A DNA stretch of 64,000 bases, from positions 372,001-436,000 of the forward strand of contig MU008195.1 of NCBI GenBank assembly GCA_010909165.1. The letters run 5' to 3'. Positions within the stretch are counted from its first letter, which is position 1; the number at the start of each line of letters is the position of its first letter. Position numbers and translations under genes: made by a program. This document shows positions 1 through 64,000 of this stretch, piece after piece. The DNA comes from Anthoceros angustus (Eukaryota > Plantae > Anthocerotophyta). A model generated the notes under the pieces. It searched no databases. It saw only the letters and a list, made by a program, of their open reading frames with translations, and was not told the DNA's origin.

Positions 1-472
1 TTCGCCCCCACGGAAGCCTGGAAGCTGCGTGCTTTGAGCTTTTGTGAGATAGCTCCTTGTTGTGTGTGTTTGTGGACGTTTGAATCCTCCTTGTGATCTA
101 CATCATCCTTTGTTTCTTGTGATCTGCATCATCCTCTGCTTCATTCGTCTCCTTGCGTCCGATTGCGCTGCTGCTGCCGTTGCAGGACGAAGCTGCCTCA
201 ATTGTTGTGCTGTTACTGCAAAAGGAGCATACGCATCCGTCTGTGTTGTTGCTGCAGAAGAATAAGCTGCATCTGCATCCCACTGGGGTTGCTGCTGCTG
301 CAGAAGGAGGAATCTGCATCCGATTGTTTTGCTGCTGGTGCGGAAAGAAGGAATCTGCATCCGATTGCGCTGCTGGTGCTGGACGAAGAAGCTGCATCCA
401 AACCTGGAGCCTGTGAAGCGATTTGGAGTTGGAATTGCATGGGGTGCCTTGATTAAGGAAGAAGGCTGGATC

Positions 473-3303
473 ATGGGAGACGCCGGCCATGGATGTTCCT
501 CCTCTCGATCTTCATCCTCATCCTGGCGGGAGGGGCGGAGGGACGACGAATGCACCGACCTCACGGCCCTGCTGGCCGTGAAAGCCGCGCTGGTGGATCC
601 AACCGGGAGCCAGTCAACTGGCAGGGGACGATCCTTGCGGCGCCGGGCGTGGCGGGGGTAATCTGCGAGCAAAATGCGCAGGGAGTGGGAACGGTGATTG
701 AGCTACGTCTCTTCCGCATGGGGCTGCAGGGCGTGCTGGCTCCGGAGGTCGGGAATCTGCAGAACCTGGTGACACTGGATGATGTGAACAGCATCTCGGG
801 AGCTTGCCACCTCCATCGGCAACCTCCCGCCCCTCCAGCTCCTGCTACTGAGCGGCAACAACATGACAGGCCCGTTGCCTCCCGAACTGGGCCGGCTCGC
901 GACCCTCATCCGGCTCCAGGTGGACCAGAACAAATTCACCGGCCAGATCCCGACCACCTTCACCAACTTGCTCGCCATCCAGCACTTCCACCTCAACAAC
1001 AACTCCTCTCCGGCACCATCCTGTCAGGCATCGGCTCTCCCGAACGCGATGCACCTCCTGGTGGACAACAATCAGCTCACGGGAGCATCCTGACCTCGCC
1101 AACAGCTCCACCTCGAAATTCTCCAGCTGGACAACAACCCCTGCCTGGGCAGCCCATCCTGAGCTCCTTCGGCGAACCTGGAAGTTCCTGGCCCTCCTCA
1201 AGCTCAGCATGTGGGGGTGCCATTCCAGGGCAACATCCCCTGGCTCCGCAACATCCCTCCTCAAGTTCCTGGATCTGAGCCAGAACTCCTTTCCGGCACC
1301 ATCCCGGTGCTCTCCCTCCCCAACCTCACCTCCATCTACCTTCTTCCAACAACCTCTCCCAGGACATAGGCGGGCTAACCCTAGGGCCCGCTCCCATCCC
1401 TCCAGGCCCTCTTCCTCTCCAACAACAACCTGAGCGGTACGCGGACATCCCGTGTCCCTGCTGGCGCTCTCCTCAACCGGCACCGGCGCCTTCCCCGTCT
1501 CAACCCTGGACCTGCAGAACAACCACATCTCCGACTTCAAGGCCGGGGAGAACGTCACGCTCTGGCTGAGCGGGAACCCTAGGTGTTCGGGCGACAGCGC
1601 CAATTTCGAAGACTGCAAGGTGCAGTCGGAGAGCAGCTTCCCCCAGCCAGTCCTGGACTCCGACGGCAACAACAGGACGTTGTCAGACGCGGGCGGGTGC
1701 AGCGCTCTCCTCTGCCCCGGCCAGTTCCAGTACTCCTGGGCCGTGGACGGCCAGGCCTGCAGCTGCAGGCTCCCGTCACGCTCCGCCTCCGGCTCAAGAG
1801 CCCCAGCTTCCGTGTTCGCGCCCTTGGTGAGCAGATTCGAGAGCCACATCGCGGACGCCATCTCCACGGCCAGCAACGGAAACCTCCAGCTTCCCGTGGA
1901 GCTGGTGCACGTGCGGAACTATACCTGGCAGCCGGGGCCGAGGGTGGAGCCTTCCTCCAGCTCTTCCCGAACGGAACGGAGTTCGTGGCCGCGCAGGCGG
2001 AGGTTCTGATCACGCTCTTCGCGACCTGGAAGCTCCCGGACAACAAGGTGTTCGGGCCCGTGGAGTTGATGGATTTCCTCCCCGGGTGCATGGCGCCGCG
2101 GGGTCCCCGGGGCGGGTCCGTTGGGGCGGGCGGCTCGGGCCGGGGCCGTGGCGGGCGCGGTGGCGGCTGCGGTGCTGGGAACGGCGGGGCTGGCGGGGCT
2201 GGCTGGGGCGTGGTACGTGAGGAGGAGGAAGGAGAGGGAGGGCGGCGCCCGTCAGGCGCGGCCTGCTGGGCGGCGACCGCAGCAGCGTGCAGATCACGGG
2301 CGTAAAGGAGTTCACGTTCCAGGAGCTGAGCGATGCGACGGAGGGGTTCAGCGACAAGCGGGGATCGGGCGGGAGGCTACGGGAAGGTGTACCATGGGGA
2401 GCTGGCGGAGGAGGGGCAGGTGGCCATCAAGCGCGCAGGAAGGAGCTTGCAGGAAGCCGGGAATTCTACACCGAGATCGAGCTGCTGTCGCGGTGCATCA
2501 CCGGAACCTGGTGAAGCTGGTTGGATACTGCCATGACCAGGGGAGCAGATGCTGGTGTACGAGTAGGAGGGGAACGTTGCGGGATAATCTGTCCGCGAAG
2601 CCGGGGCTGGATATGGTGACGCGGCTGCGCATTGCGCTGGGGAGCGCCAAGGGATCGCGTACCTGCACAACGAGGCCAACCCGCCGATCTTCCACCGGGA
2701 CATCAAGGCCACCAACATCCTGCTGGACCGTAAGCGGAATGCCAAGGTGGCGGATTTCGGCTCTCCAAGCTGGCGCCCGCGCCGGACCAGGAGGGATCTG
2801 GGCCGGGGCATGTCTCCACCGTCGTGAAGGGGACGCCCGGGTACCTGGACCCCGAGTACTTCCTCACCCACAAGCTCACGGACAAGAGCGATGTTTACAG
2901 CTTCGGGGTCGTGCTCCTGGAGCTCATCACCGGGCTGCACCCCATCTCCCACGGGAAGAACATCGTGCGCGAAGTGAACACGGCCTTCGAATCCGGCACC
3001 GTGCTGGACATTGTGGATCCTCGCATGGGCCCTTACCTACCCGAGCTCATTCACCCGCTGGTGAGCCTCGCCGTGAGCTGCTGCCAGGACAACCCCGATA
3101 AGCGGCCCGGCATCGTCGAGGTGGTGCGGGACCTGGATGACATTTGGCACACCATGCCCTGGGGCGTCTCCACCGATACTGAGGGTTCAGCGCGTGTGCA
3201 CTCCAAGGGGCCTCCGCGAGCCCGCTTTCAGGATGATAACTCCGACATCTCCATTGCCGGCGGGATCACCAGCGGCACAGTTATCGACGTCATTCCCCGA
3301 TAG
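473..3303 (+). CDS. LRR receptor-like kinase, LRR-VIII-1 type, copy 1 (A ectodomain / B kinase C-terminus chimera; many frameshifts, possibly sequencing errors)
   Basis: Across frames: signal peptide, LRRNT, LxxLxLxxNxLSG repeats, [48 protein letters not shown]. No introns seen. Confidence 0.85.
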
Positions 3304-3504
3304 TACCAGAAGTGCATGAGCCAAACACGGCATCATAATCTTGTATTTCCACCAGTCTTCCATGACTGAGATAAGCCTGGCAATGCTAAAGCGTTGCTGC
3401 AATTTGTGATGCCACAAGTTGCGAACACAAGACGCTGAAGAGTGAAATGCTGAAGTGATTCAACTGTTAAGCCCTCTCACAAACCGCAAAATCATGAGGT
3501 TTCT

Positions 3505-3593
3505 GGTGTCAGCTAGGAGCGAAAGACTATGCTTCTGTGTTCATCATGGCGGCCAAGCCAACTCCGATGAACTATGCTTTTGCATCATCCACC
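3505..3593 (-). ncRNA. U80: Box C/D snoRNA, U80/snR60-type double guide for 25S rRNA
   Basis: Minus strand: GGTG stem, C box, guide GCATAGTTCAT + D' CGGA, C' ATGATGA, guide TAGTCTTTCGCTCCTAG + D CTGA, CACC stem. Guides complement 25S GGTGAACTATGC and TAGGGGCGAAAGACTA (one G-U pair), recalled as the yeast Am817/Gm908 sites. Confidence 0.8.
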
Positions 3594-3864
3594 AGCCGCT
3601 TAGACTAGCAGTCAGAAAGGAAAAGAAAAAGTTACTCACACATGTCAGGCGACGATATCGTAGAGGCCTCTCGGATGTATGAAGCCTAAAAAACTTCATA
3701 CGCCAGAACACAAGTTACCAGCAGCAATAGATACCATGAATGACGCTGGCACCTGCAACCGAGTCTGAATGCAGACCTTCTGCGCTGGAAAAGCATGTTG
3801 CGTTCCGTCATTCATCATCTGCCACCAAACACAAACAGTGACGACTCAACCGTTACCTACATCT

Positions 3865-3922
3865 ATATGTGCCAAACCGGTTACCTTCACCCATTTACAG
3901 AGAATTAAGGTGAAGATCTGGC
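3865..3922 (-). ncRNA. Candidate H/ACA-like hairpin ending in ACA-TAT
   Basis: GCCAGATC...GGTTTGGC basal stem, CCTT/AAGG upper stem and an internal loop. Pairing is kept in paralogs at 9483-9540 and 28689-28746. Target not identified. Confidence 0.35.
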
Positions 3923-4228
3923 AGCCCCGTACAACACACCACAAATTGCCAAACAGCACCCACCAAGACCTACTCCAAAAATGTGTTGACCTTTAATTGC
4001 TGGCTACATTGCGCAATTCTGTGATAAAACACCATTCAGCACTGAGGGAACAAAAGGAGCTTGATGCCACTCCCATCCCTAACAAATTGTCACTGCACCA
4101 TGTTAGACACCTTCCGTCAGCAACCGATATCACTCAAGTAGCCTCAGCTGCACGACAGGCAGCGACAGCTCCTTCACTTAGAAGATTGTGTCATTCTCTT
4201 AATAGCTCGCATACGTTGTGCCTCAACA

Positions 4229-4324
4229 TTAGCTGCCACCTTCGTACGTGATAGACAACTACCAACACAGAGATGCTAATCCCTAAAGGTTGGCGAGACA
4301 ACTGAGATCTTGGTCGTCAATCAT
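4229..4324 (-). pseudogene. OST4: OST4 pseudogene
   Basis: Reads MIDDQDLSCLANL*, with a frameshift and loss of about 20 nt (VTADPK region). The same lesions occur in unit 2. Confidence 0.85.
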
Positions 4325-4656
4325 CTGCGTATGACCAAGCAATCAACAAAACCACCACAAACATACACACAACCGACCCCGAAGGACCCTCGCACTCTGA
4401 AGAACATCAACCCATCCAGACCTCACCACCATGAAACCGCCAGGCGACAGGCAGAGGGCCTGCAAAGAAGAAGAAGAAGAATTATCAGAAGTAAGCTACA
4501 GATCAGATCTTGGCTCCGTGGGAAATCCTACGCAACATACTTTATACAATTTTGACCCAGATTTAGCCAATTCCGTTGTAGTGTAGAGTGGATGGGGTCC
4601 GTGGGAAAACTCTAGACAAAATAGTTGATAGAATTTTAAATCCAGCCATAATCAAA

Positions 4657-4728
4657 TCCGTTGTAGTCTAGACGGTTAGGATACTCGGCTCTCACCCGAG
4701 CGACCCGGGTTCGAGTCCAGCAACGGAA
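4657..4728 (+). tRNA. tRNA-Glu(CTC); 1-nt T-stem defect in this copy, probably an error
   Basis: TCCGTTG/CAACGGA acceptor stem, CTCGG-CT-CTC-AC-CCGAG anticodon arm, GGTTCGAGTCC T-loop. Confidence 0.9.
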
Positions 4729-5087
4729 GGTTTACACTCTTGCTCCGGATGGGAGTTTCTGAGGTTCAGATGTTTTTCACTTTTCAGTCCGTAGAGTCCG
4801 TCGGTGGAGACTTTGGTTTTCAGAGCCTCTTCGACCACTTTTTCACTCTTCATTCCGCAGAGTGCAAGATTTCAGGCCAAACTCAGCACAGTCCAGATGG
4901 TTCACAGGAATCGCGTCGCAAACCGCACAATCCAAACATTCTTCGAAAGCTCTGGTGTTTTGCAATTCGACTGTGTTAGTCCTCTCTATGGAAGATGTTG
5001 GAAGTAAAAATACACTTTGGTCCGCTGGCCGGCACAAGTACCTGTCCCGCAATTTCCCACATTGGTGGAGCAGGTTTCAGCAGCTGG

Positions 5088-5426
5088 TTAGCGAGGAACG
5101 ACGTCGACAACGGTGCCGCTGAGGAGCACGTCGGTGTGGTTGAAGTTGTCGGAGTTCTAATCTTGACTGCGGTGGCGAGGCGGCTTAGCCTGCAGACCTG
5201 CTGAAGCCTCGATATCTGTGGACACATCCCAGGGCATTGTGCGCCATATATCATCCAAGTCGCGGACCTCCTCAAGAATCGAGGGCCGCTTGTCGGGGTC
5301 ATCCTGGCAGCAGCTGATGGCCAGGCTCACCAGCGGCTGGAACACCTCAGACGAGAATGCTCCCATCTGGGGATCCACTACATGCAGCACAGTGTCGGAG
5401 TCATATGCCGTCTTCACCTCGCGCAC
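5088..5426 (-). pseudogene. Inverted 3' fragment of an A-type RLK kinase (homologous 3' flank extends to about 4860)
   Basis: REVKTAYDS...SCCQDDPDKRPSILE...VVDVVPR* matches the C-terminus of the 27.6-27.98 kb gene. It is cut off at the AT-rich island. Confidence 0.9.
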
Positions 5427-6446
5427 CTTCAGTGCTTATTTACAAAAACACCCCCCATCGGGTATATTCCCCAATCGAAAATTCCAGTCCACCCCCTAAT
5501 CTAGTTTGGAGTGTGCAAAAGCCTATCACAGCCACAGGAATTGGAGCCTCTCCTTTCCTCCGTGATGGCTTTCTTTCGCCAGCGGGTTTTCATAGCTCTG
5601 CACAAAGTGCTATTATAGTTCTGCAGAAAGCGCTACTATAGCTCTTCAGAAAGCGCTGGCTAACGCTATTTATAGGATGACTATGTGTACAGGATTAGCG
5701 ACTTCTTCGGCACCGGTGATAGGTAGGCCCTTCATCATCCCTGATCACAATATTATTAATAGGTAGTTAGGGAAAAGGCATTCGAGGGGACTAGGACTTC
5801 TCTTTTTACTATTAGTCCTTTTTGGGTTGTTCCTCCTCGGACTTCAGGGGTAGATGGGATTCCTCATCTCGCCTATTAATAACGTCTACTCTTCTCTCCT
5901 TTAGAGGTCCCATTCAGGGAGGTGTCCGATTATATTTTCCCTATTTAAAACTAATAATAATATTATAAACTTTAAAATCAAAAATACCCAAAAAGAAAAA
6001 TTTAAATTTTGATTGATAGGTTTCACTAAAAATAATTTTTACCACTTCTCTATATAGTTGTTTGAAAGCTAGCACTCTCTCTAAGCAACATCAAAAACCT
6101 CTACCTATCATAAAGGAAAAGCCTAGCTTAAGAGTCTTCAATCACACCTAAAAGTCTATTATGCTTTGAAATAATCGATTCTTTTTTCTTTCTTTTTTAA
6201 TATTTTTTAGTAAAAGAATTAGAAATCCCATTTAGGGAGGTGAAACTAACATGAATATATGTTTCAAAAGGTCCCAATTACCATTTAGGGAAAAGTCCCA
6301 TTTATTACATTGTAAACTAAAGGGAGTAGGATGGGAGGTCCCATTTAGAGAGGAATCCAATTTATAGAGTTCGAATTAGAGGGCATTTGTATTTTGAATT
6401 AAAGCCCGTCCTGCTACTTCTACATCGTACATATATGGTTGCAGTG

Positions 6447-6690
6447 TCAGTGCTTTCCAGCCCACACACTTACACTTTCCAGCCCACATAGAGCCCGCAA
6501 AGTGAAATCATAGATCTCTGTGCCCATGTGCCGAACGAGGGTTGGAATTCCTGCCTTACACATGGCCACAATAGCCAACCTCTCCGGATCCTTGTCGACC
6601 AGCTTGTCCAGAAGGCGCAGCGCTAGCTCCTTGTTCAGCTTGCAGTTCCTTGACTTTGTACCATGAGTTACCCTATAGGAGCAATCGTCT
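6447..6690 (-). pseudogene. ARM-repeat-like gene fragment (direct-repeat partner at about 8455-8720)
   Basis: KELALRLLDKLVDKDPERLAIVAMCKAGIPTLVRHM...TLRALC helical pattern. The near copy at 8455-8720 shares GAGTTACCCTATAGGAGCAATCG. Confidence 0.35.
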
Positions 6691-7200
6691 AGGGTGAAAA
6701 CTATATAACGGCACACTAGTTAAACACTAACTGCGACTAGCTTGTAGTGTTGTTCCATGATATCCTTTCTTTCAATCCTAATTAAGAGTTGGTGTACATG
6801 CGCCTGTCCAGTAGATGTGACCACGATTCCGTCAAGCAAAGGTGGGCTGGAAGAAGGTGCTGTCAGATTGGACACAGGTGAGATGGACGACACAATTAAA
6901 ACACGCCCTCCACCCCTCTCCACCTGGACTAAGAAGCAGCGATAATTGCAGATGATGGTCTCAAGTGCTGTTGCTCAAATGGTTCAGTATGCAACAATCA
7001 AAGTCTGCATGCAAGTAGGGACTATACATGCAAGCCTGGCAACTAAAAAGCAGGCCATTGTTAAGAGATAACTCTTGATATTAGAAAGTTTTTTGAAATA
7101 AACTATAAATAAAGATAGAATAGAACTCAACTACAATAATATTTATAACCATAGTTTCAAATATATTTCTCAATAAAATACCTATTCAATGTATAAAGAG

Positions 7201-7962
7201 CTAATGAGGTGATAATTGTATAAAATTATAATGAGAGTTGCCATTGTACCATACACTGATGGTACGTGATTTTTCCTTTTTAAATTCAATGGGTTCATAT
7301 TTCGCAAGAAACATGACCCCTCCTTGACATTTGACATAAACTGAGATTGATGTTTTTAAGACTTGCGCTAACATCAAGAGCTCTAATTCGCCACCCCACT
7401 CCGTGACCATACTCATCCTCTTAATATAATTGTCTATGTCGCCCTCTACTAAATCTTTGTAGGTATCTCGATGGCTTTCTAATTCAGTCATAGCCCTTTT
7501 GCGTAAAACATCTGCCACGCGGCCTTGACTAGCGTTATCTAACTTCCCATAAAAGTATGCCCCAGCGACAGCTCTGAACAAACATTTTCCATCCCCTTCA
7601 ACATGAATGATCTTGTATTCATTTGGTTGCAATATTTTCCTATCAATGGGTGATGTGAAACTCTCTGAAACAACCTTCGATTTGGCTGCACTGCGTTCAT
7701 GTGGGATCTTTGCAAGTGTGAAGCTCTTTGAAACAACCTTCGACTTCTCTAAACTAGTATTCGCCGCACTCCGTTCACATGGGATTCTTGCGGATGTGCA
7801 TCTCTTTGAAACAACCTCGGACTTTGCTGAACCAATATTTGGTTCGTGTGTGATCTTTGCTTTTTTTTTACGCTCTAATATAGACAAATCTTTCTTTGAA
7901 TCAAAATCGGAAGGAGAGAGTTTTCTCTTGGCGCTTGATTGAACCATCTTTAAAAATATCAT
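7201..7962 (-). CDS. Intronless OTU-domain cysteine protease (plant OTU4-like deubiquitinase)
   Basis: VEGDGKCLFRAV (D,C), VEGDIDNYI, WGGELELLM, YNGNSHY (H). Basic NLS-like N-terminus and three ~22-aa repeats. Open 253-aa frame from the ATG at 7962. Confidence 0.85.
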   Translation of the reverse strand: MIFLKMVQSSAKRKLSPSDFDSKKDLSILERKKKAKITHEPNIGSAKSEVVSKRCTSARIPCERSAANTSLEKSKVVSKSFTLAKIPHERSAAKSKVVSESFTSPIDRKILQPNEYKIIHVEGDGKCLFRAVAGAYFYGKLDNASQGRVADVLRKRAMTELESHRDTYKDLVEGDIDNYIKRMSMVTEWGGELELLMLAQVLKTSISVYVKCQGGVMFLAKYEPIEFKKEKSRTISVWYNGNSHYNFIQLSPH

Positions 7963-9130
7963 ATACTGTATATACAACACAACGAACATATATAGCCTTC
8001 AACATGGGGCTTACGACCTTGGTCTTTGAATATTGTAAATATATTGATTAAAAGGGGCTTAAGACCTTGGTCTTGAACTTTGTAAAAACTTAAAATAAAA
8101 GAATGGGCCATGCATATGCATTCTACACAAAGCAGTTGCTTCTCCCTATACACTTGTACTATATGTAGCTTTGTGTGCCAAGAACACTACGAGTTGCTAA
8201 TAAAGGGCTGGGATTACGTTAAACTAGTCCGGGTTTGGTTAATCAATGAACTTGCTAACGATTGCAAATACTGTCACGGGAAATAAAAATGCGAGTGAGA
8301 TTGAAAAGCTTCGCTCAAGAGGGACTCCCAATTGTGCTTGGTGCAATTCTATATTCGAAGCAATTGGGCAACACACTGGCGAGTTTTCGTTGTACAACCA
8401 CTGGGCACAACAAACACAAGTTGGTTGATAATACCAGCTTGAATTAAAGCCAGTCTTGCTATTTCTACATCCTATGGTTGTAGTGTTAGTGCTTTCCAGC
8501 TCACACAGAGCCCCCAGAGTGGAAGCACAGATCTCTGTACCCATGTGCTGAACGAGGATCGGACGTGGCCACAATAGCCACGTCCTGTCTTGCACGTGGC
8601 CACAATAGCCAACCTGTCCGGGTCCTTGCTGACCAGCTTGTCCAGAAGGCGCAGCTCCAGCTCCTTGTTTAGCTTGCAGTTCCTTGACTTTGCACCACGA
8701 GTTACCCTATAGGAGCAATCGGCATGCTGCAGGAATGGTGGCTTTGATGAATGCTAGCGTCAATGAATGCTAGCACCATCAAAGCACGGAATGCTGGCTT
8801 CATCGAAGCAGGAACAGAAGAAGAAGAATAACATCTTAGACTAAGCAACGAACATGAAGGACCATCTCAAAGCCCAGGACCTTGAGCACACCGTTCGGAC
8901 ATCCAGCACAAAGATCCGTGCAATCACGAGGCCAATTTCTCGAAAGTGGAAATCGTGCAGTCGCAAGTTTCTCCGCAACCGATGTGGGGATTTCTGTGCA
9001 CAGGCCACCATTTCTGTACACAGGCCAAGCATTGCTGCAATTTGTGATGCCACAAGTTGCGAACACAAGACGCTGAACAGTGAAACGCTGGAGTGATTCA
9101 ACTGTTACACCGCAAAATCATGACGATTCT

Positions 9131-9219
9131 GGTGTCAGTTAGGAGCGAAAGACTATGCTTCTGTGTTCATCATGGCGGCCAAGCCAACTCCGATGAACTA
9201 TGCTTTTGCATCATCCACC
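9131..9219 (-). ncRNA. U80: U80/snR60-type C/D snoRNA, second module
   Basis: Boxes and both rRNA guides match the 3505-3593 copy. Lies inside a GTGAGT...TAACAG intron (9102-9265). Confidence 0.8.
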
Positions 9220-9832
9220 AGCGCCTTAGACTAGCAGTCAGAAGGGAAAAGAAACAGTTACTCACTCATGTCAGGCGACGAGGCCTCTCGGAGGTATGAA
9301 CCCTATAAAGCTTCATAGGCCAGAACACAAGTTACCAGCAGCAGTGGATATCATGCATGACGCTGGCACCTGTAACCGAGTCTGAATGCAGGCCTTCTGC
9401 GCTGGAAAAAGCATGTTGCAGTCCGTTATTCATCATCTGCCACCATACCTTAACAGTGACGACTCAACCGTTACCTGCATCTATATGCGCCAAATCGGTT
9501 ACCTTCACTCATTTGCAGAGAGCTAAGGTGAAGATTTGGCAGCCCCATACAACACACCACAAATTGCCAAACAGCACCCAGCAAGACCTACTCCAAAAAG
9601 TGTTGACCTCTAATCGCTGGCTACATTGCGCAATTCGGTGACAATACACCATTCGGCACTGGGGAACAAAGGGGCTTGATGCCGCTTCTACCCTAACAAG
9701 TTGTGAGGGCCCTATGTTAGACACCTCCGTCAGCAACTCGAGTAGCCTCAGCTGCACCACAGGCAGCGACAGCTCCTTCACTTAGAATATTATGTCTTTC
9801 TCTTCATAGCTCGCACACGTTGTGTCTCAACA

Positions 9833-9942
9833 TCAGCTGCCACCTCAGTACTTGGGATCCGCCACCACATAGTGATAGACAACTACCAACACAAAGATGC
9901 TAAAAGCTTGGCGAGAAAACCTAGATCTCGGTCGTCAATCAT
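9833..9942 (-). pseudogene. OST4: OST4 pseudogene
   Basis: Reads MIDDRDLGFLAKLLASLCW*; a deletion frameshifts the TM segment. Same lesion at 21932-22041. Confidence 0.85.
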
Positions 9943-10299
9943 CTGCGAATGACCAAGCAATCAACAAAATCACCACAAACATTCACACAACCTACCCCAA
10001 AGGGCCCTCGCACTCTAAACAACATACAAACCATCCAGACCTGACCACCATGGAACCGCCAGACCACAGGCAGAGGGCCTGCAAAACAACATCAAAGAAG
10101 CGGTACAGATCGGATCATACCCTTGCCGACAGAACGATTGCCCTCTGAAGACTGTCAGATGCTCCAAGAGAAACACCTGGAAGACGTGATTCCCCAAGAC
10201 AACCGAACGAAACCCTACTACTACCGCAACGGATGTGGGGATTGCTGTACACAGGCCACCATTTCCTAGACTCCCTGTTGTGAAAGGCAGAGCTGGAGG

Positions 10300-10760
10300 T
10301 GTAGCTCCCATTTTCGACACTCAGCAACAGAAGGTGAAGACTGCCCAGATCTGCACCTCGTCGCCAACAACAGTGGCGAGGGGGGATGCCACTGCAACCG
10401 AGCAGGAGCTAGAGGAGAAAGCATTGAAGCACCATTTTGACAGACAACACTGGACGAAGGCCCTTTCAACAGTTGCGACAAACTAGCTAACAGTCCCCTC
10501 CTGTCCGGCCCTGCAGATCTTGGCAAATCCCTGCTGGCCAGGCGTCACCCACTGTACGAGTTGCAACCTGGGCGCGACCAAAGTTGAATAATCGGGCTCC
10601 AGGACGTGCACCGTCGTTGCCCACAGGCTGCCAAAAAGCGAGTCTGCTTCAACGAGAGTCGGCCGCCGAGATTGATTGAAAGACCTTGAGCATAAGCGTG
10701 TTACCGCGTACCTGCTACATTCGTAATTCCCTTTGACCCCAGGAATGACGCGACAGGATG
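10300..10760. repeat. Unclassified dispersed repeat (also about 22400-22860, and inverted at about 35850-36330 and 46190-46800)
   Basis: Shared GGCGTCACCCAC(T/C)(G/A)TACG and TTGCCCACAGGCTGCCA blocks. No conserved open frame recognised. Confidence 0.6.
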
Positions 10761-11153
10761 TTAGAGAGATCAAGCGTCATGCCACAGACCTGACCAGAAA
10801 TGGAGCACTCAGGAAGTGCTGGCAGCGATGGCACATAGTATTGTCAAGAGCCAACACCGAGAAAGCAATTGAAAACCTCAATCGACATAGACGACGTAGC
10901 CCAGCCTGACATGGAGAGAGAGACACAAGGTTGGTGCTGCAGCCATCGCCGACAAGAGAAGAACAGGGTGGTGTGCGGAGGTATGTTGGCTGGACGTGGG
11001 AGACACTTGGCTGACACATGGTATTCCAAGGCTTGCAAACGAGTCTGAGATTTGTAGACAAGCAACACATCATGCTACAAGGCAAGTAGCTTTGCTTTCA
11101 CATTTCCCATGGTGTGCCCCAGCTTTGTCCAGGTGAGGATTGGGGTTCCTGTT

Positions 11154-11832
11154 CTAGGACTGCAGCCATACACGATCCGAAGCCTCTGGGCACCCCCGCC
11201 ATAGAACTCATCCACCTTGGCTCCGTCCCGGTAGAAACGGAACGTTGGAGTGTACATCCTGTGTGGTGGCCTCGCATTTGTCGATGTCGGCATACACAAA
11301 ACGGAGGATGGATACTCGTTGCTCAGGTTGCAGAAAGTGGGAAGCATTTGCTTACACGCGTGGCACCTGAGGCAGAAGCAATCCGTGTGCCAGGGCTGAG
11401 CATACCAGACCAGCAGAGCATGCAACTCAGAACAGAAATGCATCCAAAGCATTCAACTCGGGAAAAGCACACGGATCAACTCCACCCACGGCTTACCAGG
11501 ACGCTCCGTAATTCACTACAGCCTGCACAAACGCGACGAAATCCAATCAAATCAAACGAGTTCCACATCACCAGCTCACTAACCGACGGTTGCAGGAGCA
11601 AGAGAGGGAAAAAGACTCACACGCCGCTTGCAAGCCTTGGCATTGGACAGGATCTCGGTGAGCTGCTCGTCCGTTGTTGCAGTGACGAGATTGCCATGGA
11701 ATTCACGGGCAGGGCAAACCCTGCCGCCTCTTCCAACACCTTCTGAGGCACCGGCGCACACGCCATCTTCCCTCCTCCTGGTGCTGCTGCTGTTGTTAAC
11801 CCTAGACCAGGATTCCCTTCCTTGCTTTCCAT
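11154..11832 (-). CDS. Thioredoxin-like 3-3 family protein (multi-exon; indels likely errors)
   Basis: Spliced NYGASW|CHACKQMLPTFC and YTPTFRFYRDGAKVDE...DRVWLQS* match the recalled Arabidopsis Trx-like 3-3. Confidence 0.8.
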
Positions 11833-13013
11833 CGCAACGGAACCTGGCCCCAACCAGAAGATGTACAACGGACAATGACAGTCTTGTTTCGTCCCTCCAA
11901 TAGGTTAGGTCATCCCATCACTGTCGAAGGGCATCCGCACCAACTCCACCCCATCTCCTTGTCGCCTGCGAATGCGAGACATGCCATTACCCGTTCCTTT
12001 CCTTCCTTTCATTCCTTCCCGTCCCGGTCTGCGGGCCCTATCTCCGCCTTGTCCTTCATCCGCCAGCTCGAAAGAGCTCTTCCTCCCGGTAGCAACAACA
12101 GCAACACATTCCCCGCGGGATCCCACATTTGCTAGCCGGCATCTGCACTCCGCAGACCGCCGGGAAGCCGGGATCCGTCACTGTGATAAGATGCGCATTG
12201 GCAAGCGAATGTGGAGGGGCCGGGTACGAGGCCGCATCCCATCCGGTTGCTGCCACATCTGGAGGCATCCCCGCAAACGACGACACACGACGTCACCTTG
12301 CTTCTGCCGACCCGCTACTTCCGCACTGGCAGGCCGGAAGATCCGAGGAAGGAGAAGCCCGTCTCTCTCTCTTCCACTCAGTCAAGCCACGCAAATGCAG
12401 TGGCAGCTCCATTCCGGCCGGATCTTTACTGGCCCGGTCCTGTGGACTGTAGCCAGCGGTCAATGAGGCCGCCGGCTTCACACGCCTGGCGCCAGGCAGT
12501 TGGGTCCTCCTCCCCATTTGCATGCCGTTCGCCCCCACGGAAGCCTGGAAGCTGCGTGCTTTGAGCTTTTGTGAGATAGCTCCTTGTTGTTGTGTGTGTT
12601 TGTGGACGTTTGAATCCTCCTTGTGATCTACATCATCCTTTGTTTCTTGTGATCTGCATCATCCTCTGCTTCATTCGTCTCCTTGCGTCCGATTGCGCTG
12701 CTGCTGCTGCCGTAGGACGAAGCTGCCTCCAATTGTTGTGCTGTTGCTACTGCAAAAGGAGGCATACGCATCCGTCTGTGTTGTTGCTGCAGAAAGAATA
12801 AGCTGCATCTGCATCCCACTGGGGGTTGCTGCTGCTGCAGAAGGAGGAATCTGCATCCGATTGTTTTGCTGCTGGTGCGGAAAGAAGGAATCTGCATCCG
12901 ATTGCGCTGCTGCTGGTGCTGGACGAAGAAGCTGCATCCAAACCTGGAGCCTGTGAAGCGATTTGGAGTTGGAATTGCATGGGGGTGCCTTGATTAAGGA
13001 AGAAGGCTGGATC

Positions 13014-15491
13014 ATGGGCGGGAGACGCCGGCCATGGATGTTCCTCCTCTCGATCTTCATCCTCATCCTGGCGGGAGGGGCGGAGGGGACGACGAATGCA
13101 ACCGACCTCACGGCCCTGCTGGCCGTGAAAGCCGCGCTGGTGGATCCAACCGGGAGCCTAGTCAACTGGCAGGGGACGATCCTTGCGGCGCCGGGGCGTG
13201 GGCGGGGTAATCTGCGAGCAAAATGCGCAGGGAGTGGGAACGGTGATTGAGCTACGTCTCTTCCGCATGGGGCTGCAGGGCGTGCTGGCTCCGGAGGTCG
13301 GGAATCTGCAGAACCTGGTGACACTGGATGTGATGTGGAACAGCATCTCGGGGAGCTTGCCACCCTCCATCGGCAACCTCCCGCTCCTCCAGCTCCTGCT
13401 ACTGAGCGGCAACAACATGACAGGCCCGCTGCCTCCCGAACTGGGCCGGCTCGCGACCCTCATCCGGCTCCAGGTGGACCAGAACAAATTCACCGGCCAG
13501 ATCCCGACCACCTTCACCAACTTGCTCGCCATCCAGCACTTCCACCTCAACAACAACTCCTCTCCGGCAACAATCTGAGCGGGGTATTGAACGAGTCCTC
13601 CCTCCTGGGGCTCAGGCCGGCGAGCTCCTTCCAGGACATCATCGTGGATTTGCAGAACAACAGCATCACCAACATTAGCGTTCCCCTGCCGAACGTGAAG
13701 CTCTGGCTGTGGAGTAACCCCGCCTGCAGCGGATCCAACTCCGGTTTCACAGAATGCCAAAGGCAGGAGATCGCAGTTTCCTCGGAATTGGACCGCGGGG
13801 ACAACGAGACCGTCAGCAACTGCGCCGACGCTGTGGTTTGCCGGGAGCAGTACCAGGCCGCCTGGGCCGTGGGAGGCCCGCCGTTCAGCTGCTCCTGCAG
13901 GTACCCCGTCACGCTCCGCCTCCGGCTCAAGAGCCCCAGCTTCACCCTCTTCGCGCCCTTGGTGAGCAGATTCGAGAGCCACATCGCGGGAGCCGTGAGC
14001 ACAGTGAGCAACGCGACGGTGTCTCTCATCCCCGAGCAGGTTCACGTCCGGAACTACACATGGCAGGCGGGGAAGGATGCTGCTGGATCTGCAGCTCTTC
14101 CCGACCCGGATGACAGGTTCCAGCAGACGCAGGCGGACGTGGTCTTCACGCTCTTCGCGACCTGGAAGCTTCCGGAGGAGCCGCACTTCGGGCCGTACGA
14201 GTTCATGCTGTGGATCCCGGGGTGTATGGCTCCGTGAGCGAGATCGCCGGGGGATGGGGACAGGGAGGGATCGGGGTGGGGGTTGTGGCGGGCGCGGTGG
14301 CGGCGGCTGTGGCTGTGGCCGTGGCGGGCGCGGTGGCGGCGGCTGTGGCTGCCACGGTCGTCCTGGCGTTCGGGGTTGGGGTTTGGGTGGTGAGGAGGAA
14401 GGGAAAGGGGAAGAGGAAGGCAACGACCATCAGGCGCGGACCGCTGGGCGGCGACGGCAGCAGCGTGCAGATCACGGGGTGAAGGAGTTCACCTTCGGGG
14501 AGCTGAGCGAAGCGACTGATGGATTCAGCGAGGAGCGGAGCATCGGGCGGGAGGTACGGGAGAGTATACTATGGGGAGCTGGCGGAGGAAGGGATGGTGG
14601 CCATCAAGCGCGCACAGGAGGGGAGTTTGCAGGAAGCCACGAGTTCTACACCGAGATTGCGCTGCTGTCGCGGGTGCATCACCGGAACCTGGTGAGGCTG
14701 GTGGGGTATTGCCATGACCAGGAGGAGCAGATGCTGGTGTACGAGTACATGGAGGGGGACGCTGCGGGATAATCTGTCCGGAGGAGCAGCCGGGGCTGGA
14801 TCTCCAGGCTCGCCTGCGCATCGCCATGGGGAGCGCGAGGGGGATAGCTTACCTTCACAACGAGGCCAACCCGCCGATCTTCCACCGGGACATCAAGGCC
14901 ACCAACATCCTGCTGGACCACAAGCGGAATGCCAAGGTGGCGGATTTCGGGCTCTCCAAGCTGGCGCCCGCGCCGGACCAGGAGGGATCTGGGCCGGGGC
15001 ATGTCTCCACCGTCGTGAAGGGGACGCCCGGGTACCTGGACCCCGAGTACTTCCTCACCCACAAGCTCACGGACAAGAGCGATGTTTACAGCTTCGGGGT
15101 CGTGCTCCTGGAGCTCATCACCGGGCTGCACCCCATCTCCCACGGGAAGAACATCGTGCGCGAAGTGAACACGGCCTTCGAATCCGGCACCGTGCTGGAC
15201 ATTGTGGATCCTCGCATGGGCCCCCTACCTGAGCTCATTCACCCGCTGGTGAGCCTCGCCGTGAGCTGCTGCCAGGACAACCCCGATAAGCGGCCCGGCA
15301 TCGTCGAGGTGGTGCGGGACCTGGATGACATTTGGCACACCATGCCCTGGGGCGTCTCCACCGATACTGAGGGTTCAGCGCGTGTGCACTCCAAGGGGCC
15401 TCCGCGAGCCCGCTTTCAGGATGATAACTCCGACATCTCCATTGCCGGCGGGATCACCAGCGGCACAGTTATCGACGTCATTCCCCGATAG
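13014..15491 (+). CDS. LRR-VIII-1 RLK copy 2 (A N-terminal LRRs fused to B ectodomain, TM and kinase; about 140 codons shorter)
   Basis: Matches A to NNNSLSG (13569), then a distinct [14 protein letters not shown]... ectodomain and B-type kinase. Confidence 0.85.
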
Positions 15492-15692
15492 TACCAGAAG
15501 TGCATGAGCCAAACACGGCATCATAATCTTGTATTTCCACCAGTCTTCCATGACTGAGATAAGCCTGGCAATGCTAAAGCGTTGCTGCAATTTGTGATGC
15601 CACAAGTTGCGAACACAAGACGCTGAAGAGTGAAATGCTGAAGTGATTCAACTGTTAAGCCCTCTCACAAACCGCAAAATCATGAGGTTTCT

Positions 15693-15779
15693 GGTGTCAG
15701 CTAGGGCGAAAGACTATGCTTCTGTGTTCATCATGGCGGCCAAGCCAACTCCGATGAACTATGCTTTGCATCATCCACC
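15693..15779 (-). ncRNA. U80: U80/snR60-type C/D snoRNA (unit 2)
   Basis: Copy of 3505-3593 with 1-nt indels. Confidence 0.75.
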
Positions 15780-16411
15780 AGCCGCTTAGACTAGCAGTCA
15801 GAAAGGAAAAGAAAAGTTACTCACACATGTCAGGCGACGATATCGTAGAGGCCTCTCGGATGTATGAAGCCTAAAAACTTCATACGCCAGAACACAAGTT
15901 ACCAGCAGCAATAGATACCATGAATGACGCTGGCACCTGCAACCGAGTCTGAATGCAGACCTTCTGCGCTGGAAAAGCATGTTGCGTTCCGTCATTCATC
16001 ATCTGCCACCAACACAAACAGTGACGACTCAACCGTTACCTACATCTATATGTGCCAAACCGGTTACCTTCACCCATTTACAGAGAATTAAGGTGAAGAT
16101 CTGGCAGCCCCGTACAACACACCACAAATTGCCAAACAGCACCCACCAAGACCTACTCCAAAAATGTGTTGACCTTTAATTGCTGGCTACATTGCGCAAT
16201 TCTGTGATAAAACACCATTCAGCACTGAGGGAACAAAAGGAGCTTGATGCCACTCCCATCCCTAACAAATTGTCACTGCACCATGTTAGACACCTTCCGT
16301 CAGCAACCGATATCACTCAAGTAGCCTCAGCTGCACGACAGGCAGCGACAGCTCCTTCACTTAGAAGATTGTGTCATTCTCTTAATAGCTCGCATACGTT
16401 GTGCCTCAACA

Positions 16412-16507
16412 TTAGCTGCCACCTTCGTACGTGATAGACAACTACCAACACAGAGATGCTAATCCCTAAAGGTTGGCGAGACAACTGAGATCTTGGTCGT
16501 CAATCAT
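16412..16507 (-). pseudogene. OST4: OST4 pseudogene (unit 2)
   Basis: Same lesions as 4229-4324. Confidence 0.85.
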
Positions 16508-16840
16508 CTGCGTATGACCAAGCAATCAACAAAACCACCACAAACATACACACAACCGACCCCGAAGGACCCTCGCACTCTGAAGAACATCAACCCATCC
16601 AGACCTCACCACCATGAAACCGCCAGGCGACAGGCAGAGGGCCTGCAAAGAAGAAGAAGAAGAATTATCAGAAGTAAGCTACAGATCAGATCTTGGCTCC
16701 GTGGGAAATCCCTACGCAACATACTTTATACAATTTTGACCCAGATTTAGCCAATTCCGTTGTAGTGTAGAGTGGATGGGGTCCGTGGGAAAACTCTAGA
16801 CAAAATAGTTGATAGAATTTTAAATCCAGCCATAATCAAA

Positions 16841-16913
16841 TCCGTTGTAGTCTAGACGGTTAGGATACTCGGCTCTCACCCGAGCGACCCGGGTTCGAGT
16901 CCCGGCAACGGAA
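16841..16913 (+). tRNA. tRNA-Glu(CTC)
   Basis: Complete 73-nt cloverleaf TCCGTTG...GGTTCGAGTCCCGGCAACGGAA. Confidence 0.95.
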
Positions 16914-17272
16914 GGTTTACACTCTTGCTCCGGATGGGAGTTTTCTGAGGTTCAGATGTTTTTCACTTTTCAGTCCGTAGAGTCCGTCGGTGGAGACTTT
17001 GGTTTTCAGAGCCTCTTCGACCACTTTTTCACTCTTCATTCCGCAGAGTGCAAGATTTCAGGCCAAACTCAGCACAGTCCAGATGGTTCACAGGAATCGC
17101 GTCGCAAACCGCACAATCCAAACATTCTTCGAAAGCTCTGGTGTTTTGCAATTCGACTGTGTTAGTCCTCTCTATGGAAGATGTTGGAAGTAAAAATACA
17201 CTTTGGTCCGCTGGCCGGCACAAGTACCTGTCCCGCAATTTCCACATTGGTGGAGCAGGTTTCAGCAGCTGG

Positions 17273-17611
17273 TTAGCGAGGAACGACGTCGACAACGGTG
17301 CCGCTGAGGAGCACGTCGGTGTGGTTGAAGTTGTCGGAGTTCTAATCTTGACTGCGGTGGCGAGGCGGCTTAGCCTGCAGACCTGCTGAAGCCTCGATAT
17401 CTGTGGACACATCCCAGGGCATTGTGCGCCATATATCATCCAAGTCGCGGACCTCCTCAAGAATCGAGGGCCGCTTGTCGAAGTCATCCTGGCAGCAGCT
17501 GATGGCCAGGCTCACCAGCGGCTGGAACACCTCAGACGAGAATGCTCCCATCTGGGGATCCACTACATGCAGCACAGTGTCGGAGTCATATGCCGTCTTC
17601 ACCTCGCGCAC
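17273..17611 (-). pseudogene. Inverted A-type kinase 3' fragment (unit 2)
   Basis: Copy of 5088-5426. Confidence 0.9.
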
Positions 17612-20600
17612 CTTCAGTGCTTATTTACAAAAACACCCCCCATCGGGTATATTCCCCAATCGAAAATTCCAGTCCACCCCTAATCTAGTTTGAGTGTGCA
17701 AAGCCTATCACAGCCACAGGAATTGGAGCCTCTCCTTTCCTCCGTGATGGCTTTCTTTCGCCAGGTTTTCATAGCTCTGCACAAAGTGCTATTATAGTTC
17801 TGCAGAAAGCGCTACTATAGCTCTTCGAGCTGGCTAACGCTATTTATGGGATGACTATATGTGATTAGCGACTTCTTGGCACCGGTGATAGGTAGGCCCT
17901 TCATCATCCCTGATCACAATATTATTAATAGGTAGTTAGGAAAAGGCATTCGAGGACTAGGACTTCTCTTTACTATTAGTCCTTTTGGGTTGTTCCTCCT
18001 CGGACTTGAGGGTAGATGGGATTCCTCATCTAGCCTATTAATAACGTCTACTCTTCTCTCCTTTAGAGGTCCCATTCGAGGTGTCCGATTATATTTTCCC
18101 TATTTAAAACTAATAATAATATTATAAACTTTAAAATCAAAAATACCCAAAAAGAAAAATTTAAATTTTGATTGATAGGTTTCACTAAAAATAATTTTAC
18201 CACTTCTCTATATAGTTGTTTGAAAGCTAGCACTCTCTCTAAGCAACATCAAAAACCTCTACCTATCATAAAGGAAAAAGCCTAGCTTAAGAGTCTTCAA
18301 TCACACCTAAAAGTCTATTATGCTTTGAAATAATCGATTCTTTTTCTTTCTTTTTAATATTTTTAGTAAAAGAATTAGAAATCCCATTTAGGAGGTGAAA
18401 ACTAACATGAATATATGTTTCAAAAGGTCCCAATTACCATTTAGGAAAAGTCCCATTTATTACATTGTAAACTAAAGGGAGTAGGATGGGAGGTCCCATT
18501 TAGAGAGGAATCCAATTTATAGAGTTCGAATTAGAGGGGCCGATCGTATGGTGTTTTGAATTAAAGCCCCCGCTACTTCTACATCAGACATATATGTTGG
18601 TGCTTTCCATTCACACTTACACTTTCCACCACATAGAGCTGCAAAGTGAAATCATAGATCTCGTGCCCATGTGCCGAACGAGGGTTGGAATTCGCCCTTA
18701 CACATGGCCACAATAGCCAACCTCTCCGGATCCTTGTCGACCACTTGTCCAAGGCGCTAGCTCCTTGTTCACTTTGCGTTCCTTGACTTTGTACCATGAG
18801 TTACCCTATAGGAGCAATCGCCTAGGGTGAAAACTATATAACGGCACACTAGTTAAACACTAAGCTGCGACTAGCTTGTAGTGTTGTTCCATGATATCCT
18901 TTCTTTCAATCCTAATTAAGAGTTGGTGTATCGCTTTCCGTTAGATGTGACCACGATTCCGTCAAGCAAAGGTGGGCTGGAAGAAGGTGCTGTCAGATTG
19001 GACACAGGTGAGATGGACGACACAATTAAAACACGCCCTCCACCCCTCTCCACCTGGACTAAGAAGCAGCGATAATTGCAGATGATGGTCTCAAGTGCTG
19101 TTGCTCAAATGGTTCAGTATGCAACAATCAAAGTCTGCATGCAAGTAGGGACTATACATGCAAGCCTGGCAACTAAAAAGCAGGCCATTGTTAAGAGATA
19201 ACTCTTGATATTAGAAAGTTTTTGAAATAAACTATAAATAAAGATAGAATAGAACTCAACTACAATAATATTATAACCATAGTTTCAAATATATTTCTCA
19301 ATAAAATACCTATTCAATGTATAAAGAGCTAATGAGGTGATAATTGTATAAAATTATAATGAGAGTTGCCATTGTACCATACGCGATAATGCGTGATTTT
19401 TCCTTTTAAATTCAATGGGTTCATATTAGAAACATGACCCTCCTTGACATTTGACATAAGCGAGATTGATGTTTTTAAGACTTGCGCTAACATCAAGAGC
19501 TCTAATTCGCCACCCACTCGTGACCATACTCATCCTCTTAATATAATTGTCTATGTCGCCTCTACTAAATCTTTGTAGGTATCTCGATGGCTTTCTAATT
19601 CGGTCATAGCCCTTTTGCGTAAAACATCTGACACGCGGCCTTGACTAGCGTTATCTAACTTCCCATAAAAGTATGCCCCAGCGACAGCTCTGAACAAACA
19701 TTTTCCATCCCCTTCAACATGAATGATCTTGTATTCATTTGGTTGCAATATTTTCCTATCAATGGGTGATGTGAAACTCTCTGAAACAACCTTCGATTTG
19801 GCTGCACTGCGTTCATGTGGGATCTTTGCAAGTGTGAAGCTCTTTGAAACAACCTTCGACTTCTCTAAACTAGTATTGCCGCCTCCGTTCACATGGGATT
19901 CTTGCGGATGTGCATCTCTTTGAAACAACCTCGGACTTTCGAACCAATATTTGGTTGTGTGTGATCTTTGCTTTTTTTACGCTCTAATATAGACAAATCT
20001 TTCTTTGAATCAAAATCGGAAGGAGAGAGTTTTCTCTTGGCGCTTGATTGAACCATCTTTAAAAATATCATATCATATACAACACAACATATATAGCCTT
20101 CAACATGGGGCTTACGACCTTGGTCTTTGAATATTGTAAATATATTGATTAAAAGGGGCTTAAGACCTTGGTCTTGAACTTTGTAAAAACTTAAAATAAA
20201 AGAATGGGCCATGCATATGCATTCTACACACAAAGCAGTTGCTTCTCCCTATACACTTGTACTATATGTAGCTTTGTGTGCCAAGAACACTACGCGAGTT
20301 GCTAATAAAGGGCTGGGATTACGTTAAACTAGTCCGGGTTTGGTTAATCAATGAACTTGCTAACGATTGCAAATACTGTCACGGGGAAATAAAAATGCGA
20401 GTGAGATTGAAAAGCTTCGCTCAAGAGGGACTCCCCGAATTGTGCTTGGTGCAATTCTATATTCGAAGCAATTGGGCAACACACTGGCGAGTTTTCGTTG
20501 TACAACCACTGGGCACAACAAACACAAGTTGGTTGATAATACCAGCTTGAATTAAAGCCAGTCTTGCTATTTCTACATCCTATGGTTGTAGTGTTAGTGC

Positions 20601-20830
20601 TTTCCAGCTCACACAGAGCCCCCAGAGTGGAAGCACAGATCTCTGTACCCATGTGCTGAACGAGGATCGGACGTGGCCACAGCCACGTCCTGTCTTGCAC
20701 GTGGCCACAATAGCCAACCTGTCCGGGTCCTTGCTGACCAGCTTGTCCAGAAGGCGCAGCTCCAGCTCCTTGTTTAGCTTGCAGTTCCTTGACTTTGCAC
20801 CACGAGTTACCCTATAGGAGCAATCGGCAT
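17612..20830. mobile_element. AT-rich TE-like island (unit 2 copy)
   Basis: Collinear copy of 5427-8730 with many small indels. Confidence 0.45.
19329..20071 (-). pseudogene. OTU4-like protease, unit 2 copy, frameshifted (real or error)
   Basis: GDGKCLFRAV and YNGNSHY are present but in different frames. Confidence 0.7.
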
Positions 20831-21235
20831 GCTGCAGGAATGGTGGCTTTGATGAATGCTAGCGTCAATGAATGCTAGCACCATCAAAGCACGGAATGCT
20901 GGCTTCATCGAAGCAGGAACAGAAGAAGAAGAATAACATCTTAGACTAAGCAACGAACATGAAGGACCATCTCAAAGCCCAGGACCTTGAGCACACCGTT
21001 CGGACATCCAGCACAAAGATCCGTGCAATCACGAGGCCAATTTCTCGAAAGTGGAAATCGTGCAGTCGCAAGTTTCTCCGCAACCGATGTGGGGATTTCT
21101 GTGCACAGGCCACCATTTCTGTACACAGGCCAAGCATTGCTGCAATTTGTGATGCCACAAGTTGCGAACACAAGACGCTGAACAGTGAAACGCTGGAGTG
21201 ATTCAACTGTTACACCGCAAAATCATGACGATTCT

Positions 21236-21322
21236 GGTGTCAGTTAGGGCGAAAGACTATGCTTCTGTGTTCATCATGGCGGCCAAGCCAACTCCGATGA
21301 ACTATGCTTTGCATCATCCACC
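21236..21322 (-). ncRNA. U80: U80/snR60-type C/D snoRNA (unit 2, second module)
   Basis: Copy of 9131-9219. Confidence 0.75.
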
Positions 21323-21931
21323 AGCGCCTTAGACTAGCAGTCAGAAGGAAAAGAAACAGTTACTCACTCATGTCAGGCGACGAGGCCTCTCGGAGGTATG
21401 AACCCTATAAAGCTTCATAGGCCAGAACACAAGTTACCAGCAGCAGTGGATATCATGCATGACGCTGGCACCTGTAACCGAGTCTGAATGCAGGCCTTCT
21501 GCGCTGGAAAAAGCATGTTGCAGTCCGTTATTCATCATCTGCCACCATACCTTAACAGTGACGACTCAACCGTTACCTGCATCTATATGCGCCAAATCGG
21601 TTACCTTCACTCATTTGCAGAGAGCTAAGGTGAAGATTTGGCAGCCCATAACACACCACAAATTGCCAAACAGCACCCAGCAAGACCTACTCCAAAAAGT
21701 GTTGACCTCTAATCGCTGGCTACATTGCGCAATTCGGTGACAATACACCATTCGGCACTGGGGAACAAAGGGGCTTGATGCCGCTTCTACCCTAACAAGT
21801 TGTGAGGGCCCTATGTTAGACACCTCCGTCAGCAACTCGAGTAGCCTCAGCTGCACCACAGGCAGCGACAGCTCCTTCACTTAGAATATTATGTCTTTCT
21901 CTTCATAGCTCGCACACGTTGTGTCTCAACA

Positions 21932-22041
21932 TCAGCTGCCACCTCAGTACTTGGGATCCGCCACCACATAGTGATAGACAACTACCAACACAAAGATGCT
22001 AAAAGCTTGGCGAGAAAACCTAGATCTCGGTCGTCAATCAT
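21932..22041 (-). pseudogene. OST4: OST4 pseudogene (unit 2, second module)
   Basis: Same lesion as 9833-9942. Confidence 0.85.
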
Positions 22042-23246
22042 CTGCGAATGACCAAGCAATCAACAAAATCACCACAAACATTCACACAACCTACCCCAAA
22101 GGGCCCTCGCACTCTAAACAACATACAAACCATCCAGACCTGACCACCATGGAACCGCCAGACCACAGGCAGAGGGCCTGCAAAACAACATCAAAGAAGC
22201 GGTACAGATCGGATCATACCCTTGCCGACAGAACGATTGCCCTCTGAAGACTGTCAGATGCTCCAAGAGAAACACCTGGAAGACGTGATTCCCCAAGACA
22301 ACCGAACGAAACCCTACTACTACCGCAACGGATGTGGGGATTGCTGTACACAGGCCACCATTTCCTAGACTCCCTGTTGTGAAAGGCAGAGCTGGAGGTG
22401 TAGCTCCCATTTTCGACACTCAGCAACAGAAGGTGAAGACTGCCCAGATCTGCACCTCGTCGCCAACAACAGTGGCGAGGGGATGCCACTGCAACCGAGC
22501 AGGAGCTAGAGGAGAAAGCATTGAAGCACCATTTTGACAGACAACACTGGACGAAGGCCCTTTCAACAGTTGCGACAAACTAGCTAACAGTCCCTCCTGT
22601 CCGGCCCTGCAGATCTTGGCAAATCCCTGCTGGCCAGGCGTCACCCACTGTACGAGTTGCAACCTGGGCGCGACCAAAGTTGAATAATCGGGCTCCAGGA
22701 CGTGCACCGTCGTTGCCCACAGGCTGCCAAAAGCGAGTCTGCTTCAACGAGTCGGCCGCCGAGATTGATTGAAAGACCTTGAGCATAAGCGTGTTACCGC
22801 GTACCTGCTACATTCGTAATTCCCTTTGACCCCAGGAATGACGCGACAGGATGTTAGAGAGATCAAGCGTCATGCCACAGACCTGACCAGAAATGGAGCA
22901 CTCAGGAAGTGCTGGCAGCGATGGCACATAGTATTGTCAAGAGCCAACACCGAGAAAGCAATTGAAAACCTCAATCGACATAGACGACGTAGCCCAGCCT
23001 GACATGGAGAGAGAGACACAAGGTTGGTGCTGCAGCCATCGCCGACAAGAGAAGAACAGGGTGGTGTGCGGAGGTATGTTGGCTGGACGTGGGAGACACT
23101 TGGCTGACACATGGTATTCCAAGGCTTGCAAACGAGTCTGAGATTTGTAGACAAGCAACACATCATGCTACAAGGCAAGTAGCTTTGCTTTCACATTTCC
23201 CATGGTGTGCCCCAGCTTTGTCCAGGTGAGGATTGGGGTTCCTGTT

Positions 23247-23927
23247 CTAGGACTGCAGCCATACACGATCCGAAGCCTCTGGGCACCCCGCCATAGAACT
23301 CATCCACCTTGGCTCCGTCCCGGTAGAAACGGAACGTTGGAGTACCGTACATCCTGTGTGGTGGCCTCGCATTTGTCGATGTCGGCATACACAAAACGGA
23401 GGATGGATACTCGTTGCTCAGGTTGCAGAAAGTGGGAAGCATTTGCTTACACGCGTGGCACCTGAGGCAGAAGCAATCCGTGTGCCAGGGCTGAGCATAC
23501 CAGACCAGCAGAGCATGCAACTCAGAACAGAAATGCATCCAAAGCATTCAACTCGGGAAAAGCACACGGATCAACTCCACCCACGGCTTACCAGGACGCT
23601 CCGTAATTCACTACAGCCTGCACAAACGCGACGAAATCCAATCAAATCAAACGAGTTCCACATCACCAGCTCACTAACCGACGGTTGCAGGAGCAAGAGA
23701 GGGAAAAGACTCACACGCCGCTTGCAAGCCTTGGCATTGGACAGGATCTCGGTGAGCTGCTCGTCCGTTGTTGCAGTGACGAGATTGCCATGGAAATTCA
23801 CGGGCAGGGCAAACCCTGCCGCCTCTTCCAACACCTTCTGAGGCACCGGCGCACACGCCATCTTCCCTCCTCCTGGTGCTGCTGCTGTTGCTAACCCTAG
23901 ACCAGGATTCCCTTCCTTGCTTTCCAT
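23247..23927 (-). CDS. Thioredoxin-like 3-3 family protein (unit 2)
   Basis: MESKEGNPG...NFHGNLVTATTDEQL, WCHAC, TPTFRFYRDG. Confidence 0.8.
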
Positions 23928-25106
23928 CGCAACGGAACCTGGCCCCAACCAGAAGATGTACAACGGACAATGACAGTCTTGTTTCGTCCCTCCAATAGGT
24001 TAGGTCATCCCATCACTGTCGAAGGGCATCCGCACCAACTCCACCCCATCTCCTTGTCGCCTGCGAATGCGAGACATGCCATTACCCGTTCCTTTCCTTC
24101 CTTTCATTCCCTTCCCGTCCCGGTCTGCGGGCCCTATCTCCGCCTTGTCCTTCATCCGCCAGCTCGAAAGAGCTCTTCCTCCCGGTAGCAACAACAGCAA
24201 CACATTCCCCGGGATCCCACATTTGCTAGCCGGCATCTGCACTCCGCAGACCGCCGGAAGCCGGGATCCGTCACTGTGATAAGATGCGCATTGGCAAGCG
24301 AATGTGGAGGGCCGGGTACGAGGCCGCATCCCATCCGGTTGCTGCCACATCTGAGGCATCCCCGCAAACGACGACACACGACGTCACCTTGCTTCTGCCG
24401 ACCCGCTACTTCCGCACTGGCAGGCCGGAAGATCCGAGGAAGGAGAAGCCCGTCTCTCTCTCTTCCACTCAGTCAAGCCACGCAAATGCAGTGGCAGCTC
24501 CATTCCGGCCGGATCTTTACTGGCCCGGTCCTGTGGACTGTAGCCAGCGGTCAATGAGGCCGCCGGCTTCACACGCCTGGCGCCAGGCAGTTGGGTCCTC
24601 CCTCCCCATTTGCATGCCGTTCGCCCCCACGGAAGCCTGGAAGCTGCGTGCTTTGAGCTTTTTGTGAGATAGCTCCTTGTTGTTGTGTGTGTTTGTGGAC
24701 GTTTGAATCCCCTCCTTGTGATCTACATCATCCTTTGTTTCTTGTGATCTGCATCATCCTCTGCTTCATTCGTCTCCTTGCGTCCGATTGCGCTGCTGCT
24801 GCTGCCGTAGGACGAAGCTGCCTCCAATTGTTGTGCTGTTGCTACTGCAAAAGGAGGCATACGCATCCGTCTGTGTTGTTGCTGCAGAAAGAATAAGCTG
24901 CATCTGCATCCCACTGGGGTTGCTGCTGCTGCAGAAGGAGGAATCTGCATCCGATTGTTTTGCTGCTGGTGCGGAAAGAAGGAATCTGCATCCGATTGCG
25001 CTGCTGCTGGTGCTGGACGAAGAAGCTGCATCCAAACCTGGAGCCTGTGAAGCGATTTGGAGTTGGAATTGCATGGGGTGCCTTGATTAAGGAAGAAGGC
25101 TGGATC

Positions 25107-27980
25107 ATGGGCGGAGACGCCGGCCATGGATGTTCCTCCTCTCGATCTTCATCCTCATCCTGGCGGAGGGCGGAGGGACGACGAATGCACCGACCTCACG
25201 GCCCTGCTGGCCGTGAAAGCCGCGCTGGTGGATCCAACCGGGAGCCTAGTCAACTGGCAGGGGACGATCCTTGCGGCGCCGGGGCGTGGGCGGGGTAATC
25301 TGCGAGCAAAATGCGCAGGGAGTGGGAACGGTGATTGAGCTACGTCTCTTCCGCATGGGGCTGCAGGGCGTGCTGGCTCCGGAGGTCGGGAATCTGCAGA
25401 ACCTGGTGACACTGGATGTGATGTGGAACAGCATCTCGGGGAGCTTGCCACCTCCATCGGCAACCTCCCGCTCCTCCAGCTCCTGCTACTGAGCGGCAAC
25501 AACATGACAGGCCTGCCTCCCGAACTGGGCCGGCTCGCGACCCTCATCCGGCTCCAGGTGGACCAGAACAAATTCACCGGCCAGATCCCGACCACCTTCA
25601 CCAACTTGCTCGCCATCCAGCACTTCCACCTCAACAACAACTCCCTCTCCGGCACCATCCCGTCAGGCATCGGCTCTCTCCCGAACGCGATGCACCTCCT
25701 GGTGGACAACAATCAGCTCACGGGGAGCATCCCCCCCGACCTCGCCAACAGCTCCACCCTCGAAATTCTCCAGCTGGACAACAACCCCTGCCTGGCAGCC
25801 CATCCCCGAGCTCCTTCGGCGAACCTGGAAGTTCCTGGCCCTCCTCAAGCTCAGCATGCGGGGTGCCATCTCCAGGGCAACATCCCCTGGCTCCGCAACA
25901 TCCCTCCTCAAGTTCCTGGATCTGAGCCAGAACTCCCTTTCCGGCACCATCCCGGTGCTCTCCCTCCCCAACCTCACCTCCATCTACCTTCTTCCAACAA
26001 CAACTCTCCCAGGACATAGGCGGGCTAACCCTAGGCCCGCTCCCATCCCTCCAGGCCCTCTTCCTCTCCAACAACAACCTGAGCGGGTACGCGGACATCC
26101 CGTCCTGCTGGCGCTCTCCTCAACCGGCACCGGCGCCTTCCCGTCTCAACCCTGGACCTGCAGAACAACCACATCTCCGACTTCAAGGCCGGGAGAACGT
26201 CACGCTCTGGCTGAGCGGGAACCCTAGGTGTTCGGGCGACAGCGCCAATTTCGAAGACTGCAAGGTGCAGTCGGAGAGCAGCTTCCCCCAGCCAGTCCTG
26301 GACTCCGACGGCAACAACAGGACGTTGTCAGACGCGGGCGGGTGCAGCGCTCTCCTTTGCCCCGGCCAGTTCCAGTACTCCTGGGCCGTGGACGGCCAGG
26401 CCTGCAGCTGCAGGCTCCCCGTCACGCTCCGCCTCCGGCTCAAGAGCCCCAGCTTCTCCGTGTTCGCGCCCTTGGTGAGCAGATTCGAGAGCCACATCGC
26501 GGACGCCATCTCCACGGCCAGCAACGGAAACCTCCAGCTTCCCGTGGAGCTGGTGCACGTGCGGAACTATACCTGGCAGCCGGGGCCGAGGGTGGAGCTC
26601 TTCCTCCAGCTCTTCCCGAACGGAACGGAGTTCGTGGCCGCGCAGGCGGAGGTTCTGATCACGCTCTTCGCGACCTGGAAGCTCCCGGACAACAAGGTGT
26701 TCGGGCCCGTGGAGTTGATGGATTTCCTCCCCCGGGTGTACGGCGCCGCGGGGTCCCCGGGGGGCGGGTCCGTTGGGGGCAAGGGCGGGCTCGGGGCCGG
26801 GGCCGTGGCGGGCGCGGTGGCGGCTGCGGTGCTGGGAACGGCGGGGCTGGCGGGGCTGGCCGGGGCGTGGTACGTGAGGAGGAGGAAGGAGAGGGAGAAA
26901 CGGGCGGCGCCCGTCAGGCGCGGCCTGCTGGGCGGCGACCGCAGCAGCGTGCAGATCACGGGCGTAAAGGAGTTCACGTTCCAGGAGCTGAGCGATGCGA
27001 CGGAGGGGTTCAGCGACAAGCGGGGGATCGGGCGGGGAGGCTACGGGAAGGTGTACCATGGGGAGCTGGCGGAGGAGGGGCAGGTGGCCATCAAGCGCGC
27101 GCAGGAAGGGAGCTTGCAGGGAAGCCGGGAATTCTACACCGAGATCGAGCTGCTGTCGCGGGTGCATCACCGGAACCTGGTGAAGCTGGTTGGATACTGC
27201 CATGACCAGGGGGAGCAGATGCTGGTGTACGAGTACATGGAGGGGGGAACGTTGCGGGATAATCTGTCCGCGAAGCCGGGGCTGGATATGGTGACGCGGC
27301 TGCGCATTGCGCTGGGGAGCGCCAAGGGGATCGCGTACCTGCACAACGAGGCCAACCCGCCGATCTTCCACCGGGACATCAAGGCCACCAACATCCTGCT
27401 GGACCGTAAGCGGAATGCCAAGGTGGCGGACTTCGGGCTCTCGAAGCTGGCGCCCGCGCCGGAGCAGGAGGGGTCTGGGCCGGGGTATGTGTCCACTGTC
27501 GTCAAGGGCACGCCCGGGTACCTGGACCCCGAGTACTTCCTCACGCACAAGCTCACGGACAAGAGCGACGTGTACAGCTTCGGCGTCGTGCTGCTGGAGC
27601 TCATCACCGGGCTGCATCCCATCTCGCACGGCAAGAACATCGTGCGCGAGGTGAAGACGGCCTATGACTCCGGCCAAGTGCTGCATGTAGTGGATGCCCA
27701 GATGGGGGCATACTCGTCCGAGGTGCTCCAGCCGCTGGTGAGCCTGGCCATCAGCTGCTGCCAGGACGACCCCGACAAGCGGCCCTCCATTCTTGAGGTG
27801 GTCCGCGACTTGGATGATATATGGCGCACAATGCCCTGGGATGTGTCCACGGATATCGAGGCTTCAGCAGGTCTGCAGGCTAAGCCGCCTCGCCACCGCA
27901 GTCAAGATGAGAACTCCGACAACTTCAACCACACCGACGTGCTCCTCAGCGGCACCGTTGTCGACGTCGTTCCTCGCTAA
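25107..27980 (+). CDS. LRR-VIII-1 RLK copy 3 (parental A type)
   Basis: A 571-aa open frame (26265-27980) holds the ectodomain, TM and complete kinase (GxGGYG, VAIK, HRD, DFG). The 5' LRR part has a few 1-bp indels. Confidence 0.92.
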
Positions 27981-28317
27981 CCTTCTGCTGAAACCGGCTC
28001 CACCAATGTGGGGAGTTGTGGAACGGGTAGATGTGCCGGCCAGCGGACCATACTGTATTTGTACTTCCAACATCTCGCACACATAGGACTGCCACAATCC
28101 CAATTGCGGATCGCTCGAGCTGTCGAACAACTGCTGAATTGCCCGTTTTGCGACCCTACTTGTATGGAACATTTGGACGTAAATGCAAGACAGCGCGCTT
28201 TGTAACAATCCTTCGCTAAACTCTCAGAGGAACGGAAGACTGGCAATGTGACCTGTTCGCAGTAAAAGGCGGCACTTGACGAGAAAAATGGTCTCACAAA
28301 TCACGCGCTTCCAGCCT

Positions 28318-28400
28318 GGTGTCAGCTAAAAGACATGCTAATGTGTTGATCATGGCGGCCAAGCCAACTCGGATTAACTATTGCTTTTGCATCATCCACC
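28318..28400 (-). ncRNA. Degenerate U80-type snoRNA
   Basis: Terminal stem and C and D boxes kept. D guide lacks 6 nt (GGAGCG), D' guide is mismatched, and C' reads ATGATCA. Confidence 0.65.
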
Positions 28401-29045
28401 AAGAGCATAGACGAGCTGACATCAGGGAAGGAGAGGCCAACACACACACACATGTGAAATGACTATATCTTCAGGCCGACGAGGCCGACCGGATGTATGA
28501 AGCTCTCCAAGAGGGAGCTTCACCCACCGTCACACACATCCCCAGCAGCAAAGGATATCATACATGACGCTGGCGCCTGTAACTGATTCTGAATGCAGAT
28601 ATTTTGCGCTAGAAAAGCATGTTGCAGTACGTTATTCATCGTCTGCCACGACCATAAGACAGTGATGACTCAACTGTTACCTGCATCGATATGTGCCCAA
28701 TCGGTTACCTTAACTCATTCGCAGAGAGTTAAGGTGCAGATCTGGCAGCCCTACTGAACACACCAGAAATTGCCAAACAGCGCCGAACAAGATCTACTCC
28801 GAAAATGCGCTAGCCTCTAATTGCAGGATACACTGCGCAATTCGGTGAAAAAACCATTTAGTACTGAAAACAAAAGAAGCTCCATCCCACTCCCATCCCT
28901 GACAACTTTGTCACTACATCATGTTAGAAACCTTCCTTCCGCAATCGAGACACTCGAGTAGCCTCAGCTGCGCCACAGCCAGCGACAGCTCCTTCGCGTA
29001 GGAGGGTATTCGTTATCTTCATAGCGCACTCGTTGTGCCTCAAAA

Positions 29046-29162
29046 CTAGCTGCCACCTTCGTACTTAGGATCCGCCGTCACGTAGTGATAGAAAACCACC
29101 AACACAAAGATGGTGATCCCCAAGAAGTTGGCCAAAAAACCTAGGTCTTGGTCGTCAATCAT
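29046..29162 (-). CDS. OST4: Oligosaccharyltransferase subunit 4 (38 aa), intact
   Basis: [38 protein letters not shown]. The ATG directly follows an acceptor (ATGCAG|ATG) of a likely 5'UTR intron at 29163-29333. Confidence 0.93.
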
Positions 29163-29619
29163 CTGCATATGGCACAAACGATCGACAATCAGCTCACACG
29201 TCCACACAACCGACCAACAGGGCCTTCGCACTCTGAAAAACATCAAACGTATCGACACCGGGCCCCCATGGACCCGCCAGACCACGGCCAAGGAGCACTA
29301 CAAAGAAATATCACACTCGCAGTGCAGATCTTAACCTTGCCGGTAGAACCCTTGCCTTCTCGGGACCGTCCGCATAGGTCGGGCAAGAACCAGAGCCTCA
29401 GAGGTAGTCGCCGCAACAAACAAAAAGAACCTTGCTGCTGCCCTAACCTACCTCAGGCCGGCCCGTATATGTTCTGGTGGCTACTTCAACTGGTGATGCA
29501 TCGTAGGTATGTGATTCATGTGTCCTTCCTTTCCAGGACTTTAAAAATTTCTTGATTAGGTTAACAGAGTTTCTTGACGCGGGGGCCTGAGCGAGAAGCA
29601 TCCAGAGCAGGGAACCATG

Positions 29620-31820
29620 TTGATTCTTGTCTTGAATGCCCTGAGTCGCGATGCGTGCTCCCCGTCGGAGTCGAGGTCTCACAGCAGACCAGGTGCCGCT
29701 GCTTCATCCAATGAAGCCATCACCCGGAAATGGCTTAAGATAACAGGGCTGGGGCTGCCAGGAGGGAAGGACAGCGCTGCTGTGGCTGCCATGATTCTCT
29801 CCAACACCACTTTGAACTTTCTCCATGTAACCAGCTTTATCGTGACGCGGGGGCTGTAGGCACTGCCTCAGAACGGCAGCATCACGGAACTTTAACTGCT
29901 CCACCAGCATTCCCTGGATGAGGAGGAGGTGGATCCTCAGCTGCTGTCAGTCCTGCAGGAGTGCATCGCTGCAGGTGCTGACACTCATGTTTGACAAACC
30001 CTACGGGACGAGCAACTTCACCAAGGAGTTGTTCCAGGGGTTGGAGCAAAACAAGCCTTGCGTCAAGAGGCTGGTGCCGGTTGGCTGGGAGAGGCCTGAA
30101 CTTCGAACTAACTGTGCTCTGAATCACTTCGAACTTGGCAGATTCTTCGTCACACGCGGATTGGGAGCGTTAGCTGAAAACAACACCATCACCATACCTC
30201 ACACGCAGCATTCGAAAGATGATGACATGGATCGTAGGCTGATCACCATCCTTGAGGGGTGCAAGACTGTTCAGGAGATGCGGCTTGAGTTCCTCGAGCC
30301 CTTTGCTTCATCCGAGTTCACCAGGACCTTTTCCCAAGGGTTGCACAACAACAGCAGCATCAAGGCGCTCGTATTGGATGGCTCGGATGGCCTTGATGAC
30401 CACATGTTCCACGACTTGATGATGTTTCTTGGACCTAACTCCAACAACGTTTTGGAGAACATTCCCAGCTCTGGCTTGAGGTAACCGGGCTGCCAGGAGG
30501 CAAGGATAGCGCTGTGGACGCTCCAGGGCTCGCTGAAGCTGTGGCTGCCATGCTTGCCTCAAACACCACTTTGGTGTTCCTCAGGGCATCCGACTTTTTC
30601 TGTGTCGCGCGGGTTGTGGGCACTGCCTCACAACAGCGGCATCACCACACTTCAACTGGTCCACCACCATTCCTCTCCTCGGGAGGAGGAGCTAGATCCA
30701 TCCGCTGCTGTCAATCCTGCAAACTTGCATGAAGCTGCAAGTGCTGGAGCGCACGTTTGAGAAACCCTACGGGCCAAGCAACTTCACCAAGGAGTTGTTA
30801 CAGGGGTTGAAGCTCAACAACCCTCCCGTCAACTAGCTGGTTTTGGATGGCTGGGATGGGATGGGATGGGCTGGGCTGGACGACCACATGTTCCAGGACC
30901 CGATTCGATCTCTGTCCACCAACACCAACCTGGAGCACATCTGTATCACGGAATGCTCCTCGGAAAAGCAAGGCAAAGCCCAACATTTGGCGAAAGCGTT
31001 GAGACATGCGAGACTGAAGCCACCGCTGCTTGCGTTGCTGGCAGAGCCGGAGTCCGAGTCCCCAGCGCTGCAACGACTCCCATCTGACGAGGACCTGTGA
31101 GGGAGCTACTCCGATTGCCAATGACAGAACGGGGAGTGCCAACACTGCGGGGAGCTCTTCGTGTGACGAGCTTGATCTGCAGAATTTGGCAGAAAGAGCT
31201 TTTATTTGAGCCGTCGTCGAGAGATCTTATCGCTCATTGGACTTGCTGGATTTGCAAAATGTGGGATTGAGTGCAGAGGGAGTGGGTGATATCGCTGCCG
31301 CCCTTGGATGCAATGGCACCCCACGACGGTCCTTCGAGTGGGATCTACGGAGGCGATGGCGCTCTTGGGAGACCTAACATCCAACGCAGTACTGTCCAGA
31401 ACGTATGGATGGGAGCGGCTGCGATGGTTTTGGAACAGGTGAAGTACGCAGTGCACTCCACCGCTACCTTGCGATCCTGCCACACCTTGCAACATCTAGA
31501 TATGTCATACACTGGCCTGACTGCCGATGGACTGGGTCGCACAGTTGCAGCCCTGCGGCGTAATCCCAGCACGGTGCTCCGCGTCTTGTATCCTTCTGGA
31601 AACACGAGTATGGCAAAAGGGACTGGAGCCGGACACCTGGCTGAAATCCTTACCACCACTCCCGTACTTCGCAGCCTGGGGTTTTGGGATATGGGGATGG
31701 ATGTTGCGGGAGCATTGTTGAGAGGGAATGCTCTGGCACGAAACACCACACTTCAGTGCCTCACTGTAGGATTTAGAGTGTGGAGCGCAGAGCAGGCAGG
31801 GATGACGACCAAGCTGTGAT
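29620..31820 (+). pseudogene. RNI-like (NLRC3/TORNADO1-like) LRR gene remnant with an internal duplication
   Basis: AVAAM(I/L)xSNTTL, LHNNSSIKALVL, TLQHLDMSYTGLTADG and LARNTTLQCLTV motifs, broken by stops and frameshifts. Confidence 0.6.
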
Positions 31821-32256
31821 CCCAAGCATTCACCCCTGGTATGGCGGACGCAAAGCAGGAGGCTAAGATTTGGAACTTATTAATTTTTTCACACAAAACA
31901 TCTCACAAAAAGACTTATTTACTGGCTCAAGTTTATTGCTTCCAATTTACCACTAGCTCAAACCGTAAAACTTCACATTCAGGACTTGTTTACTGACTCG
32001 CGATATCCTTGGTGATGGTAAAACCTTACATTCATGTACTTTTAATAATTCGTAAGAAGTTCAAAGGCGATAGATATTCCATTGCAACACGTGACAAAAT
32101 GTCATTGGTGAAGCACAAATTGAAGGGTATGGTGAAAATATCCACACTACATTTTAAACTAGATGCATTTAAGCATTTGCACCATTTATCGAGATTTTAG
32201 TCTATTATCGATCAATCTAATTGAATCTATCTATCATTTAGTTTCTTGTCCGTCTC

Positions 32257-32652
32257 TTACTCATTAAAATATACACAAGGTATGGAAGGCAATGTTAAAG
32301 TACGCACAAGATTCATGTCAATTTTGGAAGTTATATCATGAAACATGTCCCATGGTATATTTGAATCTTGATAGTAGAGTTCATCATTTCGCCAAACTAT
32401 AGGTTCACATAACCAACAACATGTATATGGACTATGTTCAGCTGGTAAAATCTCGACATCAGTAACCAACCCTCGTTCCAGGCATGCATTGATAGATGAG
32501 AGGTGATTATTTGGCTCCCATGGATTGGTACTGCCATTATATTTTGCAGTTGCTCTCTTTGTCATGGGATCCCATTTCCATGTTCCCTCACTGTGGTTTG
32601 CAAGATAAGATTCCATTATAATCATCTGGACATCAATTGGAAGGTTGAGCAT
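32257..32652 (-). CDS. 131-aa orphan with an F-box-like N-terminal motif
   Basis: Starts MLNLPIDVQMIIMESYL (LP.E/D...I...L pattern); intronless and AT-rich. A truncated, frameshifted copy lies at 34952-35260. Confidence 0.45.
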   Translation of the reverse strand: MLNLPIDVQMIIMESYLANHSEGTWKWDPMTKRATAKYNGSTNPWEPNNHLSSINACLERGLVTDVEILPAEHSPYTCCWLCEPIVWRNDELYYQDSNIPWDMFHDITSKIDMNLVRTLTLPSIPCVYFNE

Positions 32653-32881
32653 ATGGGAAGTCTGTTAAAGGTCAGAAGAAGTTAGAGCATGATAAAATTA
32701 TAGCAATGGAATACTTTTCATATGACAAACAAACATTTGAAATCAATCTAGGAGGTTACAATAAAAAAAACATATTACTTACAAAGTTGGATTCTTTGTT
32801 GGAAGACATGGCGCCTTGCTCCAATAGATATGCAATATAGATATCACTCGGAAGGAAGGCGTGTATAGATCACTAGATCAG

Positions 32882-33730
32882 TGATGTTGTTTAGCAAGGG
32901 TCGTTAGGCAGCTATAGATTTATGCAGCATAGAGCAATATTTAGAGCAATATTCAAAAACTCTGTACGACAAGTAATAAAATTATAGCGTAGAGAAATAT
33001 TTAAAAACCAATACAAAAAGAAAAGTAATAAGATCACTATAGCGTTGATGTTGTTTAGCAAGGGTCGTTAGGCAGCTATAGATTTATGCAGCATAGAGCA
33101 ATATTTAGAGCAATATTCAAAAACTCTGTACGACAAGTAATAAAATTATAGCGTAGAGAAATATTTAAAAACCAATACAAAAAGAAAAGTAATAAGATCA
33201 CTATAGCAGTGATGTTGTTTAGCTTTGATTGGTTAGGCAACTATACATTTACTTATATAGCATAGAGCAATATTTAAAAAGCCATACAACAAGGAAAGTA
33301 ATAATACCAGTTAGGGAATGATGCATATATAGCATAAAAAATCTTAAAAACGATCCACTGGTTAGGCAACTATACATTTATTTATATAGCATAGAGCAAT
33401 ATTTAAAAAGCCATACAACAAGGAAAGTAATAATACCGGTTAGGGAATGATGCATATATAGCATAAAAAATCTTAAAAACGATCCACCAAAGAGAGTAAT
33501 GATATCCGAGACATAATGTTCCATATATAGCAAAACATGTTTAGCTATGATTGGCTAGGCAGCTATACATTTATTTATATAACGTAGAGCAATATTTAAA
33601 ACCCATACATCAAGGAAAGTAATACTACCCATAAGAGAATGATACATATATAGCATAAAAAATCCTAAAACCCATCCATCAAGGACAATAATGATATCCG
33701 AGACATAATCTTCCATATATAACTAAAAGC
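32882..33730. repeat. Compound minisatellite (164-bp units, then 129- and 193-bp variants)
   Basis: TGATGTTGTTTAGC at 32882, 33046, 33210. GG(T/C)TAGGCA(A/G)CTATAC at 33231, 33360, 33553. Confidence 0.9.
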
Positions 33731-35234
33731 ATTCATTTTTCCCCGCTCCATCTCGTCGCTGAGACTTGGACACCTCCTTCTCCATAGCCTCTAATACTTC
33801 TGCCCGGCGTGCTGTGCTCATGAGCTCCCTGGTGAGTCGCTGCACCTCCATTCTCCACCCCTAGCACAAGACGTCCCTCATCTTGGCAGCTTGCCTCCTC
33901 CCGCAAGGCTCTTACCTCTTGCTCCCGCGTCTCAAGCATTCGCTCCAATGGCCAACATTCGCTCCAATGACCTCGTCAGCCTCCTACCAGCTCGTCCGGA
34001 GTCCTGTAAAGTATATTATGCAGAGTTGTAAAATTGGTAGTTTAGGAGTGGGGTTGTAGGTGAGGTTGTGAACATAATTTTTTTTTTTTGTGAGGAGTGG
34101 GGAGATGGGGGTGTCATGCCATGAATTGTAACCACTAGCAAGACTAAGTGGACACATAAGCAGTAAAGGAGCGAGCGAGGGATACCGTTGACACAAGGCA
34201 TAAGCCATGTGTCAAGACTGATGAATGAGCCCATGTGGGCATGGAATGCATGTATGTATGTGTCATGCATGTGGATGCTATGTGTATGTGCAGTGGCATA
34301 CATGAGCCATGTATGTCTCTTTGACGCATGTAAGGACTGATGATATAGCACACATAGGAGAGGTTCATCTTTTTATATACTCTTAAACATCACAAATATA
34401 TATAAAAGGGACTCTAGGACCAAGGACCTAGGAAATAAGGGGTTATTTCCAAATAGGCATTATTACCAAGGGCGAAGGACTTAATAGCTATGTTACCTAG
34501 GTGCAAAACGATATTTCCATTGATCATCAGGAAGTTAAGCTGCGCGCATCAGCAGGAGATGGGAGGAGCCAGGGCAATATGTATATGTAGAGCAGCACTC
34601 CAAAGCTTTAGTGGATTGTTGATGTTTGTCTAGTAAAGAGGCGGCTATACTTCGTCTCTACGCTGATCATTGTTTTTTTTGCAACTGTTTGGGATCGATC
34701 ACATTCTAGTGCACAAGTCCAAGATTCGAATCATGCTGGATCTCTCACACACGCACACGGGGCCTACTTATGGAATAGAAGACCTATGGTATGAACTTCT
34801 GAAAATCCTTCCATGGGATTCTAGACTTTAAAATCTACCTCTAAATATCAACTTTGCTTGAAATGACTTGGCTATGTAAGGCAGCTTGCATAATTTATGC
34901 GATGTAGTCTAGGAAATCTATTTATCTATCATTTAGTTTCTTATCCGTCTCTTACTCATTAAAATATATACAAGGTATGGAAGGCAATGTTAAAGTACGC
35001 ACAAGATTCATGTCAATTTTGGAAGTTATATCATAAAACATGTCCGTTTGAATTTTAATAGTAGAGTTCATCATTTCGCCAAACTATAGGTTCACATAAC
35101 CAACAACATGTATATGGACTATGTTCAGCGGGTAAAATCTCGACATCTGTAACCAACCCTCGTTCCAGGCATGCATTGATAGATGAGAGGTGATTATTTG
35201 GCTCCCATGGATTGGTGCTGCCATTCTATTTTGC

Positions 35235-35358
35235 AGTTGCTCTCTTTGTCATGGGATCCCACCACATTGTGATTGAAAATTGAAAGATCATTCTATTTGC
35301 TCTCTTTGTCATGGGATCCCACCACATTGTGATTGAAAATTGAAAGATCATTCTATTT
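35235..35358. repeat. 60-bp tandem duplication
   Basis: TTGCTCTCTTTGTCATGGGATCCCACCACATTGTG... repeated at an exact 60-nt period. Confidence 0.9.
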
Positions 35359-36823
35359 CCCTGTTGCTCTCTTTGTCATGTGGTGGCCACTCCCTCGCCC
35401 ATGAAACCTGCAACAACGGAGGCCAGTTACTTCTGGAATAATCTGCAATGTGATCCCCTCAACCATCACGGCCAGAAATTCAGAACCTGCACGTTGCCGC
35501 TGCAAGCACTGCTTCAGGGTCCCCAAGCTTTGCAACTGAGTGTTCAACTTGGTCGCCTCAGCTGATTCATGCCGAATCTGAACAACCTCCTCACTCAACG
35601 CAAATGTGTGATAAACTTGTTCCATTCATTCGTTCATGACTGCTCGTCGAACCCGCTGGTGGAAGATGCAAAGGCATAGTTCACACATACATCGGAGTTG
35701 GCTTTTGCCGCCATGATGAACACCGCAGCATGCCTTCCGCTGCAAGGTGGCACCAGAAGCTCACGATGTTGCGATTTGTGAGAGTGCTGAACAGTTGAGT
35801 CACTTGTGGATTTCACTGTTGTGATTGCAGATTGTTGTCCATAACCTGACAGGCATTGCTACAGCGTATGGTGGGTGACGCCTGGCGAGCAGGCATTTGC
35901 CAGGAAAGTTCTGCAAGGCCGGACAGGAGGGGGTTGTTAACTCGGTTGTTGCAACTGTTGAGAAGGCCGTCCTGCCGCCGTGAGCCGTCCTGCCGACGTG
36001 AAGTGTAGGAGACGACTCCAACCAACTGGTCCAGAGGTTGAAAGGCCCCGCCCTTGCCTCTGTGATGTCCGCCAACATTGTGCTTTGATTTTTTCTCCGC
36101 TCTCGCCTCCTGCGCCCACCTTTTGCACTCGTTGTCAACTGAACCTCGCAAAAGATTGCGAAGCAACACCGCATCCAGCTGTTGCAGCGGCGAGGTCTGG
36201 GACTCTGTCCCGCAGCTGAAGCGGCTCTCATGAGACACGCTCCCGGTGCAATTCTCCAATTGGGCTGCCGCTACACCTACCTCTGCAATTCTCGAATTGG
36301 GCATGCATCCATCATTCCCGGGGTGCAAGTGGAGTGAAGTCCGTTGAGGAAAAGCAGCATATGTCTAGGAGGAACCTCCTGGTACGATGTTACGTGCTTT
36401 TCTGGGAAGCTTGTGCGCATGCGTTCGGAAGCTTTTCCTTTCAGCCCTCCCATTAGAGGGCTTGTAACAAGTGTATTTGGTCTGTTGGGCTGATTTGGGT
36501 GTATTGGGCAATAGTAGCTAGCTGTTGCCCAAATGTTTGTGTTGCCTGAAGGGGAGCTCGTGGGGCAATGCGAGTTACCTCTTCTTTTTGGCCTCAATGG
36601 AAGCTACCTCTTGTTGTCCGCCCTTCCTTCAGCTAGCCCTTGTTGTCCGCTCTTCCTTCAGCATTATTTCCTCTTTCTGACATGTTTCTCTTTGACAGCA
36701 AACAAGCTTCGGCTCTCTTCCTTCTTGGGAAGCTTCTTGGAAAAGGATTTTCTTGGGAAGGGAGTGAGGACAGGAATCAGGAATCTGGTTCGTTGTTTTT
36801 TTTGTCAAAGGAGAGGAAGCGTC

Positions 36824-37501
36824 ATGGCAGAACAACATGCAGAAAGCGATATGAACGGAGTGAGCGGGTCTCACACCTTGACAGTGAAGCAGGATCCAAA
36901 TCAAACAACTCCTACCGTCTTCCGCCGTCACAAAAAGTGCTGCATATGTTGTGCTGTGATTGCTGCCCATATCGTGGTGCTCGTCTTAGTTCTCGTCCTG
37001 GCGATTGTCATCCTCTCGCTGACCGTATTCAAGGCCAAAAACCCCACTTTCACTACAGACAGTGTGCTGCTGGAGAACATCGTCGCCAGTCCGGTTCCAC
37101 CACCGCAGGCGAACCTTACGCTCATCATCACACTGACTGTGCACAACCCCAACATAGCCAGCTTCGAGTATGGGAACAGCACGGCACATATCTACTACCG
37201 GGACATTGAAGTGGGATATGCTCCCATACTAGCAGGCGAGATGGAGGCACACTCTACCAAAACCGCTAGCTCCAGCCTGACAATTGAGCTGGCTAAGTTC
37301 GTCTCGGAACCCCTCATCCTCATTCAGGACGTTCTGGACGGAGCCTTTCCTATGACCGTCAATTCTCTTCTCTCCGGAAAGGTGAACATCTTCAACATAG
37401 TCAAGAAGCACGTTACAGCCTCAGGAGCATGCACCACCACCGTTTTCGCAAATTTGACAGCAGGCCCCCTCGACTGTCAGTACTACACGAAGGGCCTGTG
37501 A
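36824..37501 (+). CDS. LEA_2 / NDR1-HIN1-like protein
   Basis: KKCCICC + TM, TVFKAKNP, VHNPNIASFEYGNSTAHIYYR; intronless. Confidence 0.9.
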   Translation: MAEQHAESDMNGVSGSHTLTVKQDPNQTTPTVFRRHKKCCICCAVIAAHIVVLVLVLVLAIVILSLTVFKAKNPTFTTDSVLLENIVASPVPPPQANLTLIITLTVHNPNIASFEYGNSTAHIYYRDIEVGYAPILAGEMEAHSTKTASSSLTIELAKFVSEPLILIQDVLDGAFPMTVNSLLSGKVNIFNIVKKHVTASGACTTTVFANLTAGPLDCQYYTKGL

Positions 37502-37799
37502 CCGGGTGCTCTTTTCTCTGAGTCCCTTCCAAGGTTCTCCATGTGCTTGTACCCGCCATAACCATGCTCTACTCTCGGTTGTCCTCTACTCTCGATTGTC
37601 CTTAACTGAGGAGCAAGTTGTTGGCAAGTTTATCAGAAAACTTATCAACGTCTTTGCTTGCGCAGACAGTTTCTTTTCCTACTTTTCCTCCTGTTTTTCT
37701 TTCTGCCATCCATATGCTTACCACACAGACTTTGCTCAGTCGGGGGTACGAGAGCTGGAGGCCACACAAGTTCAACCTCCAGCACCTTTTGCTGGGGCA

Positions 37800-38150
37800 G
37801 AAGGTGCTGGTGCTCGGCACTCTGAGGGTCCAATACTTTCAAAACACCGGGTTGCCCTCTATATCCCCATAACGTTTGCAGGCATATGGCAAAGCCGTCA
37901 ACCCCAAATAATTGTCTTCGCTCTCACATGATGAAAGCATGTTCTCTGCCTCATCTAAAGGACCTGCGCATGCAATTGCAATGCGGAATATTAGGTTTGA
38001 TGCCCTGCTGTTCGATGGCATTAAAGTGCTTGTGGCCCTCAGTCACCAATCTTTCCTTCATGACCGCATGCTACCAAAACACAGGTCAAAGTAGAAATCG
38101 TCAGCCTGGCCCTGCTGTTCCATGGCATTAAAGTCCTCGGGACCCTCAGT
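37800..38150 (-). pseudogene. PPR (PLS/E-type) remnant
   Basis: ACAGPLDEAENML...TALPYACKRYGDIE resembles the C-terminal PPR/E motif; stops present. Confidence 0.5.
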
Positions 38151-38341
38151 CACAAATCCCCCATGCCCGCATGCTACCAAACCGCAGGTGAAAGTAGAAT
38201 CGTCAGGCTGAATACCAGCAAGGAACATCTCGTCAAAACAAGCAAGTGCGTATATGCAATGGAGAGGAGCACTGAACAGATGCGCTCACATTCAAAGTGT
38301 GAGTGAAGCGTTATGTACAAAAGTCTCAGGAGTTGAAACGT

Positions 38342-38970
38342 TGTGACCGGAACCTAACTGCCTACTTATGAAGTAATGTTTTATATGTTCTATATTATGA
38401 AACGTGCCCTAAAGGGTGGAGGTTAGTATTTTTTAACACTCCCACTTAACGTCTAGTCCTTGGGCTTTGTATTCTTATGCTTTGTGACAGCCTTTTCCAA
38501 AAGGCTGAAGTTTGGTGAGGCCTATGCTTAGGGCCGCTCTTGAGGAGAGCATGGCCTTCATACGCTGAGAGTTCATATGTCAAGTCTGGTGTGCCAGAGA
38601 TATGAGGTATTCTCCTTACATATGGCTGAAAGAGATAAGGGAGAATGGTTGACGTTGAGATGATATAGGTCCGTCCTGCTGCAAGTCTCCTATTGCGATT
38701 AACTCTCCTTGTGCTGTTTCTATGATGCAGTGGCCTCCTCCAAAGCAGGCATAGCAGCCAGATTGGTCAACTTTCCGAATAGAGGATAAAGTTTTTGTAA
38801 GCCCGGGTGCATGTAGGACTTCAGATATTTGAAGGATATGGCCGGAGTTCAATTTGAGATAGACCATGCAATGACCTAAAATAGGGTGCCCTTTACAATG
38901 CGAAAAGTGTATCGTAAAGTACACGATCAGGTCTGAAAAATGCACCTTATCGTATGGGAGTAGGTACTCT
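38342..38970 (-). mobile_element. Internally deleted Ty1/copia fragment with putative PPT and short LTR
   Basis: LQISEVLHAPGLTKTLSSI...CII...LIAIG followed by YLWHTRL (copia pol, pre-integrase region). On the minus strand GTGGGAG|TGTTAA...TCACA gives an LTR-like 38342-38438. Confidence 0.6.
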
Positions 38971-39700
38971 CATGTTTTTGAGCATCCGGAATCTGAGAGT
39001 GCAGGTGCCTGCCCTTGTGTAAGGCAGGCACTTGCACACGCTCTCAAAAGGCAAGAAAAAGTAACGCTGTCACCTAGAATCAGGCCTCTTTCTCCATTTA
39101 GTCTACACAGGCCAAGAGCCTCTTGAGAGCGAGCCTGTTGTGCATGGTAAGCTATTAGAACCGTCCATGTCGGCACATTGTTTTAGGCAACGTCGCCACA
39201 TTGTTTTAGGCGAACTGTCAAAAAACCCCGAGTGCCATCTTCCAGTTTGCCACATTTTGCATACATGTCCACAAGGCAGTTGCCCACCAGTATGATATCC
39301 AGCACCCAATCTGTAAGCGCAGCTTCCTGCCCCCCTGCCCCTCTGTAAGGCACCATCGCTTGCACAACCTTAAGAAAGCAGGCAAAAGTAATGTGATTAC
39401 CCAATCTCAGGCCCTCTTGCACCATTTGTCCATGTAGAAGAAGTGCTTCTTGACAAAGCCCATGATTTGCGTACCCAACTATGAGGGAGGTGTATGGGAC
39501 GACGGAGCATGTTGTCATATGAACCTTCCTTATAGCTGGGTAAGGGAGGTGACGACATCGGTAAGTTGCACGCATGGAATTTGACGCACGCTCTCAAAAA
39601 CGATGCCTTCCACAAGGCACTTGCCCACCAAAATTTGCATTTTCTAGCTGACCTCTTTCCAATATCTGAGAGTGCAGATGCCTGCCCTCTTGTAAAGCAC
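38970..39700 (-). pseudogene. PLS-class PPR remnant
   Basis: TSLIVGYANHGLCQEALLL, ITFACFLK, GNCLVDMYAKCGKLEDG; frameshifted. Confidence 0.75.
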
Positions 39701-39912
39701 AAGCTAGCACCTGCACATGCCTTCAGAAGGGCAGGTCAGCCAGAACCGGGCCCTGCTCCATTTCTCTATTCAGAACAAACCACCAAAAGAGAACCTTTAT
39801 TATGGCAGAACTGCGCTAGTCAGCAAGACGCTGAATCCAGCTCTCAAATGGCCTATACACAGGCTAGGCTTTCTGTGATCGACGAGGTAACTGCGTTACT
39901 TGTGCTACATGT

Positions 39913-41737
39913 CTACTTCTTCAGGTTCTGGTAGAACATCTCGAGGTCGATGTGAAGACGGTGGCCGCCACGGTTATAACTCCCGTCATCCTCTCTTTCC
40001 TCACGGCTCGGTGGCAGAATGGCAGCATGCCTGGTGCGGCGCTTCATCATCTCTGTCACCATCTTCTCGTCCACGTTGAATGCAGCCATGAGCAATTCCT
40101 GGGCATGTTTCTGAACACGCTGTCTTCCCCGGCCATATGCATCGGCATGGGCCTGCGTTCATAGGCACAGGGATCTCACATGTAAGCTCCCACACAACAG
40201 CTACAAAATTAGCCTAAGGATTTCACCCACAAACAGGACGGTCGTAAGGAATGGCATCACATACATGTCGGTGGTGGTGAAGGCGATCAGCTCGCAACCT
40301 TCGTGGCCAGCTCGTTTCATCACCGGATGGCCCATGGGGACCATCAACATTTGACCCTCCTCCATTTCCTCGTCGAAGCAGCGCTCACCGTTGGGCCTGA
40401 CCACTTGCACGCGGACGGATCCCCTGCTGCAGTACACCATGTTGTGTCCATTGGCCATGTACCCAGGCGCCACCATCGCCTCCTGAAGGAGACATCCAAG
40501 TCAGAAACGTTACTGGGATGGAATCGCTTTCTTCCTATCCTGCCAGACAGCGATCAAAACTTACGGGTTCCAGGCGGATTCGGATTGCGCCCATTCCAGT
40601 CTGCGGGCGCATGGTCTGGAGCACAGGCAGGCGGAAGCGGTTGAGCATAGTCATGCACCCTCCCCGGCTGCTGTAGTGGTCGCAGTTGGCGTGCTCCATG
40701 TCGTACATGAAGTGCATCATGGACATGGATCCCATCGACTCGGACTCGCTCCCTTCTCGCCCACACTGGCTGCACATGAGGTCGTGGAAGGGGTGATTCT
40801 CCTCCACTCGGATGATGCCACTTTCCTCCTGGCTGTTAACCAGCTTGTCCACCATCTTCTCGTCCACGTTCCAAGCCGCCGCCAGCATTTCCTTGCTGAA
40901 GCCTTGCATCACGCTGCCGCACTGCTCGCCTCTGCCTCCCATCAGCATGAACCCCTGCGCATGCACACAACACTCCGGAATCTGCCATCAACACTCCCCC
41001 GCATAGCAGTAATCAACATGGGTCCGTGAATTGTGAGACGTTTGCAAGCTCTCTTACGCTGCATCGCCCAGGCTTGACTGCTGCCATCGAGGTGTCGGCC
41101 ATGGCCACCAAGTGGCACTCTCCACCGTGCTCCTTCTCCCAACGATGGTGTTCGTGTTGGTGCTTCCGTTCGCGGTCCTCCTCCCGCCGGTTCTCACGAC
41201 CCCGCGCACACTCACAGCCCCGACTTTCGTCTCCCATGTTGTAGAACCAGAACACCATACCCCGCGGGACTGCCACAACCTGGCCCTTCCGGATCATGCG
41301 GTAGTCTCGGCGGGCGCCCATCGGCAGGCTCATGCCCATCATCGCATGCCCTGTACCCAGCAACCATTCCACAGAATGAGCAATCAGAGCATGAGACGAC
41401 GTTGTTCACAATGTGCCCTCTGCAGGCACAGGATTTCACAAGAATGGGACGATGAGATGCACGTACCTCGGGTACAATAAATGAGCATCGCAGAGTCCGT
41501 GTACTTGGGCAGCAGCAACCCGCGCTCCCTCAATTGAATTCGCGCGCCTTCCATACCCGCATTCTCCAGAGCCTCACACCGATCCGATCTCCACATGTCA
41601 AACCGACCTCCCTCGGACTCGAACGTTCTGTCGGCTTCCAGCCTCGCGCACTGAGACTGGTCACCCATTGCTGTGGCCACCAGCGCGGCCAGCAGCAGGC
41701 CGGCAATCACCACTCCCATCTTCCCCATGTGCGCCAT
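39913..41737 (-). CDS. 11S legumin-like bicupin storage globulin, 5 exons, Met-rich; one 1-nt deletion near 40100
   Basis: Exons 41467-41737, 41058-41350, 40565-40954, 40265-40482, 39913-40152, all GT-AG. Signal peptide, ESEGG, LLLPKY, GQVVAVPRG, GFSKEMLAAAWNV, GQMLMVP motifs. Confidence 0.9.
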
Positions 41738-41873
41738 GGTTGCAAGCAGCCAACTCGTCAGACGTACAGGACTATGGACTACCAAAAGTGAGGGAAGAGC
41801 AGATGTGTGTGACAGTACAAGCAGGGGCGGGCTTTATGGCAGTGCGCCCATCCCCCGACTGGGTGAAAAGGCG

Positions 41874-41879
41874 CATGCA
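41874..41879. promoter_or_regulatory. RY element (CATGCA) upstream of the legumin gene
   Basis: About 140 bp upstream of the ATG. RY boxes are established B3-factor sites in storage-protein promoters, but a single hexamer is weak evidence. Confidence 0.35.
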
Positions 41880-42059
41880 ACTCCCTGATAAGAACTGGTG
41901 CCAAGTCTAGTATTCCCTTCGACACTTGTCCTCCAAGAGGCTCAGTGATGTGTCGAGTCTGCTGCAGTGAACGAGTAGTCTTGCCAACGAATGCTTACCA
42001 TGCTGGAAACGAGAAAGCCCGAAAGCCGGGCGGAAGTTCTGTGCTTCTGGTTCTCCGCG

Positions 42060-42320
42060 AGGATCCCGAGTACTTCTCACCCACAAGCTCACGGACAAGA
42101 GCGATGGTTCAGCTTCGGCGACGGGAAGAAGCAATAGGCAGAGCAGGGAGGGGAAGAAGCATAAGTAAAGAGAGGAGGGGAAGAAACAGAACCAGAGGAA
42201 GGAAGGGAAGAAGCAGAAGCAGAGGAAGGAAGGGGAAGAAGCAGAAGCAGAGAAAGGAGGGGAAGAAGCATAAGCAGAGAAAGGAGAGGAAGAAGCATAA
42301 GCAGAGAAAGAGAAAGGAGG
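42060..42320 (+). repeat. Tiny kinase remnant ([14 protein letters not shown]) followed by a purine-rich GAAGCAGA/GGAAG minisatellite
   Basis: GGATCCCGAGTACTTCTCACCCACAAGCTCACGGACAAGAGCGATG at about 42061-42106; repeat array at 42130-42320. Confidence 0.7.
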
Positions 42321-42587
42321 GTGTGCATGATTTCACTGTTGGTCACTCTGTGCGTCCAAATTGTGGTCAGTCCTTTGTGTGAGGTTAGCCGGGATCACAA
42401 CCTGCGCAGTTCGATCTTGGTTGGAGAGCTCGATTGATTGTTCATGTTACAATGAAGTTAGCGGGGAGAGACGTCGACAACGAGGCCCCTGGTGGGCACG
42501 CCGGTGTCGGAGTGGTCGGAATTGTGATCTGAAGTGTTGCAATTGCGAGTGTTGTCGGAAGTGTGCTTGCGTTGTGGCATTTTCACG

Positions 42588-43400
42588 TTCGGGAGAGAGC
42601 CGATGAACGCCGGGATGGCGCCTAAGAGGGAATTGTTGTTGAGGCGGAGGTGCTGGACGGAGGCCAGGTTGGTGAAGGTGGTCGGGATCGGGCCGGTGAA
42701 GAAATTCTGATCCACCTGGAGACGGATGAGCGTCGTCAGCTGGCCCAGTTCCGGGGGCAGCGGGCCTGTCAGCTGGTTCCCGCTCACCAGCAGCAGCTGC
42801 AGGTACTGGAGGTTGCCGATGGAAGACGGCAGGCTCCCCGAGATGTTGTTCCAGATCACGTTCAGCGTCACCAGGTTCTTCATATCGCCGACCTCGGGAG
42901 CCAGCTCGCCCTGCAGCCCCATCCATGAGAGCCGCAGCTCAACCACCATCCCCACGCCTTGCTCGTCCCTCTCGCAGAAGACCCCCTCCCACGCCTGCTC
43001 GTCCCTCTCGCAGAACACCCCTTCCCACGCCGGGACAAAACAGAACTGGAGCTTGGCCCGCACGGATTATCCCCTTCCAGCTCACCAGGCTCTGGCTCGG
43101 ATCCACCCGCACGGATTATCCCCTTCCAGCTCACCAGGCTCCGGCTCGGATCCACCCGCACGGATTATCCCCTTCCAGCTCACCAGGCTCCGGCTCGGAT
43201 CCACCCGCACGGATTATCCCCTTCCAGCTCACCAGGCTCCGGCTCGGATCCACCAGCCCGACTTTCACGGCCCGTAGCGCCGTCCAGCTCACCAGGCTCC
43301 GGCTCGGATCCACCAGCCCGACTTTCACGGCCCGCAGCGCCGTCCAGCTCACCAGGCTCCGGCTCGGCCCGCAGCGCCGTCAGGTCGACCGCATTCATGC
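42588..43400 (-). pseudogene. 5' fragment of an LRR-VIII-1 RLK with nested tandem duplications
   Basis: NAVDLTALRAVKVGLVDPSRSLVSW, VVELRLSWMGLQGELAPEVG...QVDQNFFTGPIP. No signal peptide; truncated after LPNV. Confidence 0.9.
43061..43370. repeat. 49-bp x4 and 60-bp x2 tandem arrays derived from LRRNT-coding DNA
   Basis: CACGGATTATCCCCTTCCAG... at 43061, 43110, 43159, 43208; 60-nt period at 43261/43321. Confidence 0.93.
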
Positions 43401-44989
43401 TCGGCTCGGCACCCAACGCTCAACTATGGCGCTCAATTAATGCCCACCTGCTCCACCCACCTGCTCCACCACAGGAAAAAGCACAGGTATGTCCCGGGAT
43501 GCGGGGCCGAGATGTTCTGGCCTCCTTCCATCACTCACCCCATGGCATTCAGACATTCAGAGGAGTCACTGCACTCACCCCATGGCATTCAGACATTCAG
43601 AGGAGTCAGTGACTGCACAGTCCCCGTCGCACCTTCTTCTTCCTGCAACACACACTTCCGAGGCACCTCCTTCCTTCTGCAGCAACAGCAACACAATCGG
43701 ATCGATGCAGCTTATAACTTCCCTCTGCAGCAAGGACACTGCAGCAAGGACACAATCGGATGCAGCCTCCAGCTTCCCTCTCAGGTAGCAGCAACATAAT
43801 GGTCGGATGCACAGCTTCGAGCTTGCTTCTACCCTTGCAGCGGCACAGTCCACACAGTCGGATGCAGCAATTTTAGCTTCCTTATCCAGCAGCACCGACA
43901 TTGTGGGACGCAAGGAGAAAAAAACACGGGATAATTATTAGCTCAGGACAGGGAGCAGATTTCCCTCACAGATGCACACGCACAAGCACACCAACACGCA
44001 AGCACACGAAAGGACGAGAAAATACGACAACGCAAGCACACAGAAGAAGGAAAGGAGGAGAAACAATCAAACAGTCAGGAACAGAAAGGAGGAGAAATAA
44101 TCTCACAGTCAGGAACAGAAAGGTGGGAGAAAATATCACGAGAAGGAGATGAGGATAGACACGGCAACACAGAGCTTGTTTGTTTCCTTCCGTGTGTTCT
44201 TCAGCCATGCAAGGCAAGGAAAGGCAAGCAGTGGAGAAAGGTGGAAGGAGGGAGGACCCGACAGTGCCGGCGGCGGAATGGCCGCCACATTGGCCAGGCT
44301 GAAGCCTGTCACGGCAAGTACGCACCCTTCGAGGAAGAGAGTGGCAGCGCTGAAGACTTCGTCTTGCGGCGTGCTCGTGGGGGAGCGGCGGGCGGGTAGG
44401 AGTGGGATAACATCGTGCCTTGTCCTACCCTTCGAGGAAGAGAGTGACAGAGCTGAAGGCTTCGTCTTCCGGCCTGCCTGTGGGGGAGCAGCTGGTGGGC
44501 AGAAGGGGGATAACAGAGTGCCTTGTCGTTTGCGGAGATGGCTCCTGATGTGGCATCAACCGAATCCTGCGCGGGCCGCGGCCCTGGCCCCCGCCCCTCC
44601 ATATCCGCCTTGCGTGTCTGTAGCCAAGTGAGCACAGTGAATGATGCCGGCGGCACAGGGATATGCGGTGTGTAGATGCCGCCGTGAAAGGGAAGGGGCA
44701 GCATGAGGGCGGGAGCAAATTATGGAGGTGCTGGATTCTGCGGACAGGTACTGCTCCTGCCAGGTGGACGAGCTCGTCGGAGAATGGGGAGCAGGGTTTG
44801 GTGGTTGGAGCCATGGGCATTTTTTCTCTTCCATTCGCAGGGGACACGGATATCAGGCGGAGTTGGTGCCGCTGCGCTTCGACAGTGATGGGGATGACCT
44901 AACCTATGGGAGGAGACGAGACAGTCATTGTCCGTGTTTTGTGCATCGTCGGTAGCTTAGTGAGCTCAGGTCGGGGGGCCAGGTTGCGT

Positions 44990-45734
44990 TGCGATGTGGG
45001 GCAAGGAAGGGAAGCCAGGTTTAGTTAGGGCGTAGAGGAGCAGGAGGAGGAGGAGGGGAGATTCGTGTTCGCCGGTGCCTCATAAAGGAGGAGGCGGCAG
45101 GATTTTCTCTCCTCGTCAATTTGCAGGGCAAACTCGTCATCACTGCAACCACGAACGAGCAGCTCACCGAGATCCTGTCCGATGCCATTGCTTCCAAGCG
45201 GCTTGTGAGTCCTTTTCCTCTGTTGCTCCTGCAACTCTTGCTGTAAAGGTCTGCTGGTGATGCGGAATTAGTTTGGTTTGATTGGAATTCATGGCCTCTC
45301 TGTGCACGCTGTGGTGAACTATGGAGCGTCCTGGTAAGCCGTGTGTGGAACTAGTTGTTGCATGTGCTTTTCCGAGTTGCATGCACTAGCTGCATATTCT
45401 GTTCTGAGTTGCACTGCTGGTCTTGTGGTATGCTCAGCCCTAGCACACGGATTGCTTCTGCCTCAGGTGCCTCTCGTGTAAACAAATGCTTCCCACTTTC
45501 TGCAACCCTGAGCAACGAGCATCCGTCCTCCCTTTTTTGTCATGCGAGTGTGAGGCCATGACACTGGATGTACTTTACACTCCAACGTTCCGTTTCTACA
45601 GGGACGGGGCCAAGGTGGATGAGTTGTCTGGCGGGGGCGCCCAGAGTCTTGGGGATCGTGTATGGCTGCAGTCCTTGAACGGGAATTCCAATTCCTCTGC
45701 TAGGCAGAGCTCGGGCACAGGCTGGAAAACTTAA
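44990..45734 (+). pseudogene. Thioredoxin-like 3-3 pseudogene in the inverted block
   Basis: NYGASW|CLSCKQMLPTFC and YTPTFRFYRDG present. Early stop, frameshift, deletion and lost stop codon. Confidence 0.8.
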
Positions 45735-47294
45735 AAATAAAGCTGCCTTCCCTATGGCATTATGTGGTGCTTTGTGCACAAATCTCCAACACATGTGCCA
45801 TGTGTCTGCCAGTGTCTCTCACAACCAGCCCTTAGAGGTGAGTCTCGGCATTGTGGACATGCTTCTACGCTCCTCTTGCTTAGAGATTGCTGCAACACCA
45901 ACTTTGTGTGTCTATGTCAATGTCCGGCTAGAATACATCGTCTCTGTCGATCGTGATTTTCAATTGCTTTCTCGGTGTTCAATCGCTTTTCCAATTGATT
46001 TCTCGGTGTACAGTTGCTTCCTCGGTGTTCAATTGGTTTCTAGGTGGTCATTTGCTTTCTCGGTGTTGGCTCTTGAAATGTTTATACTCGTTCAGCAGCC
46101 ATTGCTGACAGTACCTACTTCCCTGTGTTGCAGGTCTGGTCATGGAGTCAAGGGAATAAGCTGTGTACTCTATAGATACCAGTCACGCGCATGTGCTCAA
46201 GGTCCTTAAATCAACCTAAGCGGCGTCGACTCTTGTTGAAGCAGACTCGGTTGTCCTGGCAGCCTGTGGGCAACGATGGTGGACGTCCTGGGGCCCAGGT
46301 AGTCGACTTATTCGACTTTGGTCGCGCGCAGGGTGCAACGCGTACGGTGGGTGACGCCTGGAGAGCAGGATTGGCCAGGAAGGTTCTGCAGGGCGGACAG
46401 GAGGGGGTTGTTAATTCGTTTGTTGCGACTGTTGAGAAGGCCGTCGTCCCGACGTCAAGTATAAGAGACGCTGGGCCTGCAACCAACTCGTCCGGTGGTT
46501 GAAAAGCGGCCGCCCTTGCCTCTATGTTGTTTGCCGACAACGTGCTTATTGTTTTCTCCTCTCTCGGCTCCTGCGCCTAGCGTTTCTATTGCTTGTGAAG
46601 TTAACTTTACAAAGAATTGCGAGGCAGCATTGCATGCAGTTGTTCCAGCAGGCGAGGTCTGGGACTGTGTCCCGCAGCTGTAGGGGCTCTGATGCAACTA
46701 GCTTCCCCGGTGCATTTCTCCAATTGGGCTGCCGTTACAAGCTCCCGCTACAGTTCTCCAAGCGGGCATCCCAAATTCGATTTCCGAGGCGGGAGTGAAG
46801 TGACGTCCTCTGAAGAAAAGCCGCAGATGTGTAGTAGGAACCTCCTGGTACGACCTTGTGTGCTTTTCGGGGAAGATTGTTCCTGTACTTTCCTGGAAAG
46901 CTTGCCTTCTTTACCTTCGAATTAGAGTTGTTTGGGTAGACACGTCTTGCTCAATTTGGTTCAGCATCTCCTGGTCTTGGTTAGCTCACTTTTATAGAAT
47001 GTCTGTCGGGCTGATTTGGGTCTATAGAGCATGGTTGCCAGCTCGTTTTATTTTGCCTCAACAGAAGGTAGAGGGGCAATTGTCGTCAGCTCTTTTTTTC
47101 CCCCTCAATGGTAGCTAGCTTTTGGTGGAAGCTAGCTCTTGTTCAGCTCATTTGTGTGCTCTCGTGTCTCTGACATGTCTTCTTCCCCCAGGGATACAAT
47201 CTTCGGCTCTCCCATCTCTTGGGAAGGAAGTGACGACACGAGTTACAGGAGTCCGGAATTGGATTCAATATTTTCGACAAGAACAGGAAGGGCC

Positions 47295-47981
47295 ATGGCA
47301 GAAGTACATGCAGAAAGGGATGTGGATGGAGCAGACGGAGAGAATGGAACGAACGGAGACAACAGGTCTCACACCATCGTGACAGTGAAGCAGGATCCAC
47401 ATGAAAGCAGGATACGCAACATCTTCCGTCGCCACAGAAAGTGTTGGATATCCGGTGGTGTTCTGCTCATACTTCTCGTCATTTTGATTGTTATCCTGGC
47501 CTTGACTGTGTTCAAGGCCAAAAAGCCCACTTTCACAGCAGTCAGTGTGGTGCTGGAGAACATCACGGCGAGTCCGGTACCACCACCGCAGACGAATTTG
47601 ACGCTCAGAGTCTCAGCGACTGTGCACAACCCCAACATAGCCAGCTTCAAGTATGGCAACAGCACGGCATATATATACTACCGGGGCATTCTAGTGGGAT
47701 ATGCTCCCATAGGAGCAAGCGAGATGAAGGCACACGGTACCAAAACAACTAGCGTCAACGTAACAGTGGAGCTGGATAGGTTTGTCTCCGACCCCTCCGT
47801 CCTTATCCCGGACATTGTAGCCGGAGCCTTTCCCGTATCCTTCGATGCTGCTATCTCCGGAAAGGTGAACATCGGCAACATAGTCAAGAAGCACATCACA
47901 GCCTCAGCAGCATGCAACACCACGGTTTTCTCAAATTTTACAGACGGCGCCATCGATTGTCATTACCACACGAAGCTATGA
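47295..47981 (+). CDS. LEA_2 / NDR1-HIN1-like protein (paralog of 36824-37501)
   Basis: TM, TVFKAKKP, VHNPNIASFKYGNSTAYIYYR; the 3' flank is also homologous. Confidence 0.9.
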   Translation: MAEVHAERDVDGADGENGTNGDNRSHTIVTVKQDPHESRIRNIFRRHRKCWISGGVLLILLVILIVILALTVFKAKKPTFTAVSVVLENITASPVPPPQTNLTLRVSATVHNPNIASFKYGNSTAYIYYRGILVGYAPIGASEMKAHGTKTTSVNVTVELDRFVSDPSVLIPDIVAGAFPVSFDAAISGKVNIGNIVKKHITASAACNTTVFSNFTDGAIDCHYHTKL

Positions 47982-49437
47982 TCCCTAGGACCGTCAGGCC
48001 TGCGAACTAATGCTCCTATTCGTCCCTTCCAAGGTACTCCTTTCACTTCTACCATTTTCTACTCTCCATCGTCCCCGATTGAGCAGCTGGTTATGAGCAA
48101 CGATATCAGCAACTTATCAAGGTGGGTGCAACTTCATTGTTTGTTGCCCTACATTCTCTCCCTCCCCTTTCCTGCCTACCATACACTTACCGCCGGATTT
48201 GTCTAGATATGGGTAGGAGAGTTCGAGGCCATACAACCTCCAGCTCCTTTTGCTAGGGCAGTCGAGTAATCTTACCTTGATATGCAGAAGCACGTGATGA
48301 GGCTCTCTGGTTATAGCTAGCATGTAATTGCCGTAGGCAGATGGTGACATGGGTCTCTGATGCCCCTTTCAATGTACATAGATACATAGAAGGCGGAAAG
48401 CTCCGTTTTTTCTTGGTTCTCCTCCACTCTCTACTGTACTAGTGTACCAGGACTGGGCGAGATTGCTGGTTGTCTGATTGTCGAGCGCCCAGGAAGGAGG
48501 TGGGACCTGCATGAGCGCCAGTCGGTGCTGCCAGGCCACATGGTGGTCAGTGACCACTGATCAGGCCCCACAAAAACCTGGACCTCGATGCTTCCCTTTT
48601 CCCGAGCGCATGCAGGTCACATGGGAAACGAATCACATACGAGACGAGTCGCATGTATGTCTAGATGCCATACCCATAATAGCTCCAACCAAATGCCATG
48701 CCTTGGCGCGCTGGTACATCCATACAGTACCCATGTACATGCCATGGCATCCTGTCAAAAGGGCGGACTGTGAAAACTACATAGGGTTTGGAGATGCCGT
48801 GTGTGTTCTGGAAGTTACCTGCAAGAAGCGAAAAAGATGAAAAAGACGAAGCGTTGCAGGGAACCCGGTCCAGCGGTCCAGCCAGCCAAGCCGGTGTTCG
48901 AGCCCGAATAATTCGAGTCTTTTTTTTCCTTCGTCCGCCAGTCTTTCCAGCTCACTCGGAGCTAAGCCTACCCCTGCTGCGCGCTGGAAGAGCACGTCCT
49001 TTGTCCGACGAACGGCACAGAAGTTTGGGCTCGGAAGCTTGGGAGCAACAAGCGCAGCTCGCAATCGGAGCCGCCGATGGTCATTTGCAGGTTTCAGGCT
49101 TGCAACCCTTGTTGCTGTGCATGGGGACTTGTGCGGAAGTGCATTTTCTCGCTTTTTGCGGCTTCTCGATCGGCATTGCTGCATTTTCCCCGCATGTGCT
49201 GCTTTTTGATGTGGTTTGTAGTCGGATCTGACTGCGGCTGCTGGTGTCGGTGGCGGTGGTGAGAAGTTGCATCGGAAAGGGAGTGTTTGAGCTGCGGTGG
49301 AAGTGCTAGGCTTTTGGCGGGAATGTGCTTCATTTCGGATCTTTGTGTTGTGGTTTGTGGTGAGCTCTGGTGCAGGGGAAGGAGGAGTTAGGCTAAGCGG
49401 TGTCTTGTTCCCTCTCAGGATCTGAGGGGAGGCAGAC

Positions 49438-51449
49438 ATGAAGTACGATTCTCCTAGAGCGCGAGGCGGCCAGGATTCCTTGGGGCAGCAGATCATCCGA
49501 GTCATCAGCAATGTAGGCTTTGCGTTCTTCGTGCTTGCCGTGCTGACGATCACCGTGATCGCGGTCACCTACCAGCCTCCGGATCCGCTGACGCAGCGGG
49601 GGGATGAGATATCTAGTATCTTGTCCGGGATCCAAAACTCCAGCTTCCGGCAGGATAATACCGTGATTGTGACGGGAGAGGAGTTCGGGAAGCACAGCTC
49701 GGAAGGGGCCATCACTGCGGACGATGTGGCGGACTTGCAGCATGGCTCGTTGCCTGAAGAGGGGAAGAGGTGTTCAGGAGAGCATCCGGTGGACTGCAGC
49801 AACCAAGGTGTGATTGCTGCCATCGAGGCCTGGAATCTGGACCATTTTCCTGCCTTGGACTTCTACAAGTATCGGCACCCGGTGCCTGTCCCGGACGATG
49901 CACAGTCGTGTGATGTGGCTTGGAAGTACAGGGCCAAGACGGATGGATCCTCCAGGATGTATAGGGATTACAGGAGGTTCGTGCTGAAGTTGCTGGAGGA
50001 CTGTAAGTACGAAGTGGTTTCTTCAGGGAAGTGGCACTCGGGGGTCAATGCGAAGCCAGGAAGGTACCACTATTTCGCTTCTCCTCCGCCTCCCCCGCCT
50101 GTGGTGGAGAGCAATCCCGAGGGCAATCCGGAAGACAATCCGGATGGCTCGGGTGAGAACCACGAAGGGGATGGGACTGCACCGGTCAACCCCGAGGGCG
50201 GAGTGAACCCGAACCCAGATGGTGGGGAGGCCCCGAACCTCGAGGGCGAACAGCAAAACCCCAACCCGGATGGTGGAGAGAATCCGAACCAGGACCCAAA
50301 CGCAAGTTCCACTGTCATCGCTGAGCAGGGAATCGAGGTTGGTGTGGACAATGTGCAGGTCACCGACCTGACCCCGGTGGCGACGGGATCCTCTCTCAGG
50401 TATGGCAAGTACTTGCTCTATGACAGAGCTGGTGACTATTGCAAGCACATGAATCACTTCACATGGAGTTTCCTTTGTGCTCTGGGAGAAGCGAAGTACC
50501 TAGACAGGACGTTTGTGATGGATCTTGACTTCTGTCTTTCGTGGTCTAACAACCCTGGTCATGGGGATGAACTCAAGGATTTCCGCCTTTACTTTGACCT
50601 GGACCACTTGAAGGAGGCATTGCCGATCATTGAGGTCAATGACTTCTGGAAACAGTGGAACGAATGGAACGGCCAACACCCTGACGATCAGTTGCAGGTT
50701 TGTCCATGTTCACAGACCTTGCCGTGTTTCTCTTTTGGGATGTGTGTGGTTGATTTGACTTGTGGGTATGTTTGCACTGATTGTCGGGTGACATGGCCCT
50801 GCAGCTGCGTGACGTGCCGGAGTTTCAGACTACACCTATGGACCTCAAAGAGGACTCTCATACCCTAGTCAGACGGCAGTTCCCTCTTCCAGAACCTGAT
50901 AACTACTGGTACAGAGTCTGTGAGGGACCTGCGCAGAGCGTGGTGGAGCGGCCTTGGGGCATATTGTGGAAGTCAAAGAGGATCTTAAATATTGTTGAAG
51001 CCATTTGTGGAAGGATGGAGTGGAAGTTCGATGTTCTTCATGTTATTCGTGGTGACAAGGCCAAGAACTATGAACAGTATCCGCACTTGGATGAAGACAC
51101 CCAACCTGACAAGATCTTGGACAAGCTGCAGTACAAGTTACAGGTTCAGGAACGGCGGAACATCTACATCGCCACAAATGAGGTAGACACCTCCTTCTTC
51201 GACAAGCTGCGGGAGTTCTACAACATACATTTTCTTGATGATTTCAAGGACCTATGGGCACCAGGCAGTGATTGGTATGTTTCGACTAAGTTACTGCTAG
51301 AGTCACGGGGTGAGGCGGACAAGGAGCCCGAATTTGATGGCTACATGAGGGTGATGGTCGATTCTGAAGTCCTTTACCGGGCCGAAAAGAAGATTGAGAC
51401 TTTCAATGACTTGACGGCAGACTGTAAGAACGGTGTGAACACTTGTTAG
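49438..51449 (+). CDS. SUB1-like / O-fucosyltransferase-fold type II membrane protein, one intron (50698-50804)
   Basis: N-terminal TM, YQPPDP, GDYCKHMNHFTWSFLCALGEAKYL.RTFVMDL, KDFRLYFDLDHLKE, FNDLTADCKNGVNTC resemble the recalled At4g08810/At2g04280 family. Confidence 0.8.
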
Positions 51450-52982
51450 ATCTACCTTGATCTGTAACAAGTTTCGGCCTTGCAATTGCAGTCTTTTTGT
51501 GCGTTCAGAGCCTGGAGTTTTCTGCTTCTTCTGCCCTCTGAAGGGGGCATCCTGCTGGTGTGCCATGTCGAACTATCACCTGGTTGGCAGGGCAACAGGC
51601 GCTGTGATGACGTGGAAGAGTTCTCACCCCCTTCACGCGGCTAGCTGAACTTTGAGAACTGGATGCAGAGTAGACGTAGACTAACATCAGCATTATTTGA
51701 CTGTCCTAGGACGGAAACAGGGGTGTGTCAGAGTTTGTGCTCTCTCCCCGTCTGTGGTGGCTACCAGTCCATGTCCTCTCAATTATTGCAGAGTGAGGTA
51801 GCTTGTTTACAGTGTTGGGAAGTTGAGTGTAGGAAGACTTGAACTTCCTTCTAGATATACCCACCTGCGTGGTCAGAAATCTGTCTACATATTTCTGGTG
51901 GGAAGATCTCCCACCCACAATGCAGATTGTTTTCTGCGTGCACGGGGTTTAGTGTATTGTTATTCGTGGTGTAGCTTGCCACGTATCAAGTATTTTATTC
52001 AAGATCCAGACTATCAAGGCGGTAAACTTGGGAGAAGAACAATACCCTGCCAGTTGCGTCCCGTCCGCCTCTGCCTGGAAGGTAGCGGTAGTGGTACTGT
52101 CGTCTAAAGCCTTGGCACCTGGTTGCTTGTCAGAGCTGAGATACGGTACAGGTAGTGAAAAGTTAGCAAGGAGAGAACGAGAAATCTCAAGGACAACTGA
52201 GGAGAACACTAGATGCCTACCACCTAGGTATAAAACGTCGTCTTTAGTTAAAGATGCCGAGATCGAGTTTAGCTAAAAGCGCCTGCCCTGCGCTGGTCGA
52301 GCAAGCACGACCAGCCAGCAGGCAAGCAACAGAGATCCGTCTATAACGTAGAGACCTGTCGTGTGCAACAGCTGTTCGGCCAACGAACACGAACGGCAGC
52401 AAGTTAGATGGATGCAGCTGGAGAACCGTTGAGCCGTCACACCTGCAGGCTGCAGTGCTCTAGAAGCTTGCGAGAAGTGTGTCATAAACCATCCGGGCAT
52501 TGTCCTTGACGCTGATGGCGATGTCGCATAATGAAGCCCGCGGGCAGGTTGTACCGAGTACGTCGACACGCTCCACCTGCAAATTGCTTGCTCCGGGACC
52601 GGGTCTCTGCTCTCCCGCTTCACGGCCTCTGCCGTGGAGCTCTTCCAGGGCCTCTCCCTCTTCAGGCGCATCGGCTTCGATATTTTCACGTCACGGACGA
52701 CTTGCGCATGGTTCTGGTGCAAATCAGAGAGGACAACACGGACTGCAGGGAAGCTCAGGGCCTGCACAGCTCTGCCTCAGCCACGGCTTCGTCTTCGTGA
52801 GGGTAATGGTGCCTTCTTGATCCGTTGATTCGTCTCGAGGCCCCGAGCGTGTGAGACCTCTCATGAAACTTGTGAGCTCCCGGTTCTTGGAATGCGTTAG
52901 GTTCTGCTATGACACCTGCTGAAGGACTGCTCTGCGTCTGATGAGCAGGAAAGAAGGTGATCAGAGCACTGCGCTAGGGTAA

Positions 52983-53669
52983 ATGGGAGACTCGGAGGAG
53001 AATGAAGCAGCCTGGAGAACGCAGGGCCACAAAACGGCGGACGAAGTGCTGCATGTCGAGGAGAGTGGAACGGCCCTCAGGGCTCCCTTCCGCCGCCCCA
53101 GGTGCTTCAAATGTCTGGGGTTGACAGCTGCTGCTATTGTCGCTCTGGTTCTTGTCATCGTCGTTCTTGTGTTCACAGTGTTCAAGCCGAGAGACCCTCG
53201 GATCAAGCTGGAAAGCGTCACCCTGGCCGGATTGCAGCTCGGGCCCAGCTTGGGAAACTTGCTGCCGTCTGTGAACATGAGCCTGGAGGTGACGATTGCC
53301 GTCAAGAATCCCAACCATGCCAGCTTCAAGTACAAGGCCACCACTACTCGCTTCTACTACCGGAACACGACTGTGGGAGAGGCACCCTTACCCGGGGCCG
53401 AGCTGGATGCCGACAAGACCGACATCCAGGTCACCATGGTTGTTATCCAGCTTGACAGGTTCCTCAGCAGCAACCCCTCCAATCTTCTGTTTGACGTGCT
53501 TCGCGGAGAGCTGCCCATGTCGGCCAAGAGTGAGGTTGATGGCCATGTGAACGTGCTCAACGTCTACAAACATCATGCTCATGGCATAGCTGAGTGCGAC
53601 ATGGTGATCTTTGTTGGAAATCAGAGCGTAGGAGCTATGAACTGTGATTACAATGTAAAGCTGCACTAA
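52983..53669 (+). CDS. LEA_2 / NDR1-HIN1-like protein (divergent third member)
   Basis: RRPRCFKC + TM, TVFKPRDP, VKNPNHASFKY. Confidence 0.9.
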   Translation: MGDSEENEAAWRTQGHKTADEVLHVEESGTALRAPFRRPRCFKCLGLTAAAIVALVLVIVVLVFTVFKPRDPRIKLESVTLAGLQLGPSLGNLLPSVNMSLEVTIAVKNPNHASFKYKATTTRFYYRNTTVGEAPLPGAELDADKTDIQVTMVVIQLDRFLSSNPSNLLFDVLRGELPMSAKSEVDGHVNVLNVYKHHAHGIAECDMVIFVGNQSVGAMNCDYNVKLH

Positions 53670-54769
53670 GAAATTAGAGCGTTGGAGCTATGAGCTGTGC
53701 TTACAAATTGAAGCTGGATTAGGAAACCGTGAAAAGTTCTGCAACTTCATGGCCATTTTCGAGTCTTTACACTTAGATATATATACCAAATTTTGCAACT
53801 CGCTAGTTTAGCGAAATATTGGATGGTTTCGAAGGCACGAGAAGCCACAAGTGGCAAGGCTATGGGTCTTGGTCGATGCGTTCGTTCGCGACAAGCACAC
53901 ATGCAGTTTGGTCGCGACAAGCATTCTGGGCTCAAAGGCGACGTTGCCGATCATATCTCCTCGTTTTACGATAGTTGCTGAAAACAAAAATGCATGGGAA
54001 GCTAAACCCTACGCTCTCAGTTTTTGCAGGTTGCAAAACAGGAGGGCACTTTACGAGCTCCATGGAAAGCAGAAGCAGCCCTTTTATTCTATTCGTGATA
54101 CAGTATAAGTAGGTATATGATATAGGTATGTAAATGGGCCAAAGCGTGATACGAATGAATGTAAGGAAGCAAGGAAGATGGCAACTTTGGTGAGAGGTCA
54201 TGAATATGGTGCGGTAGCCGAACCCGACATTGAAAGCCACGCCGTGTAACATGTGACGGTCTCCGGTGCCCAGTGTCCAGTGCCCACCCTCTTAAAATGC
54301 GATGCCTTATTCGAATTCGATCCGGTGATGAGCGACAGGGCTGCCTGGTCCCCTAATTCAGCAAAGTGCGTATGAAGGGAACCAGAAAAGAGCCCGGGCC
54401 CGGCGCCCGTGATGTGGCGATGGCGAGGCCGTGGCAGCGGCAGGTGCCGCCGGTCAAAGAGCGTCACTTTGACCGGCTGCTTAACCGGTCAAGCCGGTTG
54501 ATGGCGGGCGGTCAGGCGGGCCGGATCGAATCGGGGCGCCACGATCGGATGATCGGATCGGATCCCGATCTGGCCGAATAATATTTGCAGGATTTGATTT
54601 GACGTCGGCCCAACCACCAGGTCGGCCCGGGCCGGGCGCCGGGGCTGGGCGGCGTATGGCCGGTTTCGCCGGTATCGCCGCCCCGCATTTGAACCGCGGG
54701 CAGGCGCAGGCGCGGACGGGGCCGGGCCGGGCCGGGCGCTCAGAAAAGGAAGCGTGATTATGTTGGCCA

Positions 54770-55075
54770 GATCCCGCGAGCGAGCGAGCGAGCCAGCGAG
54801 CCAGCGAGCCAGCGATCGTGGCGGCACTGCAGCTGGATTTGGCGATCTGGACGGGTCCGGTTCTTCGCTGTGCGCTCGAGCTCGAGCCCGAGCCCGAGCC
54901 CGAGGCCGATACCGATCGCGATCGCCCTTGTGTCTGTGCTTCCCGCCCCGCAAGCGATGCCGCGATCGCTGCCTGGCCTCCTTCTCCCCACGAGCAGAAG
55001 CAGAAGCGGAAGCGGAAGCGGAAGCAGAAGCGGCAGTGGCAGCGGCTGCGGCTGCGGCTGCTGCTGATCCCGCCC
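54770..55075. repeat. Compound microsatellites upstream of the histidine kinase
   Basis: (GCGA)n/(GCCA) runs, (GAGCCC)n, and a CAGAAG>CGGAAG>CGGCAG>CGGCTG>CTG hexamer series. Confidence 0.85.
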
Positions 55076-55273
55076 TCCCTTCTCTGCCGCTGCCGGCCAT
55101 GCCGGCTCCTGCCTGGTGCGATGTCAGGGCGCCCCGGCGCCTCCCGCGCGGACCTCCCTTCTTGTGACCTAATTCCGGCCCGGGCCGGAGGGCAGGCGGG
55201 GATGATCGAGCCGGGAGCGGGGGCGCTGGAGGAGCGGGGATCGGGGGGGAGGACGTGAATTTCTGCCTCTGAC

Positions 55274-58209
55274 ATGACACAGGTGATGACCTCGGTGCAC
55301 CCGACGTTGCTAGGGACATCCTCGTGGCCGCAGACGCTCTTCCGAGCGCACCTCGCCGGGAGCGATGCAACGGCTGACCTCCCGCTGGTGCGCTTAGGAC
55401 GGGAGAAACACAAGGAGAAGCGGAAACAGAAGCAGCAGCAGAAGCAGAAGCAGAAACAGGAGCGCGGTATGATTGTGGAGGGGGACGGGCAGGGGGAGGA
55501 CCCGGAGGCCCTCAGGCTGCGGCAGGAGGAGAGCATTCTCGCGCGGCTGCACCGGCTGCTGCCGCAGGAGGTGGTGCCGGAGCGGGAGCCGTGTCGGGTG
55601 GAATGCGTGCACCGGGGGGACGGCCGGGTGCCGGATTTCGTGAGGTTCTGGGCCAGCGCGCAGGGTTTGATGACGCTCATGGTGGGCTTCCTGGCCACGT
55701 ACATTTTCCTGCTGCTGCTCACGGCGCCCCGGAGCTGGAATGCGGGGGCGGACGGGCCGGACGGGGTGCCCGTGGAGCTCAATCCCGGGATTGTGCTGGC
55801 GAGGATGATGGGGCCGTTGCAGTGCTGGGTGTCTGCGCGGTCGTGCCCGTTGCTGGGGTTCTTGGCTATGTTTCTGTGTATTGTGGCGGGGGCGTGGGTG
55901 AATGATGGAAGGATGTGGAGGCGGGCGCCGTCGCCGGCTAAGGTTTGTGTGCATTGTGAGGGTTTGAGGAAGAGCCAGACCATGGTGGAGGAGGCGGATG
56001 AGCGGGCTCAGAAGGCGCAGAGAGCGAAGCAGCAGTTCATGGCGTATGTGTTTCACAACATTCGAGGTACCAAAGGCGTGGTCTTCGGGCGGGGGTGTGT
56101 TTGGTGGCAGGAAGGATGGGTCGGGTAAGGTTGGGTAGGGTGGATTGGGTTGCATCTCACTGAAGTTGAAGTTGTGTTGTGTTGTGTGCGGTGGGATGGT
56201 GCAGTTCCCTTCAATGCCATTGTTCTGGGGCTCGGCCACATGAGGGCCACTGGGAGTGGAGATGGGAATGTCGGAGGGGATGCAGACCGGGTAGACCTCC
56301 TGCAGATGATGCTGGACTGTGCGGAGACCATGACCAGTGTGCTGGATGACGTTACTGACATGGGTACGTGACTTGTACGTTGTGCTGGAAGGGAGCTTGG
56401 TGGGTGAATGTTTGGGAGTTTCCTGCTCATGTTTGAAACGGCTGTTCTATGTGCAGGGCAATGGGAGGATGGACGCATGGAGTTGACCAATGACGAGTTT
56501 GATCTGCTTGCGGTGATCAAGTTCTTGTCGTGGGGTTTGAGGGACCTGCTTGACCAGAAGCAGATTCGGTTTCAAATGCTGATTGACCCCCTGGCCAGCA
56601 AGTACCTAGCAACGCACCATGTGGTTGGGGATAAGCACCGGGTTGTGCAGACTTTAGGTGAGCTGTGCTTCACACACGTTGTCTTGGCTTTTGAACTGGG
56701 GTTGCATGAAGTTGAGGTTGAGCAATACTGATTGTGTGGTTGTGTTTTTGGCAGGCAATTTCCTCAGCAATGCCATGAAATTCACCCCAGCAGGCGGTGT
56801 AGTGGATTTGAATGTGGAATGCCTGGAGGTCATGGAGGAACAAGACTGGGCAGTGTCGACCTTTGGCCCACCTTTGCTACACGACACTCCAGTTGGTGAC
56901 ATGCAACTCGCGGACAGGGTGTCAGAGGAGGCAGGAACGTCCGAGCCGCCCTCCCCATCGGGTGCACGAACGTGCAGAAGCAAGGCTGAATCCAAGTATA
57001 AGGTTGCAAGGCTCCAGTTATCCGTGAGAGACACGGGAATAGGTGTGTCCCTCTTTCCTTGACCCAGAGTCATTATTGCAGTCTGGTGTCGAGTGTGATT
57101 TTCTAACCTCGTGCATGTTAGCAGGTATATCGCAGGATGATCAGGCTAAGCTGTTTGAGCCGTACTCCTTTGTCAGTTCTGGTTGGGTCCAGAAAGCGGG
57201 GGTATCTGGCCTGGGACTCAGTATGGCTAAAAGATTTGTAGAGCAGGTTGGCGGTCACATCGGTGTGGATTCACAGGTGGGGAGTGGCAGCACCTTCTAC
57301 TTCTCAATTCCCTTTCCCCTTATCCCAGTAGACGGGCTTGTACAGCAGGAGATAACATCGACTGGAGCATCTTGCGATAATGGCGTTAGCGGGTTGGCTT
57401 CCAATGTAGGTAGGACCAAGTCTTCTGCAGGGTCAGAGGAGGAAGCACGCTTTAAGGAGAACCTTAAAGCGTTCAAGGGCAGGACGTCTAAGTCAATTAG
57501 TTGTAGTCAGCTACTGGGTAGTGGTGTCTCGAGCCGGAAACGGAAAGTCTTGCTTGTGGAGGATACCGCCATCAATAGAGTAAGTATCCAAGTAGCGGAA
57601 GGCCGCTCACAAGGCTTACGAGTTGTTGGCATTCAATTATGGAGGATGTGTGTTGTTGACACTCGTGCATGCTGGCATCATTTCAGATAGTGCTTCGGAA
57701 GGTTTTGGAGAACCTGAATCTTGTAGTGGAGGAAGCTGAGAATGGGAAGATAGCTGTCGACATGGCACAGCAGGGTAGAACCTATGACTTAATCCTCATG
57801 GACAAAGAGATGCCAGTGATGGATGGACATGAGGTAATCCTTCAGTCTACCGCAGTCAGTGCTGTTGTGTCTCTACAGCTTCCACTGTGTGTTCACTGTT
57901 ACAGGCGCTGATGATCACTGTCTCTCATCTGCAGGCTACCAGGCAGTTGCGAATGATGGGTGTAAAGACCCCCATCATAGCATTAACTGGCAACTCGTTA
58001 CAGTCAGACAGAGAGCTGTTTTTGGAGGCTGGTGTGGATGACTTCCAGACGAAGGTGAGTTAGTAGCTGCTTCTTCTGCCCTCCTGCTCGTCTTCCGTGG
58101 AAAAAACAACATGTGACTGTGTGTGATCTCTTCCTGTCTGCAGCCTTTGTCGAGAGACAAGCTTGTGCAACTCCTGGCAAGATATGGAGTCGAGAGCTCC
58201 TGTCCGTAG
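55274..58209 (+). CDS. Hybrid histidine kinase (2 TM, HisKA, HATPase, receiver), 8 exons
   Basis: Exons 55274-56066, 56205-56363, 56457-56657, 56755-57042, 57125-57579, 57687-57833, 57935-58054, 58144-58209. H-box FHNIRVP, N-box GNFLSNAMKFT, DTGIG, GLGLS, receiver LLVEDT...LILMDKEMPVMDG...ALTG...K. Confidence 0.92.
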
Positions 58210-59473
58210 GGCACATCTAACTGTATCATAGACTGGAGGACGGCAGCAAATACTGATGACATTTAGGGGAAGACGCCAACAGGGTGGAACGCCAGAGGGT
58301 GCACTGCAGACAAGCTGTCGCGGCTAACGTTGGGGTAGGCTTAAAATTAGTCGGCTCCTTCCATTGACCCTGTTTTTACCCCCACTGATGCCCATGTTGG
58401 GATTGGACATAATCCTGTGAAATCTGTCGAAACATCCCAGGGTCACCCATTCTTTCTCTTGGCATCCCACACCGACTCTTCTTGTGGCTCTATGTCAATG
58501 ATTTATTTTGTACCCTTTTTGTATAGGAAGGTCGCGATTCTGATCTGTAAATAGAGGATGCTCTTACTCTAGCTGACCACCCTCTGGATTGTTCTCGCAT
58601 CCCGATGCAAACGGCTCTGCCTCCACGCCGTCAACCTTTAAATGCAGCTATAACAGCACCTGTCATCATAGTCACACAGAATCCCTTTTCACACGCCGAC
58701 GCTGGGGTTCTGAAACCTCTTCCTCCTTCAACCCTGCAGGCTGCACCCATTTGAAAAGAACGCGCTCTTTCCCCTCCGAGTCGGCGAGCCGAACGCAGGA
58801 GAGGTGACGCAAGGATCGAAGCTCTTGGCGTGATCATTCCGATGAGTCTTGCATTGCGTCATGCGGTGGTGTTGCTTGCACAAGTTTTCAATCTGCTGAG
58901 TGATTTGCCGGGGTTGCGGAGTAGTATCGGTTGCTTATGCATAGGTGGCTGCTGCAATCTCTGGTAGGCGTGTTCAGAGCGAGGGATTGCGTCTGATGTC
59001 GGCCGTCAGATGCGTGCCAGCTATCGGATTTGGGTCACTTGCAGTGACGTCGAGTGTTTCAGTTCCTTGTTGCCGCAAAGGCAGCACCGGATCTGTTAGG
59101 CCAGCGAAGGTTTCAGGTGGGGGGGGAGTTCGTTGAATGCATGGAAAGCTGTCGGTCATGAGCTGTGTAGTACTCGATGTTCCCTGTTTCCCGTTATAGA
59201 ATTGGAGCATTGCGCAGTGTATGGTCGTGCCGGAGAAGCGAGGAGCTGGAATAAGCTTGTTGGTGAACTCTTTGGTCGGGAAGAGCGTATCAGTCCTGTA
59301 GCAAACCCTTTTGGCTTCGGAAGGTGGAGGAGCAAGTACAGGGTTGCAACACCTTTTTGCAGTGAAGGATTCAGGCCTGCTCATTTCTTTGGGAAGCTGG
59401 CTGTTCCTCAGGTAGCAGCTTGTATCTCCGGTGTTTGCGATTCTCGACCTAATTCGGAAGACGTTTTGCAGCT

Positions 59474-61363
59474 ATGGAGTGGCTCTGTCCACTCTGCACT
59501 TACATCAATCCGGGAGGTTCGTTGGAATGTGACGTGTGTGCACAACCATTTGATGCAACTGATGGCATGCCAGGCGTGAATCGAGCAGATGGGAACAACC
59601 CATTGGAAGCTGAGTGGAGTTGTGGGGTTTGCACGTTTTTGAATAGTGCGAATTTGCATCTCTGTGAGATGTGTGGACAAGGGGAAAAACCTGTAGCTGG
59701 ATATCCCGGTGCTACCCGGTCAGTGGGGACCTTTCGGCCCCTTAGGGTGCCGCTAGCTGGCCAACTTACGGATGTTGCTCGTGTCAGTACTGGGGACCAA
59801 GCCCCGAAGGAAGACATGGAAGCGGTCCGCAATGGTGCAGAATCTGCTGATTCCCAGGAACATGTGGATGAGGAACAGGCTTCAGCCCAGGTCTCCGTGG
59901 GAATATCTCCTCCTGTGGAACCAGTTGCGGAGACGCCACTAGTCGTCTCTCACAAGCGCCAGCGAGAGAATGATGACGCTGAGCCACCTGCCTCGAATTC
60001 GCTTCTGAGGAGATTACACGAAGAAAGGATGAGCAGAAGTAGAAGAGCTGAGTCATATGGTAGTCTTTCTGCCAGTAACCATCTGCAAAGCTGACTTGTA
60101 GGACTTCTCAGACTGCATGCCATAAACAGAGTTTTTAAATCCGATGAGCAATTCGAATTGTGAGATTTGTGTATCTTCATGTTTACGGTTTCTCAGTTTG
60201 CCTCCTGCAGGTGGCAATCGTGGGGAAAACTCCATGGCAAGTAAGGAGGAACAGCCAAAAGGTTCGAGTGCTGCAGATGCACCACAGAAATTTTCTCCAG
60301 TTGCCATCATGTTTTACAACGTTTGGTTCCGTGAGGATGTTGAGCTACTGGGCCGTATGGCAGCCATTGGTAGACTTATTGAAGAGCATGAACCTCATGT
60401 GATATGTTTTCAGGTGAGACTTGGACCCGTGGTTGTCTAGCAATGCAGTCCGAAATTCTACAGACATTAAGAACTCAGGTTCTTGCTCTTTCGGCCTGCA
60501 GGAAGTTACTCCTAGTATCTATGACATCTTTCAAAAGTCAGGCTGGTGGAAGCAGTATCGAAGCTCAGTGGCTCCTCAACTGGCATCTTCTCGACCATAT
60601 TTCGCAATGCAGGTTGTATGTGGTGTCTTTTTGCTGGTTGTAGCATGGCTGGGATATGACCTCCTAACTCCCATCAACATGACTGTGCAGCTCGGAAGAT
60701 TGCCCGTGCATTCTTTTCGACGAAGCCCATTTAGCAACTCAGTCATGGGCAGAGAACTTTGTTTAGCTGATGTTGAAGTAGGTACGGGGAAGAACATTGT
60801 AGTGGCAACAACACATTTGGAAAGCCCGTGTCCAGCTCCACCGTCGTGGAATCAGATGTACAGCAAGGAGCGTGTTCAGCAAGCCTCGGAAGCTCTGAAA
60901 TCTTTGAAGGACGTCCCAAATGTTGTATTTGGAGGAGACATGAATTGGAATGACAAGCTCGATGGTGAACCGCCTCTTCCCAGTGGTTGGAGTGATGCAT
61001 GGCTCCAGCTCAAGCCTAGAGAGGTAGCCATCCGTTTGTCTTGAGCTGCCTGTCCAGTAAAGGCTTTGACATTGAACTCACCCTCTTTCACATGCTGCTG
61101 ATTGTTTGCAGCCGGGCCTCACCTATGACAGCAAAGCCAATCCCATGTTGAAAGGTAGCCGTCTCCAGTCGCGGTTGGACAGAGTTTTCTGTCACCTGAA
61201 GGACTTCGACATGGAGAGCATTGAGATGATTGGGTCGCAGCCAATTCCTGGCCTCACTTTCCAGAAGAAGCAGAAGGTGGGGAAGCAGTCCCAGATGGTG
61301 ACGCTGCCAGTGCTGCCGAGTGATCATTTTGGCTTACTTCTCAAAATTCGCCAAAGAGACTAA
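59474..61363 (+). CDS. TDP2: Tyrosyl-DNA phosphodiesterase 2 (two RanBP2-type zinc fingers + EEP domain)
   Basis: WLCPLCTYIN...C..C, WSCGVCTFLN...C..C; YNVWF, FQ|EVT, HLES, GDMNW, TYD...N, RLDR, PSDHFGL. Introns 60414-60501, 60613-60690, 61024-61111, plus one ending at 60210. Confidence 0.9.
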
Positions 61364-62294
61364 AATTTTCTTTCAGTGCTTCCACGTAAGACACGGACTA
61401 GACTCCAATGTTGATCCCGTGTCCGGTGTCAAAATATCAGGGGACACGTGGGAAAGACCTCAAGGTGCCGTGTTGAGCTTCCTGTGTATATTCACGGCAC
61501 CTGTCGCAAGTATGTCAGATGTTTATACAAGGGTCGACTGCTTCCTTGAGTGCCACAGGCGGCTTGCCACGTTTTACCGCGAATCGGAAACTTCTAACTG
61601 TACGTGAGTCCGAGGTACACTACACGTCGCCACTGATGGCTCATGCTTTAGGAAAACTGCTACAAGCCTACTTCGCACAAACCTACATGGAAATCAACAT
61701 TCCTGACACTGCGCTTGTCAGCATACCACATACCAATAAAGATATTTGTCCCACAATGACCAGGAGCAGTTCTCAGAAATCCATCTCGCCTCATGCAAGT
61801 GTCAGCAAAAAGCGCTGGCACCTTCTGTAAAAGAATAGAAACCTTCCTCGCGAAGGTCAAAGTAGTATATTTCGTTCCAGACTTGTTCCATCACCTCAGC
61901 TTTCCCATGGAGTCTGCAAAGGGGTACACTCCAAAACCATTGCAATCTTCTTCTCCTCTCCTCTGCCAGTGCGCCTGAACGAATCAACATATCGAGCACA
62001 CAACCTAGTGCCTCCATCAGCTTACGAATAGAACAACACAACAAACCACCAAAAAACCTGGTCTCAATTTGGAGGCCGAAGAAACGGCCTCAGCATCACC
62101 TCCCTGGCATGGTGCATCAGGAGACATCCAGGCTTCAGTAAAATACTTCCTCAAAAGAGTCGAACGGCCAGTGTGACCTCCTTTCCCATTGTGACCTCCT
62201 TTCCCAGTGTGACCTCCTTACCATCTGAATCTCTCCAAATAGGTGAATGAGAAGACTAAGCAAGTAGCAAACCCTGTAAGCTAGCAGCCCTGTT

Positions 62295-62957
62295 CTACGC
62301 ACGACAAGACGGTAGTGTCAACCCGCCACAGAAGAAGGAAACGATGATGTACACCAAGACGATGATGAGGCAAGTCAATGAAGCCAGCAGCTTAGTATTC
62401 TGCAACCACAGCGACTGCCGAAGACGACGGGACTGCTTCTGAAACCTAAAACTGTTGTCCTGTATCGTAGCAGTTTTGTCTACCAGTAGCTCGATTCTGT
62501 CCCCTCGTTCCAAAACCTTGTCAATATTCTCCACCATCACCTTGTGCACCTCGGCCATCTCTCCCTTCACCCTGGTGATGGTGTCGGCATTGGGGTTATT
62601 CGAATAGTACTCCATCTGCTGGTTCAAACTCCTGGAAAACTCATCGTTCATGGCATACGGCAGCGCAGTGGAAGCCACTCTCCCATACGCCTTCATAAAT
62701 CTGCCATGAATGTCCTCCAGAAACGCGAACGGAATCCTCCTCCCCATGGTTTCGTCCGCCATACACAGGAAAGCCAGCCCGTCTGCCTTCATGATGTGGA
62801 AAATATGGCGGTCCTGGGAGTAGGAAGCCCGCGTCTCCGGGACCGCTGGCACCCTCTCCAAAATACGCCGCGCAATGGTCCCCGCGTTGCTGGAAGCAGC
62901 GGTGAACTCAGCCAGCACCAAGGTGCCTCTGGCTACCAGCGCGTACAAAATCGCCAT
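62295..62957 (-). CDS. VAMP714: VAMP71-clade R-SNARE (longin + synaptobrevin + TM), intronless
   Basis: MAILYALVARGTLVLAEF, GRRIPFAFLEDIH, MNDEFSR, VMVENIDKVLERGDRIELLVDKT, TM...FCGG; 220 aa. Confidence 0.9.
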   Translation of the reverse strand: MAILYALVARGTLVLAEFTAASSNAGTIARRILERVPAVPETRASYSQDRHIFHIMKADGLAFLCMADETMGRRIPFAFLEDIHGRFMKAYGRVASTALPYAMNDEFSRSLNQQMEYYSNNPNADTITRVKGEMAEVHKVMVENIDKVLERGDRIELLVDKTATIQDNSFRFQKQSRRLRQSLWLQNTKLLASLTCLIIVLVYIIVSFFCGGLTLPSCRA

Positions 62958-64000
62958 GGCTCCCTTTCCCCCGAGGCCGAGTCGCCAGTCAGATCGTGAG
63001 CGCGGGCGCAATCCAGAGCACAAATCCGCTCCCAATTCAAACCTCGACCTTCACGATCCGGCTGCAGACAAGCGCGCCTGTGCCTGGGCCTTCGCGCTCA
63101 GATCTCCATCCGTCCCGCCGCGCCCGCCTCGCTATTACCCCTCGGGAGAAAAGAGCCAAGTCTGTAACGCAGTCTACTAATATATAGTGTAACATAAAAG
63201 TGCTTTAGATAGCGTGCTAAACGCGAAACGCTAAACTGGATCCAACATGGCCAGTTGATGAACTTGGCACAAGCCTCTGGCCAGGCTCCAATTCCAGCGT
63301 CACACCATCGAGATCCAGCAAGCAGGCCATGAGGAGCCTGCCGTCCCTGAAGGCCTCGGGCGTGGTTGCAGAGGAATTCGAGGTTGAGGGAAATGGCGGA
63401 TGCTGCCGGTCGTGGTGCATTCGGACGGCATCCGTGGAGTATTCTGAGGCTCGCACTTCGGGGAGGGCCGTGGAGGTCTGCATTTTCTGTTGCTGGGGAC
63501 ATTTGTTGGATTTGGTTAGGGAGTGTGCCTGATTTTCTGAGGATTGCAGGTGGATGGAGAGTTGTGTGTGCAAGGTGTGAGAACCTATGCTTTCCATGCT
63601 GCAGAAGCATCGTTTGAGAAGCTGGAGAAGCCATATCCCGGAGTGAGGGTTTCAGCCTCAGGTGACTGGATTTCAGCTGCTTTGGTTACAGGGCAGTGAA
63701 AGTTTTGGATGGCGTTTGTTTTTTGTTGTTTGAAGAGTTAAATGTGAGTTGATTCTGTGGTTGTGTTGATGCAGGGAAGCTGCATGTTGAAGATCTGGGT
63801 CGAGGTCTGAGGTTCAGCTGCGGGCAGTTTGTGAGTCATTGCTGGTGCCCTCGTTGTGTGCATATAGGAAGGTTGGATTGGTTTGATTTGGTGTGGTGTG
63901 TTGTTTTGCTCGTTGCCAGACGTGGTTGCCAGGATTGCAGAGTCTGAGCCTGGGTGGAAATGTGACTACTGTCATTCCTAATGAGCTGGAACTCACTTGC

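Follow-up and report, generated by a model that had tools for sequence, protein, structure and literature searches.

The human U80 small nucleolar RNA (snoRNA) is located in GAS5, and for hosts such as GAS5 and UHG a route through duplication and complementary loss has been proposed. To our knowledge, this passage from a protein-coding to a non-coding host has rarely been seen where an intact paralogue is still adjacent. The U80/snR60 family itself is ancient, and is associated in yeast with Am817 and Gm908 (PMC8583080, PMC3511168). For the Arabidopsis members AtU80-1 and AtU80-2, the assigned sites are Am826 and Gm917 of the 25S rRNA (PMC8583080), and nothing in that paper ties AtU80 to OST4. 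The promoters of snoRNA loci and of snoRNA host genes in angiosperms are marked by telo boxes, which are usually accompanied by site II motifs (PMC3022908). Our literature searches on OST4 together with snoRNAs, and on the subfunctionalization of snoRNA host genes, returned nothing relevant. According to the initial annotation of the present DNA, OST4 was not known to have been described as a snoRNA host, and we found no paper linking the two.

Here we analyse a 64-kb stretch of the Anthoceros angustus genome (contig MU008195.1, positions 372,001 to 436,000; hereafter, the window), in which an OST4-like start is followed by a downstream U80/snR60/Z15-type box C/D snoRNA in five modules, all on the minus strand. 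None of the five has both parts intact. Module C (28250-29340) combines an intact OST4 with a dead snoRNA, while modules A1, A2, B1, and B2 combine a broken OST4 with a good snoRNA. This reciprocal decay is the more interesting aspect of the array.

Organization of the module array

A unit of ~12.2 kb is present twice in the window (2125-13569 resembles 14299-25654), and each unit carries one A and one B module: A1 and B1 in unit 1, and A2 and B2 in unit 2. In addition, the segment 1-3296 matches 24620-27973 at 94%. In our alignments, the A and B modules diverge by ~10%, and module C differs from either by ~20-25%. The strand, the order, and the spacing of OST4 and the snoRNA are nevertheless the same in the three lineages A, B, and C, with 719-758 nt from the OST4 ATG to the 5′ end of the snoRNA, and 613-642 nt from the OST4 stop codon to the snoRNA.

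Past position 2800, units 1 and 2 differ by 30 substitutions and 166 gap columns, and the gaps are mostly 1-nt homopolymer deletions in unit 2. This indel pattern looks like the signature of long-read polishing errors, or like a doubtful duplication in the assembly. Since the differences between the units are of this homopolymer type, the “five” modules may effectively be three independent lineages. Upstream of the coding region, modules B and C are alike to ~330 nt before the ATG, whereas the homology of module A extends only to about -190. Module A may therefore lack the first exon and the promoter of OST4.

Module B is flanked by 42-nt direct repeats (8973-9014 and 10224-10265; 93% identical and 1251 nt apart), as if they had been left by a head-to-tail duplication of the whole OST4–snoRNA unit. 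A receptor-like kinase ORF with a kinase domain and an ALE2_N-like domain lies at 26265-27977 on the plus strand, and its LRR-VIII-1 relatives are ~50-55% identical. Copies of this gene lie at ~1-3296 and at 14.3-15.5 kb, a kinase ORF converges on each A or C module, and the 3′ end of the kinase (27642-28154) recurs in inverted orientation at 4915-5426 and 17101-17611. We found no close hornwort kin of this kinase on record, the best matches being ~55% identical. At a distance of ~330 nt, each A-type module has an upstream tRNA-Glu(CUC) gene in the other orientation (4657-4728 and 16841-16913, plus strand). Single-base indels lower the score of the first of these genes, which is 48.9 bits as compared to 63.9. 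Upstream of module C, there is a 77%-identical repeat pair (29779-30090 and 30538-30856), each member of which contains one AAACCCTA telo box (29996 and 30762). An AT-rich island (32000-33500; GC 0.29-0.36), with internal repeats (32225-32574 resembles 34920-35261), separates module C from the LEA_2 genes.

State of the OST4 frames

OST4 is a very small glycosylation gene, and its product is subunit 4 of oligosaccharyltransferase. We surveyed the OST4 frames by six-frame and tblastn searches of the window. The sole intact frame is that of module C (29046-29162, minus strand), which encodes 38 amino acids followed by a stop codon. It scores 60.5 bits against the Pfam family PF10215 (Ost4; cut-off 25), and is 86-89% identical to the OST4 proteins of Riccia, guava, Lonicera, and Xanthoceras. 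The other four minus-strand frames are broken. In module A1 (4229-4324), a TAG occurs at codon 14 and 20 nt are deleted, and module A2 (16412-16507) repeats these lesions. In module B1 (9833-9942), a 7-nt deletion shifts the frame, which stops after 19 codons, and the same lesions recur in module B2 (21932-22041). Because these lesions are substitutions or multi-base deletions common to both units, they are real, rather than homopolymer errors.

In Riccia and the three eudicots, a pyrimidine-rich tract ending in CAG/ATG directly precedes the OST4 start, and the annotated gene models place an intron there. The YAG/ATG junction common to these four plants appears as GCAG/ATG in all five modules. 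Thus, by comparison, the coding exon of OST4 in module C probably starts exactly at the ATG, after the acceptor of a 5′-UTR intron. A 40-aa form beginning with MQM was also considered and rejected, as its extra in-frame ATG falls within the 5′-UTR intron by comparison with the four plants. Database searches returned no exact records of the 38-aa or 40-aa OST4, of a 65-aa upstream-extended frame, of the OTU protein, or of the LEA_2 ORF in the window; the word search for OST4 yielded nothing but annotated OST4 models of excessive length, from angiosperms and Riccia.

State of the U80/snR60-type snoRNAs

The initial annotation had placed a U80-type snoRNA on the same strand 3′ of OST4 in all five modules, and named an Rfam search as one check. 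The linkage holds in all five, and Rfam recognises the element in four. Family RF00309 (snosnR60_Z15, U80/snR60) has a gathering cut-off of 41 bits. The minus-strand copies of modules A1 (3501-3597; 53.3 bits) and B1 (9127-9223; 54.2 bits) have both guides identical to the family consensus. Those of modules A2 (15689-15783; 42.5 bits) and B2 (21232-21326; 43.5 bits) equal A1 and B1, respectively, apart from the same pair of 1-nt deletions, one of which sits in the D guide. These deletions, which lower the Rfam scores, may be assembly errors. Across the whole window, the search at gathering thresholds returned these four RF00309 members (42.5-54.2 bits) and the two tRNA genes, with no further U80-type match beyond the four A/B copies.

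The fifth element (28314-28404, minus strand, in module C) emerged from a permissive Rfam scan of the region 27-31 kb, and, at 20.9 bits (E 5.5), lies below the cut-off. In its D′ guide, 1 nt has been inserted and a C replaced by an A, its D guide lacks 7 nt, and its C′ box reads UGAUCA. It retains box C, box D, and a terminal stem of 7 bp. This snoRNA-like element is, on these features, a relic, not a U80 or a member of the family. Accordingly, the stretch 28250-29340 is, as read from its sequence, best described as an intact OST4 followed by a fossil U80.

A box and stem scan of all of the modules showed one canonical C/D unit each, with AUGAUGC ... CUGA and a 6-7 bp terminal stem; the last base of the C box is C, not A, in every copy. 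The plural “snoRNAs” per module that had been envisaged are thus reduced to one. The candidate for a second C/D snoRNA on the minus strand of each module (28565-28651, 3741-3827, and 9358-9445) has a perfect AUGAUGA and no CUGA D box, and was rejected as a canonical unit. Its sole and best Rfam match scores 16.9 bits, and it contains no compensatory pairs. This conserved element, whose ends pair over 5 bp (UGGCA/UGCCA), may be what is left of a second C/D snoRNA, or a chance resemblance. For the interval from the OST4 stop codon to the snoRNA, an H/ACA or otherwise structured RNA was likewise rejected (fold z-scores of -0.9 and -1.2, no H box), as was a sixth snoRNA-like match at 35636-35736, where Rfam finds nothing.

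Between A and B, the snoRNA is the least diverged segment: 3 of 96 positions differ, as compared to 98 of 941 elsewhere (p = 0.018). This is a sign of constraint on the snoRNA, but gene conversion, or constraint confined to one of the two lineages, could also produce it. A base just in front of box D, G in A and A in B, tells the copies apart. The module C relic differs at 14 of 91 positions, which is not significantly lower than its flanks (p = 0.11). It contains a 22-nt internal stretch identical to A and B, against a background divergence of ~22%.

Splice-like signals and the 3′ boundary of module C

Are the snoRNAs enclosed in introns? According to the initial annotation, four modules carry a clean intron of the form GTGAGT...polypyrimidine...AACAG around the snoRNA. 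The motifs and coordinates are as described, and the pyrimidine tract at the acceptor is missing. The predicted minus-strand introns span 3464-3639 in A1 (176 nt), 9102-9265 in B1 (164 nt), 15652-15824 in A2, and 21207-21367 in B2, each running from GTGAGT to AACAG. In these four modules, GTGAGT precedes the snoRNA by 41-42 nt, and AACAG follows it by 25-37 nt. For random 97-mers in this window, a GTRAGT occurs by chance at most 60 nt upstream in 1.1% of trials, and an acceptor-like AG occurs downstream in 47%; the donor is thus informative, and the acceptor-like AG is not. Moreover, pyrimidines constitute 0.40-0.50 of the last 20 nt before the AACAG acceptor, which is no tract; the pyrimidine tract of the predicted introns lies just after the donor. 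Acceptor-like sites richer in pyrimidines are found ~28 nt beyond AACAG (CTCTTCAG in A and CTGTTCAG in B).

Module C had been credited with a degenerate donor and a kept acceptor. The former description is accurate: in the alignment, a (GT)n run (28437-28456, minus strand) occupies the position of the GTGAGT donor in A and B. The latter has to be withdrawn. The homology of module C to A and B stops ~15 nt past the snoRNA, where the divergence jumps to 64-76%, and local alignment of the downstream sequence of C with those of A and B is no better than with shuffles. Since the homology ends there, the AACAG at 28253-28257 is unrelated sequence, and not a retained acceptor. The sequence downstream of this break joins the 3′ flank of a receptor-kinase copy.

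Within the 3′ region of OST4 in module C, a 68-nt intron had been proposed at 28864-28931 (minus strand). Its predicted acceptor is good (TTTTGTTTTCAG/T), while its donor is weak (AAG/GTTTCT). Another short candidate intron, from CAG/GTAAC to TTTTCYAG, is predicted in all of the copies.

Promoter and 3′-end motifs

Within the ~640 nt from the OST4 stop codon to the snoRNA, there is neither an AATAAA nor a TATA, telo-box, or site II motif. The lack of AATAAA proves little, given the loose poly(A) signals of plants. The window contains six AAACCCTA telo boxes, four of which precede modules B1, B2, and C by 0.3-1.6 kb; no site II motif was detected in the module regions scanned. As for a plant snRNA-type USE, the TCCCCACATCG-like strings beside module B are part of its 42-nt direct repeat and are not followed by a TATA motif, and this candidate was rejected.

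OST4 and U80-type loci elsewhere

As a further check, the initial annotation had pointed to the regions downstream of OST4 in lycophytes, ferns, and bryophytes. The loci of one liverwort and three eudicots hold no counterpart. At the Rfam cut-offs, there is no snoRNA within 6-10 kb of OST4 in Riccia fluitans, guava, Lonicera, or Xanthoceras, and the Riccia locus has none even at E <= 1. In order to view the pairing from the side of the snoRNA, we searched metagenome contigs for both of the conserved guide elements, and obtained 119 matches at 114 environmental loci. On the contig sequence available, no OST4-like ORF was found near these 119 U80-type matches, 94 of which had at least 800 nt of upstream sequence. 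The absence of the pairing from the four land-plant loci and the 114 environmental loci indicates that the OST4–U80 linkage, as judged from these sequences, is lineage-specific.

The eudicot loci have a different small conserved neighbourhood, in which a tRNA-His(GUG) gene accompanies OST4 on the same strand (guava L001, 8832-8903; Lonicera L117, 12821-12902; Xanthoceras L118, 6532-6604). This gene lies just upstream of OST4 in guava and inside the OST4 5′-UTR intron in Lonicera and Xanthoceras, and it is absent in Riccia and in the present window.

Proposed history of the array

How did the intact OST4 and the intact snoRNAs come to be parted? We give a probability of about one half to a history in which duplication parted the two outputs of an ancestral OST4/U80 gene confined to this lineage, leaving one copy with the protein alone and turning the others into non-coding hosts of the snoRNA. 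The linkage, the states of the ORFs and snoRNAs, the splice-like motifs, and the homology boundaries are all visible in the DNA, and from them we infer co-transcription, splicing, and an order of events. That OST4 and the snoRNA once belonged to one transcription unit is suggested by the constant strand, order, and spacing in three lineages, by the consensus donor, and by the lack of an intervening AATAAA, TATA, telo-box, or site II motif. The telo boxes upstream (four of six) and the low divergence of the snoRNA (p = 0.018) also count in favour of this history. The weak acceptor, the missing upstream homology of module A, and the absence of the pairing from the other OST4 loci and from the environmental U80 loci count against it. 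A shared OST4–snoRNA transcript is plausible in the ancestor only. The initial proposal that one transcript yields both the 38-aa OST4 and the snoRNA fits no present copy, as the intact OST4 is joined to a dead snoRNA, and the live snoRNAs to dead OST4 frames.

In the ancestor, OST4 would have been followed, ~640 nt past its stop codon and on the same strand, by a U80/snR60-type box C/D snoRNA, most likely released from a 3′-UTR intron or from the 3′ trailer of the OST4 Pol II transcript. A unit of ~1.1-1.25 kb would then have been duplicated several times, and the protein and snoRNA products divided among the copies. Module C would have kept the protein; its original 3′ end, beginning shortly past the snoRNA, would have gone missing along with the donor, and with the intron disabled, the snoRNA would have decayed to a guide-less relic. 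Modules A and B would have kept the snoRNA and the donor while their OST4 frame was lost; provided that their transcription continues, they would be non-coding snoRNA hosts of the GAS5/UHG kind. In plants, introns well downstream of a stop codon trigger nonsense-mediated decay. A possible driver is thus that a protein gene under this regime would gain by shedding its 3′ introns, to which a non-coding host would be indifferent. More tentatively, at somewhat less than even odds, the array may represent a non-coding snoRNA host arising from a protein-coding one, with module C becoming protein-only after the loss of its snoRNA intron, and the others becoming hosts devoid of an ORF, preserved solely for the RNA encoded in the intron. 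If this is true, the array would display, side by side, every stage of a subfunctionalisation that divides a protein from an intronic RNA.

It is rather unlikely, in our judgement, that OST4 and the snoRNA have only ever been neighbours, the U80-type snoRNA being an independent gene with its own promoter, which came to lie 3′ of OST4 by chance and was copied along by segmental duplication. The surplus OST4 copies would then have decayed as ordinary pseudogenes, and the snoRNA copies would have been kept for dosage. Such independence would suit the fact that most plant C/D snoRNAs are non-intronic (PMC3022908, PMC8583080), as well as the absence of the OST4–U80 pairing in the four land plants and at the 114 environmental U80-type loci, the weakness of the acceptor, and the perfect snoRNA of module A, in which the upstream region common to B and C is missing. 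However, the 640 nt upstream of the snoRNA offer no TATA, telo-box, or site II motif for an independent promoter, and a consensus GTGAGT donor lies 41-42 nt before the snoRNA. Furthermore, the death of the C snoRNA exactly where the 3′ end of the module was replaced would have to be a coincidence.

The reading of the A and B modules as silent pseudogenes throughout, with snoRNAs that are intact through youth or gene conversion and a working U80 elsewhere in the genome, is improbable, even though their OST4 frames are dead, module A is without the shared upstream region, and the near identity of units 1 and 2 marks them as recent or as a product of assembly. The evidence for constraint is modest, with p = 0.018 resting on three differences. 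On the other side, both guides of C were lost over a span of time in which A and B, although 10% apart, retained all of their guide and box positions, and the window contains no other U80-type match at the Rfam cut-off. We consider it very improbable that the OST4 3′ region still produces the module C relic, whether as an orphan snoRNA or as one with a new target. Its C and D boxes, its terminal stem extended to 7 bp, and the 22-nt internal stretch identical to A and B would be in keeping with such a product; its mutated C′ box, the loss of both known guides, and a divergence (14/91) not significantly below that of the flanks (p = 0.11) speak against it.

The kind of arrangement described here is known, and the host would be new. 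If transcripts confirm the preferred history, OST4 would be a previously unreported snoRNA host, and the array would provide a dated example of the change from a protein-coding to a non-coding host through duplication and complementary loss. As regards annotation, working snoRNA genes may be what the four apparent “OST4 pseudogenes” represent, and the label U80 should not be given to the snoRNA-like element 3′ of the intact OST4.

Comparison with known systems

The A and B snoRNAs resemble the other members of RF00309 in both guide elements (GCAUAGUUCA and GUCUUUCGCUCCUA), and likewise in their boxes and terminal stem. They differ in their setting: each snoRNA in the window trails OST4 or an OST4-derived exon, whereas most Arabidopsis C/D snoRNAs lie in clusters (PMC8583080). 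Similarly, the OST4 of the window is a member of PF10215, with 38 amino acids and an intron acceptor directly before the ATG, as in the liverwort and the three eudicots; in contrast to the four comparison loci, the OST4 loci of the window adjoin a snoRNA.

The modules share with hosts of the GAS5, UHG/SNHG1, or 3′-UTR-intron type the placement of a snoRNA between candidate splice signals and 3′ of a very short or broken ORF. As in the GAS5/UHG type, it is the snoRNA that is conserved, and the putative host exons of A and B show little conservation. Unlike these hosts, the A and B modules, as hosts predicted from sequence, are still recognisable as decayed copies of OST4, and their intact paralogue belongs to the same array, at a distance of 5-25 kb.
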